Source of the DNA: an uncultured Planctomycetota bacterium
GTDB lineage: Bacteria > Planctomycetota > Planctomycetia > Isosphaerales > Isosphaeraceae
DNA: 64,000 nt
Direction: 5' to 3'
Assembly (NCBI GenBank): GCA_963845755.1
Contig: CAWJTV010000011.1
Location: 896,001-960,000 of the forward strand
Position 1 is the first letter of the stretch, and each line of letters starts with the position of its first letter. Of this stretch, positions 1 through 64,000 are shown one piece after another. The notes under the pieces are model-generated. The model was not told the origin of the DNA and ran no database searches. It saw nothing but the letters and a program-made list of their open reading frames with translations. The translations under genes were made by a program, and so were the position numbers.

Positions 1-467
1 GAGGGCCGGCGCCTGGAAGTCGCCGCCGACTCTCAGAAGGGCCCGCGCGGCGGCGATCCGCACCTCGAGATCGTCGTCCTTCAGCGCCGCGGTCAGTTCG
101 TCGGCCGCCGGACGAGCTAACGTCCCGAGAAGTCCCAGAGACTCAGCCGACGCCGCGCGCACTAACGTGTCCGGATCGCGAATCGCTCCGCGAGCGCCGC
201 CAGCGCCGGCACATAGGACCCTCTCGGAGCCAATCCCTGCAACGTCTGCCCGAGCGAGTGAATCGCCGTGATACGGCTCACTTGATCGCCCGACGTCACC
301 AAAGGGACGAGAGCGGCCACCTTTGCCTCCAGGTTGACCTGGGGCGTCCCCGGCTCACCGGCGTACCACATCTTGAGCCGCACCAGGCCGACGTAGAGCA
401 CGACGCACACCCCGACGATCAGGGTGCCGTAGAGGAGAGGCCCGAACGTCTTTCGCGGGTGGGCCAT
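1..467 (-). CDS. Membrane-anchored HEAT-repeat protein, 3' end outside window, frameshift near 180
   Basis: ATG at 467 gives MAHPRKTFGPLLYGTLIVGVCVVLYVGL (TM helix). After a frame change it reads DPDTLVRASAAESLGLLG...AADELTAALKDDDLEVRIAAARAL, typical HEAT/PBS-lyase repeats. Confidence 0.7.
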
Positions 468-832
468 GAGCGACCTTCCTCGAGAGGTCCGCCATCGGCA
501 ACCTTGGTGGTGCGCCTCGAAACCTTGACTCATCCTACTACTGTTGTCCCCGGCTTTCAACCTCTCGTGATTCTGCGGCCGGGAGCCCGAGAAACCCTCG
601 GTGGCTTTGCGGCTGCCGAGGGATGCGATACGGCGAATCGGCCAACCGCAACAAAACGATTGCCTGGCGTCGCTTTGACCGAGACGCCCGCCATTGCCCG
701 CGGTAGCATGTCGGTTGCGCGACAAGATGGGTTCGACGTGGCGAGGGACCTGAAAAGGCACACTTCGCACAGGCGAGAACAGGTCTGTCATTCATTCCGT
801 CCCCATTTTCTTTTCTCCGCCAGAGGATCGAA

Positions 833-2770
833 ATGTGCGGCATTCTGGGGATCTATTCGCCGACGGGTGCGGTCGCCTCCGAAGAGCTGGAGCGCGCCAC
901 CCGGCGTTTGACCCACCGCGGCCCGGATGGTCAACGCACCTGGCTGGACCCCGACCATCGCGTTGGCCTGGGCCACGCACGGCTGAGCATCATCGACCTG
1001 GCGACCGGGGACCAGCCGATCGCCAGCGAGGACGGGCGGCTGCAGATCGTGGTCAACGGTGAGTTCTACGACTTCGAGCGCATCCAGGAGGATCTGAGGA
1101 GGCGCGGCCATCGGCTCCGGACCCGATCGGACAGTGAGATCGCGCTGCACCTGTACGAGGAGCGCGGGACCGGCTGCCTGGAGGAGCTCCGGGGCGAATT
1201 CGCCTTCCTGCTTTGGGACGGCGGCACGGACCGGCTCTTCGCGGCGCGGGACCGATTCGGGATCAAGCCGCTGTATTACGCCTGGCGGGGCGATGTGCTC
1301 GTTCTGGCCTCAGAGGCCAAGGCGCTCTTCGCGGCCGGCGTCCCGGCTCGATGGGACCGCGCCACCTTCTTCCGGGCCGTCCATCATCAGGCGCCGCCGC
1401 AGGACCGCACGCTGTTCGAGGGCGTGCGTCAGGTCCCGCCGGGGCACTACCTGATCGCCTCGGCCGGTGAGGTCCGGCTGGTCCGCTACTGGGATTTCGA
1501 CTATCCCGCGGCCGGCCGGGCCGGCTCGGCGCGCCCGGATGCCGAGCATGCCGAGGAGTTCCGGCGGGCGCTTGATGAGGCGGTCCGCCTCCGGCTCCGC
1601 GCCGATGTGCCGGTCGGCTGCTACCTGAGCGGCGGGCTCGACTCGTGCGCCGTGCTGGGACTGGCGGCCAGCCATCGATCCGATCCGATCCGGGCGTTCA
1701 CCCTGAGCTTCGATCGGCCGGAGTACGACGAGACGGCGATCGCGCGGGAGATGGCCGATCGCGCGAATGCCGAGTTCCACCCGATCCCGATCACGCAAAC
1801 GGACCTGGCCGACCACTTCGCCGAGGCGGTCGCCCACGCCGAGACGCTCGCGATCAACGCGCACGGGGTGGCCAAGTATCTGCTCAGCCGCGCCGTGCGA
1901 GATGCCGGCTACAAGGTGGTCCTCACGGGGGAGGGGGCTGATGAGATCCTGGCCGGCTACCCCCATTTCCGCCGCGATCTCTGGCTCTATGACCAAGAAG
2001 CTACCGGCCGCGATGTGGGGTCTGCCCAGGCGCTCCTCGATGAGCTCCAGGTGCGCAACCCGGTCTCGCGCGGCCTCCTGCTGCCCGACGGCGAGGGGGC
2101 CTCGCTGGAGAGCCTCCGCGCCGCGCTGGGCTTCACGCCGTCCTGGCTGGAGACCAGCGCGACCCAGGCCCACAAGCTCCGCGCCTTGTTCTCGCCCGAG
2201 TTCACGGCCGAGTTCGACGGCCACGACGCCTACCGCGAGCTGCTCGAGGGCCTGGACGTGCCCGGGCAGCTCGCCGGCCGAGCGCCCGTGAATCAGTCGC
2301 TCTACTTGTGGTCCAAGGTCATGCTGCCGAATTATGTGCTGGCGTTCCTGGGCGACCGCATGGAGATGGCCCACTCCATCGAGGGTCGGCTGCCGTTCCT
2401 GGACCACCACGTGGTGGAGCTGGCCCGGGGCCTGCCGATGGACCAGAAGATCCGAGGAACGGTCGAGAAATACGTGTTGCGCGAGGCCGCCCGTCCGGTC
2501 TTGACGGCGACGGTCTACGCCCGGCAAAAACATCCGTTCACGACGCCCCCCGCCGCCCTGTCCCCCGACGGCCGGTTGTACCAGCTCATCCAGGATACGC
2601 TGCGCGGGCCGGCCCTGGAGTCGCTGCCGTTCTTCGATCGATCGCGGGTCGTGGCGCTGCTCGATCAGCTCCCGGCGATGGACGACGGCGGCCGGACCGC
2701 CTTCGACATGCCGCTGATGGTCCTTTTGAGCGCTTGCGTGATCCACGAACGGATCGTTTCGCCGGTCTGA
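833..2770 (+). CDS. asnB: Asparagine synthase (glutamine-hydrolysing)
   Basis: N-terminal MCGI (Ntn catalytic Cys), HRGPD, RLSIID, NGEFY, RDRFGIKPLY, PP-loop LSGGLDS, LTGEGADE, EGRLPFLD. Confidence 0.95.
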   Translation: MCGILGIYSPTGAVASEELERATRRLTHRGPDGQRTWLDPDHRVGLGHARLSIIDLATGDQPIASEDGRLQIVVNGEFYDFERIQEDLRRRGHRLRTRSDSEIALHLYEERGTGCLEELRGEFAFLLWDGGTDRLFAARDRFGIKPLYYAWRGDVLVLASEAKALFAAGVPARWDRATFFRAVHHQAPPQDRTLFEGVRQVPPGHYLIASAGEVRLVRYWDFDYPAAGRAGSARPDAEHAEEFRRALDEAVRLRLRADVPVGCYLSGGLDSCAVLGLAASHRSDPIRAFTLSFDRPEYDETAIAREMADRANAEFHPIPITQTDLADHFAEAVAHAETLAINAHGVAKYLLSRAVRDAGYKVVLTGEGADEILAGYPHFRRDLWLYDQEATGRDVGSAQALLDELQVRNPVSRGLLLPDGEGASLESLRAALGFTPSWLETSATQAHKLRALFSPEFTAEFDGHDAYRELLEGLDVPGQLAGRAPVNQSLYLWSKVMLPNYVLAFLGDRMEMAHSIEGRLPFLDHHVVELARGLPMDQKIRGTVEKYVLREAARPVLTATVYARQKHPFTTPPAALSPDGRLYQLIQDTLRGPALESLPFFDRSRVVALLDQLPAMDDGGRTAFDMPLMVLLSACVIHERIVSPV

Positions 2771-2946
2771 GCCCTCAGGAACCCTTGATCCGTCGGAACA
2801 CATGGGCCTTCGACCGCTATTGATTCGCCTCGTGACGGTGAAGCGGACGAGCCACCCGCGTCGGCCGATGTGGATCGAAACCCTCCTCCAGGGCCGAGTT
2901 ACATGCAATTCTCGCTCCGACGATCGATAACCGGATGACCGTTACC

Positions 2947-2976
2947 TTGAGAGGGCTTCCCGCCGCCGGGTACAAT
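2947..2976 (+). promoter_or_regulatory. Putative sigma70 promoter for larE
   Basis: TTGAGA (2947-2952), 18-nt spacer, TACAAT (2971-2976); GGAGG RBS before the TTG start at 3038. Confidence 0.5.
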
Positions 2977-3037
2977 AGTGGGCACGGCCTTCGACATTGA
3001 GAACGATCCGACCGGTGGTCTGGTAGGGAGGTGACTC

Positions 3038-3902
3038 TTGAGCCACAGCGATTGGACCGAATCCGACCCGACGCTGAACGCTCATCGCGAGCGGTTGCTG
3101 GAGACCCTGCGCGGTTACGGCCGGGTGGCGGTCGCGTATTCCGGCGGCGTTGACAGCACGGTGGTCGCCCAGGCGGCGTTTGACGCGCTCGGGGACGCCG
3201 CGATCGCCGTCACGGCGGTCTCCGATAGCCTGGCCGCCGGCGAGCTTGAGGAGGCCCAGGCGCTGGCGCGGCGGATCGGCATCCGCCACCGGGTGATCCG
3301 CACCGAGGAATTCGCCGACCCGAATTACCTGCGCAACCAGCCCGACCGCTGCTATTTCTGCAAGAGCGAGCTCTACGGGCGACTCTCGGGCATGCTCGGC
3401 GAACTCGAGGTCGACGCGATTGCCTCGGGGGCCAACATGGATGACCTGGGCGACCATCGCCCGGGGATGCGTGCCGCCTCCGAGCGTGGGGTGCGCCACC
3501 CGCTCCAGGAATGTGGGCTCACCAAGGATCACGTCCGAGCCCTGGCCCGCGCCTGGGACCTGCCCACCTGGGACAAGCCGGCAACGCCGTGTCTCTCCAG
3601 CCGGATCGCCTACGGCGAGGACGTCACCCCCGAACGCGTCCGCATGATCGATCAGGCCGAACAGTGGCTCCGCCGGAAGGGCTTGCGCAGTCCTGCGGGT
3701 CCGCTACCACAAGGGGGACCTGGCCCGCATCGAGGTCCCGCTCGACGACCTGCCGCGACTCGTCGACCTGGACGTTCGCGGGGAGCTGATCGCCGCCTTC
3801 CGCGCCCTGGGCTTCAAGTTCGTCACGCTCGACCTCGAAGGCTTCCGCTCGGGCAGCTTCAATAACGTGATCCCCGTGGATAGTTTGCTCCTCCGCAAGT
3901 AA
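3038..3902 (+). CDS. larE: ATP-dependent sacrificial sulfur transferase LarE (PP-loop), frameshift near 3690
   Basis: AYSGGVDS, RCYFCK, DDLGDHRPG, KPATPCLSSRI; the shifted frame continues LRVRYHKGDLARIE...GFKFVTLDLEGFRSGS to TAA at 3900-3902. Confidence 0.88.
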
Positions 3903-3913
3903 CGACGACTCCC

Positions 3914-4501
3914 ATGGCGCAGGTAACCTGCCGTTGCGGTGAAGAGATCGATGTCCAGGCGCGGGGTCCGGATCGGATCGACTGCCCGCGATGTGGTGCG
4001 CGAATTCGCCTGCGCCGGCGGAACGCATCGGCGGGATCGCTGATCGGCGTGAGCGAGACGGAGGATGGGTTCATCCGGTTCCACTGCCCGTGCGGACGGC
4101 GGCTGAAGGTCCTGGCGTCGAGTCGTCCGGAGGCGGGCAAGTGCCCGGATTGCGGGCGAGTGGTCCCGGTGCCGAGCTCGGCCTGGTCGGGCACAGTGTC
4201 GATGGGCCGTCCTCTCGACGATGCGGAGTCGCGGACCGACGAGATGGACGAAGCCGACCTCGACCGGCTGGCGGAATGGGGCGCGCGTCATGGAGGCCGT
4301 CCGGCGTACGATCCCGATGCCACGCCCGCGGCCATACCGGCCGTCACGGGCTTCCCTCCGGGTCAGGGTGGCGACAGCATGTCCCGGCCGTCGAAAGTCA
4401 AGTTCGAGGCCGGCTTGAGGGTCTGTCCCCGCTGCGGCAAGCCCGTCCACCTGAGCGCCACCACCTGCCGCGAATGCGGCTCGCCCGTCCCCCGGCGGTG
4501 A
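3914..4501 (+). CDS. Multi zinc-ribbon protein
   Basis: Three Cys-pair modules: CRCG..CPRCG, CPCG..CPDCG, CPRCG..CRECG; starts 11 nt after the larE stop. Confidence 0.75.
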   Translation: MAQVTCRCGEEIDVQARGPDRIDCPRCGARIRLRRRNASAGSLIGVSETEDGFIRFHCPCGRRLKVLASSRPEAGKCPDCGRVVPVPSSAWSGTVSMGRPLDDAESRTDEMDEADLDRLAEWGARHGGRPAYDPDATPAAIPAVTGFPPGQGGDSMSRPSKVKFEAGLRVCPRCGKPVHLSATTCRECGSPVPRR

Positions 4502-4565
4502 GCGCCGATGGACCGATGGGTGTCGGAGGCGGCCCGATCCGAACCGCTGCCCGGAGGCAACGCCT

Positions 4566-5259
4566 GTGAGCACCGCCGAACGACGACCGCCCACCATCCC
4601 GCTGCTCGCCGATGGCCAGCGGCTCAGCCAGGCCGAGTTCATGCGCCGATACGAACTCACACCGCCCGGCTTCACCGCCGAGCTGATCGGAGGGGTCGTC
4701 CACGTGCCTAGCCCCGTCTCTCGCCGCCCACGGTCAACCCTCGCACGAAGTGAGTTTCTGGCTCGGACATTATGAAGTCCGAACTCCCGGTGTCGAGGGC
4801 CTCGGGGAAACGACCACGCTCATGGACGAATTCGGCGTGCCTCAGCCCGATGCGCAACTGCGCATCTTGCCCGAGTGCGGCGGCCAGACCCGCGATGAGG
4901 GCGAGTACGTCGGCGGCGCGCCCGAGCTGGTCGTCGAGGTCGCCAAATCCAGCCGGAAGATCGACCTCGGCCCCAAGCGGGACGATTACGAACGCGCGGG
5001 CGTCCAGGAATATCTCGTCGTCGCTCGCCATCCCGACGATGTCCACTGGTTCGTCCGCCGGGGCAAGAAGCTGGTGAAGATGCGACGCGATCGCGATGGG
5101 CTCTACCGGTCCAAGATCTTCCCCGGCTTGTGGCTCGACCCGGCAGCGCTCTCGAGACGAGATCTCGCCGGGCTACTCGCGGTGCTCGAGCGTGGCCTGG
5201 CCTCGCCCGAGCACGCCGAGTTCGTCGCCAAGCTGGCCGCCGCGGCGAGAAAGGTGTAA
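4566..5259 (+). CDS. Uma2/DUF820 family restriction-endonuclease-fold protein, copy 1, frameshift near 4720
   Basis: AELIGGVVHVPSP, PQPDAQL, GAPELVVEVA, DLGPKRDDYERAGVQEY, SKIFPGLWLD. Confidence 0.85.
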
Positions 5260-5304
5260 GGTGACTGACGGCCAGACGACCCCGTCGAGTCGGAGGCAAC
5301 GCCC

Positions 5305-6017
5305 GTGAGCACCGTCCAACGACGATCGCCCGTACCGCCGGCCATCCCGCCACTCGTGGCCGGCCAGCGGCTCAGCCAGGCCGAGTTCATGCGCCGATAC
5401 GAACTCACACCGCCCGGCTTCACGGCCGAGCTGATCGGAGGGGTCGTCCACGTGCCCAGCCCGCTCAGAATCGAACACGCCGCCTCATCCCCCGACCTCG
5501 TTGCCTGGCTCGTTCATTATCGAGCCCGGACTCCCGGCACCCAGGTCCTCGCGGATGCGACCACGCTGCTGGACGAGATCGGCGTCCCTCAGCCCGACGT
5601 GCAAATGCGCATCCTGCCCGAGCACGGCGGCCAGACTCGGCCTGGGGGGAAGTATATCGGCGGCGCGCCGAGCTGGTCGTCGAGGTCGCCAAGTCCAGCC
5701 GGAAGATCGACCTCGGCAAGAAACGAGATGACTACGAGCGCGCGGGCGTCCGTGAATACATCGTCCTCGCTCGCGTTCCGGATGAGCTCTACTGGTTCAT
5801 CCGCCGGGGCAGGAAGTTCGTGAAGATGCGCCGCGATCGCGATGGGCTCCATCGTTCCAAGGTCTTCCCCGGCCTATGGCTCGATCCCGACGCGCTCCTG
5901 GATGAAGACATCGCCACGGTTTTCGCGACGCTCGAGCGTGGCCTGGCCTCGCCCGAGCACGCCGAGTTCGTCGCCAAGCTGGCCGCCGCGGCGGCACGAG
6001 CCAATCGGAACGAGTGA
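5305..6017 (+). CDS. Uma2/DUF820 family protein, copy 2, frameshift near 5670
   Basis: Tandem paralog of copy 1 with the same motifs (ELIGGVV, PQPDV, ELVVEVA, DYERAGVREY, FPGLWLD). Confidence 0.85.
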
Positions 6018-6055
6018 ACCCGCGGATTTGGAACCGCCCACTGCGGAGAAAACCG

Positions 6056-6431
6056 ATGAGCCACGACGTTGCAGAAAAAGTGAACCTCGCGCAGAAGCTC
6101 GCCCAGTTCCACGACTCGTGGAGCCCCAAGATCGTCGGCGAGCTGAACGGCCAGCAGCTCAAACTGGTCAAGTTTCAGGGCGAGTTCGTCTGGCACCATC
6201 ACGATCACGAGGACGAGCTCTTCCTCGTGGTGAAAGGGCGATTCCGGATGGAGTTCCGGGACCGGCAGGTCTGGCTCGAGGAAGGCGAGTTCCTGATTGT
6301 CCCCCGTGGTGTCGAGCATCGGCCCGTCGCCGAGGAGGAGGCCCATGTCCTGCTGTTCGAAACCCGCCTCCACGTTGAACACCGGCAACCTGCGGAACGA
6401 TCGCACCATCAGCCAGCTCGAGCGGCTTTGA
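6056..6431 (+). CDS. Cupin domain protein, frameshift near 6361
   Basis: WSPKIVGELNG, GEFVWHHHDHEDELFLV, VPRGVEHRP; the shifted frame ends EPASTLNTG...LERL*. Confidence 0.85.
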
Positions 6432-6454
6432 GCGTCCTCGCGAGACCGAGTGGG

Positions 6455-6988
6455 TCAATCGCCGGTCGCGACGCGCTCGGGCTCGGGGCGGGAACGAATG
6501 TGTTCGCGAGCCGAGGCTGCGGCGGAAGCCGGCGCGTTCCCGACGATGGGTCCGATCCATCGCCGGACGATCGCCGCGAAGTTCAGCGCGGCGATGATGC
6601 CGAACGACACACCCGCCAGCATGTGCCAGGGTTCGTAGTAAGGGGTCCACTGAGGCGGCATCACCATGGAGGCGCGAATCGCCTCCATATACCCGTAATA
6701 GCCGGCCAGGAATGCGGCATCCGGGAGCCCGATGGCCACCACGGCGATGCTCGCGGCCCCCACGAGGATGCGCGCCCGCTGGGCCCGGCTGGTCGTCAAG
6801 CCTTCGGCCGTCCGCCGCGCCATCGCCTCGGCGAACCGCCGTGATGCCAGGAACCAGGTACAGGCCGCGAAGACGCAGAGGCTCACCCCGGGCGCCGCGT
6901 CCACGCGCGTCAGCGCGAAGACCAGGGCGGCCACCCCGATGACGAGCATCAGATGGCCCAGCGTCAGACGCCTCCGGCGCTCTCCCAT
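6455..6988 (-). CDS. Hypothetical multi-pass membrane protein
   Basis: MGERRRRLTLGHLMLVIGVAALVFAL N-terminus followed by three more hydrophobic helices. Confidence 0.65.
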   Translation of the reverse strand: MGERRRRLTLGHLMLVIGVAALVFALTRVDAAPGVSLCVFAACTWFLASRRFAEAMARRTAEGLTTSRAQRARILVGAASIAVVAIGLPDAAFLAGYYGYMEAIRASMVMPPQWTPYYEPWHMLAGVSFGIIAALNFAAIVRRWIGPIVGNAPASAAASAREHIRSRPEPERVATGD

Positions 6989-7470
6989 AGACCCACACGC
7001 CTCGCTTTTGGGATGATCGAACCGCGGTCGGACCTTCCACTCGCCGCGCCCGGCCCGATCATCAGACAATTGTAGCAACAACCGATGTTCTCTGCCAACG
7101 GCAGGATGGACCTGGGAGCGAGCCTGGGGAACGGACGTTCGGAATCCGGGGAATTCGCCGGCGAAGGCGCATGCGTCGAGAGACTCGGACCGAGATCTGG
7201 TATCATCGAGAGGGGGACATCGCCATGAGGTTCCTTCGGCGCGATCGCGATCGTCGGCTATGCGATCGCAATCCCCGGCTCCTTTCGCGATCGGCGTGCT
7301 CGTTCCCTGAGGGGAGATGGGAAGGAATCGGATGGAAGATTCCGGATTCCAGATTCAATAAACATAATATTCTGTGCCGATTGAAATTGTAATATCTTCG
7401 TATTCTGAGTTTGTTATTTTCAATCGATTCATTCGCAGACTCCGACAGGAAACCCGTAACTGAGGATGCC

Positions 7471-8214
7471 ATGTCGAATGATTCCCAGCGTCGTGTTGCG
7501 ATCGTCACGGGTGCGAGCCGGGGGATCGGCGCGGCCATCGCGGTCCGGCTGGCCCGCGACGGGTTGAACATCCTGTTGACCTACCAGAAGTCGCCGGATG
7601 CCGCGCAGGCGGTTCGGGAGCAGGTCCTCGCCCTGGGCGTGGAGGCCCACGCGGAACGGATCGACGCCGCCGATCCCAAGGCGCCGGCCGAGGCCGTGGA
7701 CCGGGCGATCGAGCGGTTCGGCCGGCTGGACGTCCTGGTTAACAACGCCGGGGTCTACGAGACCGCGTCGCTCCTGGAGGCCACCGACGAGGAATTCGAG
7801 CGGGCCTTCGCCGTCAACGTTCGGGGGACGTTCCTGGCGGCGCGCGCCGCGGCGCGAGTGCTCCCTGCCGGCGGGCGGATCATCAACATCGGCAGCATCC
7901 TGGGCGAACGCGTGCCGATGCCGCGGGTTGGCATCTACAGTGCCACCAAGTTCGCCATCAGCGGCTTCACCCGCGCCTGGGCCCGCGACCTCGGGCCCAA
8001 GGGCATCACGGTCAACGCCGTCCAGCCCGGACCGATCGACACCGACATGAACCCGGCCGGCGGTCCGTTCGCCGAGAACCAGCGCGCGATGACCTCGCTC
8101 CGGCGGTTCGGCAAGCCCGAGGAGGTTGCCGAGGCGGTCGCGTTCCTGGCCTCGCCCGCCGCCCAGTACATCACCGGGGCGATCCTGAACGTCGATGGAG
8201 GAACGGTTGCCTGA
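7471..8214 (+). CDS. Short-chain dehydrogenase/reductase (FabG-like)
   Basis: TGASRGIG, NNAG, YSATK, PGPIDT. Confidence 0.92.
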   Translation: MSNDSQRRVAIVTGASRGIGAAIAVRLARDGLNILLTYQKSPDAAQAVREQVLALGVEAHAERIDAADPKAPAEAVDRAIERFGRLDVLVNNAGVYETASLLEATDEEFERAFAVNVRGTFLAARAAARVLPAGGRIINIGSILGERVPMPRVGIYSATKFAISGFTRAWARDLGPKGITVNAVQPGPIDTDMNPAGGPFAENQRAMTSLRRFGKPEEVAEAVAFLASPAAQYITGAILNVDGGTVA

Positions 8215-8467
8215 GGCCTCGAGAATCGGGCATGGGAGGCCGGGCGCCGGGGCGGCCGGCGAGGATCGCTGGCGAGCGGACGTCGGAAACTGTGTCACCA
8301 GTGACGACCGTATGCGTATGATGAGCGTGATGGTTCACCGGTTGGGAGGTTCGAAAATCCAGAGTCCTGGCTGTTGGTGAGTCCTCAAACGCGCGCCTGC
8401 CGATTATCATCGACCTGAATACGACGGGTACCTGACACACCGATTATCCGCCAGAAAGGGATTGGCG

Positions 8468-8836
8468 ATGTCCACCACTGCCTTGAATCATCTTCATCTG
8501 CGTCACGTCGATGGCGTCGTGGTCATCGACATCATGAGCAAGGACATTCAAGGCCCGGACCGGGCCAAAGAATTCATCGCCGAGCTGATGAGCGTCGCCG
8601 AAGAGGAAATCGGGAAGCCGATCCTGGTGAACCTGCGCCGGGCGCTCTACTTCAGCAGCATGGGGTTTTCGGGCCTGTTCAAGCTGGTGAAATGCGCCAA
8701 GGAACGGCAACGGCCGGTGAAGTTCTGCAATATGCACCCAGACGTGCGCGTCGGGGCCGACATCGTCGGACTTCCCCACGTCGTCGAGTTCTATGATAGC
8801 GAGGAGGCGGCGCTTCGGGCTTTCGCGACGGCGTGA
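8468..8836 (+). CDS. STAS-domain anti-sigma-factor antagonist
   Basis: Size about 120 aa and ILVNL..ALYFSSMGFSGL..VKFCNMHPDV..EEAAL STAS pattern. Confidence 0.8.
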   Translation: MSTTALNHLHLRHVDGVVVIDIMSKDIQGPDRAKEFIAELMSVAEEEIGKPILVNLRRALYFSSMGFSGLFKLVKCAKERQRPVKFCNMHPDVRVGADIVGLPHVVEFYDSEEAALRAFATA

Positions 8837-8931
8837 ACCGAACCGCGGGTGGGGTTTCACGACCCACGCAGGCGCGGGGGCGTGCCGGCCCTCAAGGCTC
8901 GGCGGCGGCCGGGCCGAGCTGGCCGAATCCG

Positions 8932-10288
8932 CTACTCGACGATCGGCGGCATCTCATCGCCCAGGTCGGCCGGGTCGTTATTGGGCAGGCTCTTGAGATA
9001 GGTCCCGACCAGGGCGTCTTCGGAGGGTGGGAGGGTGCCGTGTTCGCGGCGATAGATCTCCTCGGCAAGCATGACGACGAGATCGTGGTACTCCCTGCGG
9101 TCCCGAAGCCGATCCGGTGACCAAGGCCATTGAATGCTGTTTGCCACGAGGATTCGCAGCTTGATGTCGTTGGAGGCGACCAGCCAGCTTGCGACCTCCG
9201 TCGGGGGAAGCGCGGGCGCCGGCCGGTGCCGAAGGACCGACGGAGTAAAGTGTCACGCTGGTTGTACCCTTGGTCACCGGGTTCGTTGATGTCAGCAGAG
9301 AGAACAAAGCCCGGACGGCCGGTTTCCGTGGCTCATGAGTTTCCACACATGCGAGCCAGTTGGCGTAAAGCAGTTGCAGGACGCGCCGGCTGCGTTCGGG
9401 TTCGCGCAAGAGGAAACGGCTCCCGGCATCGAGATGATCGGTCATATCGGACGACAACTGCATATCACCCAGGTGAAAGTGATATTCCCAACCGACCTCC
9501 TGCTGGACGGAGGTAGGGACCGGCTGCTCCAGCGAGCGCATCATAGCCAGGTATCCCGCTTTCATCGCAAACAGATCCCAGTCGGGCTTCGGCTCGTTCT
9601 TGAGCACTTCGTCCAGGGCACCATGAAGCTGGGGGATTGAGGTCCTCGGATCGACCGCCCAGGTCGCGAGCCGTTGCCGCGACAAACCGTCCCAATAGTA
9701 GTAGAGGTTGACGCGCTGATTCAAGCTCCCCCGCCGCCTGGTGTGGGTTGCCATCCGGAGGATCGCGCGATAGCAGTCCCAGGCGCCCGCCATGTCGCCG
9801 CTCGTTTGTCGCCTGTCAGCCTCCAACAGGACCAACACCGCGATGCGTTGACCATTCACCACGGATTCTCCGTCCGGGTTCGCGGCGTCGGATTGGTCGG
9901 CCCCTTGTTGAAACAGCTCGATCGCCTTGCGATTCGCCCCGACCCACTCCCGCGACATCCGATCCGCCTGGGACCAGGAGCGCGCGAGATTGGGAGGAGA
10001 AGGCGTGAGATTCTCCTCCGCTCGCCGAAGAAATGTGAAGGCATTCTGATCGTCGGGGATGCTGAAGGCGCGGAACGCCGCGACATCGAACGGGTCTCCG
10101 ATGTCCGGGAGCCCGTTCAGGCTCGTCAGCCACCAGATTGCGAGGGCCGAAGCGGCGACTGCAAGGCCGATCGCCAGGACGAGCGAGACGCGCCAGAGTT
10201 GACGGAGTCTCCTGCGGAGCAATTGACGCAGCTTCGGCGACGTACCGCCCACCGCCACAGGTGCGGGGCGCTCGGATTGGGTCAGCAT
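8932..10288 (-). CDS. Hypothetical membrane-anchored helical protein, frameshift(s) near 9150-9240
   Basis: TM segment then GLPDIGDPFD, GDMAGAWDCYRAILR; C-terminal piece in ORF 8932..9147 (AEEIYRREHG..LVGTYLKSLP). Confidence 0.6.
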
Positions 10289-10573
10289 GAGAGGGTCGGC
10301 TCCAGGCGAATGAAGATCAGCAGCCTGACTTCCACGCCATCCTATCACAATGTGTCGCCCTTGCAACGACAATTGTCAGAGAATTGGGAAACGGGAACAA
10401 CCGCCATCACCCAGGTGGCTGGGGCCAGCTCTGGCAGCCAGGCTGCGGGAGGCGGATTTTCGCCGGGCCCATCTTGGAGCACGGAAGACCAAAGGCGCAG
10501 GAGGCGCGAAACGGTTTCTGGACAGCGATCACGACAGACCGTTGGTTCTTGTCCGCCTTCGATCGTAGGGCCC

Positions 10574-13129
10574 TCAAGGGCCCTGGTCCGGCGCATCGAT
10601 CGGAATCGGGGGCAGGCCGAGGGCGCGCTCGACCTCCTCGGCGGTCACCGCGAGTCGGCCCAGGGCGCGTTGATAGAGGCCGGAGACTCGAGTGAGCGCC
10701 TCGCCTCCGGCTTCCAGGAGGCCGCTGATATCGTCCTTCTCGGGGAGTAGAGGAGGGAATGCGAACTTGGCCAGGGTGACGTTTTCGTCGGCGTGCTCGA
10801 AGGGATAGTCGATCGCGTCGCCGAGTTTCCATCGCGACTCTTCCAGCCGGTCGCGAAGGCCGGCGGCGGCGCGAAGCACGGCGTTGACCAGGGGCTGGTT
10901 CTTCGGGTCCTTGCCGGCTTGATAGGCTTGCAAGGTGCCGAGGAGGACCGAGCGCGGCGTGGGCCAGCCGGGCGAACTGGGGTGCGACGTTGGCCGCGAG
11001 GTGGGCCGCGCAGTGATAGAGCGGCGCGCGCCTCGTCGCGGCGCGCCGGGCCTTCGGTGACGCGGCCGACGACCGGCTTGGCCTCGAGGAGGCCGAGCAC
11101 CTGGGTGAGCCGGCGAGCGGCGGCCGCGGCGAACGGCTCGCATGCGGCGTTCGACCTGGCGGAGCTCGGCCTCGGCCCGGTCGCGGGCCGATTCGGCCGC
11201 CTGGGTTGTCGCGGCCTTCAGCTCGAAATCGGCCGGCTTCACCGGCACGCCCGTCTTGAGGAAGATCAGCGCGACATCGGCCAGGTAGAGCCGTTTTCGG
11301 ATCGCGTCCGCACGCTCGGCCGCCTCGAGGCAGTCGCCGCGCGCGGCCTGGACCTCATTGCGGGCCTGCACGAGTGCCCGGTTCGCGGCGGTGAGATCGG
11401 CGGGGGCGTGGGGTGCCTCCGCCGGCAAGGGCAGCCGCTGGGCCACGTGCCAGGTGCCCAGGAAGAAGCGGCCGGCCGCCTCGGCCCCCTCCTGCGCGGC
11501 CGTCTGAGTCTCGACCAGCTCCGAGACCTCGTAGAGCTGGTCCTGGGTGATCCCGGGTCCGAGCGACGACTTATACATATCCAGCGAAGATTGTTTCGCC
11601 AGTGCGTCGAAGTTGCGGAACACGTCGGTCGCCGGGCCTTCGACGGGGAAGATCCCCGGCCCGGGCGCCTCGCGGAGTGCGCGGGCGATCCGGTCCTTGT
11701 CGGCGGGGTGGGTGTCGAACAACCCGGTGCGGGTCGTGTCCATCGACTGGCGGAACGCCGCGATGAGCGGCTCGGGGATCTGCGGGATGTTGGCCGTCAC
11801 CAGCTTGGGGAAGTTATCGGGCAGCCGCCGCTGCTGCCAGCTCGACTGGAGGTCGGCGAAGGCCCCGTTCTCGGCCACGGACATCACGCGGAACCGCCAC
11901 ATGGTCTCGGCGAAGACCGCGCCGCCGACCATCCGCGCCTCGTAACGATCGGCGTCGTACTCCATCTGCCGCGAGAGGAAGCCGCTGACCACATGCCCCA
12001 CCTGCATCAAGACCCAGAGGATGCGTCGCGTCAGCCAGACCGCCAGCCGGACGATGGCAACCAGGAGCACGATGAAGCCTTGCCCCTCCGACGACCACGC
12101 GGCGAGGGTCTCGTCCCACTCGTCGCGCTGGTAGACGACCCGGGCGAACCACAGGTTGATCCGCATGATCAGCGCATAGAGCCGCATTCCGGCCCCTTGT
12201 GAGAAGTGGCCGAACTCGTGGGCCAGGACGCCGGCGAACTGCTTGAGGGTCACGCCCGCCGCGAACGGCAAGCCGATGGTGAGCACCAGCTCGCCGCCGA
12301 GGACGCCGAGGAGCCCGCCCTCGCGGTGCGCCGATGCGTTGACCCGGCAGTCCACCGCGATCCGGGCCGGCCGAGGCGCGCCGACCGTGGTGCAGACGCC
12401 ATCGACGAACGCGTAGAGGAGCGGCTCGTCGCCCGGCTCGAGCGTGCGTTGCTTGGGCCCCCGCGCCGGGCGGGCGAACAGCGGCTTGAGCATCAGTGCG
12501 ACGACCACGGCGCCGGCGATCAGCGGCGTGATGTAGATCAGTGCCGCCGCTTTCAGCGCATTGCGCCGGGTTCCCAGGGCCTGGAAGATCGTCACGTGGT
12601 GGATCGCGTGGTACACCAGGCCGGCCACGATCAGGCCGATGATCGCGACATAGGCCAGGGGGAGCAGCACCATCACCCCGGCGACGATCGCGACCCAGAG
12701 CCGGTACAGGATCGTGGGCCGAACCGGCTCGATCTGGCCCTCGAACGCCGCGAGGATCTGCTTGGGGGTCATGGTCCTCCGCGTGGGCGCGGCCGCCTCG
12801 GTCACGCCCTTGGCACTGATCCCCACGCCGGGCAGTGCCTCCGCCCGCACCCGGGCGGCCTTCGCCTTCTTCGCCGACGTCTCCGCCAGCGCGTAGGCGT
12901 CTCCGTCATCCGGGCCCACCGCGTGTTGCCGCGGTTGTGCCGAAGGGACGACGACGTCATCGGCGGCCGGGCCGGCCTCGAAGATCAAGCCGGGTTCGAC
13001 GGGTGCCGTCTCCAGGACCGGTGCGGAGAACACCGCCTTGCAGTGCGGACATCGTCCGCGCCGGCCGGCGTGCACCTCCGGAACCTGAATCGTCGCCCGG
13101 CACGACGGGCATTCCACCTTCATCGGCAT
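10574..13129 (-). CDS. M48 family zinc metallopeptidase with N-terminal zinc ribbon
   Basis: CPSC..CPHC ribbon, TM helices, VNASA, LAHEFGH (HExxH), SRQMEYDAD, THP..RI; probable compensating indels near 10950-11150. Confidence 0.85.
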   Translation of the reverse strand: MPMKVECPSCRATIQVPEVHAGRRGRCPHCKAVFSAPVLETAPVEPGLIFEAGPAADDVVVPSAQPRQHAVGPDDGDAYALAETSAKKAKAARVRAEALPGVGISAKGVTEAAAPTRRTMTPKQILAAFEGQIEPVRPTILYRLWVAIVAGVMVLLPLAYVAIIGLIVAGLVYHAIHHVTIFQALGTRRNALKAAALIYITPLIAGAVVVALMLKPLFARPARGPKQRTLEPGDEPLLYAFVDGVCTTVGAPRPARIAVDCRVNASAHREGGLLGVLGGELVLTIGLPFAAGVTLKQFAGVLAHEFGHFSQGAGMRLYALIMRINLWFARVVYQRDEWDETLAAWSSEGQGFIVLLVAIVRLAVWLTRRILWVLMQVGHVVSGFLSRQMEYDADRYEARMVGGAVFAETMWRFRVMSVAENGAFADLQSSWQQRRLPDNFPKLVTANIPQIPEPLIAAFRQSMDTTRTGLFDTHPADKDRIARALREAPGPGIFPVEGPATDVFRNFDALAKQSSLDMYKSSLGPGITQDQLYEVSELVETQTAAQEGAEAAGRFFLGTWHVAQRLPLPAEAPHAPADLTAANRALVQARNEVQAARGDCLEAAERADAIRKRLYLADVALIFLKTGVPVKPADFELKAATTQAAESARDRAEAELRQVERRMRAVRRGRRSPAHPGARPPRGQAGRRPRHRRPGAPRRGARRSITARPTSRPTSHPSSPGWPTPRSVLLGTLQAYQAGKDPKNQPLVNAVLRAAAGLRDRLEESRWKLGDAIDYPFEHADENVTLAKFAFPPLLPEKDDISGLLEAGGEALTRVSGLYQRALGRLAVTAEEVERALGLPPIPIDAPDQGP

Positions 13130-13228
13130 GGGAGAGCCTCGGTCGGAGAGGATCAGGTCGGACCAGCGCGGCGCGGGGCTGCCGCGCCTCGATCTCCTGA
13201 GAATACTCCGACCGAGCGTCGCAATCAA

Positions 13229-14212
13229 TCATTGTTGCGACGACGACTTGATCCGACGTGCGGCCTCCTCGAGGGATTTCCGGAGCTGATCCAACTGGCC
13301 GTCGTCGATGTGACGGCGCTGGCCCTTGACCATCGACAGGAAATGGTCGATCTCCTCGGGCTTCGCCGGATAGCCGATATTGCCGCCGGGCCCGTCGGAG
13401 GTCGCTTGCGACTTGCCCTTGACATCGAGGATCGCGAACCAGGGGATTCCGCCCGAGGCGTCGGAACGGTACCGCGACATCACGTCCTTGCCGCCCGTCA
13501 TGCGGTCGACGTCGACCTGCGCGACGATGAAGTCGCGGTCGAGGATCGCCGCGATCTCGGGCTGAGCCAGCCAATCGTGGAGCTTGTGACACCAGCCGCA
13601 CCAGGGGGCGCCGAAGGTCAGCAGGACGCGCTTGTCGTCGGACGACGCCCGCGACAGGGCCTCCCCGAGGATCAGCTTGGCGTCCTTCGGAGCGATCTTC
13701 CATCGGTCCAGGAACGCCTGGACCCGCTTCGGATCGTGATGGTCGCCCTCCTCGAGCGTGTCGGTCCGCTGCGCCGTGACGACCTTGCCCCGGGCGTCGA
13801 GCACGGCCAGGAACGGATAGCCGACGCCCCTCTCCAGCTCCTCCTTGCTCAGGGCCTCCTTGCACGTCTTGAGCAGATCGGGGGCGTTGGGCGATTCGAG
13901 GTCGATCGTGACGAGGACATATTCATCGCTCAAGGTCTTGCGGATCTCGCGGTTGCTGGCGAAGAGATCGTGCAGCTTGTGGCACCAGCCGCACCAGTCG
14001 CCGCCGAACATGAGCAAGACGCGCTGGTCATCCTTCTTCGCTCGCGCGGTCGCCTTCTCGACCTGGACTTTCGCGTCGGCCGTCTTGTCGTAGATCGACT
14101 CCTTCTTGGCGGCCTTGGCCAGCGGGCTCGCCGGAGTCTGCGCGAACGCGGCTCCCGCGCTCACGACCAGGATGCAGGCCGCTCCCCACCATCTCCGAAG
14201 CTCGTTCTTCAT
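13229..14212 (-). CDS. Secreted protein with two thioredoxin-family domains
   Basis: Signal peptide (AFA/Q), two WCGWC motifs, GYPF and GIPW cis-Pro motifs. Confidence 0.88.
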   Translation of the reverse strand: MKNELRRWWGAACILVVSAGAAFAQTPASPLAKAAKKESIYDKTADAKVQVEKATARAKKDDQRVLLMFGGDWCGWCHKLHDLFASNREIRKTLSDEYVLVTIDLESPNAPDLLKTCKEALSKEELERGVGYPFLAVLDARGKVVTAQRTDTLEEGDHHDPKRVQAFLDRWKIAPKDAKLILGEALSRASSDDKRVLLTFGAPWCGWCHKLHDWLAQPEIAAILDRDFIVAQVDVDRMTGGKDVMSRYRSDASGGIPWFAILDVKGKSQATSDGPGGNIGYPAKPEEIDHFLSMVKGQRRHIDDGQLDQLRKSLEEAARRIKSSSQQ

Positions 14213-14311
14213 GTTCGTCTCCTCTTGATTTGTGTCAGCCTTACGGGTTCACATTACTGTGATCGCCCTTCGGGGAGCAAGCATCATCCGATCCGATTCG
14301 TCGTCACAGCC

Positions 14312-14434
14312 CGCCGCAAACTGCGAGGGGACTGTCACATTCGATGCCAAGGATTCTACCGGGGTCGAGCGATCCGGCCTGCGGATCATGACGCCCCGCG
14401 AGTTCCTGGGCCGGATCGGAGAGAGACCCGATGA
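14312..14434 (+). pseudogene. C-terminal remnant of a PIN-domain toxin
   Basis: AANCEGTVTFDAKDSTGVERSGLRIMTPREFLGRIGE aligns with AAHCEGIVTFNAKDFAGVERFGLWIMTPREFLTRIGE of the intact PIN gene at 56673-57101; the N-terminal part is absent. Confidence 0.8.
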
Positions 14435-14667
14435 GCACGCTGAGCCTGCGACTGCCGGAATTGTTGCACAAGCAATCGAAGCACGACGCGGAGCGGGAGG
14501 TCATCTCGATCAACCCACTCATCACGACGGCGGTGGCCGAGAAGCTCTCGGCGTTGATGACGGGCGACTATCTGGAGGAGCGCGCTGCGCGCGGCGATCG
14601 CGGCGCGTTCGATCGGGTCCTGGCCAAGGTGCCCAACGTCGCGGCCGAGGAAGCCGAGCGTCTTTGA
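14431..14667 (+). CDS. RHH/HicB-like antitoxin, orphan copy
   Basis: MSTLSLRLPELLHK..ISIN..AVAEKLSAL; close paralog of 56440-56676. Confidence 0.8.
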   Translation: MSTLSLRLPELLHKQSKHDAEREVISINPLITTAVAEKLSALMTGDYLEERAARGDRGAFDRVLAKVPNVAAEEAERL

Positions 14668-14741
14668 AGGCTCGGCGTCATCTCGCTGCCATCGATGCAA
14701 GAAGAGGACGCGAGTGATCCGGTTCTGGAGGGCGCGATGAC

Positions 14742-14885
14742 TCAGGGCGTCGCGGACCTCCCCAGGAGGTCTCTGACGATTGCTTGCCTCCAACCGATCT
14801 TGCTGGGTGCGGTGCCGTGGATCTCGCGGACCATCGTCCCGTTCTGGGCGATCACGAGGAGGGTGGGGAAACCTGGGTCCAGAGG
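14742..14885 (-). pseudogene. C-terminal fragment of a TlpA/redoxin-like protein
   Basis: GFPTLLVIAQNGTMVREIHG resembles the cis-Pro beta hairpin of TlpA redoxins; no CxxC upstream. Confidence 0.4.
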
Positions 14886-14938
14886 CACGGGTCGGATCCT
14901 GCCGGCGGCCCATCGGGCGCCGGTCGGGGAGCCGCTTC

Positions 14939-15265
14939 TCAATCCGACCTCCCATTGATCGGGAAGTCATCATCCTCTTCTAGCCGATTGCCAGGAAAGA
15001 GTTTGTTAGCGTCATAGATTTCCCAATCGGTCGCTTCCATATCGTCGGGTGATGGTTTATATGGCCAGTAAGAACCGGAAGTACTTCCTTCGCCATTGTC
15101 TAAATCCCACATCGTGGGCACGCGTTTGAATTCGTCATTGATTGCATCCGATGCGTATTGGTAGAAGTGGTTCACCACAAGGTGGCGGTCCCAAATCGAC
15201 CGCCTGACCTTGTAGAACTCTTCTTCGTGATCGCGGATCAACGTCATAGCTTCCGTGAAGGTCAT
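14939..15265 (-). CDS. DUF2829 / Tad2-like small protein
   Basis: MTFTEAM, KVRRSIW and YKPSPDDMEATDWEI match the family pattern MxFxEA, VxRxxW, PSxxDxxAxDW; GGAGGAG RBS; lower GC than flanks. Confidence 0.72.
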   Translation of the reverse strand: MTFTEAMTLIRDHEEEFYKVRRSIWDRHLVVNHFYQYASDAINDEFKRVPTMWDLDNGEGSTSGSYWPYKPSPDDMEATDWEIYDANKLFPGNRLEEDDDFPINGRSD

Positions 15266-15548
15266 GGCCCATCTCCTCCCTTATATTCTGACTACCGCAT
15301 CAGCGAGTGGCAATGGGATTCCGGCGGGAAAGTTTTACGATATGTCAGTCATTTCCTCCTTTCATGGAACCACGCAGACACTATACCGCGGATGATGGCG
15401 ATGCCGAGGGACGGCCCGCGAGACGATCACGCCGAGATCGCACAGGGCCAGAGATTCGAGCGGGGAAATCCGCGGCACCCTGGAATCGTCTCGACGAGAA
15501 ACGCCGCTTCCGCTAGATTCCTCGCACAATCGAAACGGGAGACGATCA

Positions 15549-15923
15549 ATGGGTAAGGCAATCCTGCGCGGGATTCTCTGGGTCTTCTTCGGCATGTTTC
15601 CAGCAGCTTTGCTGGTCGGCATGCTCTACCGCTTCCCGATCCCGTTCCGGGGATATGTGAACGGTTGGGAGATGTTCCAGGAGGGCCTGAATGAAACGAT
15701 GGAGCTCATCTGGCTCCTCATCCAGGCGGTCACCTATTACACGTTCTGGGGCGGCTTCATCCCGCTGGCCCTCCTCGGAACCATCGCCGGGTTGCTGGGT
15801 CGCTGGCTGGGTCGGCCGGATCACGGCGATCTGTATGCGCGGAATATTGCCTTGGGCCTGGGCTTCGCTTTGGCGGCCTTCCTGTCGGTGCTGGATAAGA
15901 TCGTGGGGCCGTGGGTGAGTTAG
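15549..15923 (+). CDS. Small hypothetical membrane protein
   Basis: Three hydrophobic segments, YRFPIPFRGY motif, GGGAG RBS. Confidence 0.65.
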   Translation: MGKAILRGILWVFFGMFPAALLVGMLYRFPIPFRGYVNGWEMFQEGLNETMELIWLLIQAVTYYTFWGGFIPLALLGTIAGLLGRWLGRPDHGDLYARNIALGLGFALAAFLSVLDKIVGPWVS

Positions 15924-16178
15924 GAGGCTGGCCGGGCTTCCAATCGTTTCCTCCTCCCCAGAACCACACGGCGATCGTCCCGCCTACCAGACCTGCCAGG
16001 AGAGCGAAGAGGGAGTGGCCAACGCGAACAAATTCTTCTTGATTCGCCGAACCGGGTAGGGTGGTCCGCCAGCGAGCCGCTGGCTCTTGCAGGACCATGA
16101 TGGTACCGGCTTTGGCATCAATGCAAGGTAGGAGGGGCTCTGTGCGCCGCCCCGTCGGCCATCCAGGCGTGAGCCGCT

Positions 16179-17366
16179 CTAGCTGATCTGCGCCTTCAGC
16201 CAATCCGTCGCGGCCTTCCAATCCGCCTGATGGATCCGCTCGGCGACTTCTTCGAGGAAGTCGAGCGTATCCTTGGAGGCGTCATCGAGTGCGATCGGCT
16301 TCGGCAGGTTCATCTGCACCCGGTGGTAGTGCCCGGCCAGCGCCTGATCGCACACGTAGCTGTTCGATGCGGAACTGGCGTCGAGCAGGGCGGAGAGCAA
16401 CGGGAAGGCGGGCGTGAGCGTCTCTTTGTTCCCCAGGCTCACCCCGCGAGGAAGGGGAGAGAGCCATGCCAAGGCCCCGTATTCGGCCGCCCTGTCGAAG
16501 GGCGTTGAATGTGGGATGTCGATCCCGCTGATTTGTACGCCCGTGCCGATCGAGAGGATGCGGATGCTATTGACATCCCCCTGATTGGCACGGCAGGCGA
16601 GGCCCAGCGCGATGCTCGCGGGGCAGTTGGCGAAGAGGCCGCCGTCAACGCAGAAGCCGAACTCGGGGTGCGGGTAAGGCGGGAAATAGAGGGGGGCGGC
16701 GCTCGTACAGAGGGCGGCATCGACCAACTTCGTCGAGAGGGTCTGCTTGTCCTGGACCCGAATATCAGCCGCGTCGGCATTCGCTTCGCCGACATTGTGC
16801 AGCACCAGGGGTGCCCAGTTCCTGGCCTCTGAGAACAGTCGGAGCGTCGTGACCACCGCCGACCTCCTCAGATCGCCCATCGTCGCCTTCCCGAAGTGTT
16901 GCGTCAGCACCCTCCTCAGCCCGGCGTTCGAATACCTCGGGTGGATCAGGTCCAGCGGATCGAACTGGAAGCTTCTCAGGAGTTCCCGCACTTTGGCATC
17001 GAGGCCGCTCAGGAATTCCAGGAACCGGCTCCTCGCCGGATGCCTGGAGCTATTCACCGTGAAGATCTCCGGCCCGCGGTCCCGATACAGCGCGACCAGC
17101 TCGGCCGGGGATAGGTTGTGGGCCAGCCCCAGGGCGATGATTCCGCCCGTGGATGTCCCCGCGAAGAGGTCAACCTTGTCGAGAAACGGGACCTCGTTCT
17201 GGAGCCGTTCGATGACCTTGGCGGTCAGCAGGCCGCGAATTCCGCCGCCGTCGCACGACAGAATCAGGTACGGCTTGGTTCGGGAGGGTTGCGCACCCAC
17301 CGCGGCGGCCATCGGGAGCGAGAGTCCGGCCAACTTCAGCGTGTCGCGTCGGGTCATCCTGTCCAT
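16179..17366 (-). CDS. Patatin-like phospholipase with Tat signal
   Basis: TRRDTLK twin-arginine leader; DGGGIRG, GTSTG (catalytic Ser), SAAP, DGG (catalytic Asp), LSIGTG. Confidence 0.92.
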   Translation of the reverse strand: MDRMTRRDTLKLAGLSLPMAAAVGAQPSRTKPYLILSCDGGGIRGLLTAKVIERLQNEVPFLDKVDLFAGTSTGGIIALGLAHNLSPAELVALYRDRGPEIFTVNSSRHPARSRFLEFLSGLDAKVRELLRSFQFDPLDLIHPRYSNAGLRRVLTQHFGKATMGDLRRSAVVTTLRLFSEARNWAPLVLHNVGEANADAADIRVQDKQTLSTKLVDAALCTSAAPLYFPPYPHPEFGFCVDGGLFANCPASIALGLACRANQGDVNSIRILSIGTGVQISGIDIPHSTPFDRAAEYGALAWLSPLPRGVSLGNKETLTPAFPLLSALLDASSASNSYVCDQALAGHYHRVQMNLPKPIALDDASKDTLDFLEEVAERIHQADWKAATDWLKAQIS

Positions 17367-17722
17367 GGATCGGACCTCCTGGAGGGGTGGAAGCCTGCCT
17401 AGGGTCCGCCATTTGAGTCGGCATCGCGGGAGAATGCAAGGTCATTCGGGGACGCCGACGTCTTCAAATGGGCGATGCCGCTTCGCGACCATTCGGTTAT
17501 CGACGCCTTGCCCCGCGATACCGATGATGCCACCCCGCGGAAGGTCCTTCTTGCTCATTGACCTTTGATCACCGTGGATCGAGTCCTTTCCGATGCGATA
17601 CGATGGATCTCCCGAGGGTCGAGCCGTTCGACCGGCGCATGACAACCTCGCGGACGTTCCCGGCGCGGACCGGCTCGAGCACGACGGCCGGGACCTCTTG
17701 CGATCGGAGAGGACAATTCGGC

Positions 17723-19273
17723 ATGACGCTCGTGCTCTGGTGGGGAATCGTGGTCGGCGCCGTGGCCGCGGGGGCGGACGATGATCGCCCCGCTTTCCCG
17801 TTCTTCGAGCCGGTCCAGCCGCCGCGCGCGATCCAGGTGATGGCCCACCGCGGCGCGATGAACCAGGCGCCCGAGAACACGGCGCGGGCGCTGGAATTCT
17901 CCATCGCCGATGGCGTGGAGTGGGTCGAGGTCAACGTCCGGCTCACCAAGGATGGCCATCATGTCCTGTTCCATGATGGCGAGCTTCAGGGGAAGACCGG
18001 CGGCTCCGGGGCGGTTCGCGCTCACACCCTGGCGGAGATCCGGGCCCTCGATGTCGGATCCTCGTTCGCCCGGCGATTCGCCGGCGCGCGAATCCCGACG
18101 CTCGCGGAGGGATTGGAGCTCGCACGAGGGCGGGTCAACCTCTACCTCGACCTCAAGGATGTGGACCCCGTCCAACTGGCTCGCGAGGTCGTCGCGGCCG
18201 GGATGGCGCGTCAGGTCGTCTTCTACGACAGGCCCGAAGTCCTCAAGGCGATCCGCACGGCCGCGACCGAAGAACTGGCCGTGATGACGAAGTGGCGACC
18301 GCGGTTCGGCATGGACCGATGGGTCGAGGAGGTCCGGCCGGCGGCCGTCGAGATCGACGCGGGCGACGTCACGCTCGAAGCCTGTCGCGCGTTCCACCGG
18401 CTCGGGATCAAGGTCCAGGCGAAGGTGCTGGGCCAGGAGGACCGGCCCGAGGTCTGGGACCGCATGGTCGCCGCGGGCGTCGACTGGCTTCAGACCGACC
18501 ACGCCGAGGAGATCCTGGCGCGGCTGGCCCTCAAGACCACTCGCGGCCGAAGACCACAGATCGCCCACCACCGCGGAGCATCGCGTTATGCTCCTGAGAA
18601 CACGTTTCCGGCCCTCGAAAAAGCGATCCACCTCGGGGCCGACTTCGTCGAGTTCGACGTGCGCACGACCCGCGACGGGAAGCACGTCTTGCTCCACGAT
18701 GGCACCTTCAACCGCACGACCAGTGGGCGGGGAGCGGTCCGCGATCAGGAGGCAGGCGCGATCGCACTTCTCGACGCCGGATCCTGGTTCGGCCGATCGT
18801 TCCGGGGGACGATGGTCCCCAGCCTCGACGCGTTCCTCGAAGCGGCGGGCCGGCAAGTCGAGCTCTACGTCAACGCCAAGGACATCGCGCCCAAGGCCCT
18901 CGCGGAAGTCTTGTCCCGGCACGGCCTGATCGAGCGGGCCGTCGTGTATCAACATATCGAATACCTCGAAGAGCTCCGGCGCATCGATCCGCGAATCCGA
19001 CGGATGCCGCCGCTCCGAAATCCGGCGCAATTCGATGTCGTAATCGACCGGGTTCGACCGTATGCCCTCGACACCCAGTGGTCGATCCTCTCCAAGGAGT
19101 TGATCGATCGCTGCCACTCCAAGGGCGTCAAGGTCTTCAGCGACGCGCTCGGCATGCACGAGTCGATCCCCCGATACCGGCGCGCCATCCGCGACGGCAT
19201 CGACGTGATCCAGACCGATTATCCGCTGCGCGTGCTCCGGGCCATCGAGCTGGAAGGCGGGGCGAGGGATTGA
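17723..19273 (+). CDS. Exported two-domain glycerophosphodiester phosphodiesterase
   Basis: GGAGAGG RBS, signal peptide, two HRG..PENT..DG..HD..QTD domains. Confidence 0.9.
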   Translation: MTLVLWWGIVVGAVAAGADDDRPAFPFFEPVQPPRAIQVMAHRGAMNQAPENTARALEFSIADGVEWVEVNVRLTKDGHHVLFHDGELQGKTGGSGAVRAHTLAEIRALDVGSSFARRFAGARIPTLAEGLELARGRVNLYLDLKDVDPVQLAREVVAAGMARQVVFYDRPEVLKAIRTAATEELAVMTKWRPRFGMDRWVEEVRPAAVEIDAGDVTLEACRAFHRLGIKVQAKVLGQEDRPEVWDRMVAAGVDWLQTDHAEEILARLALKTTRGRRPQIAHHRGASRYAPENTFPALEKAIHLGADFVEFDVRTTRDGKHVLLHDGTFNRTTSGRGAVRDQEAGAIALLDAGSWFGRSFRGTMVPSLDAFLEAAGRQVELYVNAKDIAPKALAEVLSRHGLIERAVVYQHIEYLEELRRIDPRIRRMPPLRNPAQFDVVIDRVRPYALDTQWSILSKELIDRCHSKGVKVFSDALGMHESIPRYRRAIRDGIDVIQTDYPLRVLRAIELEGGARD

Positions 19274-19388
19274 GGGAAGCCATCTGCGGAGGGGCATCTG
19301 TGATCAAGCTTAGCTTATCGCACAAGTCTTCCCAGGGAAGCCATTGCACGCTTCGGCTTACTGCCGTCAGGTGGATAAGAGAGGCAGG

Positions 19389-20129
19389 TTACTGAATCGA
19401 TGTCGGCGGCTGGGATGCAGAGGGGCGGTTGAACCGGGCAAGGTCGAGATCAGTAACCATGAGAGGGGACGTTCGTATCTCACCATCTCCCCGATCGAAC
19501 GCATGGATAACGTAGCCTGCCAATAAGACCGACCAGGGGCCGTCTCCGGGCAATCCCAGGCTGCTGCGAAGTGTCTCCCGCTCTCGCACTTGTGGCCCGT
19601 ACGCGCGGATAATCTGGTCGAGGGACACCTCCGGCCAAGTCGCAGTCGATGGCGTCTCGATGAGCGTGATACCGGCTCCGTCTCGATAGCAGGCCAAGAC
19701 GAAGCCGCCGCAGCTAAACCGACGGTATAGCCTCACCTGTTTCTCGTCCTCATACCAGCATTCAGGGGGATCCACAACATAGGTTCGCCATGTACCGACA
19801 AGTCCACCAGGGCGATTCTCTTTGTCCACCTCGGCGAGCCAATCGATCATGCCTTCTCGCTCGTCGACCGTGAGATTGATCCATCCTGCCACGTGGGACG
19901 GGCAGATCGGGTCCTCTCCAGCATGTCCCCGTGAGCGATCACCCGCCACCAAAGGTGGTCCCATGTGAAACACGTGGACCTCTGCGCCGTAGACTACCGT
20001 ACTATCTTCTCGAAGAAGGGCGACGTGTTTGACGAACGCGGAATCTGGGTCGTCGTAAATCCCAATGACTGCGAACTGGGCCAAGGGCATTCCCGGCGCG
20101 TCGGGAACAACGAGGGCGGGCACGTGCAT
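19389..20129 (-). CDS. Putative circularly permuted NlpC/P60 (papain-like) enzyme
   Basis: His motif KHVALL precedes Cys motif RFSCGGFVLACYRDGAGI, resembling FxCSxLVxxxYxxAGI of the permuted YiiX/LRAT-like group. Confidence 0.55.
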   Translation of the reverse strand: MHVPALVVPDAPGMPLAQFAVIGIYDDPDSAFVKHVALLREDSTVVYGAEVHVFHMGPPLVAGDRSRGHAGEDPICPSHVAGWINLTVDEREGMIDWLAEVDKENRPGGLVGTWRTYVVDPPECWYEDEKQVRLYRRFSCGGFVLACYRDGAGITLIETPSTATWPEVSLDQIIRAYGPQVRERETLRSSLGLPGDGPWSVLLAGYVIHAFDRGDGEIRTSPLMVTDLDLARFNRPSASQPPTSIQ

Positions 20130-20204
20130 GGCCTCCAGGGAAGGGTTTCTCAGAGAGCGTGCCGTGCGCCTCGGACCGATTCAAGTGGTCGGGCCGACAG
20201 GCAT

Positions 20205-21011
20205 TCACCGAGCAAGCCCGTCGTCGATATTCTTCACGGCTGGATGGTCACACGGAACTCCGCGGTCGAGCCAACCGTTTCGGATTCGTAGGAGTTCCTG
20301 ATGCAAGCGACGGATCAAGAACCCTCGGTTCAATGCCTTGACCTGATCGAGTGCCTGTTGCAGCCGTGGGTCGCCAAGAACCGCCAGCGCGGAGACCGCG
20401 AACCGGGCAATCAATGAGGGTTCCCCTGCGGCGAAAACATCCGGGTCAAGGAGCTTGGTCGTGAATTCATAGGTGCGGTCCGCCACCGAAGGGATCGGAG
20501 ACTCCGGCGGTTGCGATTCGAACAAACGCGTGACAGCCTGCAATGCGACAGCGCGGGTGTCAACTCGTCCTCCTTGCATGAACGGAAGCAGACGCTCAAC
20601 CTGCACTTGGGTTAACAGCGATGCCCCACGCCGGAGGGCCGACCAAACCACCTTGTCCTGTACCTCGGATTCAGACCGCAGGGCTGAAGCGATTGCTAGC
20701 AGTCGATCTGCCGCCGCGGCCCTCAACTCCGGGGGAAAGTGAAGGTCCTCAGCAGCAAATACCGTGGCATCGCGCCATTCCGGAGGGATGTCTGTGCGAC
20801 CCAGTTCGTCCACCAAGTAGCTGAGAGCGTCCTTCTGTTGAGGCGTATCGACGAGTCGACAGAGCGCCGCGATCCGCATGGTTGGGCTGGCACTCTCGTC
20901 TTGCAAGGCAGGCCAATCACCGGGGGGAGTATCTTCAACAAAGTGAGCGCTGTCGGGCGGTTCCGTCCTCGAGGCGAGACCGCGATGATCGACGGCCACA
21001 TTTTCAGACAT
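20205..21011 (-). CDS. Hypothetical alpha-helical (HEAT/ARM-like) protein
   Basis: ORF of about 270 aa of amphipathic helices (DTRAVALQAV, AVSALAVLGDPR); co-oriented with 19389-20129 in a lower-GC segment. Confidence 0.55.
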   Translation of the reverse strand: MSENVAVDHRGLASRTEPPDSAHFVEDTPPGDWPALQDESASPTMRIAALCRLVDTPQQKDALSYLVDELGRTDIPPEWRDATVFAAEDLHFPPELRAAAADRLLAIASALRSESEVQDKVVWSALRRGASLLTQVQVERLLPFMQGGRVDTRAVALQAVTRLFESQPPESPIPSVADRTYEFTTKLLDPDVFAAGEPSLIARFAVSALAVLGDPRLQQALDQVKALNRGFLIRRLHQELLRIRNGWLDRGVPCDHPAVKNIDDGLAR

Positions 21012-21560
21012 GTTTATCCTCATTATGGAGCAATGTTGTCCATCCCAGTTCTCTCGGGTTAGTTCTTTAAGTCCTGCTCCTCATTATAGTTGCGATGCCG
21101 GTCAACGTTATGCCACCCGCAGATCCGAGGCAATTTGCGTCCATAGCCGCAGTCAATCATCATACGGCGTCTTCTCGATGGGGACAACCACTGTCCTATC
21201 CGGATCCGACACGAATGTAAACCGAATCTGTCATGCCGAGACCCTATGAAGTATCTCCGGTCGGAAGTCCGTCATCACTTGCATCCGGCTTGATGAAAAG
21301 CAAGGAGCCTTGGGCGGGGGTGTGCCGCGATCGAACGAATGGACCTCGGCGGCCAGCGATTCCGGCACCGCCGCTGTGAGAAGCTGCGTCTGAAGACATG
21401 ATGGATCAGTGGGAGGGTCTCGCGTACGCCCATTGTTGCAGCGCCTCGGCCGAGTTGGCCCGGGGACGTCCTGCCGAGGCGCGGGCGCGCTTCCCGGATG
21501 AGCCGTTCGCCCCCTGAGCGATGCGATCGGAGAAGGACCAACCTCCGACCGAGGTCTGAT

Positions 21561-22823
21561 TCAAGGCCGCGCCGTCTCCGCCATGATCGCGATGAGCTGT
21601 TGGCCGAAGCGGAGGCGGTCCTCGACGGTCGTCGGCCGGCCGGTGCGCGCGTCGTTGGCGATGCGCTGCTCCATCAGCAGGATCAGAACTCCGAGCTGAG
21701 TATACAGGACGTTGGCCGAGCCAACGGGGACCTCGCCAAGCACCGGCCCGTGGCTGGGCCGGAAGCTCGTCTCTCGCACCAGGCGATCGCTCAGCCGTTT
21801 GACGATCCCGCGCGATGCCTCATCATTCGCCCGGGTCGAGAGGTACTCGCCAGTCTCGGTGTTGTGCAGGTTGATCATCAGGTGAATCTTCCGGCCCGAT
21901 GCAACGTGCGAGGCAATTGTCTTCTTGACGTACCAGATCTCCGGCATTGCGGCGAGGTATCGCTTCTGTCGCAGGTCAACCTCGTCCCAATGGCGATTGA
22001 CGTCGAACCCGTTGGCGTTGAACCGGACCTGGCCCGTGGCGGAGCCGTCGGGGTCGACCATCGGGGTGAATACGAAGACGGCCCGTCGGCGCAGGTCGCG
22101 GGCCTTCGGGTCGTCGGAGGTGATGAAGCGTAGCGCACCCTCCATCACGTACGACGTCCCGGACTCCCAGGCATGCTGACGGGCCTGGAGCCAGACCGTG
22201 ACCTTGTCCCGGTCGTCGACATCCGGCGCGGTGACCGTGATCAGGTGCAGGTCTCTCCCCAGCGCGGTCTTGCCGATGACTTCGATCCGAGCGTTGTCGC
22301 AGCGGTCGAGTTCCTTGAGAAGCCGCGTCAATCGGCTGGTCGTGTACGGCGGTTGGTGGGCGATCCAGAGGACGTCGTGTTCTGGACGGATCCGGATCGT
22401 GGCCTCCTTGGCGCGGTCGTCCCAGGTGACCTGGGAGATCGGCTGCCAGTGTTCGCCGTCGTCGCTGGCGACCGGGAGGATGCCCGGCCCCATCGGGCAG
22501 GCGCCGGGCTTGCCGTTGTACTCGCCCACGTAGTCGGTCATGGTCAGGGTGAGATCGCGGTTGCGCGCCCCATCGATCCGGAAGAAAAACCAGCTCGCCT
22601 GGCGGTTGTGCGCGTGTTCGTCCTGCTGGCCCTTCACATGACAGCGGAACGCGGTCTCGCCCAGCCGCTCGATCGTGCCCAGCGAGGCTCCCTCGAAGTT
22701 GGTGTTGAAGCGGATGGAATCCGGCTCGGCTGCGGCGGCCATGCCGGCGAGCCAGCCGGTCGCGGCGAGCAGCCTGCGGAAGAAGATCGTGAATCCCGAG
22801 GGCATGGCCGGACTCCGTTTCAT
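21561..22823 (-). CDS. M14 zinc carboxypeptidase (Nna1/cytosolic-like) with its own signal peptide, in frame with the upstream ORF
   Basis: FNTNFEGASLG, WFFFR, ARQHAWE (HxxE), PMVDPDG, NANGFDVNR, NLH; preceded by MKRSPAMPSGFTIFFRRLLAATGWLAGMAAA/AE. Confidence 0.8.
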   Translation of the reverse strand: MKRSPAMPSGFTIFFRRLLAATGWLAGMAAAAEPDSIRFNTNFEGASLGTIERLGETAFRCHVKGQQDEHAHNRQASWFFFRIDGARNRDLTLTMTDYVGEYNGKPGACPMGPGILPVASDDGEHWQPISQVTWDDRAKEATIRIRPEHDVLWIAHQPPYTTSRLTRLLKELDRCDNARIEVIGKTALGRDLHLITVTAPDVDDRDKVTVWLQARQHAWESGTSYVMEGALRFITSDDPKARDLRRRAVFVFTPMVDPDGSATGQVRFNANGFDVNRHWDEVDLRQKRYLAAMPEIWYVKKTIASHVASGRKIHLMINLHNTETGEYLSTRANDEASRGIVKRLSDRLVRETSFRPSHGPVLGEVPVGSANVLYTQLGVLILLMEQRIANDARTGRPTTVEDRLRFGQQLIAIMAETARP

Positions 22824-24860
22824 GGCGATCGTTATGGGTGTGCCTGCTGTTTCGCGACGCGCAGCCTTCATCTGGGTCACGAGTTCCTGGTAGCGTTCGG
22901 GCGTGATCGAGGGGATTCCCGCGTCCGCCTGCTCGAACTCACCGACGGCTTGCCCGGCCTCGTCTTGCACCTGGACCTTGGCCCCCGCCGGTACGATCAC
23001 GTCGCGGAAGATGGCCTCGTCCACCCTGGGCGCCAGGGTTACCGAGTCGATCGTGGTGTCGCGCCGCCAGTTGAGCAGGAGCCAGCCCTGACCCATGTGG
23101 GACCCGACCTCGAGGCCGAGCTCGGTGACGCGGACCGGATACCAGAGCCCCGGTGCGATCTCGCGGAAGTCCTCGCAGTGACCGGTGCGGGTCGGCATCA
23201 GCGGATTGGCGAAGTTACCGGCGCACGCCTCCAGCTTGATCGGGATGTGGTTCCTATCGGCTGCCAGGTACAGGACGGTCGCAGCGTCGGATACCTTCCC
23301 GCGCGCGGAGGTAAACGCGCCCCGAACCACGAGACACGGGTGGCCGTCAACCTCCGCCGTGCCGCCAGGGCGGAACTGGAGCGTCGTCTGTCCGACGCCA
23401 TTGTGCCGCGGGGAGGCGAGCAGGTCGGCGAGAGGGCTGAAGATCAGGTCATCGCGCAGCAACAGCGTGTGTGGCCGATACACGAAGATGCCATCGCCAC
23501 GGCCGTCGTCTATCCTCACGCGTCCTCGGCGCAGGAACACTCCGGCACCCTGAGGGTTGAGCGGGTGGTCCGCACTCCAGTACCTGCGTGACCATCGCCC
23601 ATCGAACGCGTCGACCTGGTGCAGCGCGAGGTCCCAGCCGGTGCCCGAGGCTTGCATCCGTCGCGTGATGTGATAGGCCAGGTCATCCTTGACGATCGAG
23701 CGGTCGTCCCACGACTCCTCGGCCAGGGGATTCCACTGGTAGAGATTCGGGATGACTCGGTGCGCTTGAACGTGGACCTTGACCTCGATGTCATCGTAGC
23801 GCTTCTCCTCCTTGGCGACCTGGGCGGCGACTCGCAAGAGACTCACCTGTGGGCGATCGCCACCGACCGGCTCCGGTAGCTTCGAGCCGACGAGCGCGCG
23901 ATCCTTGATCGTGAAGACGGGCAGATCGGTGGGGATCGCGACGTCGCGGAAGAAAGCGGCCTCGTAATGCGGCGCGAGGTCGACCTTCTCGACGAAAGTC
24001 TCGGTCCGTTTCGCGACGACCTTCTTCCCCCCGTGCAGTCCCTCGATCACGTAGTCACTGGCCGTGATCTTCGTCGGGAACCAGACGCCGGGCGACACCT
24101 CGCGCAGCCCCTCGACGTGCATGTCATGGTCCGAGAATTTCTCCTGGACGCAGTGGTAATTCCGCTCGGGGGCCAGCCAAAGATACTGGGTGATCGGGTC
24201 GAGATTCAGATTGAACCAGCGGTCGATGCGGAGTTTCAGGCAACGAAGACCGTCGATCTTCTCCTCGCCCTCGAAGTGGGTCGCGACCCTGGCGAACACG
24301 TCCATCGAGCCGGATTCGATGAGCTCTCGAGGGTATTTGAGGTAAGCGTGGATCGTCAAGGTCCCGCTCAGGTAGACCGAGAGGGGGAAGTTGAGTTTGT
24401 AGTGGGCCAGCGGCAGGCTATGCGCGGGGGAGATCTCCGGATGCAGGAAACGCCCCAGGTGGATGTTCGCGCAGTTGCCTGACGTTACCGTGCGCGTCCG
24501 TTCCCCGTCGTAGGCGGAGACCAGCTCCCGACGGCCCTTGAACCCCGGCATCCGTTCGAACGCCTGGTGCCGGAGGTAGATCCGATCTCCCTGGAGGACG
24601 ACCCGGCGCGTGGCCATCGTGGTGACGTCGGCGGGTTCGGCCGGATCCTTCCGGCTCGTGTCGCGGATCACGATCCGCGCGACGTATTCGATGTCCCGGT
24701 ATCTCGCCTCCTCGGCCCGAACCGCCGCGACGATCGCGGCCATCCGATCGCCCTTCGTGACGGGCGGGGGTTCATCCGCCACGACGACCATCGGCCCGAG
24801 CTGGAACAGGCCGGTAACGAGCAACCATCCTGTCGGCAAGTGTCGTCGAATCCGTCGCAT
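22824..24860 (-). CDS. Secreted protein with two tandem uncharacterised beta-rich domains
   Basis: Signal peptide then two homologous units (AEEARYRDIE / KEEKRYDDIE ... EVSPGVWFP / EIAPGLWYP ... FRDVAIP / FRDVIVP); no stop before the M14 part. Confidence 0.65.
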
Positions 24861-24981
24861 GCTCGGAGTCCTCCCCACGGCCTTGATGGATGCGGGCGGT
24901 TGGGCCTGTTCCGAGTCGGGAATGGTACAGGGACGCGGCCGGTCGGCCGATCGTCACGGCTTGCCACAATGGGGATCGCGC

Positions 24982-25745
24982 TCACTCCCACGCCGAGCGG
25001 AGCCAGATGCCGCCGTCGACGGCCAGGGCGGTGCCGGTGATGTAGTCGGCGTCGTCGGAGCAGAGGAACACGGCGGCCTTGCCGATGTCGTCGGGCCGGC
25101 CGAGGCGGCCCCAGGGGAGGGTCGCGCCGGCCTTGGCGATCGCCGCGCTACCGAAGGCTTCGTGCTCGCCGGGCGTGTCGATCCAGCCGGGCTCGATGAC
25201 GTTCACGTTGATCCGGTACTTGTACAGCTCGGCGGCGATCGTGAAGGCCATGTTGTTCAGGCCCCCCTTGCCGGCGTTATAGGCGATGCTCCGCGCATAC
25301 GGCGTGTGGACGTGGCAGCTCGAGATAAACACGATCTTGCCCCCGCCGCCCCGCTCGACCATGTGCCGCGCCACGAGCTGGCTCATGTGGAACCCGCCGG
25401 TCAGCGTCCCCTCGATCACCTTGGTGAACGCCTCTGGATCGTATTCGAGGAAGTCGGCCCGGTGCTGGTAAGCCGGGTTGCTGACGAAGATGTCGATGCG
25501 TCCCAGGCCGTCGATCGCCCGCGCGACGACCTCCTCGCACGACGGCCGGCGGAACACGTCCCCGTCGACGAGCACTGCGCCCGGCCCATCGCCTGGATCT
25601 CGGCGATGACCGACTCGGCCTGTTCCGTCTTCTCGCGGTCGTTGACCGCGACGTCGGCCCCCGCGCGGGCCAGCTCCAGGGCGCAGCCGCGCCCGATCCC
25701 CCGCGCCGCGCCGGTCACCAACGCCGTCTTGCCGTTGAGTCTCAT
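24982..25745 (-). CDS. Short-chain dehydrogenase/reductase, frameshift near 25580
   Basis: TGAARGIG in ORF 25416..25745; YNAGK, PGWIDT and YITGTALAVDGG in ORF 24982..25764. Confidence 0.88.
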
Positions 25746-25937
25746 GATCGCTGCTTCTGCACAAATGAGAATGTCGATTACAACTCGTCCGGTTCAGATG
25801 GACAGGATACCCGCCGCGACTTCGCCGGGCAAGCGACCCATCGGCCGATCCGATCGTTGGGGCTTACCATTTTTCCACAACCGAGCCCGTGGCGCCAGAC
25901 TCTTTATCTCTGCGGAGGCTTGCAGCCGTTCAGGGTG

Positions 25938-26591
25938 ATGACCCAAGGAATGACGATCGTGCAATCGGACCAGCCACAGTATGCGCGAACCCGACCGACA
26001 AGGACGCTATCTTCGGCGAAGCCGCCGGTGAAGCTGTACGTCCCGTTCCACGCGGTTCATCAGGTTGCCGTCTCGGGTGTCGTGACGAAGTCGCCTCATT
26101 TCTACCCGTTCTATGCGGGGCCAAGGTGGGCCGAGCTGAACGCGGTGAAGGCCAGCGGCAAGCTCATGGCCAACGGGAGTTTCGTCTTTGCGGGAACCAA
26201 TCAAGGCTCGATCGAGCAGGCGCCCGCGGTTTATGTCTGGGGGGTAGACCGCAACGGCAACCTGCCCACGGGGCCGTTCGCGGGCCGCCCGAACGTCAAG
26301 TTCGACGCCATCGTGATCGTCCGGCTCGATGCTTCGCTCAAGCCGACGGCGCAGGTCGTCGACCTGGTCCGCGGCACCACGACCGACCTGCCCGCGTTCG
26401 ATGTGCGAATCAGGGGTCGCAAGATCGCGGTGACGGTCCCCGAGAGCCTGCTCCCCTCGACGGGCCTGGCCCCCACGCGGTACCGCTTCAACTACTGGCC
26501 TGAGGATGGCGGACCACCCGTCTCCGCGTCCGTCGCCAGCTTCGCGCCCGAGTTCACCACGGCGCAAGTGGGGACCGCGCGCCGCCATTGA
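25938..26591 (+). CDS. Hypothetical beta-rich protein
   Basis: Coding-like ORF with YVWGVDR, VPESLLPSTG, YRFNYWP, SFAP; start uncertain. Confidence 0.55.
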   Translation: MTQGMTIVQSDQPQYARTRPTRTLSSAKPPVKLYVPFHAVHQVAVSGVVTKSPHFYPFYAGPRWAELNAVKASGKLMANGSFVFAGTNQGSIEQAPAVYVWGVDRNGNLPTGPFAGRPNVKFDAIVIVRLDASLKPTAQVVDLVRGTTTDLPAFDVRIRGRKIAVTVPESLLPSTGLAPTRYRFNYWPEDGGPPVSASVASFAPEFTTAQVGTARRH

Positions 26592-26789
26592 TGGCGATCC
26601 CGCCCGTTGCGAAATGGCCGCCGCCCCTCCCGACCCGCTATCGGATCGATCGGCACAATGTGGGATCGGATTTCTCCGATCCTTCTGGACTTGCCGGACC
26701 GCAGGCCGTATCGTCGAGTAGCGTGACTCGGCGATTCGAAGCGGTGAACTCCGGGCGGGAGGCTTCGACCCATGTCTTTGCGCAATGCC

Positions 26790-27149
26790 ATGGCGCAGCG
26801 TCTGGCCGGACGCGGTCAGGCCCTTGCGAGAAACGCACTCATCCTGGCGGCCCTGGGGCTGACGATCATGCTCGGAACCTCGGCTCCGTCCACATTGCTC
26901 GCCCAGACCGGTCGAAGTCCGTTCGAGGATCTGCCGGGCACTTCCGGCTCGTCCGATAAGCGGGATGGCTTCGCTTCCGCGTCGCAGTCCCGGGAAGCCA
27001 ATGTCCCACACGGCAGCAGCCCGATCGAGAGTCCGTCGCAGCGGGTCGTGCAGAAGTCGCGCGAATTCGCCCTCCACGGCGACAAGCAGGCGGTTTCCTG
27101 GAGCGGTACAAGGATCTAGGTCTACCTTGTCGAGCGGGTTGGGCCGTGA
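26790..27149 (+). pseudogene. Truncated remnant of the secreted TPR gene family (signal peptide plus part of the N-terminal domain)
   Basis: QRVVQKSREFALHGDKQAVSWSGTRI*VYLVERV aligns with [34 protein letters not shown] of 37573-39639; internal TAG, no TPRs. Confidence 0.7.
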
Positions 27150-27211
27150 GGCGGGGCGGTCCCCTCGCGGGCCGGGGAGCAGAGGTTGATCTTCGTCAGG
27201 AGGTTTCAGCC

Positions 27212-29111
27212 ATGTCACAGCGCGACGAGGTTCCGCGGAGAGATGCGGAGGAGCCGGCTCGGCGATGGGCCGTATGTCGGGGTGCGGTCGCCAGAGAAGC
27301 CATCATCGGGCTGGCGATCGCGACGGCCTTGCTGGCTCCGGGATTGGTCCGGCGCAGGCACCAGACGGCCGGGATTGGGTTGGCAAGCGGGTCGTGCAGA
27401 GGTTCCACGGTCTCGAGCTTCGTGAGACGCAGTCATCCGAAAGCCGAGAACCCGATCGAATTGAGATCTACCGCGTGGAGCGAGTTCGCGACCGATGGCT
27501 CTGGCTGGAAGCCGAGGAGACGAAAACCAGCGGCTGGGTCCTGGCGAGCCAGGTGATACCGGTCGAACGGGCCATCGAATACTTCTCCGATCGAGCCCGC
27601 CGCAACCCGGACGATCCCTGGTGTTACCTCATGCGGTCCAAACTCTGGTACGACAAGGGGCGTCTCGACCGGGCCCTCGCGGATTGCAACGAAGTGATCC
27701 GGCTCGTTCCCGATGATGCCGCCGGGTATAGTAACCGCGGAGTCGTCTGGTCGGAGATGAAGAAGCAGGACAACGCCATCGACGACTACACCAAGGCCAT
27801 CGAGATGAATCCTCGATACTCCGATGCCTTTCTCGGCCGTGGCACCGTCTGGCGCGAGAAGAAGGAGTACGATATCGCCATCGCCGACTTCAACGAGGCC
27901 ATCCGAAACGATCACCGAAATGTCGCGGCCTACAACGGCCGTGGGCTCGCGCGGTATGAGAAGAGGGAGTACGACCTGGCGATCACTGACTTCGACGAGC
28001 TCATACGGATCAATCCCGGATTCTCCTGGGCGTACCACAACCGCGGTCGCGCCCGGCACGCAAAGCACGATTACGCCAAGGCCATCGTCGAGTATGACGA
28101 AGCGATCCGACTCAATCCCGACGACGCTTCGAGCTACGAGGATCGCGGCCTCGCCTGGTCCGCGGAGAAGGACCATGAGAAAGCCCTCGCCGATTTCAAT
28201 GAGGCCATCCGGCTCGATCCCAAGTCCGCTTCCGCCTACGACAGTCGCGGTCATACCTGGTCCGATAAGAAGGAGTATGACAAGGCGATCGCGGACTTCG
28301 ACCAGGCCATCCGGCTCGATCCGGATTATCGCTGGCCTTACAGTGGTCTGGGTTGGGCGTTGCGCGGCAAGAAGGAATACGCCAAAGCCATCGCCGACTT
28401 CGACCGGGCCATCCAGATCGATCCTCGGAGCCTCGATGATTACTATGGCCGTGGTTTGACATGGTCCGATCGGAAGGACTACGACAAGGCGATCGCCGAT
28501 TATAACGAGGTCATCCGGCTCGACCCGAAGTTCGCCTGGGCCTACTATCATCGTGGTTTGGCGGGCGCTACCGGAAAGAATGGGGCAGTGCCCTCGACGA
28601 CTTCGATCAGGCCATCCGCCTCGATCCCAAGGAAGCCTTTTCCCAGTACTCCCGGGCGGCGATCCTGTTCCTGACGCGGCGCGAGGGTGCGGCGGATGCG
28701 GCGCAAGCGGTGCTGGACCTCCAGGGCTGGCGCGGGAACCTGTCGATATACGCGGCGCTGCTGGATCACTTCGTCGCACGCCGCGCCGGCCAGGACGGCC
28801 GAGCGAAAGAGATCCTCGACGCGGCCAAGGCCCGATGCGACACGTCCGCCTGGCCCTATCCGATCATCGCGTACCTTCGCGGCGAGCTCGATGAAGCCAA
28901 GCTTCTGGCATCCGCCATCAACCACGACAAGATGACCGAGGCGCGGTGCTACCTCGGGCTCCAGATGCTGGCGATGGGCCGCAAAGCGGCGGCCGAGGCG
29001 CACTTCCGCTGGGTCAAGGATCGCGGTAACTCACGATTCACGCAGCATGCCCTGAGCGTCGCCGAGCTGGACCGCCTCCTGGCGGAGCGGACCCAGGGGG
29101 ATGGGCCGTGA
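27212..29111 (+). CDS. Secreted TPR protein 1 (SH3-like N-domain, TPRs, NlpI-like C-terminus), frameshifts near 27350 and 28575
   Basis: AGGAGG RBS; DWVGKRVVQ..IYRVERV..WLWL..SGWV; repeated DKAIADFxEAIRLDP; C-terminal WPYPIIAYLRG..TEARCYLG..FRWV. Confidence 0.85.
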
Positions 29112-29330
29112 TGCGGGGCAGATCCAGCGCCGGATGGACGCCAACGGGTCTTCGCGAACGTCCCGGCTTTTTCGCGTGTTGCCGAACGTGACTCGGCGAT
29201 CGATCCGAGCGGATCGTCCTCAACCGAGTGGGATTGACCCAGGGCACGCCCTTCCGGAGCGCCGAGGGGGGAAACCGTCAGCCCGAGGTTGTGAGAGTGC
29301 GGCTCAACGGCTCAAGTGGGGATGACCGGC

Positions 29331-30959
29331 ATGGCACAGACAAGGTCAAGACCATCGCGCTGGATGGCTCCGTTCCTCGGAGTCATGTTGGCGGTCGTTC
29401 TCGGGTGGACCGCTCAACCCGGGCGGGGTCAGGTGCCGAGCGCCGTTCAAGAACCGGCTCCCGGACGGAACCGAATCCGGCCTACACCGTTTCCCAACCC
29501 ATCCGGATCGTGCATTGGATGCCACAACCAGGACAAGAACCCGACCTATGCGCAGCCGCTCCGCGACCAGATGATCTGTCGGATGAACGAGTGGCAGTAC
29601 TACAACAAGGCCGACAAGCACCAGATCGCCTACCACCAACTGGCCTCGCCGCGGAGCCGGCAGATCGTCCGACTCCTCGGCTTCAAGGACCCCGATGCCA
29701 CGACCGTGGATTCGTGCCTCCGATGTCATGCTCTACCGGAGGTCGGCGGGCAGCCGATGAACCCCCAGTTTCTCTCCGAAGGCGTGACCTGCGTGGCCTG
29801 TCATGGTGCTTATCGAGAGTGGGTGGGCGAACATCCGGATGCGGTGATCTTACGCGGTCTGGTGCACGCGGCGAACCGACCGAAGGACTGGCTCGATCTC
29901 AACCGAAAGGAGAAGGAACAGATCAAAGGGATGACGGACCTGTGGGATCCGGTCCGACGCGCCGAGGTCTGCGCCTCGTGCCACATCGGCAACTACGAAG
30001 AGAAGAAGATCCTCACGCATGCGATGTACGCCGCCGGGCACCCCCCTTTACCGAGCTTCGAGGCGACGACCTTCAGCGATGCCGAGCCCCGGCACTGGCA
30101 GTATTTGAGGGAGAAGACCGCCGATCAACAGAAGCGGCTCCAGCCGGTTGTCGAGAAGAACCGGGAGCAAGCCGAGCTCGTCATCGTCAGCGGCCTGGTC
30201 GCTTTTCGCGAGTCGATGAAGCTTCTCTCCCGGGAGGCCAGTGCGAATCATAACGATCCACCCGGGGCCGCCTGGCCCGACTTTGCTCGGTACGACTGTC
30301 GCGCCTGCCACCACGAGCTGAGAAGCACACTCCGGACCGAGAGCCGGCGGGCCCGCGTCGCTCCGGGGCGGCCGGGCGAGCTGGAATGGCCGCAGGCCCT
30401 CGTGCCGATCGGCATCAAGCAAGTGTCGGGAGACTCGAAGAAGGCTCTCGAGGAACAGACCCGATATGAGTCACTCCTCCGGAAGTTCCACGAGGCCCTC
30501 GGCGCCCGGCCCTACGGTGACCCCCGGCGCACGATCGAGGCTGCGGACGACCTGGTGTGCTGGGCCAACGGTCTCCTGATCGGCGATAAGCGATCGCCGG
30601 TCGATGATGCCCAGGCCAGGGCAATGGTCGCCGGCCTGTGCGAACTGGCCGAGAACGACGAGGCGGGCTACGACGTCGCGCGGCAATGTGTCTGGGCGTT
30701 TCGTGCCATTTATCATGAGCTTGTGCCAGAGCCGGCTCGCGACGCCAAGATCGAGGCCGACCTCCGCAGTCTCGACGGACTCCTGTCATTGACCTTGCCT
30801 AACGCTGGCGAACAGGTGTCGATCGAGACGTCTCTCGCGCTGCGCCTTGGCGTGATCGCCAACTATAACCCCGATGCCGTTCGCGGGCTTGTCCGGGACA
30901 TGAGAGAGCGACTCCGTAAACAAGGCTGGATTCCCGCGAAGGGAGAACCGGCTAACTAG
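29331..30959 (+). CDS. Secreted pentaheme c-type cytochrome (c554-like N-terminal part)
   Basis: Signal peptide; five CxxCH motifs (CIGCH, CLRCH, CVACH, CASCH, CRACH). Confidence 0.88.
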   Translation: MAQTRSRPSRWMAPFLGVMLAVVLGWTAQPGRGQVPSAVQEPAPGRNRIRPTPFPNPSGSCIGCHNQDKNPTYAQPLRDQMICRMNEWQYYNKADKHQIAYHQLASPRSRQIVRLLGFKDPDATTVDSCLRCHALPEVGGQPMNPQFLSEGVTCVACHGAYREWVGEHPDAVILRGLVHAANRPKDWLDLNRKEKEQIKGMTDLWDPVRRAEVCASCHIGNYEEKKILTHAMYAAGHPPLPSFEATTFSDAEPRHWQYLREKTADQQKRLQPVVEKNREQAELVIVSGLVAFRESMKLLSREASANHNDPPGAAWPDFARYDCRACHHELRSTLRTESRRARVAPGRPGELEWPQALVPIGIKQVSGDSKKALEEQTRYESLLRKFHEALGARPYGDPRRTIEAADDLVCWANGLLIGDKRSPVDDAQARAMVAGLCELAENDEAGYDVARQCVWAFRAIYHELVPEPARDAKIEADLRSLDGLLSLTLPNAGEQVSIETSLALRLGVIANYNPDAVRGLVRDMRERLRKQGWIPAKGEPAN

Positions 30960-30989
30960 GAAACGGTCCGAGAACGGTATCCGGCCTTT

Positions 30990-31010
30990 GTAGGGTGGGT
31001 GAAACCCACC
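30990..31010 (+). repeat. GTAG-type REP unit
   Basis: GTAGGGTGGGTGAAACCCACC hairpin; same family as 58838-58902. Confidence 0.7.
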
Positions 31011-31031
31011 AGTACTGGGCAGTTCTTTTCA

Positions 31032-31170
31032 CTCGTTCCCACGGTCCCCGTGGGAATGCCGTCCTCGACGCTCCGCGTCGTCCGACCGGACTGGCGGAGG
31101 CGGGGAGCACTCGGGCGGGAGGGACGCAGAAGGTCCCAGACGGCATTCCCACGGAGACCGTGGGAACGAG
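31032..31170. repeat. Long inverted-repeat (REP doublet / MITE-like) element
   Basis: CTCGTTCCCACGGTCCCCGTGGGAATGCCGTC ... GACGGCATTCCCACGGAGACCGTGGGAACGAG. Confidence 0.8.
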
Positions 31171-31309
31171 GTTCCTCCCATCGATCGGGGCATCACACCT
31201 CCAGGACGGGATCGCCTGCCGAGTGCTGGCATTCCCCCAGGAAAAGTCGTGGCGGAAGAAACCCGCGGAACGGGAGAACGGAAGAACGGGCCGTGTGTCG
31301 CTTACACTC

Positions 31310-32988
31310 GGGTGCAGGAACGCTAATGATTTTTCACGCAGCGATGGGTGCTTGCGTGTCGCGACCTGGCCGCGCGTAGGGATGACCTGGCCGGTTGCGA
31401 ATCTGGTCGATGAATTCCTCGTCGTCGTTGAGCCAAGCCGCGCGGAGGTTGAGCACGGCCTCGGGGTTGGCGTTGTTGTTCCAGAATTTCTCGCTCCCTT
31501 TGGCGCGCTGGTTGAGCTGCTTGACCCACGATTCCACCGGGCTGCTGGTGATGGGTAATCCGACCCGGCGGTAGCGCGGGTAGTCCATGCGCGACTGATT
31601 ATTCTCCAAGTAGCCGCGCTCGCGATCGAGCACGCACCAGGGATGGTCGGGGTCGTCTTTGGGATTCGTCGGTGGATCGATCCGGCTTTGGTGATCGGCG
31701 ATCTCGCCCAGGACGTCCCCGACGCGACCTTCCCAGCACGACTCCGCCCAGTGCCGGCCCAACTCAACGCCTTGGCCAGTGGCCTTGGCCGCGGCGTGCA
31801 CGTGTTCCGCGGCGTGGACGAAATCCAGGATCGGCTCGAAGTCGGCGAAGTGACGACGCTGGATCGACCAGTTATACGGCAGGCCGTCGCTGACGAAGGC
31901 CTTGGCCGTGGCGGTGAAGAAGCCGCGCCGGTCCGCGGCGGCAGCCGCCATCCAACCGAACGTCTCGCTGTCATTCAAGGTGGCCAGCCCGGAGCGGACC
32001 ACCGGGACCGGTCTCCAGTCCGGTTTCTCGGCCGGGGTCGCCGATTCACTCGCCGGTGGCAGCTCGACAGCCGATCCCAGAGGTCCAGCAAAGCACGTGG
32101 GGAGGTTCGGCTGTGGATCGACGTCGGATACCTGACGCTTCATCCGCAGCAGGACGGCCGTCTTGGTCTCCCTCCAAGCCGGCTCGTGGACCCCCGGCCC
32201 GTGGTCGGGTTGGCGCACCTGAATACGACCGCCATCGATCATGACGGCGGCCAACTCGATCGGCGGATTCGCGGCCGTCGTCGGCGTCATCAACGGGCGA
32301 TCTTTATAGGCCGTCGTCCGCTCGGTTTGCTCATCGACTCCGATGCCTCCCTGTTCCTGGCAGAGCGTCTGGAGGTGGCGGGGTGAGATCTTCAGTTCCG
32401 CAGCGATGCCGGCCAATTTCGCGGCCTCGGCGAACGAGCGGGCGGCGATGGCCATCGCGACCAGGATTGCCCGCATCGTCGGGCTATAGCCGCGGTGATC
32501 CAAGCCCTGGCGCGGTCTATTGGGGGAAAAAGACCCGCCGGCATCGCGGGCAAGAGTGCCGTGCCTCTTTGAGGGAGATCGGCCCGTCGCGGGTCTCCAG
32601 CGGTCGCTCTTGGATGGTTCCGGCGCAAGCCTGGCCGCAACCGGGACAGGGTTGCTCGTGCTCGGCGGACTCGGCGCATTGAGACGCGGTTTGCTCGCAG
32701 AGCAGGCGTGCCACCTTGCGACCGGCTTCGTGAGCGCGTTGCTCGATGGTGGCGAAGTCGAGCCCCGCACCCGTCTGATCAACCGCGAAGAATTCTTCCT
32801 TGACCATCCCGAGAAGTCGCTGAAGACGGGCATCCTGGGCCGAATCGGTAGGCGAGCCGCGAAACATGACGATCCTCCATGATCAAGCTATCTTGCCCCA
32901 ACGTCCTTCCACCCTATCAAAATTCGTCGAGTTCTCCTATTGACGTTTGGCTACACCCGGATGTGGCGACATTAGCGTTCCTGCTCCC
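31310..32988 (-). mobile_element. Complete ISKra4-family insertion sequence (1679 bp)
   Basis: 19-bp terminal IRs GGG(T/A)GCAGGAACGCTAATG; 9-bp direct repeat CTTACACTC at 31301-31309 and 32989-32997; DDE transposase. Confidence 0.9.
31334..32867 (-). CDS. ISKra4-family transposase, orfA (32517-32867) and orfB, probably joined by a -1 frameshift
   Basis: orfA with CPGC..CPRCRRVFFP; orfB with IDGG, SDG..W, LDFVHA, YLENN..MDYPRYR..GLPITSSPVES. Confidence 0.85.
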
Positions 32989-33242
32989 CTTACACTCTGT
33001 GTATCGTTTCTCGCCTTGCCTCGCTTGACCTCTCCGGGTATGGTCTCGGTCGTGTCCGGCTCCCGCGACGATTCGGGCGACCCGCTTTTGGCGCAACCCG
33101 TGCCCATCCACCTTCGGATCGACCTCAAAACCCCGCCACGAATCCCTGCGATCGGCGAACTCGCCAGAGCCGTGCCGGGCCGGTATCGCGGTTCGACTGC
33201 GCCGAGGTTGAGAACTCAACCCGAGGAGAGGAAGATCAGGGC

Positions 33243-35513
33243 ATGGGGCATCAGGAGAGGAACGCGACCCTCGGTGGTCGAGTCCGACGGGTGGCCGCAT
33301 GGCTGGCGATCGGACTGATGACGGTCGTGCCGTGCCGGTCGCTGGGCGAAGAGCCCTCGGCCCAGGACTGGGTCGGTAAGCGAGTCGTGCAGAAGTACAA
33401 CAACTTCCCCCTGCGCAACGACGGCCAACCCGTGGCGGGGAGCGGTGAGCGGTTCGTGATCTACCGCGTGGAGCGGGTTGAGGGCGGACGGCTCTGGCTC
33501 GAGGCCGAGGGGCAAGGCCTGCGCGGCTGGGCTGCGGTCGGACAGATGATCCCGGTCGACCAGGCCATCGCCTTCTTCACCGATCGAATCCGTACGCGCC
33601 CGGATGATCCGTTCCTGCGTTCGATGCGACTCGGGCTGTCGATGGATCAGTGCGCGCACGCCTGTGCCGTGGCGGATTGCACCAAGATGGTTTGCGCGGG
33701 GATCGCCGAGTTGAGCCGGAAGGCCCGGCTGGCGGCGCGGGAGGCGGCCGTGGCCGGAGTGCCCATCGAGTCCGACGGTCGTGAGCTTTCCCTCGAGGAT
33801 TGGCTCGGCCAGAAGGTTGTCCCGAAACATCGGGACTTCCGGCTTCCGAATGGACAGGGCGACCCCTTTCACGATAAGAAGCTCCTGTCTCACTACGTGC
33901 TGGACGTGAACGGCCTTTCACTGACGATCATGACTTCCCAGGGCGACGCCTGGGTCCCGGCCGATCAGGTCGTACCGCTCGACAAGGCGGTCGCGTTCTT
34001 CAGCGACACCATCAAGGCCAATCCCCGGGATCCGTTCCCTTACTTCATGCGCGCCAAGGTCCTGCTGGATGTGTCGAACGATCCGGACAAGGCCCTGGCG
34101 GACCTGAACGAGTCCATCCGCCTCGATCCGAAGAATGCGGCGAGCTACCGCAATCGCGCCGACGCCTGGTCGGAGAAGGGGGATCCGGACAAGGCCATCA
34201 CCGACGACTCGGAAGCCATCCGGCTCGATCCGAAGGATGCCGGCTCTTACCAGCATCGAAGCGAAATGTGGGGGGCCAAGAAGGATTACGACAAGGCCCT
34301 CGCCGACGTCAACGAGGCCATCCGGCTCGATCCCCGCGATGACGACGCATTCGCCCTGCGCGGCGATATCTGGCTGTCCAAGGAAGCCTACGATCAAGCG
34401 ATCGCCGATTACACGGAAGCCATTCGGGTCTATCGCCGCCGTCATGAGGTTTTGGCGGGTCGTCCCGCGTCCCAGTACGGAAATCCGAAGTCGGATCGGG
34501 CCGGCGACGATCCGGCGCACCTCGCTTTCTCACCGGCCGCGCCCACGCCATTGCCATCTGTTCTGGCAGACCTCGATCCCGATCGCTTCCTGGATCACGG
34601 GCGCGAGCTGGCCCTGGCCTACGTGGCGCGCGGGAGAGACTGGTCGGACCAGGAGGAATACGACCGGGCGATCGCCGACTACACCGAGGCCATCCGGATC
34701 GTTCCTCCGCTCGCCGAAGCCTACCTGAGTCGTGGCATGGCCTGGACGAAGAAGGAAGCGTACGACCAGGCGATCGCCGACCTCGACAAAGCCATCGAGC
34801 TCGACCCCCGGAACGCGGGTGCCCACGGTGTTCGCGGCGTCGTCTGGGGCGAGCGGAAGCAGTACGACAAGGCCCTCGCCGATTGCAATGAGGCGATCCG
34901 ACTCGATCCCAAAGACGGGGACGTCTACGTGTCCCGAGGCTGGGTTTGGAGATGTCAGCAGAAGTATGACAAGGCGATCGCCGATTTCAGCGAGGCCATC
35001 CGTTGCGAACCGCGGGAGGCGCGATTCTACAGCACGCGCGGCTGGGCCTGGTATGAGCGGAAGGCGTACAACCAGGCCCTCGCCGACTACGATGAGGCCA
35101 TCCGGCTCGATCCTGGCGATGCGTCCGGTTATGGAGGGCGCGGCTACGTTCTCTCGAAGAAGCGAGAGTATGGTACGGCTCTCGCCGACTTCGACCGGGC
35201 GATTCGCCTCGATCCGCGATGCGTGGGAGCCCACGCCGGCCGCGCCTGGATCCGGGCGACCGCTCGCGATGCGAAATACCGCGACGGCCCGAGCGCCAGA
35301 GAGTCGGCTTCCCAGGCGTGCGCGCTGTCGAAGGAGAAGAACGCCTACGCCCTCGATGCGATGGCCGCGGCCTGCGCCGAGGTGGGCGATTTCGACGCGG
35401 CGATAATCTGGGAGATCCGGGCGATCGAGCGCCAGAATGACGAGGAAGACCAGGCGGAATCCCGCTCGCGGCTGAAGCTCTACCGGGAACGGAAACCCTA
35501 CCGAGCCGAGTAG
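33243..35513 (+). CDS. Secreted TPR protein 2 (two SH3-like N-domains)
   Basis: Signal peptide; DWVGKRVVQ and DWLGQKVVP domains; TPRs; C-terminal AWIRAT..YRDG..AEVGDF..RLKLYRERKPYR cap. Confidence 0.9.
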   Translation: MGHQERNATLGGRVRRVAAWLAIGLMTVVPCRSLGEEPSAQDWVGKRVVQKYNNFPLRNDGQPVAGSGERFVIYRVERVEGGRLWLEAEGQGLRGWAAVGQMIPVDQAIAFFTDRIRTRPDDPFLRSMRLGLSMDQCAHACAVADCTKMVCAGIAELSRKARLAAREAAVAGVPIESDGRELSLEDWLGQKVVPKHRDFRLPNGQGDPFHDKKLLSHYVLDVNGLSLTIMTSQGDAWVPADQVVPLDKAVAFFSDTIKANPRDPFPYFMRAKVLLDVSNDPDKALADLNESIRLDPKNAASYRNRADAWSEKGDPDKAITDDSEAIRLDPKDAGSYQHRSEMWGAKKDYDKALADVNEAIRLDPRDDDAFALRGDIWLSKEAYDQAIADYTEAIRVYRRRHEVLAGRPASQYGNPKSDRAGDDPAHLAFSPAAPTPLPSVLADLDPDRFLDHGRELALAYVARGRDWSDQEEYDRAIADYTEAIRIVPPLAEAYLSRGMAWTKKEAYDQAIADLDKAIELDPRNAGAHGVRGVVWGERKQYDKALADCNEAIRLDPKDGDVYVSRGWVWRCQQKYDKAIADFSEAIRCEPREARFYSTRGWAWYERKAYNQALADYDEAIRLDPGDASGYGGRGYVLSKKREYGTALADFDRAIRLDPRCVGAHAGRAWIRATARDAKYRDGPSARESASQACALSKEKNAYALDAMAAACAEVGDFDAAIIWEIRAIERQNDEEDQAESRSRLKLYRERKPYRAE

Positions 35514-35569
35514 GTCAGGCTTTCCTGCCTGACGGATTTGATGATGTCAGGCGGGAAAGCCTGACCAAC
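35510..35569. repeat. GTAG-type REP doublet overlapping the TPR2 stop codon
   Basis: GTAGGTCAGGCTTTCCTGCCTGAC ... GTCAGGCGGGAAAGCCTGACCAAC; same family as 61855-61920. Confidence 0.8.
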
Positions 35570-35586
35570 GAATGGAGGATCGGGGA

Positions 35587-37160
35587 ATGAGGCATGGAGT
35601 GAAACACGCGACGATGGGCGAAACGGTCCGGCTGACCGCGTGGGTGCTGGTGTTTGGGCTGTCTATCGCCTTACCGGTGCGCTCGCTGGGCCAGCAGCCG
35701 GCCGGCCCGGAGGGAGGCGGCCTGCGCGTGGTGCCGAAGCATCGGACCCTCACTCTTCAGAACGGCGGCGGCGCGCCGCCGCGCGGTGAAGCCCGATGTC
35801 TTCCGCGTCGCTCAGTCCAAGGGCGGCTGGCTCTTGCTCCGGCCCGACGAGGGCCCCGCCGGCTGGGTTGCGGCCGATCAGGTCGTCGCCCTCGATCAAG
35901 CCGTCGCGTTCTTCAGCAGCGCGATCAGCAAGGACCCGCACGATCCCCACAACTTCGCGATGCGCGCCCTGGCGCTGCTGGTCGAACGGGAGGATCCGGA
36001 ACACGCCCTCGCCGACTGTAACGAGGCGATCCGGCTGGATGACAAGGACCCGATCGCCCACCGCATCCGCGGCGCGATCCACTCGGCCACCCAGAACTAC
36101 GACAAGGCGATGGGCGATTTCGACGAGGTCATCCGGCTCAGGCCGAAGGACGGGGCCTCGTATCACGACCGCGGGACCACCCGGATGTTCCAGCAGGACT
36201 ACGACCGGGCCATCGCCGACTTCAACCAGGCCATCCAGCTCAATCCCAAGGACGCGGCGAGCCATATCTCCCGCGCCGCGGCCTGGCTGGAGAAGAACCA
36301 GCAAGACCAGGCCATCGCCGATTGCAACGAGGCCATCCGGCTCGATCCCGCGAACGCCGATGCTTACCTGCTGCGCGCCTCGATCCATGGCCAGAAGCGG
36401 GAGTTCGACCAGGCCATCGCCGACTTCACGCGGATCATCAAGATGAATCCCCAGGCGTTCCTGGCGTACGAGGCGCGGGACGAGTTGGCGGAACAAGAAA
36501 GAGTACGCCCGGGCGATCGCCGATCTCAACGAGGCGATCCGCCTCAATCCGAACTACCCCGGCGCCTACGTCGAGCGCGGACTCACCTGGCGGGATCAGC
36601 GCGAATACGACAAGGCCATCGCCGATCTCGGGCAGGCCATTCGCATCGATCCCGAGAGCCCCGAGCTCTATGCCCTCCGCGGCGACACCTGGGTCGAGAA
36701 GAAGGGGTTCGACCAGGCCATCGCCGATTTCGGCCGGGTCATCCAGCTCGAGCCCAAGAACGCGTTCGCCTATTGCAGCCGCGGCCTGGCCCACGCCCGG
36801 AAACAGCAATACGACCAGGCGATCGCCGACCTCGACAAAGCCATCCAGCTCGATCCCAAGAACTCGGATGCCCTCAACGGCCGCGCCTGGTTCCGCGCGA
36901 CCTGTCCGGTCGCCAGCTATCGCGATGGGGCCCAGGCCATCGCCTCGGCCACCCAAGCGTGCGAGGTCGCCGGCTGGAAAGAGCCCGGACTGATCGACAC
37001 CCTCGCCGCCGCCTACGCCGAGGCCGGCGACTTCGGCTCCGCCCTGAAATGGCAGGCCAAGGCGATGACGCTGGAAACCGATGCCCACGAGAAGGCCGAA
37101 TACGGCGCGCGGCTCCAGCTCTATCAGGCGAAGAAGCCCTATCGTGAGGAGAAACCCTAG
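35587..37160 (+). CDS. Secreted TPR protein 3, frameshifts near 35775 and 36478
   Basis: [36 protein letters not shown] domain; TPRs; C-terminal [29 protein letters not shown]. Confidence 0.85.
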
Positions 37161-37478
37161 AGCGCGTAACGATTGCATTGCGCACGCCCCCGGGGGCGTG
37201 CGATCGACCCGCCGCAGCCCGGGGGGACGACCTCCGACGGCGGCCCGAAGGGCCGCAGGAGCAAAGCCCCGGGTGAAACCCGGGGTCCGCGGCAGGCCAG
37301 CCCCCATCTCCGGCGGCCTGAAGGGCCGCAGGAGACTTCCGGCACCCCTTCAGGGTGCACGAGGAAGGCGCGGGGTGCACGAGTCCCAGGGTTTCACCCT
37401 GGGCTGGGGTCCCGCGGCCCGTCAGGCCGCAGAACATCGGCTGACAGCGTGTGCGCAACCCATCTGTTATGCGCTCTA
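37158..37478. mobile_element. MITE-like element with 28-bp TIRs and palindromic cargo
   Basis: Left end TAGAGCGCGTAACGATTGCATTGCGCAC, right end GTGCGCAACCCATCTGTTATGCGCTCTA; TA at both ends; internal GGCCCGAAGGGCC / CCCGGGTGAAACCCGGG / CCCAGGGTTTCACCCTGGG palindromes. Confidence 0.75.
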
Positions 37479-37572
37479 ATGCGGCGCTGACCTGGAGGCG
37501 CTCAACGGTTGGATTTCCAAACAGCGCGAGAAGCGGCAAGGACGACGTCCGTACCACAAGGAGGATCGGGCT

Positions 37573-39639
37573 ATGCGGGGTTGGTGGAAGCTTGCGGCGA
37601 GTGGCGGCACTCGGCTCCGGGTCTGGAAGGCCGTCGTATTCCTGGGCCTGGCGATGGCCATGGCGGGCGTCTCGGGCGGCGAGGAGCCGTCGGCAAAAGA
37701 CTGGGTCGGCAGGCGGGTCGTGCAGAAGTACAACAACTTCCCCCTGCGCCACGACGGCCAGGCCGTGCCGGGGAGCGGAGAGCGGTTCGTGATCTTCCTC
37801 GTGGAGCGGGTCGAGGACGGACGGCTCTGGCTCAAGGCCGAGGGGGAAGGCCTGCGCGGCTGCGCCGCGGTCGGACAGGTCATCCCGGTCGACCAGGCCA
37901 TGGCCTACTTCGACGCGCGCATTCACGCCCATCCGGACGACACGTTCCCCCATTTCATGCGCGCCGGCCTGTGGATGGATCGGAACGAGATCGACCGCGC
38001 CGTGGAGGACTGCACCGAGATCGTCCGCCTCAACCCCGAGCCCCGTTCGTTCGTGGATCGCGGCAATCTCTGGCTGCGCATGCACAACGCCGACAAGGCG
38101 ATCGCCGACTTCGACCAGGCCATTCGCCTGGATCCTCGGGCCACCCCGGCGTTCACCGGGCGCGGTGAGGCTCACCTGCTGAAGAAGGAGTACGATCAGG
38201 CGATCGCCGACCACAGCGAGGCCATCCGGCTCGATCCCGACGACGTCGTGGCCCGCTTCAGTCGCGGACAGACCCAGGCGGAGAAGGGCGACTACGACCA
38301 GGCCATCGCCGACTTCACCGAGGCCCTGAAGCGCGATCGGGAATTCCTCGCGGCGCTCAACGGCCGGGGGCTCGCCTGGCACAAGAAGGCGGAGTACGAC
38401 AAGGCGATCGCCGACTACAACGAGGCCCTCCGCATCGATCCGAAGAACGCCACGATCTATTACAACCGCGGGCTCTCCTGGCAGTTCAAGAATGAGTTCA
38501 TCAAGGCGGTCAACGATTACAATCAGGCCGTTCGCCTCGACCCGCGCTACGCCGCGGCCTCCCGGTTCGGGCGTCCCACCTCGGGCCTGGCCGGGCTCGT
38601 CGGCGCGATCCAGGTTGGTCCGCCGTTCGCACCGGGGGGCGCGGGTGTCGTCGATCCGGACGTGCTCAAGGCGGGCGGTGACGACCCCTTCGGCAACTTC
38701 ACCCGGGACCTCGAGCGCGACCTGGCCTACGCCGACCTGTGCATGCGACGCGGCTACGAATGGGGGAGCGAGAAGGCGTACGACAAGGCGATCGCCGATT
38801 TCACCGAGGCCATCCGATTCAACCCGCACCTGACCGGTGCCTACATCGGCCGCGGCCACGCCTACCGCGAGAAGAAGGCGTTCGAGAAGGCCATCGCCGA
38901 TTACGACCAGGCGCTAAAGGAAGATCCGCAGGCCGGGGTCGCAGTCATGGGCCGCGCCCTGGCCCGGGAAGGTCTGGGACAGATCGACCAGTCGTTCGCC
39001 GACCTCAACCAGGCCGTCAAGCTCGACGCGCAGTCCCCGGTCGCCCATGCCGGCCGCGCCTACGGGTGGCTGCGGAAGAAGGACTACGACAAGGCCATCG
39101 CCGATTTCGACGAGGCCTTGCGCCTCGATCCCCAGATGCTCAGCGCCTACGTCGGCCGCGGTCATGCCCGGTTGGAGAAGAAGGCGTTCGACCAGGCGAT
39201 CGCCGACTACACCGAGGCCGTCCGGATCAATCCCGAGATCGTGGAGACCTACCTCGGCCGCGCCCGGGCCTGGTCCGAGAAGAAGGAATACGACAAGACG
39301 ATCGCCGACTACGCCGAGGCGATCCGGCTCGACCCGCAACTGGCGTGGGCCTACAACAACCGCGCCTGGCTCTGGGCGACGTGCCCCGAGGCCAAGGCCC
39401 GCGACGGCAAGAAGTCCATCGAATCGGCGACCAAGGCGTGCGAGCTGTCCGACTGGAAGGAGCCCGGCATGATCGACACTCTCGCCGCGGCGTATGCCGA
39501 GACGGGCGACTTCGAGGCGGCCGTGAAGTGGCAGACCAAGGCCAACGGGCTCTTCGCCGACGGTAAGGATAAGACCGACGGCGAGGCGCGGCTAAAGCTC
39601 TACCAGGAGAAGAAGCCGTATCGCGAGACGGCGCCGTGA
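37573..39639 (+). CDS. Secreted TPR protein 4
   Basis: AAGGAGGATCGGGC RBS, signal peptide, SH3-like N-domain, TPRs, conserved C-terminal cap. Confidence 0.92.
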
Positions 39640-39669
39640 CGAAGCCAGCTCGGCAAGGAGGATCGGGCG

Positions 39670-42066
39670 ATGCGAGGCTCGAGAGCGATCGCGGCGGCGT
39701 GCGGCGGGACGAGAGCGCCGAACACTCGCATTGCGCATGCCGCCGATTCGGATGGAGGGACCCCCTCATCCGCCCTTCTGGCACCTTCTCCCCGAGGGGG
39801 AGAAGGGGACGCGATCCGTCGCCCTCGCCCCCACGGAGAGAGGGTCGGGGTGAGGGGGCGTGTGCGCAATCCAACCGTGAAGCGATCTGGATCGCCTCAC
39901 ACTGGGGTTGGACACACGCGAAACCCTCTCCCGAAGAACCCCCCGGAACCCCCCCTGCGTAAGGGGGGGACAATTGAGGCGGGAGTGGTCCCTTTCCTGT
40001 CCCCCCCTTACGAAGGGGGGGTTCCGGGGGGTGGATTCGCGCCCCCACAGGGTGTGCGCCATTCAATCGTTAAGCGATCTAATGGAATCGGACTGGTCGT
40101 CGTCGTCGGCCTGATGACGGCCTGGGCGGTCAGTGCCCGCGGTGACGAGCCCGCCGGCAAGCGAGTCGTGTCCCGCTCTGGTGCTGGCCTCGATGGAGGC
40201 TTCCTGGCCGACCTTGTCGCCGATCTTCGAGAATTCGGCTCCGATTGCTGCGTCTTCTGCGGCTGCGTCTTGCTGGAGACCGACGAATACGACAAGGCGA
40301 TCGCCGCCTTCAACGCGGCCATCCGCCTCGATCCTCAGAACGCCGAGGCCTACACTGATCGCGGCTTTGCATGGTTTCAGAAGAACGAGCTGGACAAAGC
40401 GATTGCCGATCTGAATGAGGCCATCCGCCTCGATCCCCAGGTGGACGGAGCACACGCGAATCGCGCCGTCATCTGGTCGGTGAAGAAGGAGTATGACAAG
40501 GCCATCGCGGACTACTCGGAGGCCATCCGACGGGATCCGCGCGACGCTGCCGCCTATGCCGGTCGGGGAAGCGCATGGGGGAACAAAGGTCAGTACAACC
40601 GAGCCATCACTGATTACAAGGAGGCGATTCGGATCGATCCGCACCTCGCCACGGCCTACATCGGTCGTGGTGCCGCCTGGACGCGGAAGCTCGAGCTGGA
40701 CAAGGCCTTGATCGATCTGAATGAGGCCATCCGCCTCGATCCCCAGGACACACTCGCTTTCATCAACCGGGCCGAACTCTGGAGGGCGAAGAGTGAATTC
40801 GACCGGGCCATCGCCGATCTCACCGAGGTCATCCGGCGGGATCCCCGAGCCGCCAAGGCATATGCCGATCGCGGCTGGATCTGGAAGGCCCGCGGTGAGT
40901 ATGCCAAGGCCATCGCGGATTATTCCGAGGTCATTCGCCTCGATCCTCGAGATGCGCGGATGTTCAACAGTCGTGGGATCGCTTGGTATTTCCGGAAAGA
41001 ATACGATCGCGCGATCGCCGATTACACCGAGGCGATTCGCCTGGATCCGCGTTACGCTCAAGCCTACAACAACCGCGGGCTCGTCTGGCAAGTCAAGAAA
41101 GAATTTGACAAGGCCATCGCCGATTTCAACGAGGCGGTGGGCATCGATCCTCGGAACGCCAAAACCTTTGATAGCCGGGGCGAGGTCTGGTTTCAGAAGA
41201 ATGAGTACGACAAGGCGATCGCCGATTTCAACGAGGCGGTCAGGCTTGATCCCCGGCAGATCAGGTCTTACGGAAACCGCGCGTCAACATGGCGCAGAAA
41301 GGGAGAGTACGACAAGGCGATCGCCGACTGGAACGAAATCATCCGCATCGAACCTCAGTCCTCTGGGGCGTATAGTGATCGCGGCGCGGCTTCGATGAAC
41401 CTGGGGAAGATCGACGCGGCGATGGCCGATTTCAACGAGGCCCTGCGGATCGATCCTCGCCACAGCCTGGCCCACAGTAATCGCGGCTTGGCCTGGTGCA
41501 GCAAGGGAGAGTATGACAAGGCTATCGAGGATTGCAACAAGGCTATCCAGCTCGATCCACAATGTTCACTTGCCTACAACAACCGAGGTATTGCCTGGTG
41601 GAGCAAGAAAGAGCGTGATAAAGCCATCGCCGATTACACAACAGCCATTCAACTCGATCCTCGAGATGCCAGAACTTACTACAATCGCGGCATAAGCTGG
41701 CACGACAAGGGCGACTACGACAAGGCCGTCGCGGATTATACAGAAGCGATCCGGCTCAATCCCGGGCATGCTAATGCGCGTAGCGGCGGGGCCTGGATCT
41801 GGGCGACCTGCCCCGACCCGAAATACCGCGACGGCCAGAAGGCCGTCGCGTCGGCGACCAAGGCGTGCGAATTGACCCACTGGAAAGACGCGAATCACCT
41901 CCATACCCTCGCCGCGTCGTACGCTGAAACGGGCGACTTCGAGGCGGCCGTGAAGTGGCAGACCAAGGCCAATGGGCTGTTCGCCGAGGGTAAGGACAAG
42001 ACCGACGGCGAAGCGCGGCTCAAGCTCTACCAGGAGAAGAAGCCGTATCGCGAGACGACACCGTGA
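39670..42066 (+). CDS. Secreted TPR protein 5, with a 369-bp in-frame repeat insertion in the signal peptide
   Basis: AAGGAGGATCGGGCG RBS; open frame through the repeats; long TPR run; conserved cap; lacks most of the SH3-like domain. Confidence 0.88.
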   Translation: MRGSRAIAAACGGTRAPNTRIAHAADSDGGTPSSALLAPSPRGGEGDAIRRPRPHGERVGVRGRVRNPTVKRSGSPHTGVGHTRNPLPKNPPEPPLRKGGTIEAGVVPFLSPPYEGGVPGGGFAPPQGVRHSIVKRSNGIGLVVVVGLMTAWAVSARGDEPAGKRVVSRSGAGLDGGFLADLVADLREFGSDCCVFCGCVLLETDEYDKAIAAFNAAIRLDPQNAEAYTDRGFAWFQKNELDKAIADLNEAIRLDPQVDGAHANRAVIWSVKKEYDKAIADYSEAIRRDPRDAAAYAGRGSAWGNKGQYNRAITDYKEAIRIDPHLATAYIGRGAAWTRKLELDKALIDLNEAIRLDPQDTLAFINRAELWRAKSEFDRAIADLTEVIRRDPRAAKAYADRGWIWKARGEYAKAIADYSEVIRLDPRDARMFNSRGIAWYFRKEYDRAIADYTEAIRLDPRYAQAYNNRGLVWQVKKEFDKAIADFNEAVGIDPRNAKTFDSRGEVWFQKNEYDKAIADFNEAVRLDPRQIRSYGNRASTWRRKGEYDKAIADWNEIIRIEPQSSGAYSDRGAASMNLGKIDAAMADFNEALRIDPRHSLAHSNRGLAWCSKGEYDKAIEDCNKAIQLDPQCSLAYNNRGIAWWSKKERDKAIADYTTAIQLDPRDARTYYNRGISWHDKGDYDKAVADYTEAIRLNPGHANARSGGAWIWATCPDPKYRDGQKAVASATKACELTHWKDANHLHTLAASYAETGDFEAAVKWQTKANGLFAEGKDKTDGEARLKLYQEKKPYRETTP
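39711..40081. mobile_element. Two tandem MITE-like units (39711-39889 and 39888-40081) of the same TIR family as 37158-37478
   Basis: Four 28-bp ends similar to TAGAKCGCNTMAC-N7-TTGCGCAC; cargo 1 CCCTCATCCGCCCTT..CACCTTCTCCCC..GAGAAGGG; cargo 2 CCCCCCTTACGAAGGGGGG type. Confidence 0.72.
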
Positions 42067-42096
42067 CACGGCCTGCACGACAAGGAGGATCGACCG

Positions 42097-44121
42097 ATGC
42101 CAGTTTCAAGGACGATTGGGGCGTCGTGCGGACCGGTGTCGATCGCGCGCGTCCTGGTCGTTGTACTGATCGCTGCCGGGGCGGTGGGCGCCCGGGGTGA
42201 CGAGCCGGCGGGCAAGGATTGGGACGGAAAGCTCGTCGTGTCGCGCTCCGATACTCTGACGCTGCGCAACGACCACGGCGCCATGATCGGCACCGGCGAG
42301 AAGGGCCTGTTCTACCGCGTGGAGCGGGTCGAGGGCGGCCGGCTCCGACTCAAGGCCGAGGGGAAGGACCTCAGCGGCTGGGTCGCGGCCAAGGAGATTG
42401 CCGTTCTCCAGCCGCGGGCCCCCACTCCGCCGGCAGGCGCTGCCGGCTTCGCCGGGAGGAGACTCCGGCCCGCCGATATGCCCGAATTGAAAGGCGTGAT
42501 GACCGTGCGCCAGATCTCTGTCGGCTCCCGGTTGCTCGACGCGCGAGAGTACGACAAGGCGATCGCCGAATTCACCGAGGCGATTCTCTGGGATCCTCGG
42601 AACGTCGTGGCGTACACCAATCGCGCCTTCGCCTGGATCCAGAAGAACGAGCTGGATAAAGCACTCGACGATCTGAATGAGGCCATCCGCCTCGATCCCC
42701 AGGATGAGGTCTCGTACAAGAATCGCGCCGGCATCTGGTGGACGAAGAAGGATTATGACAAGGCCATCGCCGATGACTCTCAGGCGATTCGATGCAATCC
42801 GCGGGATGCCGCCACGTACGTCTATCGAGGAAGTGCCTGGGGGAACAAAGGGCAGGCCGACCAGGCCATCGCCGATTACACCGAGGCGATTCGGATCGAT
42901 CCGCATCTCGCCGTGGCCTACTCCGGTCGCGGTGCCGGATGGCTAGCGAAGCGGCAGTTGGACAAGGCCCTGACCGATCTGGATGAGGCGATCCGGCTCG
43001 ATCCCCGGGACACGTTCGCCTTGATCAACCGCGGCGAGGTCCGGCGGAGGAAGAGCCAATTCGACCAGGCCCTCGCCGATTGCTCGGAGGCGATTCGGAT
43101 CGATCCGCATCTCGCCGGGGCCTACCTGAATCGCGCGAGTATCTGGTCGGACAAGAAGGAGTACGAGAAGGCCATCGCCGACCTCACCGAGACCATTCGA
43201 CTCGATCCACGAACGGCCAAGGCGTATGCCGACCGCGGCCGGAACCGGAGCAAGCGCGCCGAGTATGACAAGGCGATCGCCGACTATAGCGAGGCCATTC
43301 ACCTCAATCCTCGCGATGCGGGCCTGTTCAACAGCCGTGCTATGGCGCGATATTTCCGGAAGGAATACGATCCGGCGATCTCCGACTACACGGAGGCCAT
43401 CCGGCTCAGTCCTCGTTACACTCGAGCCTACTACAACCGCGGCCTTACCCACTATAACAAGAGCGATTATGACAAGGCCATCGCGGATTACACGGAGGTC
43501 ATTCGGCTCGATCCTCGATACACTCGAGCCTACCACAGCCGCGGCCTGACCCACTATGACAAGGGCGATTATGACAAGGCGATCGCGGATTACACAGAGG
43601 TCATTCGGCTCGATCCTGGAGATCCCGGTGCCTACTACAATCGCGGCATCAGTTGGCACGACAGGGGCGACTATAACAAGGCCATCGCGGATTACAGTAG
43701 AGCGATCTCACTCAGTCCCAAGGACTACTATTATGCGGATCGTGCCTGGGCGAGACGCGAGAAGAAGGAGTATGCCACAGCCCTCGCCGACTACACAGAA
43801 GCCCTCCGCCTCAATCCCCGTAGTGCTTCCGCCCTTAACGGCCGCGCCTGGATCTGGGCGACCTGCCCCGATGCGAAAAACCGCGATGGCCAGAAGGCCG
43901 TCGAGTCGGCGACCCACGCGTGCGAGCTGGACGATTGGAAAGATGCGAGTCATCTCGACACGCTCGCCTCGGCCTATGCCGAGCGAGCCGACTTTGATGC
44001 GGCCGTGAAGTGGCAGACCAAGGCCAATACGCTATTCACCGAGGGCAAGGAAAAGGCCGAGGGCGAAGCGCGGCTAAGGCTCTACCAGCAGAAGAAGCCT
44101 TATCGCGAGACGGCGCCGTGA
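42097..44121 (+). CDS. Secreted TPR protein 6
   Basis: AAGGAGGATCG RBS, signal peptide, DWDGKLVV..FYRVERVEGGRL..SGWV domain, TPRs, cap. Confidence 0.92.
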   Translation: MPVSRTIGASCGPVSIARVLVVVLIAAGAVGARGDEPAGKDWDGKLVVSRSDTLTLRNDHGAMIGTGEKGLFYRVERVEGGRLRLKAEGKDLSGWVAAKEIAVLQPRAPTPPAGAAGFAGRRLRPADMPELKGVMTVRQISVGSRLLDAREYDKAIAEFTEAILWDPRNVVAYTNRAFAWIQKNELDKALDDLNEAIRLDPQDEVSYKNRAGIWWTKKDYDKAIADDSQAIRCNPRDAATYVYRGSAWGNKGQADQAIADYTEAIRIDPHLAVAYSGRGAGWLAKRQLDKALTDLDEAIRLDPRDTFALINRGEVRRRKSQFDQALADCSEAIRIDPHLAGAYLNRASIWSDKKEYEKAIADLTETIRLDPRTAKAYADRGRNRSKRAEYDKAIADYSEAIHLNPRDAGLFNSRAMARYFRKEYDPAISDYTEAIRLSPRYTRAYYNRGLTHYNKSDYDKAIADYTEVIRLDPRYTRAYHSRGLTHYDKGDYDKAIADYTEVIRLDPGDPGAYYNRGISWHDRGDYNKAIADYSRAISLSPKDYYYADRAWARREKKEYATALADYTEALRLNPRSASALNGRAWIWATCPDAKNRDGQKAVESATHACELDDWKDASHLDTLASAYAERADFDAAVKWQTKANTLFTEGKEKAEGEARLRLYQQKKPYRETAP

Positions 44122-44151
44122 TACGGCCGGGACGCCAGGGAGGAGCGGGCC

Positions 44152-46003
44152 ATGCGTAGTTCGAGGGGGATCGGGGCGCCACAGGCCAGATCGCTGTGGC
44201 TCGGGGTGAGTCTCGCTGTCGGACTCTGGATGGCCGGGACGGCGGGCGCCCAGAGCAACCGGTCGGCCAATGCGGTCCCCGCGGCCGGGCCCATTGCCGA
44301 CCCCGCCGTTCAGCAGGCCGACATTCCTGTACAGCATGGCATCGGCCTGGCCATCGCGACGGCTTTCGGTCGGATGGAGGCCAAGGCCTCTTTCCGCCAT
44401 GGCCTGGAAGCGGCGGAGCGTCGCGATTTCGACCGGGCGATCTCCGAGTTCACCGAAGCCCTCCGGCATGATCCCCTGTCGGCCCAGACCTACTTCGAAA
44501 CGCGCGTCGGTCTGGATACAACAGAAGGAATACGGCCAGGCGATCACCGACCTCAGCGAATCGATCCGCCTGAGTCCCCACTATGCGGTCACATACGCCA
44601 ATCGTGGCGGCATCTGGATGATCCAAGGTCAGTACGACAAAGCCATCGCCGACTTCAATGAAGCCATTCGCCTCGATCCTCGAGATGCCGGCTTTTATGC
44701 CATGCGAGGGTACACCTGGTTCCAGAAGCGGGTGTTTGATCGAGCGATCGCCGACTACAACGAGGCCATCCGGCGGCAGCCGCGAATGCACGGAGCCTAC
44801 ACGCTGCGCGGCATGCTCTGGATGGAGACGCACGATGCGGATAAGGCCCTCAGCGACCTGACCGAGGCGATTCGGCTCAATCCTCGGAATGCAACGGCTC
44901 TGGTAAACCGCGCCGAGGTCTGGGGCGGCAAAGAACAATTCGACCAGGCCATCGCCGATTGCAACGAGGCCATCCGAATCGATCGTTCAACTCTCGATGG
45001 CATACGCCATTCGTGGCCGTGCCTGGGGGGAAAAGAAGGAATACGAGACCGCGCTGAATGATCTGAACGAGGCGATCCGCCTCGATCCCCGAAATGCCGC
45101 CGCCTTCCTGACGCGCGGTGCGATCCGGGGCCGGAGGGGTCAAGAGGATCAGTCGCTTGCCGATTGCAACGAGGCCATACGACTGGATTCGCATCTCTCG
45201 ATGGCCTACACCGTTCGCGGCACGACTCTGGTGGCGAAAGACGAGCTGGACAAGGCCCTGAGCGACCTGAACGAAGCGATTCAGCGCAATCCGCGTGACG
45301 CCTGGGCCTATTCCAATCGCGGCGCACTCTGGCTGAAGAAGCAGGATTACCCCAGGAGCTTCGCCGACCTGAATGAAGCGATCCGACTCGATCCGCGAAA
45401 CGCCATGTCGTATAACAACCGCGGGTGGGCTTGGGCCGGTTTGAAGGCGTACGACAAGGCGCTCGTTCGACCTGGATGAAGCGATCCGCCGTGATCCCCA
45501 ACTGGCCCTGGCTCACGCCAATCGCGGCGCCGTCTGGTACGAGAAGAAGGAGACGCAACGAGCCTTTGCCGACCTGAACGAGGCGATCCGCCTCGATCCC
45601 CGAAATGTCCGGTTATATTGCGCGGTCGAGGATCTGGAAGGCCGAGGGTCAGTTCGACCGAGCGATGGCCGACCTCGACCGAGCCATCCAGATCGATCCC
45701 CAGGACACGACCGCGCTAAACCGGCTCGCCTGGTTCTGGGCGACCTGTCTCGACCCGAAATACCGTGACGGCAAGAACGCGGTCAAATTGGCGACACGGG
45801 CCTGCGAGCTTGACGGGTGGAAAACCCCGTACCCGATCGGCACCCTCGCCGCCGCCGATGCCGAGGCTGGCGACTTCGATTCGGCGGTGAAGTGGCAGAC
45901 CAAGGCCAATGCACTCTACTCCGGCGTCAAGGACAAGGCTGACGGCGAGGCGCGGCTCGAGCTCTACCGAGAGAAGAAGCCGTATCGCGAGACGACACCG
46001 TGA
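44152..46003 (+). CDS. Secreted TPR protein 7, several frameshifts (near 44500, 44990, 45465, 45605)
   Basis: Signal peptide, TPRs in successive frames, C-terminal AWFWATC..YRDG..AGDF..KKPYRETTP*. Confidence 0.82.
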
Positions 46004-46070
46004 GGACACAATCGACAGGCTCTTGGCGCGGCTCGCTCGAATGCCTCACACTTGGGATGCGCACGGGCGA

Positions 46071-46137
46071 GTAGGGTGCTCTGCGAGCACCGGGCTTGCA
46101 GGGAACAACTCGGATCGGTGCTCGCAGAGCACCCTAC
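46071..46137. repeat. GTAG-type REP doublet
   Basis: Perfect 21-bp inverted repeat GTAGGGTGCTCTGCGAGCACC / GGTGCTCGCAGAGCACCCTAC. Confidence 0.85.
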
Positions 46138-46160
46138 AAAGACCTTCCTCCACAGGCCCA

Positions 46161-46505
46161 TCACCGGCGCGGCTGGTCCGCCTCGGCCTCCTTCAGCAGC
46201 GATTCGATGGCATTTTCGAACACTGGCGTGTCGAACGGGTGGAGATCCGCCTTGGAGCGGATCACGCCGCGGTGGTCGATGAGGAAGAACGTGGGATGGC
46301 CGCGGACATTCCAGCTCGTGGCGATCGGGCCGGGGTTGTCGAGCTTGCCGCTGTCGCCGTCCCATCAGCATCGCCAGGTGATCTCGCCGCGTGCGATCGC
46401 CTGCTCGAGCGCGTCGCGGCGATCAGGGTTGTTGATCCCCAGGATGACGAACGGCCGGCTCCTCAGACGTTCGAGGGTCGCTCGCAGTCGCGGGTAGAGC
46501 TCTCT
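46161..46505 (-). pseudogene. C-terminal half of a TlpA/redoxin protein with an internal stop
   Basis: PFVILGIN..ITWRC*WDG..GPIATSWNVRGHPTFFLIDHRGVIR; CxxC part missing. Confidence 0.7.
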
Positions 46506-46590
46506 CGCGTCGGCTGATCTGTTCGCGCGTCTTGGGTTGTCGTAAGCTGAAATCGAGTATTGCCTCCGTGTCTTCTGGAGTTGCTTCGTC

Positions 46591-47367
46591 ATGACGAGCC
46601 CATTTCCCGGCGTCGATCCCTATCTCGAAGCCCAGGGCTATTGGCCGGACTTCCACGCGAGATTCATCACCTACTGGGCGGAAGCCCTGAACGACGTTCT
46701 GCCGGACCATTACGAGGCGAGGATCGACGAGCGGCTGAGCCTGGTCGAGTTGCCGGCTGAGATGGTCAAGCGGATCGAGCCCGATCTGGTCATCAGCGGG
46801 CGCGGTCCATCTCCTCGCGTCCTGACGGCTCCAGCCGTCGTCGAGATCATCGAGCCCGTCACCGTTCCTCTGTTCATCGAGGAGGAGGGCCGAGAAACCT
46901 TTATCGAAATCCGGCATCGCCCGGAACGCACACTCGTGGCGGTCCTGGAACTGCTCTCACCTGCCAACAAGGAAGAACCGGGTCGCCGGTCGTACTTGAA
47001 CAAGCGCCATGCTCTGTTGCGCGAGAGAGTCCACCTGGTCGAGCTGGACCTATTACTCGGCGGACGCCGGCTTCCCCTCAGTGCGGATTACCCGCCTGGG
47101 AATTATTTCGCCCTGATCTCGCATGCGGCCCACCGGCCGAATTGCAGCGTGTATGCCTGGACGATCGCGCAGCGGCTGCCGAACATCCCGATCCCGCTTC
47201 AAGAACCTGACCCGGACGTCCGGATCGACCTGGCCGCGGTATTCGCCCAGACATTCCAGCGCGGGCGCTATGGACGTTCGATTGACTACACCGCAATACC
47301 GTCCCTGTCGCTTTCCCCGGCCGAGGGGGAGTGGGTCCGACAGTTGGCGTCCACGGCGAGAGGTTGA
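46591..47367 (+). CDS. DUF4058 family protein
   Basis: SPFPGVDPYLE, EPD, ELLSPANK, HLVELDLL, IPIPL..PDPD. Confidence 0.88.
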   Translation: MTSPFPGVDPYLEAQGYWPDFHARFITYWAEALNDVLPDHYEARIDERLSLVELPAEMVKRIEPDLVISGRGPSPRVLTAPAVVEIIEPVTVPLFIEEEGRETFIEIRHRPERTLVAVLELLSPANKEEPGRRSYLNKRHALLRERVHLVELDLLLGGRRLPLSADYPPGNYFALISHAAHRPNCSVYAWTIAQRLPNIPIPLQEPDPDVRIDLAAVFAQTFQRGRYGRSIDYTAIPSLSLSPAEGEWVRQLASTARG

Positions 47368-47437
47368 AGATCACGGATCCGGATCGGCTGGCGCCGGAGG
47401 CTCGAACGCGGCGAGTACTACGAGGAGGACGAGGATC

Positions 47438-49762
47438 GTGAGACGCTACCGTTCGCGGATCTTGATCGCGTTCGTCGTGCTGGTCGCGGCCCTGATCTTC
47501 ATCCCCCTGTTCGTCCCATGGACGCCGATCAACTGCGGATATGATGAAGTGGATATCCGCACGGGCAGGACCCGATCCTCCTGGTATCTCGCAGGCTGCA
47601 AGGTCTACCAAAGGGTGAATGCGTCCGCGCTCTCGCGCGCCCTGCCGCGTGAGATGGTCAACGGCGCGAAGCCCGAATGGAAGACGGTCAATACGATCTC
47701 CCCGGGACTCGGCTATTCCCCGCACCACCGATTCCACGGTGCGCTTCACCAGATCCGCACCCTCGAGCGTCTCTGGCAGGACGCGAAGGTCGATGAATCG
47801 GGCAGACGACAGATGGCCTCTCATGTCCTGGCGCTCTGGCAGTTCTATGGGGGGTATTACGAGCCCGGCCATTACATCGACGGCCTGCGGGGCCTGTCCG
47901 ACGCCAGGGAGCGTGGGCCGCTCCTCCGGACCATCGGGACATTAAACATGCCCGAGGAGCATGCCGAAGGCGATCACCTCGTCCTCACCGTCTTCTACCC
48001 CGATGGGAAACCACTGGAACGGGTGCGAGGTTATCGCGAGGCAAGCGGTCAGTTCGTGAAACACGGCACCCGTGAGACCTGGCATCCGGACGGAAAACGA
48101 GAACATTATCAGCATTTCGATCGGGGGATGCCCCAGGGTTGGGGGTTCGATTGGGATTGGGACGGCAATTTAACGTGCATTCATAAACATAATCGTATAG
48201 ATATTGTAGAATATAAATATCAGAATCTCGAATCGCATCCCGCCTACGCGGAAGCCCGACGTCTCATCGCGACAGGGCCCGATGATCGCATGGATGGCCC
48301 CGAGGCTCCGGAAAAGGTGATACCGGACGAGCGAAGTTTCCCCGGCCAGCCGCCCCGCCGTGCCCCGGCATCGCCCCGGCCGGCCGATGGCGGCGAAGCC
48401 GACAAATCCATCATCGACGACGCAGTTCAGGTTCCTCTTGACGATCTTGATGCCGGTCGGGACGACGGGGCGGTGAAGGTGCAGCCGCCGGCGCTCGCTG
48501 TGCACGGCCTGGTGATCGACGCGGCGACGAAGCGGGGGATTGCTCGGTTCCGGGTCATCCCCGGCGTGCAGCAGAGTTCCGAGGTGACCGAAGTGAACTG
48601 GCAGTCGCATTCGATCACGACCCATCGTGGCGGGCGGTTCGACCTGCCGCCGGACGCTCGGGCCTGGCCTAACATGCGATACCGGGTCGAGGCCGAGGGG
48701 TACCGGCCGAGCGTCTCCCGGATCGTGAAGAGCTCGGAAGGGGAGGTCAAGCTCACGTTCGTCATGCAGGCCGACGCGGGAATCTCGGCCGTCGTCCGGG
48801 CGCCCGACGGCGCCCCGGCGGCCGGGTCGCAGGCCACCTGGATGACATACTCTCGCGAGGCGACCGGCCACGGGGCGACGATCACCGTCTCGATAGACGA
48901 ACGCCGCGGAGCCACGGTCGTCACCGCCGACGCCGCGGGCCGATTCCGGCTGCCGCCTGAGTGCGACCCGGGCACGATCGTCATCGCGCACGATCGCGGG
49001 TATGCCGAGATCCGGCCGGCTGACCTCATCTCCTCGGGCGTCGTCACGCTCCGCAGGTGGGGCCGCGTCGAAGGCCGGGTGTTCGCGGGCACGAAACCCG
49101 TCGCCGGTCAGACGATCTGGGTGCAACGGTGCGGGCACCCGAGCGGCGATTCGCCGAGGGCCTTCTGGATGAATGAGGTGATCACCGACGCTGACGGCCG
49201 GTTCGTCTGCGATCGGGTCGTTGCGGGCGAGCTGTTTGTCGATCGCGTGTTTCCGACGAGCAACGGCCAGGGCGCCGTGGATGGCCTGACGACGACCATC
49301 GAGGTCCGCGAGGGACAGGTCACGCGCTTCATCCTCGGCGGCCCGGGTCGCACTCTGGTCGGCCGCTTCGAGGCTCCGAAGGACCTCGGCTTGCCGATTG
49401 ACTGGTCGAAGGTCCGCGTCGATCTCGGCCTGAAGGCCCCGCACATCGGATTCCCCGGCGATGAGACGGTGTGGAAAAACTACAGGACGTTCTTGAACAC
49501 GGAAGAGGGCAGGACCTACAACCGCTACAATCTGCCGGTCGGCCGCGACGGCTCGTTCCGGATCGAATCGGTGCCGCCGGGCGACTACCAATTGATGATC
49601 ACGATCGACGGACCGGCCGTCGGCAAGCCGGCCGAGACCCGGATCGAATACGCAGCCGGAGGTGCCGAGATCGAGGTCAATCCGGTGGTCAACGGTCGCG
49701 GCGAGGAACCACAGTCTTTCGGTACGATCGCGCTTCAGAAGCTGGAGCGGCTCACGAACTGA
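47438..49762 (+). CDS. Membrane-anchored protein with MORN/YwqK-like repeats and carboxypeptidase-regulatory-like domains
   Basis: N-terminal TM; FYPDGK, KHGTRETWHPDGK; ADAAGRFRL, TDADGRF, DGSFRIESVPPGDY. Confidence 0.7.
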   Translation: MRRYRSRILIAFVVLVAALIFIPLFVPWTPINCGYDEVDIRTGRTRSSWYLAGCKVYQRVNASALSRALPREMVNGAKPEWKTVNTISPGLGYSPHHRFHGALHQIRTLERLWQDAKVDESGRRQMASHVLALWQFYGGYYEPGHYIDGLRGLSDARERGPLLRTIGTLNMPEEHAEGDHLVLTVFYPDGKPLERVRGYREASGQFVKHGTRETWHPDGKREHYQHFDRGMPQGWGFDWDWDGNLTCIHKHNRIDIVEYKYQNLESHPAYAEARRLIATGPDDRMDGPEAPEKVIPDERSFPGQPPRRAPASPRPADGGEADKSIIDDAVQVPLDDLDAGRDDGAVKVQPPALAVHGLVIDAATKRGIARFRVIPGVQQSSEVTEVNWQSHSITTHRGGRFDLPPDARAWPNMRYRVEAEGYRPSVSRIVKSSEGEVKLTFVMQADAGISAVVRAPDGAPAAGSQATWMTYSREATGHGATITVSIDERRGATVVTADAAGRFRLPPECDPGTIVIAHDRGYAEIRPADLISSGVVTLRRWGRVEGRVFAGTKPVAGQTIWVQRCGHPSGDSPRAFWMNEVITDADGRFVCDRVVAGELFVDRVFPTSNGQGAVDGLTTTIEVREGQVTRFILGGPGRTLVGRFEAPKDLGLPIDWSKVRVDLGLKAPHIGFPGDETVWKNYRTFLNTEEGRTYNRYNLPVGRDGSFRIESVPPGDYQLMITIDGPAVGKPAETRIEYAAGGAEIEVNPVVNGRGEEPQSFGTIALQKLERLTN

Positions 49763-49978
49763 TTGCGTGCAGAATACGAGAATTGTGAATATTGAAATAT
49801 ATTATGTATAATATTAACGATGGTGAATCGAGGGTCGGGTTGGCACACCTGTTCCTCCACCTGTTCTCAGGTGCACGACCCTGGGTCGTTTCACGCTCGG
49901 GTTGCGCACGCGCCACGCGGACGCCGCGGTGTGCGCAGCTCATCCCTTCCGGATCATCCAGGCCCATGGAGGTGTACG

Positions 49979-52900
49979 ATGGCCCCACTCTTGCCCGTGC
50001 TGTGGCTGGCGATGGGGATGACGGTCCCGCTCAACGGGACGGTCGTGGATTCCGCCGGCCGGCCGGTGGCGGGAGCGACGGTGTGGCTCGGCGATACGAT
50101 CGCGACCCGCCCAGGGCCCGAGGTGCTGGCGACCGCCCGGACCGACGATCGGGGCCGGTTCCGGCTCGAACGGGCCGACGATCTGGCGGGCCGGGGTGTG
50201 ATGTGGTCGCCGACGCTGTGGGCGTATCACCCGGGTTCGCGCGTCGCCTTCCGCGAATTCAAGGGGAACGTGCCCGGGGCTGATGAGCCCGTGCGCCTGG
50301 TGCTCGGCCCGCCCGCCTCGACCGCGCTCCGGGTCCTCCAGGCCGACGGCAAGCCCGCCCAGGGGGCGCGCGTCCGGCTGGTCCAGGCGAACTTCAAGGC
50401 CCCACGCCCGCCGGACGGGATGCTCGACCGCCTCGCCGCGACGACCAACGCGGATGGCCGCGCCACGCTCGACGGCTTCGCGCCGGCGGACATCTTCTCG
50501 CTCGACGTGACGGCCCCGGGGCAGCTCGTGCAGTGCCTGCCGATCGACGCCGAGAGCGGGACGGTCGCGCTCCGCCCGCTCGGCCGGCTCACGGCCCGGA
50601 TCGTCGCCGACAACCCGAAGGTCCTGAAGGGCTGGACGATCACCGCCTGGTCGCGACCGACCGAGCCGGGCTACCGCGGTCCGTATCGAACCCACTGGGT
50701 TCGCGAGACGACCGGCGATGACGGACGGGTCGCGTTCCCGCCCATCGCCCAGGGTGCGGTCGACTGGGAGTTCAAGGCTCCCGAGGGGTCGAACTATCTC
50801 GTGGCGAAGTTGCCGTCAGCGCGGATCCGGCCGGGCGAGACGGAAGCGGCGGAGATCCCGGTCATCCGCGCCGTTCGGGTCGAGGGGACCGTTGTCGAGG
50901 AACCGGGCGGGGCGCCGATCCCGGGCGTCACGGTCGATCTGGACTCGCTGACGCACTTCAACGGACGCGCCAATCGCATGGTCACCGATGCCCAGGGGCG
51001 GTTTTCGACCCTTGTCCAGCCGAGTAAGGTCCGATTCAGTTTCACGTTCCACAACATGCCCAAGACGTATTTCTTGCCCCCGCAGACGCCTCACTGGGCG
51101 GATTTCGATATCCCGCAGGGGGCCGAGCGACAGACCTTCAACCCACCCCGGCTCCGCCGGGCGGCGCAGGTCCGGGGCAGGGTGGTCGACGAGTCGGGAA
51201 AACCGGCCGTAGCGATCAGCGTCGAAGGCCACTGGACCTCGGCCGAGTTCGGAAGGAACCCGAACTCGATCCGGGCCGAGACCGACGGGCGGGGCGAGTT
51301 TGTCCTGGGCAACATCGCGCCGAAGGCCGAGGTCAAGCTCTCGGCGTCGAGCGGATTGGTCGCCGAGTCGGAGCTGGTCACCGTCCCCACGGCCGGCGAG
51401 GGTGAGCCGGTCACGCTCCGGCTCCGGAAGAAGCCGACCCTGGCCCTCTCCGGTCGGGTGCTCGGCGCCGACGGCCGGCCGATGCCCGGCGCCCTGGTCC
51501 GGGTCAAGGTCCGCCCGCCGGATCAGTGGCCGGGCGAGGGGAGCGACTTCGCGTTCGACGGGGCGGAGGAGGTCCGCACGGGGCGCGATGGCCGATACCA
51601 GACGCCCGCGCAGCTCCCCATCGGATATGAGTATCGCGTGGCGGCGCAGGCGCCTGGACATGAGCCGGGGACATCGAGCTGGGTCGTCGCCCCGGGCACG
51701 GTGGTCCCCGACCTGAGACTCCGGCGGTCGGTCGGCACGCGCGCGGTGGCCGGTCGGGTGGTCGACTCGGGCGGCAAGCCGGTCGCCGGGGCCGAGGTGT
51801 TCCAGTCGGGCGATGGCCCGACGACGACCCGGGATACGACCGGCGCCGACGGCCGGTTCCGGGTCCCCGGCGTCCCGAATGCGCCGGCGTTCCTGTTCGT
51901 GTCGAAGGAGGGATATCACTTCCTCGGCCGCCGGGTCGAGCCGAAGGACGAGTCGGTCGCGTTCGCTCTCCGACGGCTCGACGAGGCTCCCGCGGCCCCG
52001 CTTCGATCGGCGGCCTCACCGGTCGCTCGAAACGAGGAGCGCGCGATCGCCCGGGCTCTGATCGCCGAGGCCCAGAAGGCTCCCGGAGGCGCTCATGAGA
52101 CGCCGGAGCGCATGCAGATCCCCGAGATCACCGCCCTGATCGACCCCGACCGTGTCCTCGAGATGATCGAGAACCAGGTGCTCGCGGCCGGGCCGCCTCT
52201 GGTCTCGGCCATGGCCCTTGCCCGGTTCGAGGATGACCCTGGGAAGGCCCTCGAGCTCCTCGATGCGATTGATCAGCCGGATACGGCATCGGTCGCCGCC
52301 TTGAGTCTGTTCGATCGCCTGGGGGCGATGGCTTCGCCCGAGTTCCGCCGCGAGCTCCTCGAACGCGCCGCGCGTCGGCCCCCGATTAGCGAGGATCCCG
52401 GCCAGGCCGCGAGTCAGCTCGCCCGGATCGCCGACCGCTGGCTCGACCTCGGCGATGCCGACCGCGGCGCGGCCCTCGTGCGGAAGGCCCAGGCCCTGGC
52501 GGAAAGGCCCCGCCAACAACCCTTTCCCGATCCTCGTGGCGACCTGGCGCTGGCCCTGGCGCGGGTCGACCTCCCCGCGGCGCTGAAGCTCCTGGAAGGC
52601 CCGGAGCCGCGTGGGTATTCGCCCCAGGTGATCCAGACGGGGATCGCCAATCGCCTCGCGACGGTCAACCCGGGCGAGGCTCGCCGGATTATCGGCCTGC
52701 TCTGGGAGCCCGGCAGCGCGTCGGTCCGGCGCGGGGTCTGTCTCCGGATGGCGGCGAAGAATTTGCCCGCGGCGCGGGCCCTGGCGGCCGCGGATCGCGA
52801 CTCGATGGTCGAAGCCCTGCTGCCGGCGGTCGCGGCCCGGGCTCGGGCGAAGTCCGACCCCGACGGCGCCCGGGCGCTGTTGCGCGAGGCGGTCGAACGG

Positions 52901-53479
52901 CTCGCCAAGGTCGAAGACGGCCCGGGGATCCGGCCCGCGCCGGCCGTCGCGCTGGCCCGGCTGTTGCCGCTGGCGGTCCGGATCGACCCCGACCGGGCGC
53001 CGGATCTCTTGTGGCTCGCCTTGTCGCGACGCCAGCCGCTGACGGCCCTCCCCGAGTCGATGCCCGGCGTGAACCACCCGGTCCGCCAGCACTACCTCGA
53101 CCTGGCCGAGGTGGCGGCCCTGGTTGCGCGCTACGACCACTCGGCGGCCGAGGCCGTCTTCGCGCCGGTGGCCGACCGGCTCCTGGAACTCCTCGACGAG
53201 CTCCAGGGACTGGGAATCGAGGGCCCCACGATCTTCCGGGCCGCGGGGGCGTTCGACGCCCGGCTCGCCAGGACATTGCTCGATGCCTTGCCCGAAGACC
53301 CGGAGCGACCGGCCAGCCCGCCGACCGGCCGACCGCCCGGCTGGCCCAATTTCCGCCATCACACCAAGGCCCAGGCCCGGATCGCCCTGGCCAGGATCCT
53401 CGCCCTGCCCCCGGGGCTGCGCCTCCGCGAGCTGTTCCCGCCAGATCGCTACGACTGGGTTGGAGATTTCGAGGATTGA
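49979..53479 (+). CDS. Large exported protein with multiple carboxypeptidase-regulatory-like (Cna-B type) domains and a helical C-terminus
   Basis: GGAGG RBS; repeated GxVVDxxGxPVAGA and TDxxGRF motifs. Confidence 0.82.
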   Translation: MAPLLPVLWLAMGMTVPLNGTVVDSAGRPVAGATVWLGDTIATRPGPEVLATARTDDRGRFRLERADDLAGRGVMWSPTLWAYHPGSRVAFREFKGNVPGADEPVRLVLGPPASTALRVLQADGKPAQGARVRLVQANFKAPRPPDGMLDRLAATTNADGRATLDGFAPADIFSLDVTAPGQLVQCLPIDAESGTVALRPLGRLTARIVADNPKVLKGWTITAWSRPTEPGYRGPYRTHWVRETTGDDGRVAFPPIAQGAVDWEFKAPEGSNYLVAKLPSARIRPGETEAAEIPVIRAVRVEGTVVEEPGGAPIPGVTVDLDSLTHFNGRANRMVTDAQGRFSTLVQPSKVRFSFTFHNMPKTYFLPPQTPHWADFDIPQGAERQTFNPPRLRRAAQVRGRVVDESGKPAVAISVEGHWTSAEFGRNPNSIRAETDGRGEFVLGNIAPKAEVKLSASSGLVAESELVTVPTAGEGEPVTLRLRKKPTLALSGRVLGADGRPMPGALVRVKVRPPDQWPGEGSDFAFDGAEEVRTGRDGRYQTPAQLPIGYEYRVAAQAPGHEPGTSSWVVAPGTVVPDLRLRRSVGTRAVAGRVVDSGGKPVAGAEVFQSGDGPTTTRDTTGADGRFRVPGVPNAPAFLFVSKEGYHFLGRRVEPKDESVAFALRRLDEAPAAPLRSAASPVARNEERAIARALIAEAQKAPGGAHETPERMQIPEITALIDPDRVLEMIENQVLAAGPPLVSAMALARFEDDPGKALELLDAIDQPDTASVAALSLFDRLGAMASPEFRRELLERAARRPPISEDPGQAASQLARIADRWLDLGDADRGAALVRKAQALAERPRQQPFPDPRGDLALALARVDLPAALKLLEGPEPRGYSPQVIQTGIANRLATVNPGEARRIIGLLWEPGSASVRRGVCLRMAAKNLPAARALAAADRDSMVEALLPAVAARARAKSDPDGARALLREAVERLAKVEDGPGIRPAPAVALARLLPLAVRIDPDRAPDLLWLALSRRQPLTALPESMPGVNHPVRQHYLDLAEVAALVARYDHSAAEAVFAPVADRLLELLDELQGLGIEGPTIFRAAGAFDARLARTLLDALPEDPERPASPPTGRPPGWPNFRHHTKAQARIALARILALPPGLRLRELFPPDRYDWVGDFED

Positions 53480-53980
53480 TCGATCGATCGACGCGATGGG
53501 CCCAGGAGGGCGAGCTGTCGGAAGTTGCGCTTGTGATCTCGTTCTTGCGCTCCGGCATGCGTATACCGTGAACAGGGTGGGGCGTTCCCAATTTCGGAAT
53601 ACCCTGGTTAAATGGGTTCAGATAACCGTGCGACGTCTTCTTCTCAGGGAGTGCGACTGTCATGCTCCAGGCTGGGTCTGGTTTGTGGTCAACGGAGCGA
53701 GATGAGTTGGTGGAAGTCTCCTGTTAACGGTTCGACTTGTCCGCGAGGCATCCCCGGTTGCTCTGGGATACCATCATCCTGGCCGCGGGCGGAGTCCTCG
53801 AGGATCGATTCCACAACCAATCCTTCCCGGTCCACGATGATCCCGAAGTTGCTCGAAGACCTGGAGGGGAGTGGTTCGGTTCCCATGCCTTGAACTTGCC
53901 CTTGCCCGGGCCCGCTATGGGATGTGGAGGAGCACGCATCTACAGATAACATCGTGCCAGGCTCTTCAAGGAGCTTCGCC

Positions 53981-56353
53981 ATGCAACCTGCCGCGCAGAC
54001 GGCCCGCGGCCGTCGCTTCGTCCCGATCGTCATCCTCCTGCTGATCGCCGTGATGCCCTCTCCGGCCCGGTCCCAGGAGCCGGCGCCGGCGAGCGCCCCC
54101 GCCAGGCCGAGCCGTGGACCCCGCCGCGAACGAGCCTGCCGCGGTTCTTGGTTTCGGCGACTGCCACGCTCTTCGAGCAGGGGCTCGCCGATCCGCGCGG
54201 TTGCGAGTACCGGACGATTCAGATCCGGGTCGGGAGCGTCTGGGGGGGTCAGGCGCAGGAAGCCACCACGCACGGCTGGGTCTTGCCGGTCGCCGACGGC
54301 GCGAAGCCTCGTCACGCGATCGCCTGGAGCGGCCTGGTCTACCCGCTGGCCGGCTCCGGCGAGCCGGCCGACCTCGACGCCGACGTCCGAGCCATCGAAG
54401 ACACCACCGGCACCGCTCGGGCAGCCGGTGCCGCCAAGGGCCGGCCGGGTCGAGAGATGGGATTCCATGCGATTCGGGACCAACAACGAGGGATCCGCGG
54501 TCTCGGTCGCGACGCTCCATTCGATCAAGGTCTGCCTGCTCCTCCGGCTGGGAAGGGCCGACCTCGCCGAGGTGGTCTGGGCGGCGGGCACAGGGCTGCC
54601 GAAGGACCCGAAGCCGGCCGGTGCGCGGCCGAAGCTCGACTTGAACTCCTATGGTCTCTCCTACCTGAGCATCGCCCGGGACCTCGCCTGGTACCGCTTC
54701 GACCGGGCCATCTGCGCCCACATGCGAGGCGACGACCCGCTCGCCCTGGCCGACGTCCGGGCGCTCGACGCGCTGGCGCTGGCCGTCGATACCAAGGCCG
54801 AGGCGATGGGCTTTTCCCGGCCCGATCGGCAGGTCCCGCCCGGCGAGGTGGCGCCCTACATCGAATTCCTCAACCAGTTGCCCGAGTTCCGGGACGACCA
54901 GGAGCGGCGCGCGCGGGAGCGGGCCAACCCGCCGGCCCCGGTTCGGGGCGAGGGCCGGCCGGCCCGGGTCGCGAAGCTGATCCGCGACCTGGACCAGGTC
55001 GCCGCCCGCCAGTGGGGCCAGCCCGGGGGCGTGGTCCTGGGCGAGTCGCCGATCATCAAGGGCCTCATCGCCGAGGGAGACGCCGCCGTCGAGCCGCTGA
55101 TCCGCGCCTTCCGATTCGACGACCGCCTGACCCGCTCGGTCGGCTTCCATCGCGATTTCTTCCGGAACCGGCATATCCTGCGGGTCGACCAGGCTGTGCA
55201 CACCGCACTGACGGGCATCCTCAAGACCACGAACTTCGCCCCGCCGGACCCGAACCAGCCCGGCCGCGGGCCGATCAGCCGGGAAGAACTCGCCAATCAG
55301 ATCCAGGCCTACTGGGAAAAGAATCGGGCGATCCCGGTCGTCGAGCGCTGGTATCAGACCCTGGCCGACGACGAGGCCGGCGACGCGGCCTGGCTCGAAG
55401 CGGCGGGGAACATCCTCCAGCCCGAGAATATCCGGACCGTCCCCGGCGGCGGGCCGTTCGTTGTGACCGAGACGACCCCGGCGAAACCGGGGGAGCGGCC
55501 CCGGCTGCGGGGCGAGTCGCTCCGCGCGGACCACGAGCCGACCGTCGCGGCCCTGATGGCCCGGCGCGTCGAGTCGATGTTGAAGACTCCCGAGGGCCAG
55601 CGCTTCGAGCTGCTCGACCCGTGCCGGATGGGCGCGATGCTCGCGGCCTGGGACCCGGTTGCCGGCGCGCCGACGCTCCGCGAGCTGACCCGGATCTGCC
55701 GCGAGCGCTACGCTCGGCCCGATAACGGCCACGACTGGACCCACCAGAACCTCGCCGTCTCGATCGCCCGGTTCACCCTGGCCCTGGCCACGGCCGGCGA
55801 CGCCAAGGCCATCCGGGAATATGCCGAATGGGTCCGAACGACCTCGCCCGACTGGCTCGATCGGAACGCCCTGGCGGTCCTGGAGCCGTTCTACCGACGG
55901 CCCGACGACCCCACGCTCGCCGCCACCGCCGCCTGGCTCTTCGGCGACAAGCGATCCCCCTGGGTCCCGCTGATCGGCCGCAAGGGGGTGCGGCTGACTT
56001 ACCACGTCGCGGAGCTGATCGCCTCGCCGATGGTCGAGGTCCCCGCATTTCGCAAGATGCTCCTCGCGGCCCTCGACGACCGCTCGCCCGCCGGGACGGC
56101 CAAGATCGGTGACAACGAGTCCGTGAGCGTCGAGATCGAAGGGGGCTTCTCGATCGGCCGCACCGCACCCAAGGACGACCGCGACCCGCCGGCCCAGGGG
56201 ACCGAGGTTTCCATCCGGATGTGCGACTTCTACGCCTGGCAGCTCGCGACGCTCCAAGGCGCTCCTACCTTCAACCCCTGCTGGCCCGAGTCGCGACGCG
56301 ACGCCGGCGTGGCCGCGATCGCGGCGTTCCTCAGGCGCAAGGGAGTACGTTAA
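53981..56353 (+). CDS. Hypothetical secreted protein, frameshifts near 54100-54150 and 54450
   Basis: Signal peptide (ARS/QE), GLADPRGCEYR, RQWGQPGGV, IRMCDFYAWQL; coding-like composition. Confidence 0.7.
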   Translation: MQPAAQTARGRRFVPIVILLLIAVMPSPARSQEPAPASAPARPSRGPRRERACRGSWFRRLPRSSSRGSPIRAVASTGRFRSGSGASGGVRRRKPPRTAGSCRSPTARSLVTRSPGAAWSTRWPAPASRPTSTPTSEPSKTPPAPLGQPVPPRAGRVERWDSMRFGTNNEGSAVSVATLHSIKVCLLLRLGRADLAEVVWAAGTGLPKDPKPAGARPKLDLNSYGLSYLSIARDLAWYRFDRAICAHMRGDDPLALADVRALDALALAVDTKAEAMGFSRPDRQVPPGEVAPYIEFLNQLPEFRDDQERRARERANPPAPVRGEGRPARVAKLIRDLDQVAARQWGQPGGVVLGESPIIKGLIAEGDAAVEPLIRAFRFDDRLTRSVGFHRDFFRNRHILRVDQAVHTALTGILKTTNFAPPDPNQPGRGPISREELANQIQAYWEKNRAIPVVERWYQTLADDEAGDAAWLEAAGNILQPENIRTVPGGGPFVVTETTPAKPGERPRLRGESLRADHEPTVAALMARRVESMLKTPEGQRFELLDPCRMGAMLAAWDPVAGAPTLRELTRICRERYARPDNGHDWTHQNLAVSIARFTLALATAGDAKAIREYAEWVRTTSPDWLDRNALAVLEPFYRRPDDPTLAATAAWLFGDKRSPWVPLIGRKGVRLTYHVAELIASPMVEVPAFRKMLLAALDDRSPAGTAKIGDNESVSVEIEGGFSIGRTAPKDDRDPPAQGTEVSIRMCDFYAWQLATLQGAPTFNPCWPESRRDAGVAAIAAFLRRKGVR

Positions 56354-56439
56354 GAGCGGATCCAGGATCATCGTGGCGCGCGATCCAACCGTCCGGCGCT
56401 CTCGATTCTTCCGCCCTGCGGGGTTTCGGGAACAGACTT

Positions 56440-56676
56440 TCAGAGGCGGTCAGCCTCCTCGGCCGGGACGTCGGGCACCCTGGCCAGGACGCGATCGAAC
56501 GCGCCCCGATCGCCGCGAGCGGCGCGCTCTTCCAGGTACTCGGCGGTCATCAACGCCGAGAGCTTCTCGGCCACCGCGGTCGTGATGAACTGGTTGATCG
56601 AGATGCCCTCCCGCTCCGCGGTCCGCTTCAACTCCTTGTGCAACGATTCCGGCAGTCGTAGGCTCAACGTGCTCAT
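56440..56676 (-). CDS. RHH/HicB-like antitoxin
   Basis: MSTLSLRLPESLHK..EGISINQFI..AVAEK; ATGA overlap with the toxin stop. Confidence 0.85.
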   Translation of the reverse strand: MSTLSLRLPESLHKELKRTAEREGISINQFITTAVAEKLSALMTAEYLEERAARGDRGAFDRVLARVPDVPAEEADRL

Positions 56677-57101
56677 CGGGTCTCTCCGATCCGGGTCAGG
56701 AACTCGCGGGGTGTCATGATCCAAAGGCCGAATCGCTCGACCCCCGCAAAATCCTTGGCGTTGAACGTGACAATCCCCTCACAATGCGCGGCGACAGCCA
56801 GCTCGAGCACGAGGTCATCCTTCGAATCCGGAAGCCACGGGCGCCAAAGATAATAGATCCGTTGCCGCTGACCCACTGCGCAAATGTAGTCGATCACGGC
56901 GTCGATTTCCGTCTGATCGAAACCCACGATCTTGACATGCCGCATCAGCACATCTTCGTATTCGAGCATGAGCGGAACCGATATCGCGATCTCGAAGCTC
57001 TCGGTGCCCAGTAATTGGATCAGGCGAAACAATGCCCTCTGGCGTGACCGCAAACCGGCCTCGAGCACATTCGTGTCCAGGACGATCCTTGGTGTGTCCA
57101 T
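56673..57101 (-). CDS. PIN-domain toxin
   Basis: IVLDTNVL, EYEDV, DSKDDLVLELAV, IVTFNAKDF. Confidence 0.88.
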   Translation of the reverse strand: MDTPRIVLDTNVLEAGLRSRQRALFRLIQLLGTESFEIAISVPLMLEYEDVLMRHVKIVGFDQTEIDAVIDYICAVGQRQRIYYLWRPWLPDSKDDLVLELAVAAHCEGIVTFNAKDFAGVERFGLWIMTPREFLTRIGETR

Positions 57102-57107
57102 CGCGGT

Positions 57108-57113
57108 ATTATA
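57108..57113 (-). promoter_or_regulatory. -10 box of a probably leaderless TA promoter
   Basis: TATAAT 6 nt upstream of the toxin ATG, with no SD between them. Confidence 0.6.
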
Positions 57114-57116
57114 GAG

Positions 57117-57268
57117 TCTTCCTCCGTAGGCTCCCTGCCGCGTGCCGCACCTCTGGGGATTCCGAATTCCGGATTCGGGATTCCGGATTCCCGGATCATT
57201 CCCCTTCGGGAATCCGGAATCGCGAATCGGGAATCCCGATTGGGTTGCGGCCGAAGGTCGCGTTAGGC
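57117..57268. repeat. About 150-bp heptamer-hairpin repeat, copy 1
   Basis: GGATTCC-type heptamers facing GGAATCC-type heptamers, ending GGGTTGCGGC..CGCGTTAGG; core nearly identical to 61667-61814. Confidence 0.8.
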
Positions 57269-57539
57269 GATACCAAGAAAGGAACAAGCCGCCTTGCGCT
57301 CGGGTCGGTCCGATCCGGACGATGGATCTCGGAGACGACCGCGCCAACGCCGAGCCACCGGCGGCATTCGGCGCGGTGCCTGGACGTTGTCGGCGACCGT
57401 CGTGTTCGGTTTCCTCCGGCCCCGCCCTTGCCGTAGAATGGACCCGACGCGGCGCTGATCCGTTCGCCGCCGAACGGCCGGCGACCCGGCAGGGGTCGCG
57501 GCGTCGGCCGACTGCCGCGTCGGAAGGCCCTGGCTCGCC

Positions 57540-58493
57540 ATGCCGAAACAACGCATCTTCATCAGCGCCACGACTCGCGACCTGGGAAGCTATCGCGAGC
57601 TTGCCGGCAAGACCCTGCGCGAGCGCGGCTATGTCGTGGATGATCAGGCCGTCTTCAACCTGACGTATCAACAAATCGGCGAGAAGCTCAAGCACCGGAT
57701 CGCCGGTGACCTGGGAGACGGCCCTCGCCCAGTTGACGGAGCCGGAGCGACGCTTGCTCGAAGTGCTCTCCTGGCTGGCTCCGGGGCCGATCCCAATCTT
57801 TTTCTTCGACGCCAAGCCGTTGACGGAGGCCATCCCCGATCCCCGTGAGGCGCTGGCGGGACTGGCGGGCTATTCGCTGGCCTGGTTCGATGCCTCGGGC
57901 GATGCGGTTGTGGTCCACCGACTGGTGCAGGGGATCACCCGCGGTCGCATCCCCAAGGCCGACCGCACCGCGAGCCTGCAAGTCGCCCTGGACGCGGTGA
58001 ATGACGCGGCCCCGCACGAGAGCTGGGATGTCCGCACCTGGGAGTCTGGACGCCCTTGGCGGCGCATGCGGAGGCGGTCAGCCGGAACACCGACGATGCC
58101 AGCATCACCGAGCCGACGGCCTGGTTGGCGAATCAACTGGGTTTGTACTGGTATGCCCGCGGCCAGTTCCGCGTCGCCGAGCCGCTCATGCGCCGGGCGC
58201 TGGCGATCAATGAGGGGAGACATGGCCCGGACCACCCCGAAGTCGCCAGCCGGGTCCGCAACCTGGCGCAGTTGCTCTACGTCACCAGCCGCTTGTCCGA
58301 GGCCGAGCCGCTGATGCTCCAGGTCGTGCGGATCCGCATCGAGTACCAGCGCCGGACGGGGCACGAAGACCCGAACCTCCGCGTCGGCGTGGACAATTAC
58401 GTTGGCCTTCTGCGAGCGATGGCGAGGACCAAGAAGCAGATCCAGCACCAGTTGCGCGAGCTGGACGAGTCCCTGGGTTCGGAAGGCTCTTGA
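57540..58493 (+). pseudogene. Internally deleted DUF4062-(NB-ARC)-TPR gene
   Basis: RIFISATTRDL..YR (DUF4062 start) joined at about 57705 to TWETALAQL..LLEVLSWLAPGPIP..HRLVQ (post-NB-ARC region) and AEPLMRRALAI..GPDHP TPR_12; no P-loop. Confidence 0.7.
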
Positions 58494-58713
58494 CCCCGCG
58501 CACGTTCCGGGCATTCCGCTGGTCAGTCCGCATCCGCCCAGGCGAAGGAAACGCGCTCCCGGCCGCCCGCGCCGGCATGAGGCCCGCTCGCGCGCGAGTC
58601 TTCGGCCCATGTCTCGAAAGCCACGCTCGAAGATTCGGGTGACAGGCACGCGATACGGACGGAAGTCTCTGTTGGTAAGGGGTTTGCGTCGTGTCAACCC
58701 GGGTCGGTCGTGG

Positions 58714-58742
58714 TTGCGTAAAGGGCCGGGTTTCGGTATAAT
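58714..58742 (+). promoter_or_regulatory. Sigma70-type promoter of gyrA
   Basis: TTGCGT, 17-nt spacer, TATAAT. Confidence 0.7.
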
Positions 58743-58837
58743 GAATGATCCGAATCATCCGGCCGCGCGCGGCGAGCTAAGCCGGGTGTCCTGCCTCCCC
58801 TTGATGGGGCTCAGAGGCGATCTCCGTTTGTCGATTC

Positions 58838-58902
58838 GTCGGGTGGGTGCAACCCACCAAATTTATGCGATCAAGAAGTTCGGTGGGTTGCACCCATCCT
58901 AC
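58838..58902. repeat. GTAG-type REP doublet in the gyrA leader
   Basis: GTCGGGTGGGTGCAACCCACC ... GGTGGGTTGCACCCATCCTAC. Confidence 0.8.
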
Positions 58903-58979
58903 TGGGACTAAAGGCTGAGTCAGAACCCGGTTGGTCTTTGAATGAGCCTTCAGCCTTCCGACAGAGGGACCGATTGACT

Positions 58980-61663
58980 GTGACTACTGCCGTTGTACCT
59001 CCCGCCCCACCCCTGCCGCCCCAGCCGCTGGACATCGAGGAAGAGCTCAAGGAGAGTTACCTCAATTATGCGATGTCGGTGATCATCAGCCGTGGCGCTG
59101 CCCGACGTCCGCGACGGGCTCAAGCCGTCGCAGCGGCGGATCCTGGTGGCGATGCGCGACCTGGGCCTGGTGCCCGGCGGGTCCACCAGCAAGTGTGCGG
59201 GGCCAGTCGCCGAGACGATGAAGCGATATCACCCGCACGGCGACGCCTCGATCTACCCGACCCTGGTCCGCATGGCGCAGTGGTGGAACATGCGCCACCT
59301 GCTGATCACCGGGCAGGGAAACTTCGGGTCGATCCACGGCTTGCCCCCGGCGGCCTTCCGTTATACCGAGTGCAAGCTCAGCCCGGTCGGCGCCGAGATG
59401 CTCGAGGACCTGACCCTCGACACGGTCGACTTCCAGCCGAACTATGACGGCAAGTATGAGGAGCCCCGGGTCCTGCCCGGCAAGTTCCCCAACCTGCTGG
59501 TCAACGGCTCGGGGGGCATCGCCGTGGGGATGGCCACCTCGATCCCACCCCACAACCTCGGCGAGGTCTGCGATGCCCTGATCGCCTACATCGACGACCC
59601 AACGATCGAGCTCGACGAGTTGATGGAGATCATCCCTGGCCCGGACTTCCCCACCGGCGCGACGATCTGCAACAAGTTCGGCCTGCGCGAGGCGTATCGC
59701 ACCGGGCGAGGACGCGTGATCATCCGGGCCAAGTACGAGATCGAAGAGCTCAAGGACGGCCGCGCCCAGATCGCCTTCACCGAGATCCCCTACCAGCTCA
59801 CCAAGGAGATCCTGCTCAAGAAGCTGGCCGATCTGGTCAACGGCGGCCGGATCACCGGCGTATCCAACATCGACGACTTCAGCGACCGCAAGCAGCCGGT
59901 GCGGCGTGGTCGTCACCGTCAAGAAGGGCGAGGACCCGAACGTCGTCGTCAATCAGCTCTTCGAGTACTCGCCGCTCCAGGACACCTTCAGCGTGATCAT
60001 GCTGGCCCTGGTCGACGGCCGGCCCAAGACCCTGCCGCTGAAGGACCTGCTGCGGCTCTACGTCGAGCACCGCGTCAACGTGATCCGGCGTCGGACCCAG
60101 TATCAACTCCGCCAGGCCCGGCAGCGCGCCCACATCGTCGAGGGCCTCTTGATCGCGCTGGCCTACATCGACGAGATCATCCGCGTGATCCGCTCGTCGG
60201 CCAATCCGCCCGAAGCCCGTACCCGGCTGATGGGCATCGCCGTCTCGGCCGAGATCCTCCGCCGCGCCCTCGACGATCCCGAGGCCAAGGAGGCGGCGAG
60301 CCTGACCCGCATGCAGGCCGACGCCATCCTCGCCATGCAGCTCCAGCGCCTCACCGGCCTCGAGGCCGACAAGCTGGCCCAGGAGTACATCGGGCTCAAG
60401 GCCGACATCGCCGGCTACGAACGCATCCTGGCCGACGAGGCCGTGATCCTCGAGATGATCCGCGCCGACCTCCGCGAGATGAAGCACAAGTACGCCGACC
60501 CGCGCCGGAGCATGATCGCCGACGAGGAGGTCGGCGACTACGACAAGGAGGCGCTGATCCGCGAGGAATACATGGTCGTGACCGTCACGCACGACGGCTA
60601 CATCAAGCGGCTGCCGCCCAGCACCTACCGCGCCCAGGGCAGGGGGGGCCGCGGCATCGCCGCGACCAACACCAAGGAAGGCGACTTCCTCGAGCATATG
60701 TTCGTCGCCCTGACGCACGACTACATCCTGTTCTTCACCGACAAGGGGAAGGTCTACTGGATCAAGGTTTATGACCTGCCGCTGGCGACGCGGACCGCCG
60801 GGGGCCGGGCCATCGTCAACCTCCTGCAACTGGGCGACGGCGAGCGGATCACCGGGATGATCCCGGTCCGCCAGTTCCACGAGGATGAGTGCCTGTTCAT
60901 GGTCACGCGGCGGGGCACGGTCAAGAAGACCGAGCTGACGGCGTTCAAGCGGCCGCTCGGGCGCGGGATCATCGCGCTGGGACTCGATGAGAACGACGAG
61001 CTCATCGGCGTGGCGCGCACCAAGGCCGGCGATCACGTGATCCTGAGCACCCGGGACGGCATGGCGATCCGGTTCGATGAGTCGCGGGCCCGTGCGATGG
61101 GCCGGCAGGCCTATGGCGTCAAGGGGATCGACCTGGCCGAGGGGGACGAGGTCGTCGGCATGATCGTGGCCGTCGGCGATGAGGACCCGGCCAGCATCCT
61201 GACCGTCTGCGCCAAGGGCTACGGCAAGCGGACCCTCCTGACCGAGTACCGCACCCAGAACCGCGGCGGCAAGGGCCTCATCGACATCCAGACCTCCGAG
61301 CGCAACGGGCCGGTCGTCGTCGTGTCCAAGGTCACCGAAAACGACGAGATCATGCTCACCACCAGCGGCGGCCTGGTCATCCGGACGCGCGTGGACACCA
61401 TCCGCACCATCGGCCGCAATACCCTGGGCGTCCGGCTGATCAAGCTCGACGACGGCGATACCGTCAGCAGTCTCGCCAAGCTGCCCGAGGTCGAGCTCGC
61501 CGACGCCGGAGCCGAGGTCATCGACGAGGGCGACGTCGACGAGGGCCAGCTCGACGGTCTCCACGAGCCCCACATCATCGATGACGGCGTAGCCGAGGCC
61601 GAGGCCAGCGACCACCTCGATGAGACCCAGGACGAAGACGGTTCGGCGCTCGGGAGTGAGTAG
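58980..61663 (+). CDS. gyrA: DNA gyrase subunit A, apparent frameshifts near 59093 and 59905
   Basis: [34 protein letters not shown] (catalytic Tyr), [15 protein letters not shown], GyrA-box QGRGGRG, acidic tail. Confidence 0.95.
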
Positions 61664-61666
61664 GGA

Positions 61667-61814
61667 TCTTCCTCCGTCAGATCGCCGCGCCGTGCGCGCA
61701 TCTGGGGATTCCGAATTCCGGATTCGAGATTCCCGATTCCGGAATCATTCCCCTTCGGGAATCCGGAATCTCGAATCGGGAATCCCGATTGGGTTGCGGC
61801 ACGTCCGCGTTAGG
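61667..61814. repeat. Heptamer-hairpin repeat, copy 2
   Basis: Homologous to 57117-57268; a 25-bp direct repeat occurs at 61679-61703 and 61816-61840. Confidence 0.8.
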
Positions 61815-61854
61815 AAGATCGCCGCGCCGTGCGCGCATCTTGCTGCGGTTTTTC

Positions 61855-61920
61855 GGTGGTCACGCTTTCCAGCCTGACCCGCCTGGCGTTGTCATGGTCA
61901 GGCTGGAAAGCCTGACCTAC
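61855..61920. repeat. REP doublet (GTCAGGCTGGAAAGCCTGAC family)
   Basis: GCTTTCCAGCCTGAC ... GTCAGGCTGGAAAGCCTGACCTAC. Confidence 0.75.
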
Positions 61921-61923
61921 GAA

Positions 61924-62597
61924 TCAAGAGGCTCGTGCCGTCCGGCGCCCCTGGCGGAAGGCCAGATAAGGGAGGAGAGAACCACCAGCCAGCATCAAGA
62001 TCATCGAGGACGGTTCGGGGATGCTCGTGGGCTGGATGGGATTGAAGATGATCCCCGAGGTCAACGTCACGGAACCGGTGTTGGTCGTGGGTGGCCCATT
62101 GGGATCCGAGGTCGAATGCGACTTACCCACGTAGATGACGTCCGTCGTCGGATTCGTGCCACTGGGTGTATCCACGTTGCCAAAGACGGTGAAATAGCCC
62201 AGGAACAGGTCGGACGCGGAGTTATCGACGATTGGCGACGAGGAACTGTTGATCCAGGTGACATCGGATGCCGTCGGGTTGGTGCCAACCTGGGTGATGC
62301 TGGAGACGAACGGACCGTACTGAGGTGGGGAGAGCACGGATCCCCCCGGTTGCGACGTACCCGCGCCGGAGCGATCCCAATAAGGTCCTGGGCTTGAATC
62401 GAATCGCCGACCTTGAGGATGGTGCCGGGTGTCAGGTAAACCAGGAATTGATAGTCAAAAAACGGGTCACCGACCCCCTGGACGCCACCCGTCTTGATAA
62501 CGACGGCCCCCGCCTGGGCCTCGCTCCCGCCGGCGATCATCGCCATGAGCGCGGTCGCACCTACCCAGAGGGACATACGTTGAGTTGATCGGTTCAT
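61924..62597 (-). CDS. PEP-CTERM sorting-domain protein, frameshift near 62350-62390
   Basis: Signal peptide (AQA/G), Ser/Thr-rich body, IPEPSSMILMLAGG..RQGRR C-terminal motif. Confidence 0.85.
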
Positions 62598-62991
62598 GTT
62601 GCACCCCACCTTAGCACACCCAAAGGATTAATAATCCTGGGAGACCGCATGCTCCACCGGGGGGTATCCACCGGAAGTCTGCCGCCGTCCAGGTCCCCTG
62701 AGAGCCGCACGAAATAGCACCGATCTCACTTCGAAAATCCGCCGTGGACTTACGAACCGTTATTGCATCGATAGGAGATCGTAACCGGACTGATTGAGTA
62801 AACGCAAGGATGTATCGCCCTCTGTTGAAAAAAGGGAACAAGCCCCGGCCCAGCAAGCCGAGGGGAGGGTTGTGCTTGCAGCCGGGATGGGACGAGCCGG
62901 GGCCGCCGGTCGTTGATGCGAAAACCAGATTTTTTGTGCGTCTTGGAACGGAGATCGGAATCCCGAACTGCTGACTGTGCCGTCCGAAGTC

Positions 62992-64000
62992 GGGTGCAGG
63001 AACGCTAATGATTTTTCACGCAGCGATGGGTGCTTGCGTGTCGCGACCTGGCCGCGCGTAGGGATGACCTGGCCGGTTGCGAATCTGGTCGATGAATTCC
63101 TCGTCGTCGTTGAGCCAAGCCTGCGCGGAGGTTGAGCACGGCCTCGGGGTTGGCGTTGTTGTTCCAGAATTTCTCGCTCCCTTTGGCGCACTGGTTGAGC
63201 TGCTTGACCCACGATTCCACCGGGCTGCTGGTGATGGGTAATCCGACCCGGCGGTAGCGCGGGTAGTCCATGCGCGACTGATTATTCTCCAAGTAGCCGC
63301 GCTCGCGATCGAGCACGCACCAGGGATGGTCGGGGTCGTCTTTGGGATTCGTCGGTGGATCGATCCGGCTTTGGTGATCGGCGATCTCGCCCAGGACGTC
63401 CCCGACGCGACCTTCCCAGCACGACTCCGCCCAGTGCCGGCCCAACTCAACGCCTTGGCCAGTGGCCTTGGCCGCGGCGTGCACGTGTTCCGCGGCGTGG
63501 ACGAAATCCAGGATCGGCTCGAAGTCGGCGAAGTGACGACGCTGGATCGACCAGTTATACGGCAGGCCGTCGCTGACGAAGGCCTTGGCCGTGGCGGTGA
63601 AGAAGCCGCGCCGGTCCGCGGCGGCAGCCGCCATCCAACCGAACGTCTCGCTGTCATTCAAGGTGGCCAGCCCGGAGCGGACCACCGGGACCGGTCTCCA
63701 GTCCGGTTTCTCGGCCGGGGTCGCCGATTCACTCGCCGGTGGCAGCTCGACAGCCGATCCCAGAGGTCCAGCAAAGCACGTGGGGAGGTTCGGCTGTGGA
63801 TCGACGTCGGATACCTGACGCTTCATCCGCAGCAGGACGGCCGTCTTGGTCTCCCTCCAAGCCGGCTCGTGGACCCCCGGCCCGTGGTCGGGTTGGCGCA
63901 CCTGAATACGACCGCCATCGATCATGACGGCGGCCAACTCGATCGGCGGATTCGCGGCCGTCGTCGGCGTCATCAACGGGCGATCTTTATAGGCCGTCGT
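62992..64000 (-). mobile_element. Second copy of the ISKra4-family element, partial (runs off the window)
   Basis: Same IR GGGTGCAGGAACGCTAATG; nearly identical to copy 1 from 31310 onward. Confidence 0.92.

Follow-up and report, generated by a model that had tools for sequence, protein, structure and literature searches.

The window, by which we mean the whole stretch of 64,000 nucleotides analysed here, lies at C11:896001-960000 of a 14.27-Mb assembly (49 contigs, 87.9% complete) of an uncultured soil planctomycete of the Isosphaeraceae, and it carries on its minus strand a solitary gene for a small protein of the Tad2-like family. The gene, its signals and the surrounding features on which the discussion depends are as follows:

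14939..15265, minus strand: Tad2-like (DUF2829) ORF, start codon ATG, 108 codons, from the ORF call and its translation.
15273..15279, minus strand: Shine-Dalgarno-like GGAGGAG, 7 nt 5′ of the Tad2-like ATG, read from the sequence.
15266..15548, minus strand: low-GC intergenic region (~285 bp) upstream of the Tad2-like gene, from the GC profile.
14950..15550, unstranded: low-GC islet (~600 bp), GC 0.49-0.57 versus ~0.65 on both sides.
15549-15923, divergent to the Tad2-like gene: small membrane-like ORF of 124 aa with no family match.
16179-17366, in a divergent pair with the GDPD gene: CapV-like patatin.
14229..17495, unstranded: variable interval between the conserved thioredoxin-like and GDPD genes, from comparison with the same-genus genome G020.

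A preliminary description of this DNA had reported an ORF with its own ribosome binding site, several motifs, an acidic tail and a lower GC content, and all of these are borne out by the translation, the sequence and the GC profile. Specifically, the protein consists of a domain (residues 1-84) followed by a YDxxKLF extension and an acidic, low-confidence tail (residues 85-108); MTFTEAM occupies residues 1-7, KVRRSIW residues 19-25 and PSPDDMEATDWEI residues 71-83, and the tail reads ...LEEDDDFPINGRSD. Upstream of the gene and on the correct strand lie two sigma-70-like matches (TCGGCA-16-TATAGT, 15407->15380, and TTGCCA-17-CAGAAT, 15313->15285), compared with 0.6 +/- 0.7 in shuffles; these are consensus matches only and count as weak evidence. 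The Tad2-like ORF is more than a chance reading frame: it passes the Pfam cut-off, has intact homologues elsewhere and shows a pN well below pS.

The islet contains this gene and its upstream region only. Windowed GC is 0.49 at 14950-15249 and 0.51 at 15100-15399, versus 0.65-0.66 immediately downstream and 0.62-0.76 in the surrounding genes, and the GC1/GC2/GC3 values of the ORF are 0.51/0.38/0.59, with a GC3 of 0.81-0.89 in neighbouring genes. The islet DNA is unique in the 14.27-Mb assembly, where a 901-bp query (14660-15560) finds itself alone, and PF11195 is likewise single-copy in a genome-wide scan (31.5 bits). A search of Rfam over 13500-17000 gave no match at E<=1. The islet is flanked by an 11-nt perfect inverted repeat (14951-14961 / 15543-15553), which we rejected as an element end, as by our estimate chance alone would give ~0.8 such pairs in 2.6 kb. 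A 66-aa ORF on the minus strand (14742-14942) that overlaps the Tad2-like stop codon was treated as non-coding; searches of Pfam, NCBIfam, PADLOC and PHROG returned nothing for it, and it does not resemble the thioredoxin-like protein next door.

The wider setting of the gene is chromosomal in character. Its neighbours are, in order, an M48-type peptidase, a double thioredoxin-like protein and a 78-aa HicB-like ORF (20.3 bits in Pfam, versus a cut-off of 21) on one side, and the 124-aa membrane ORF, the patatin and a tandem-domain GDPD phosphodiesterase on the other. The earlier statement that the window lacks phage genes and integrases holds as far as tested: of the 45 window ORFs scanned with Pfam (17 + 28), none matched an integrase, transposase or phage structural family, and PHROGs at E<=1e-5 gave no match for the six window ORFs scanned, nor for three ORFs neighbouring the homologue in G070. 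No tRNA gene was found in the window. Elsewhere in the window, a Uma2 domain lies at 4750-5259 and a PIN_3 domain at 56673-57833.

Comparison with G020 (87% complete) places the gene in a variable spot. The thioredoxin-like and GDPD flanks are conserved there at 89% and 82% DNA identity, respectively, with a spacing of ~11.5 kb in G020 versus 3.3 kb in the window, and none of the four window genes in between (HicB-like, Tad2-like, membrane and patatin) has a match in the G020 interval. That interval carries other ORFs, one of them TetR-like by eye. The G070 homologue, which is 72% identical to the Tad2-like protein, lies in a lower-GC zone of ~4.5 kb among genes for an amidohydrolase, an LRR protein, a DUF1269 protein, a TPR protein, a Ser/Thr kinase and an ECF sigma factor, none of them phage genes. 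A conserved partner gene was considered and rejected, since the 124-aa ORF is not significantly similar to the gene on either side of the G070 homologue. The non-phage setting is a property of the clade to which both genes belong, as far as the two long contexts (G000 and G070) show.

The patatin deserves separate mention, since it was considered as a CBASS effector linked to a sponge. It matches PADLOC 'Effector/Phospholipase' models (E 2.2e-53), and it scores 163.1 bits against NCBIfam NF041079 (CBASS_lipase) versus an equivalog cut-off of 200. Its N-terminus, TRRDTLK followed by a hydrophobic stretch, presumably resembles a Tat-type export signal, a judgement made by eye. We rejected the effector role on the score below the equivalog cut-off, the Tat-like signal, the lack of a CD-NTase over cut-off, the divergent pairing with the GDPD gene and the absence of a patatin beside the G070 homologue. 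The patatin-GDPD pairing suggests lipid catabolism; the patatin looks exported and unrelated, and its adjacency to the Tad2-like gene looks coincidental.

Membership of the Tad2/DUF2829 family and fold, which had been proposed from the letters and the translation, is well supported, with profile and predicted fold in agreement. PF11195 (Tad2-like, formerly DUF2829) matches at 31.8 bits versus a cut-off of 25 (E 2.1e-7), aligning residues 1-84 with positions 1-73 of the 73-position profile. PHROGs returned the unknown-function family phrog_1048 alone (E 1.1e-4), and the protein had no match in PADLOC or NCBIfam. An AlphaFold2 model built with 16 homologues has a mean pLDDT of 79.4, with low confidence from about residue 91 on, and its elements run alpha1-beta1-beta2-beta3-beta4-alpha-beta5, with three long first strands and a short second helix; it thus shows the N-terminal helix, the five-stranded antiparallel sheet and the short helix before the last strand that characterize the Tad2 fold. 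In a Foldseek search against the PDB, ranks 1-24 are all Tad2/AcrIIA7 chains (prob 0.99-1.00, E 9.8e-4 to 3.9e-2), and the probability falls to 0.54 at rank 25. With VIA-align, 10 Tad2 entries (SPO1 Tad2, ModTad2, HgmTad2/AcrIIA7 and SptTad2) align at Z 9.8-8.4, with an rmsd of 2.8-3.4 A across 72-75 residues, and the next, unrelated row drops to Z 4.9. Likewise, the top matches among the predicted viral structures of BFVD are phage 'Thoeris anti-defense 2-like' proteins, and 29 of 30 feature hits in the ESM Atlas fall in Tad2-like clusters. The link from the clade to the solved Tad2 chains would be thin if drawn from sequence alone: neither a phmmer search with the protein nor an hmmsearch with the clade profile reached these chains, which came up only with a profile that includes SPO1 Tad2 itself.

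The clade is a very rare, divergent branch of Tad2. A search of 5.8 billion proteins returned nine at E<=1e-3 including the query, eight of them with a precomputed PF11195 match, and a search of 1.84 billion representatives returned 10 at the same threshold. Two of these 10 phmmer matches, P0018 and P0019, lack PF11195 and are long proteins of no relation to the clade; they were excluded from the alignments, as was the frameshift-like P0011. Another homologue, P0002, is 84% identical and comes from an 840-kb contig. The clade profile is positive in 2 of 120 other Isosphaeraceae genomes and in none of 400 other Planctomycetota genomes sampled; a partial match adjoins an HNH gene on a 2.8-kb Chthonomonadaceae contig, and a metagenome scan yielded a single 1.4-kb contig. 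In phage and plasmid collections (50,697 phage records and 72,556 plasmids), tblastn at E<=0.01 found nothing, and the one DUF2829 gene recovered from IMG/VR is without the clade motifs. The conserved columns of the clade are M1-T2, A6-M7, V20-R21-R22, W25, W53, L55-D56-N57, G64, P71, D75, D80-W81-E82, Y84-D85 and L89, and its own invariant motif is W53-x-L55-D-N with a 7-residue loop. Because Y84-D85 and L89 are conserved past the end of the Pfam domain, the C-terminal extension (YDxxKLF) is itself a conserved feature, after which the acidic tail follows.

Several observations bear on whether the gene has been retained. By the Nei-Gojobori method, pN is 0.176 and pS 0.863 versus the G070 homologue, and 0.277 and 0.811 versus L043; pN/pS among homologues is 0.2-0.34, with synonymous sites saturated and the protein constrained, and this constraint may date from earlier hosts or elements. 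Soil-metagenome contigs from three studies carry parts of the gene: the X1 contigs are identical to the window, the X4 contig has 8 differences in 248 nt, and the X2 contig (14786-15111) has 22 differences and 1 gap in 325 nt and spans the junction between host-like DNA and the 3′-end of the gene. A strain diverged by ~7% therefore holds the gene at the same place, and the junction-spanning contig excludes an assembly chimera as the source of the gene. No soil contig joins across the islet as an empty site would, the contigs being short and of low depth. In G021, a copy with an internal TGA is accompanied by a C-terminal fragment, so the clade decays in some lineages.

It is informative to compare the putative ligand pocket with that of SPO1 Tad2, whose gcADPR pocket is described in the available part of a preprint (Yirmiya et al.) as W25, N26, I63, T65, D67, H71, W73, S76, T78 and D79. 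The SPO1 sequence, taken from the phage record, was aligned with 13 clade members in MAFFT, and HMMER gives the same register; the pocket mapping is thus a sequence alignment, not a superposition, and its register agrees with the secondary structure of the model, in which W25 lies in the beta1-beta2 loop, the beta3-beta4 loop starts with D56-N57, and the short helix contains D74-D75 and is preceded by a loop with Y69. The aligned positions are as follows:

SPO1 W25: W in 13 of 13 clade members.
SPO1 N26: D in 11 of 13.
SPO1 I63: M, L or I in 10 of 13.
SPO1 T65: D or E in 11 of 13.
SPO1 D67: D in 12 of 13.
SPO1 H71: W in 9 of 13.
SPO1 W73: Y or F in 13 of 13.
SPO1 S76: T or S in 9 of 13.
SPO1 T78: D or E in 10 of 13.
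SPO1 D79: D in 13 of 13.

In this alignment the window protein itself keeps 4 of the 10 SPO1 pocket residues (its W25, D56, S72 and D75), and the substitutions are N26, T65 and T78 to D, W73 to Y, I63 to M and H71 to W. The clade-invariant W25, N57, P71, D75, D80 and W81 and the near-invariant D56 are identical in SPO1 Tad2, and among such residues those lining the pocket in the published description are W25, D67 and D79 in SPO1 numbering (Yirmiya et al. preprint, in part). Asn26 and Trp73 are common to SPO1 Tad2, ModTad2 and HgmTad2 in the alignments and are not found in the clade. In addition, all 13 clade members have a 7-residue insertion directly after D-N (GEGSTSG in the window protein) that is absent from the solved proteins and falls in the beta3-beta4 loop, which forms one wall of the SPO1 pocket. 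The beta2-beta3 segment is 13 residues long versus 24 in SPO1 Tad2, where it carries the dimer-interface helix alpha2, and the assembly may therefore differ from the canonical one; a 4-copy homotetramer prediction (score 0.00, mark 0.42) weighs neither way.

Taken at the level of alignment, the constraint on the pocket core (W25, D56-N57, D75, D80-W81) argues for a ligand, and the rebuilt, more acidic lining argues either that this ligand is not 3'cADPR or that metal or water mediates its binding. Sponge pockets are described as positively charged in the accessible text of a 2026 review (PMC13712596). The gcADPR pocket is thus preserved only in part: with three changes to Asp and four of ten residues identical, binding of the Thoeris signal 3'cADPR cannot be assumed.

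The host is rich in potential producers of TIR signals. At least 21 ORFs in the genome exceed the cut-off for TIR_2, and ThsB_TIR is at or over its cut-off in eight places, in one of them only when in-frame neighbours are counted; the TIR domains mostly lie within large multidomain proteins, and on the contig of the Tad2-like gene the closest TIR ORF is ~81 kb away from it. Among 119 ORFs around 17 TIR loci (those of >=110 aa that pass the GC3 filter and lie within ~4 kb of a TIR match), 12 match TIR-type PADLOC models, nine of them ThsB models, and none matches ThsA models at E<=1e-5. A canonical Thoeris operon was not identified in the scanned loci. Of the two kinds of system for which the preliminary description proposed a genome survey, TIR ORFs are thus plentiful, and no SMODS CD-NTase in the genome exceeds the cut-off, the best scoring 14 bits.

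On balance we lean, though not far past even, towards a sponge gene that was acquired horizontally, stands alone, still functions and represents a new Tad2 clade whose ligand preference has changed. A foreign origin is most likely, given the low GC and GC3, the single copy, the distribution (2/120 and 0/400) and the lack of a match in G020. The gene would have been transferred horizontally, as a low-GC islet of one gene, into a variable part of the chromosome and then stayed intact, and it appears to stand alone, with no conserved partner, Thoeris/CBASS operon or phage genes adjacent. Judging by the family, the protein would form a small homo-oligomer and, in a pocket where subunits meet, would sequester an immune signal derived from a nucleotide, probably an ADP-ribose derivative made by a TIR protein. 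Because of the Asp replacements, the change of Trp73 to Tyr and the 7-residue insertion, its ligand preference is expected to differ from SPO1's 3'cADPR. Against this explanation, no donor element was found in the phage, plasmid or IMG/VR collections (one non-clade DUF2829 match), sequence alone does not tie the clade to the solved Tad2 chains, only four of the ten SPO1 pocket residues are identical, with three apparent changes to Asp where sponge pockets are described as positively charged, Asn26 and Trp73 are not kept, and the short beta2-beta3 segment may mean a different assembly. An unlikely alternative use of the Tad2 fold, such as binding a protein or another metabolite, would account for a pocket that sets the protein apart from each of the three solved Tad2 clades (Asn26 to Asp, Trp73 to Tyr, and Thr65 and Thr78 to Asp relative to SPO1), for the clade-specific W53-x-L55-D-N and 7-residue loop, and for the YDxxKLF and acidic tail outside the Pfam domain; AcrIIA7, a DUF2829 protein, was in fact first reported as an anti-CRISPR. 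However, that activity reportedly could not be confirmed, the conserved pocket core is retained here, and each of the biochemically studied Tad2 homologues binds a nucleotide signal, according to the available portions of the preprints by Hadary et al., Li et al. and Yirmiya et al.

The remaining alternatives differ in what they make of the gene's residence in the chromosome. It could be a host-domesticated buffer, expressed from its own promoter, that raises the activation threshold or quenches the leakage of some TIR signalling proteins. Such a role would suit the at least 21 TIR ORFs, eight ThsB_TIR places and nine PADLOC ThsB ORFs, the solitary gene with its own RBS and promoter-like sites, the purifying selection and the presence of the gene in diverged strains; it would also suit the lack of phage or mobile genes at G000 and G070, in contrast to two of the three canonical copies in the family, which do adjoin such genes, and the failure to find the clade in phage or plasmid collections, although planctomycete phages are poorly sampled and this last absence weighs little. 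Against it, the low GC and GC3 show no amelioration and so a recent residence, the gene is not found in the same-genus genome and is present in 2/120 family genomes, there is no conserved neighbour and the nearest same-contig TIR ORF is ~81 kb off, no ThsA-type effector occurs among the 119 ORFs around 17 TIR loci, and the stop-interrupted copy and fragment in G021 point to loss, not fixation. The support for domestication, many TIR ORFs and no mobile-element genes nearby, is circumstantial, and we consider the buffer improbable. We are more sceptical again of its broadest form, in which the clade would be a bacterial, chromosomally kept branch of Tad2 that buffers the TIR signals of its own TIR-rich planctomycete, with a ligand unlike that of phage Tad2; the buffering would then set an activation threshold or prevent autoimmunity. 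The opposite view is that the gene is a functionless, stranded moron of a decayed mobile element, intact merely through youth. The tiny unameliorated islet in a variable locus, the patchy distribution, the broken copies in G021 and the lack of any partner genes found are all consistent with this, but the 108-codon frame, start codon and RBS are intact, the ~7% diverged strain keeps the gene at the same junction, and there are no flanking element scars beyond a lone 11-nt inverted repeat of a kind expected ~0.8 times by chance. The pN/pS of 0.2-0.34 across homologues also speaks against a relic, though it integrates selection in earlier hosts or elements. The stranded relic suggested at the outset is therefore weakened as regards lack of function by the intact frame, the pN/pS and the diverged strains with the gene, and we think it has little chance of being correct.

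A literature search brought up no publication on Tad2 encoded in chromosomes or in planctomycetes, and the accessible text of the 2026 review (PMC13712596) treats sponge families as phage-encoded and does not contain 'host-encoded', 'chromosom' or 'bacterial sponge'. If the gene is kept by the bacterium outside mobile elements, its Tad2 fold, in which the pocket has been rebuilt, would be useful as a probe for TIR-derived signals yet to be discovered in this phylum, where immune signalling is unexplored, and for testing whether cells buffer the immune messengers that they make. If instead it is no more than the orphan of an unsampled phage, the known diversity of Tad2 sequences and pockets is still widened.

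The usual setting of Tad2 is that of a phage or prophage anti-defence gene, and two of three canonical copies examined in the Isosphaeraceae conform to it. PF11195 is positive in 5 of 120 other Isosphaeraceae genomes, and three of these (G040, G096 and G012) have canonical copies that score 86-92 bits, versus 31.5 for the window gene in the same search. The two lie within ~4 kb of mobile-element genes (terminase-like and ParB-like in G040, integrase-like and primase-like in G096), in contrast to the two long contexts of the window clade, which have none.

Among solved proteins, the closest point of reference is SPO1 Tad2 (gp34.65; PDB 8SME/8SMF/8SMG), the founding Thoeris anti-defence 2 sponge; a functional sponge of the SPO1 type is a homotetramer whose ligand pockets lie between subunits. 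The window protein shares with it the Pfam family and fold (Z 9.8, rmsd 2.8 A over 72 residues, 25% identity), a similar small size, and W25, the D-N motif, P-S, D75 (SPO1 D79) and D-W. It differs in the 7-residue insertion after DN, in a helix alpha2 that is probably missing (13 versus 24 residues) and in a 23-residue C-terminal extension with an acidic tail; in addition, the window gene is chromosomal and solitary, whereas that of SPO1 lies in a lytic phage genome. HgmTad2/AcrIIA7 and SptTad2 (PDB 8KBI-8KBM, 8WJC, 8WJD) have the same fold as the window protein (Z 8.4-8.8). According to the available part of a preprint (Li et al.), HgmTad2 and SptTad2 bind cGG and cGAMP through an insertion domain of 35-41 residues in the beta2-beta3 segment, and SPO1 Tad2, with its 24-residue segment, binds no CDNs. 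The window protein has 13 residues here and lacks the insertion domain that forms the CDN cavity, which makes cyclic-dinucleotide binding of the HgmTad2 type unlikely; together with the lack of a SMODS CD-NTase over cut-off, this goes against the earlier suggestion that cyclic dinucleotides might be among the ligands. ModTad2, of prophage origin, also has the same fold (Z 8.7-9.2) and, unlike the window clade, keeps the W-N-G-K and W-T-P-S motifs and is without the 7-residue loop. Across these and other homologues the specificity of Tad2 is plastic, with His-ADPR, cUMP/cCMP, N7-cADPR and CDNs each bound by some of them, as reported in the accessible parts of the preprints by Hadary et al. and Li et al.

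Between the thioredoxin-like and GDPD genes lies a hot spot of gene-content change. The syntenic interval of the same-genus genome G020 (L036, G020:C13:545000-563000) holds about 11.5 kb of genes that differ from those of the window, including several large ORFs and one that, judged by eye, looks TetR-like. One contig of the metagenome run X2 lacks 184 bases (window 15928-16113) where the patatin gene's end faces the small membrane ORF, possibly a deletion polymorphism of a related strain. The following features lie within or close to the low-GC islet that carries the Tad2-like gene:

14431-14667, plus strand: HicB-like ORF, 78 aa (PF05534, 20.3 bits, slightly below the cut-off of 21)
14951-14961 and 15543-15553: perfect inverted repeat with 11-nt arms, CCCATTGATCG / CGATCAATGGG
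16179-17366, minus strand: patatin-like phospholipase, similar to CBASS CapV by PADLOC and NF041079
17558-19273, plus strand: two-domain GDPD phosphodiesterase, divergent partner of the patatin gene

The repeat arms flank the islet almost exactly; by our own estimate, chance alone would yield about 0.8 such pairs across the 2.6 kb scanned. The HicB-like ORF is host-like in its GC3 (0.85), and no adjoining HicA partner was recognised.

Two loci in G021, another Isosphaeraceae genome, belong to the same rare clade as the window gene:

G021:C5:3194258-3194509 (L046): clade copy with an internal TGA
G021:C4:756483-756587 (L047): separate C-terminal-only clade fragment (...WLDN...ATDWEE...)

Both look like decayed clade copies. 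In two further genomes of the family, canonical, high-scoring PF11195 genes adjoin terminase-like and ParB-like genes (G040, L071) or integrase-, primase- and HNH-like genes (G096, L072); these loci probably belong to prophages or integrative elements of planctomycetes.

Elsewhere in the window, large TPR-repeat paralogues (27265-28674 and 33243-45061; 469, 756, 497, 688, 798, 674 and 263 aa) form a mostly tandem, plus-strand run. The plus-strand ORF at 59906-61663 combines only the C-terminal part of a GyrA/ParC catalytic domain (profile 265-431 of 432) with beta-propeller repeats; either the gene is split, or it really begins upstream of this ORF, within a different called frame. In the same genome, a 615-aa ORF (L063:209-2056, G000:C7) with strong homing-endonuclease and reverse-transcriptase matches (E 1.7e-104, PADLOC) is probably a group II intron protein, and two short TIR-domain ORFs lie a few kb away.

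Beside the islet, the patatin resembles CapV, the CBASS phospholipase effector, in PADLOC (E 2.2e-53) and scores 163 bits against NF041079, below the cut-off of 200. Its N-terminus reads as a Tat-like signal. It and the GDPD enzyme look like an exported pair that serves lipid catabolism, not like a defence effector.
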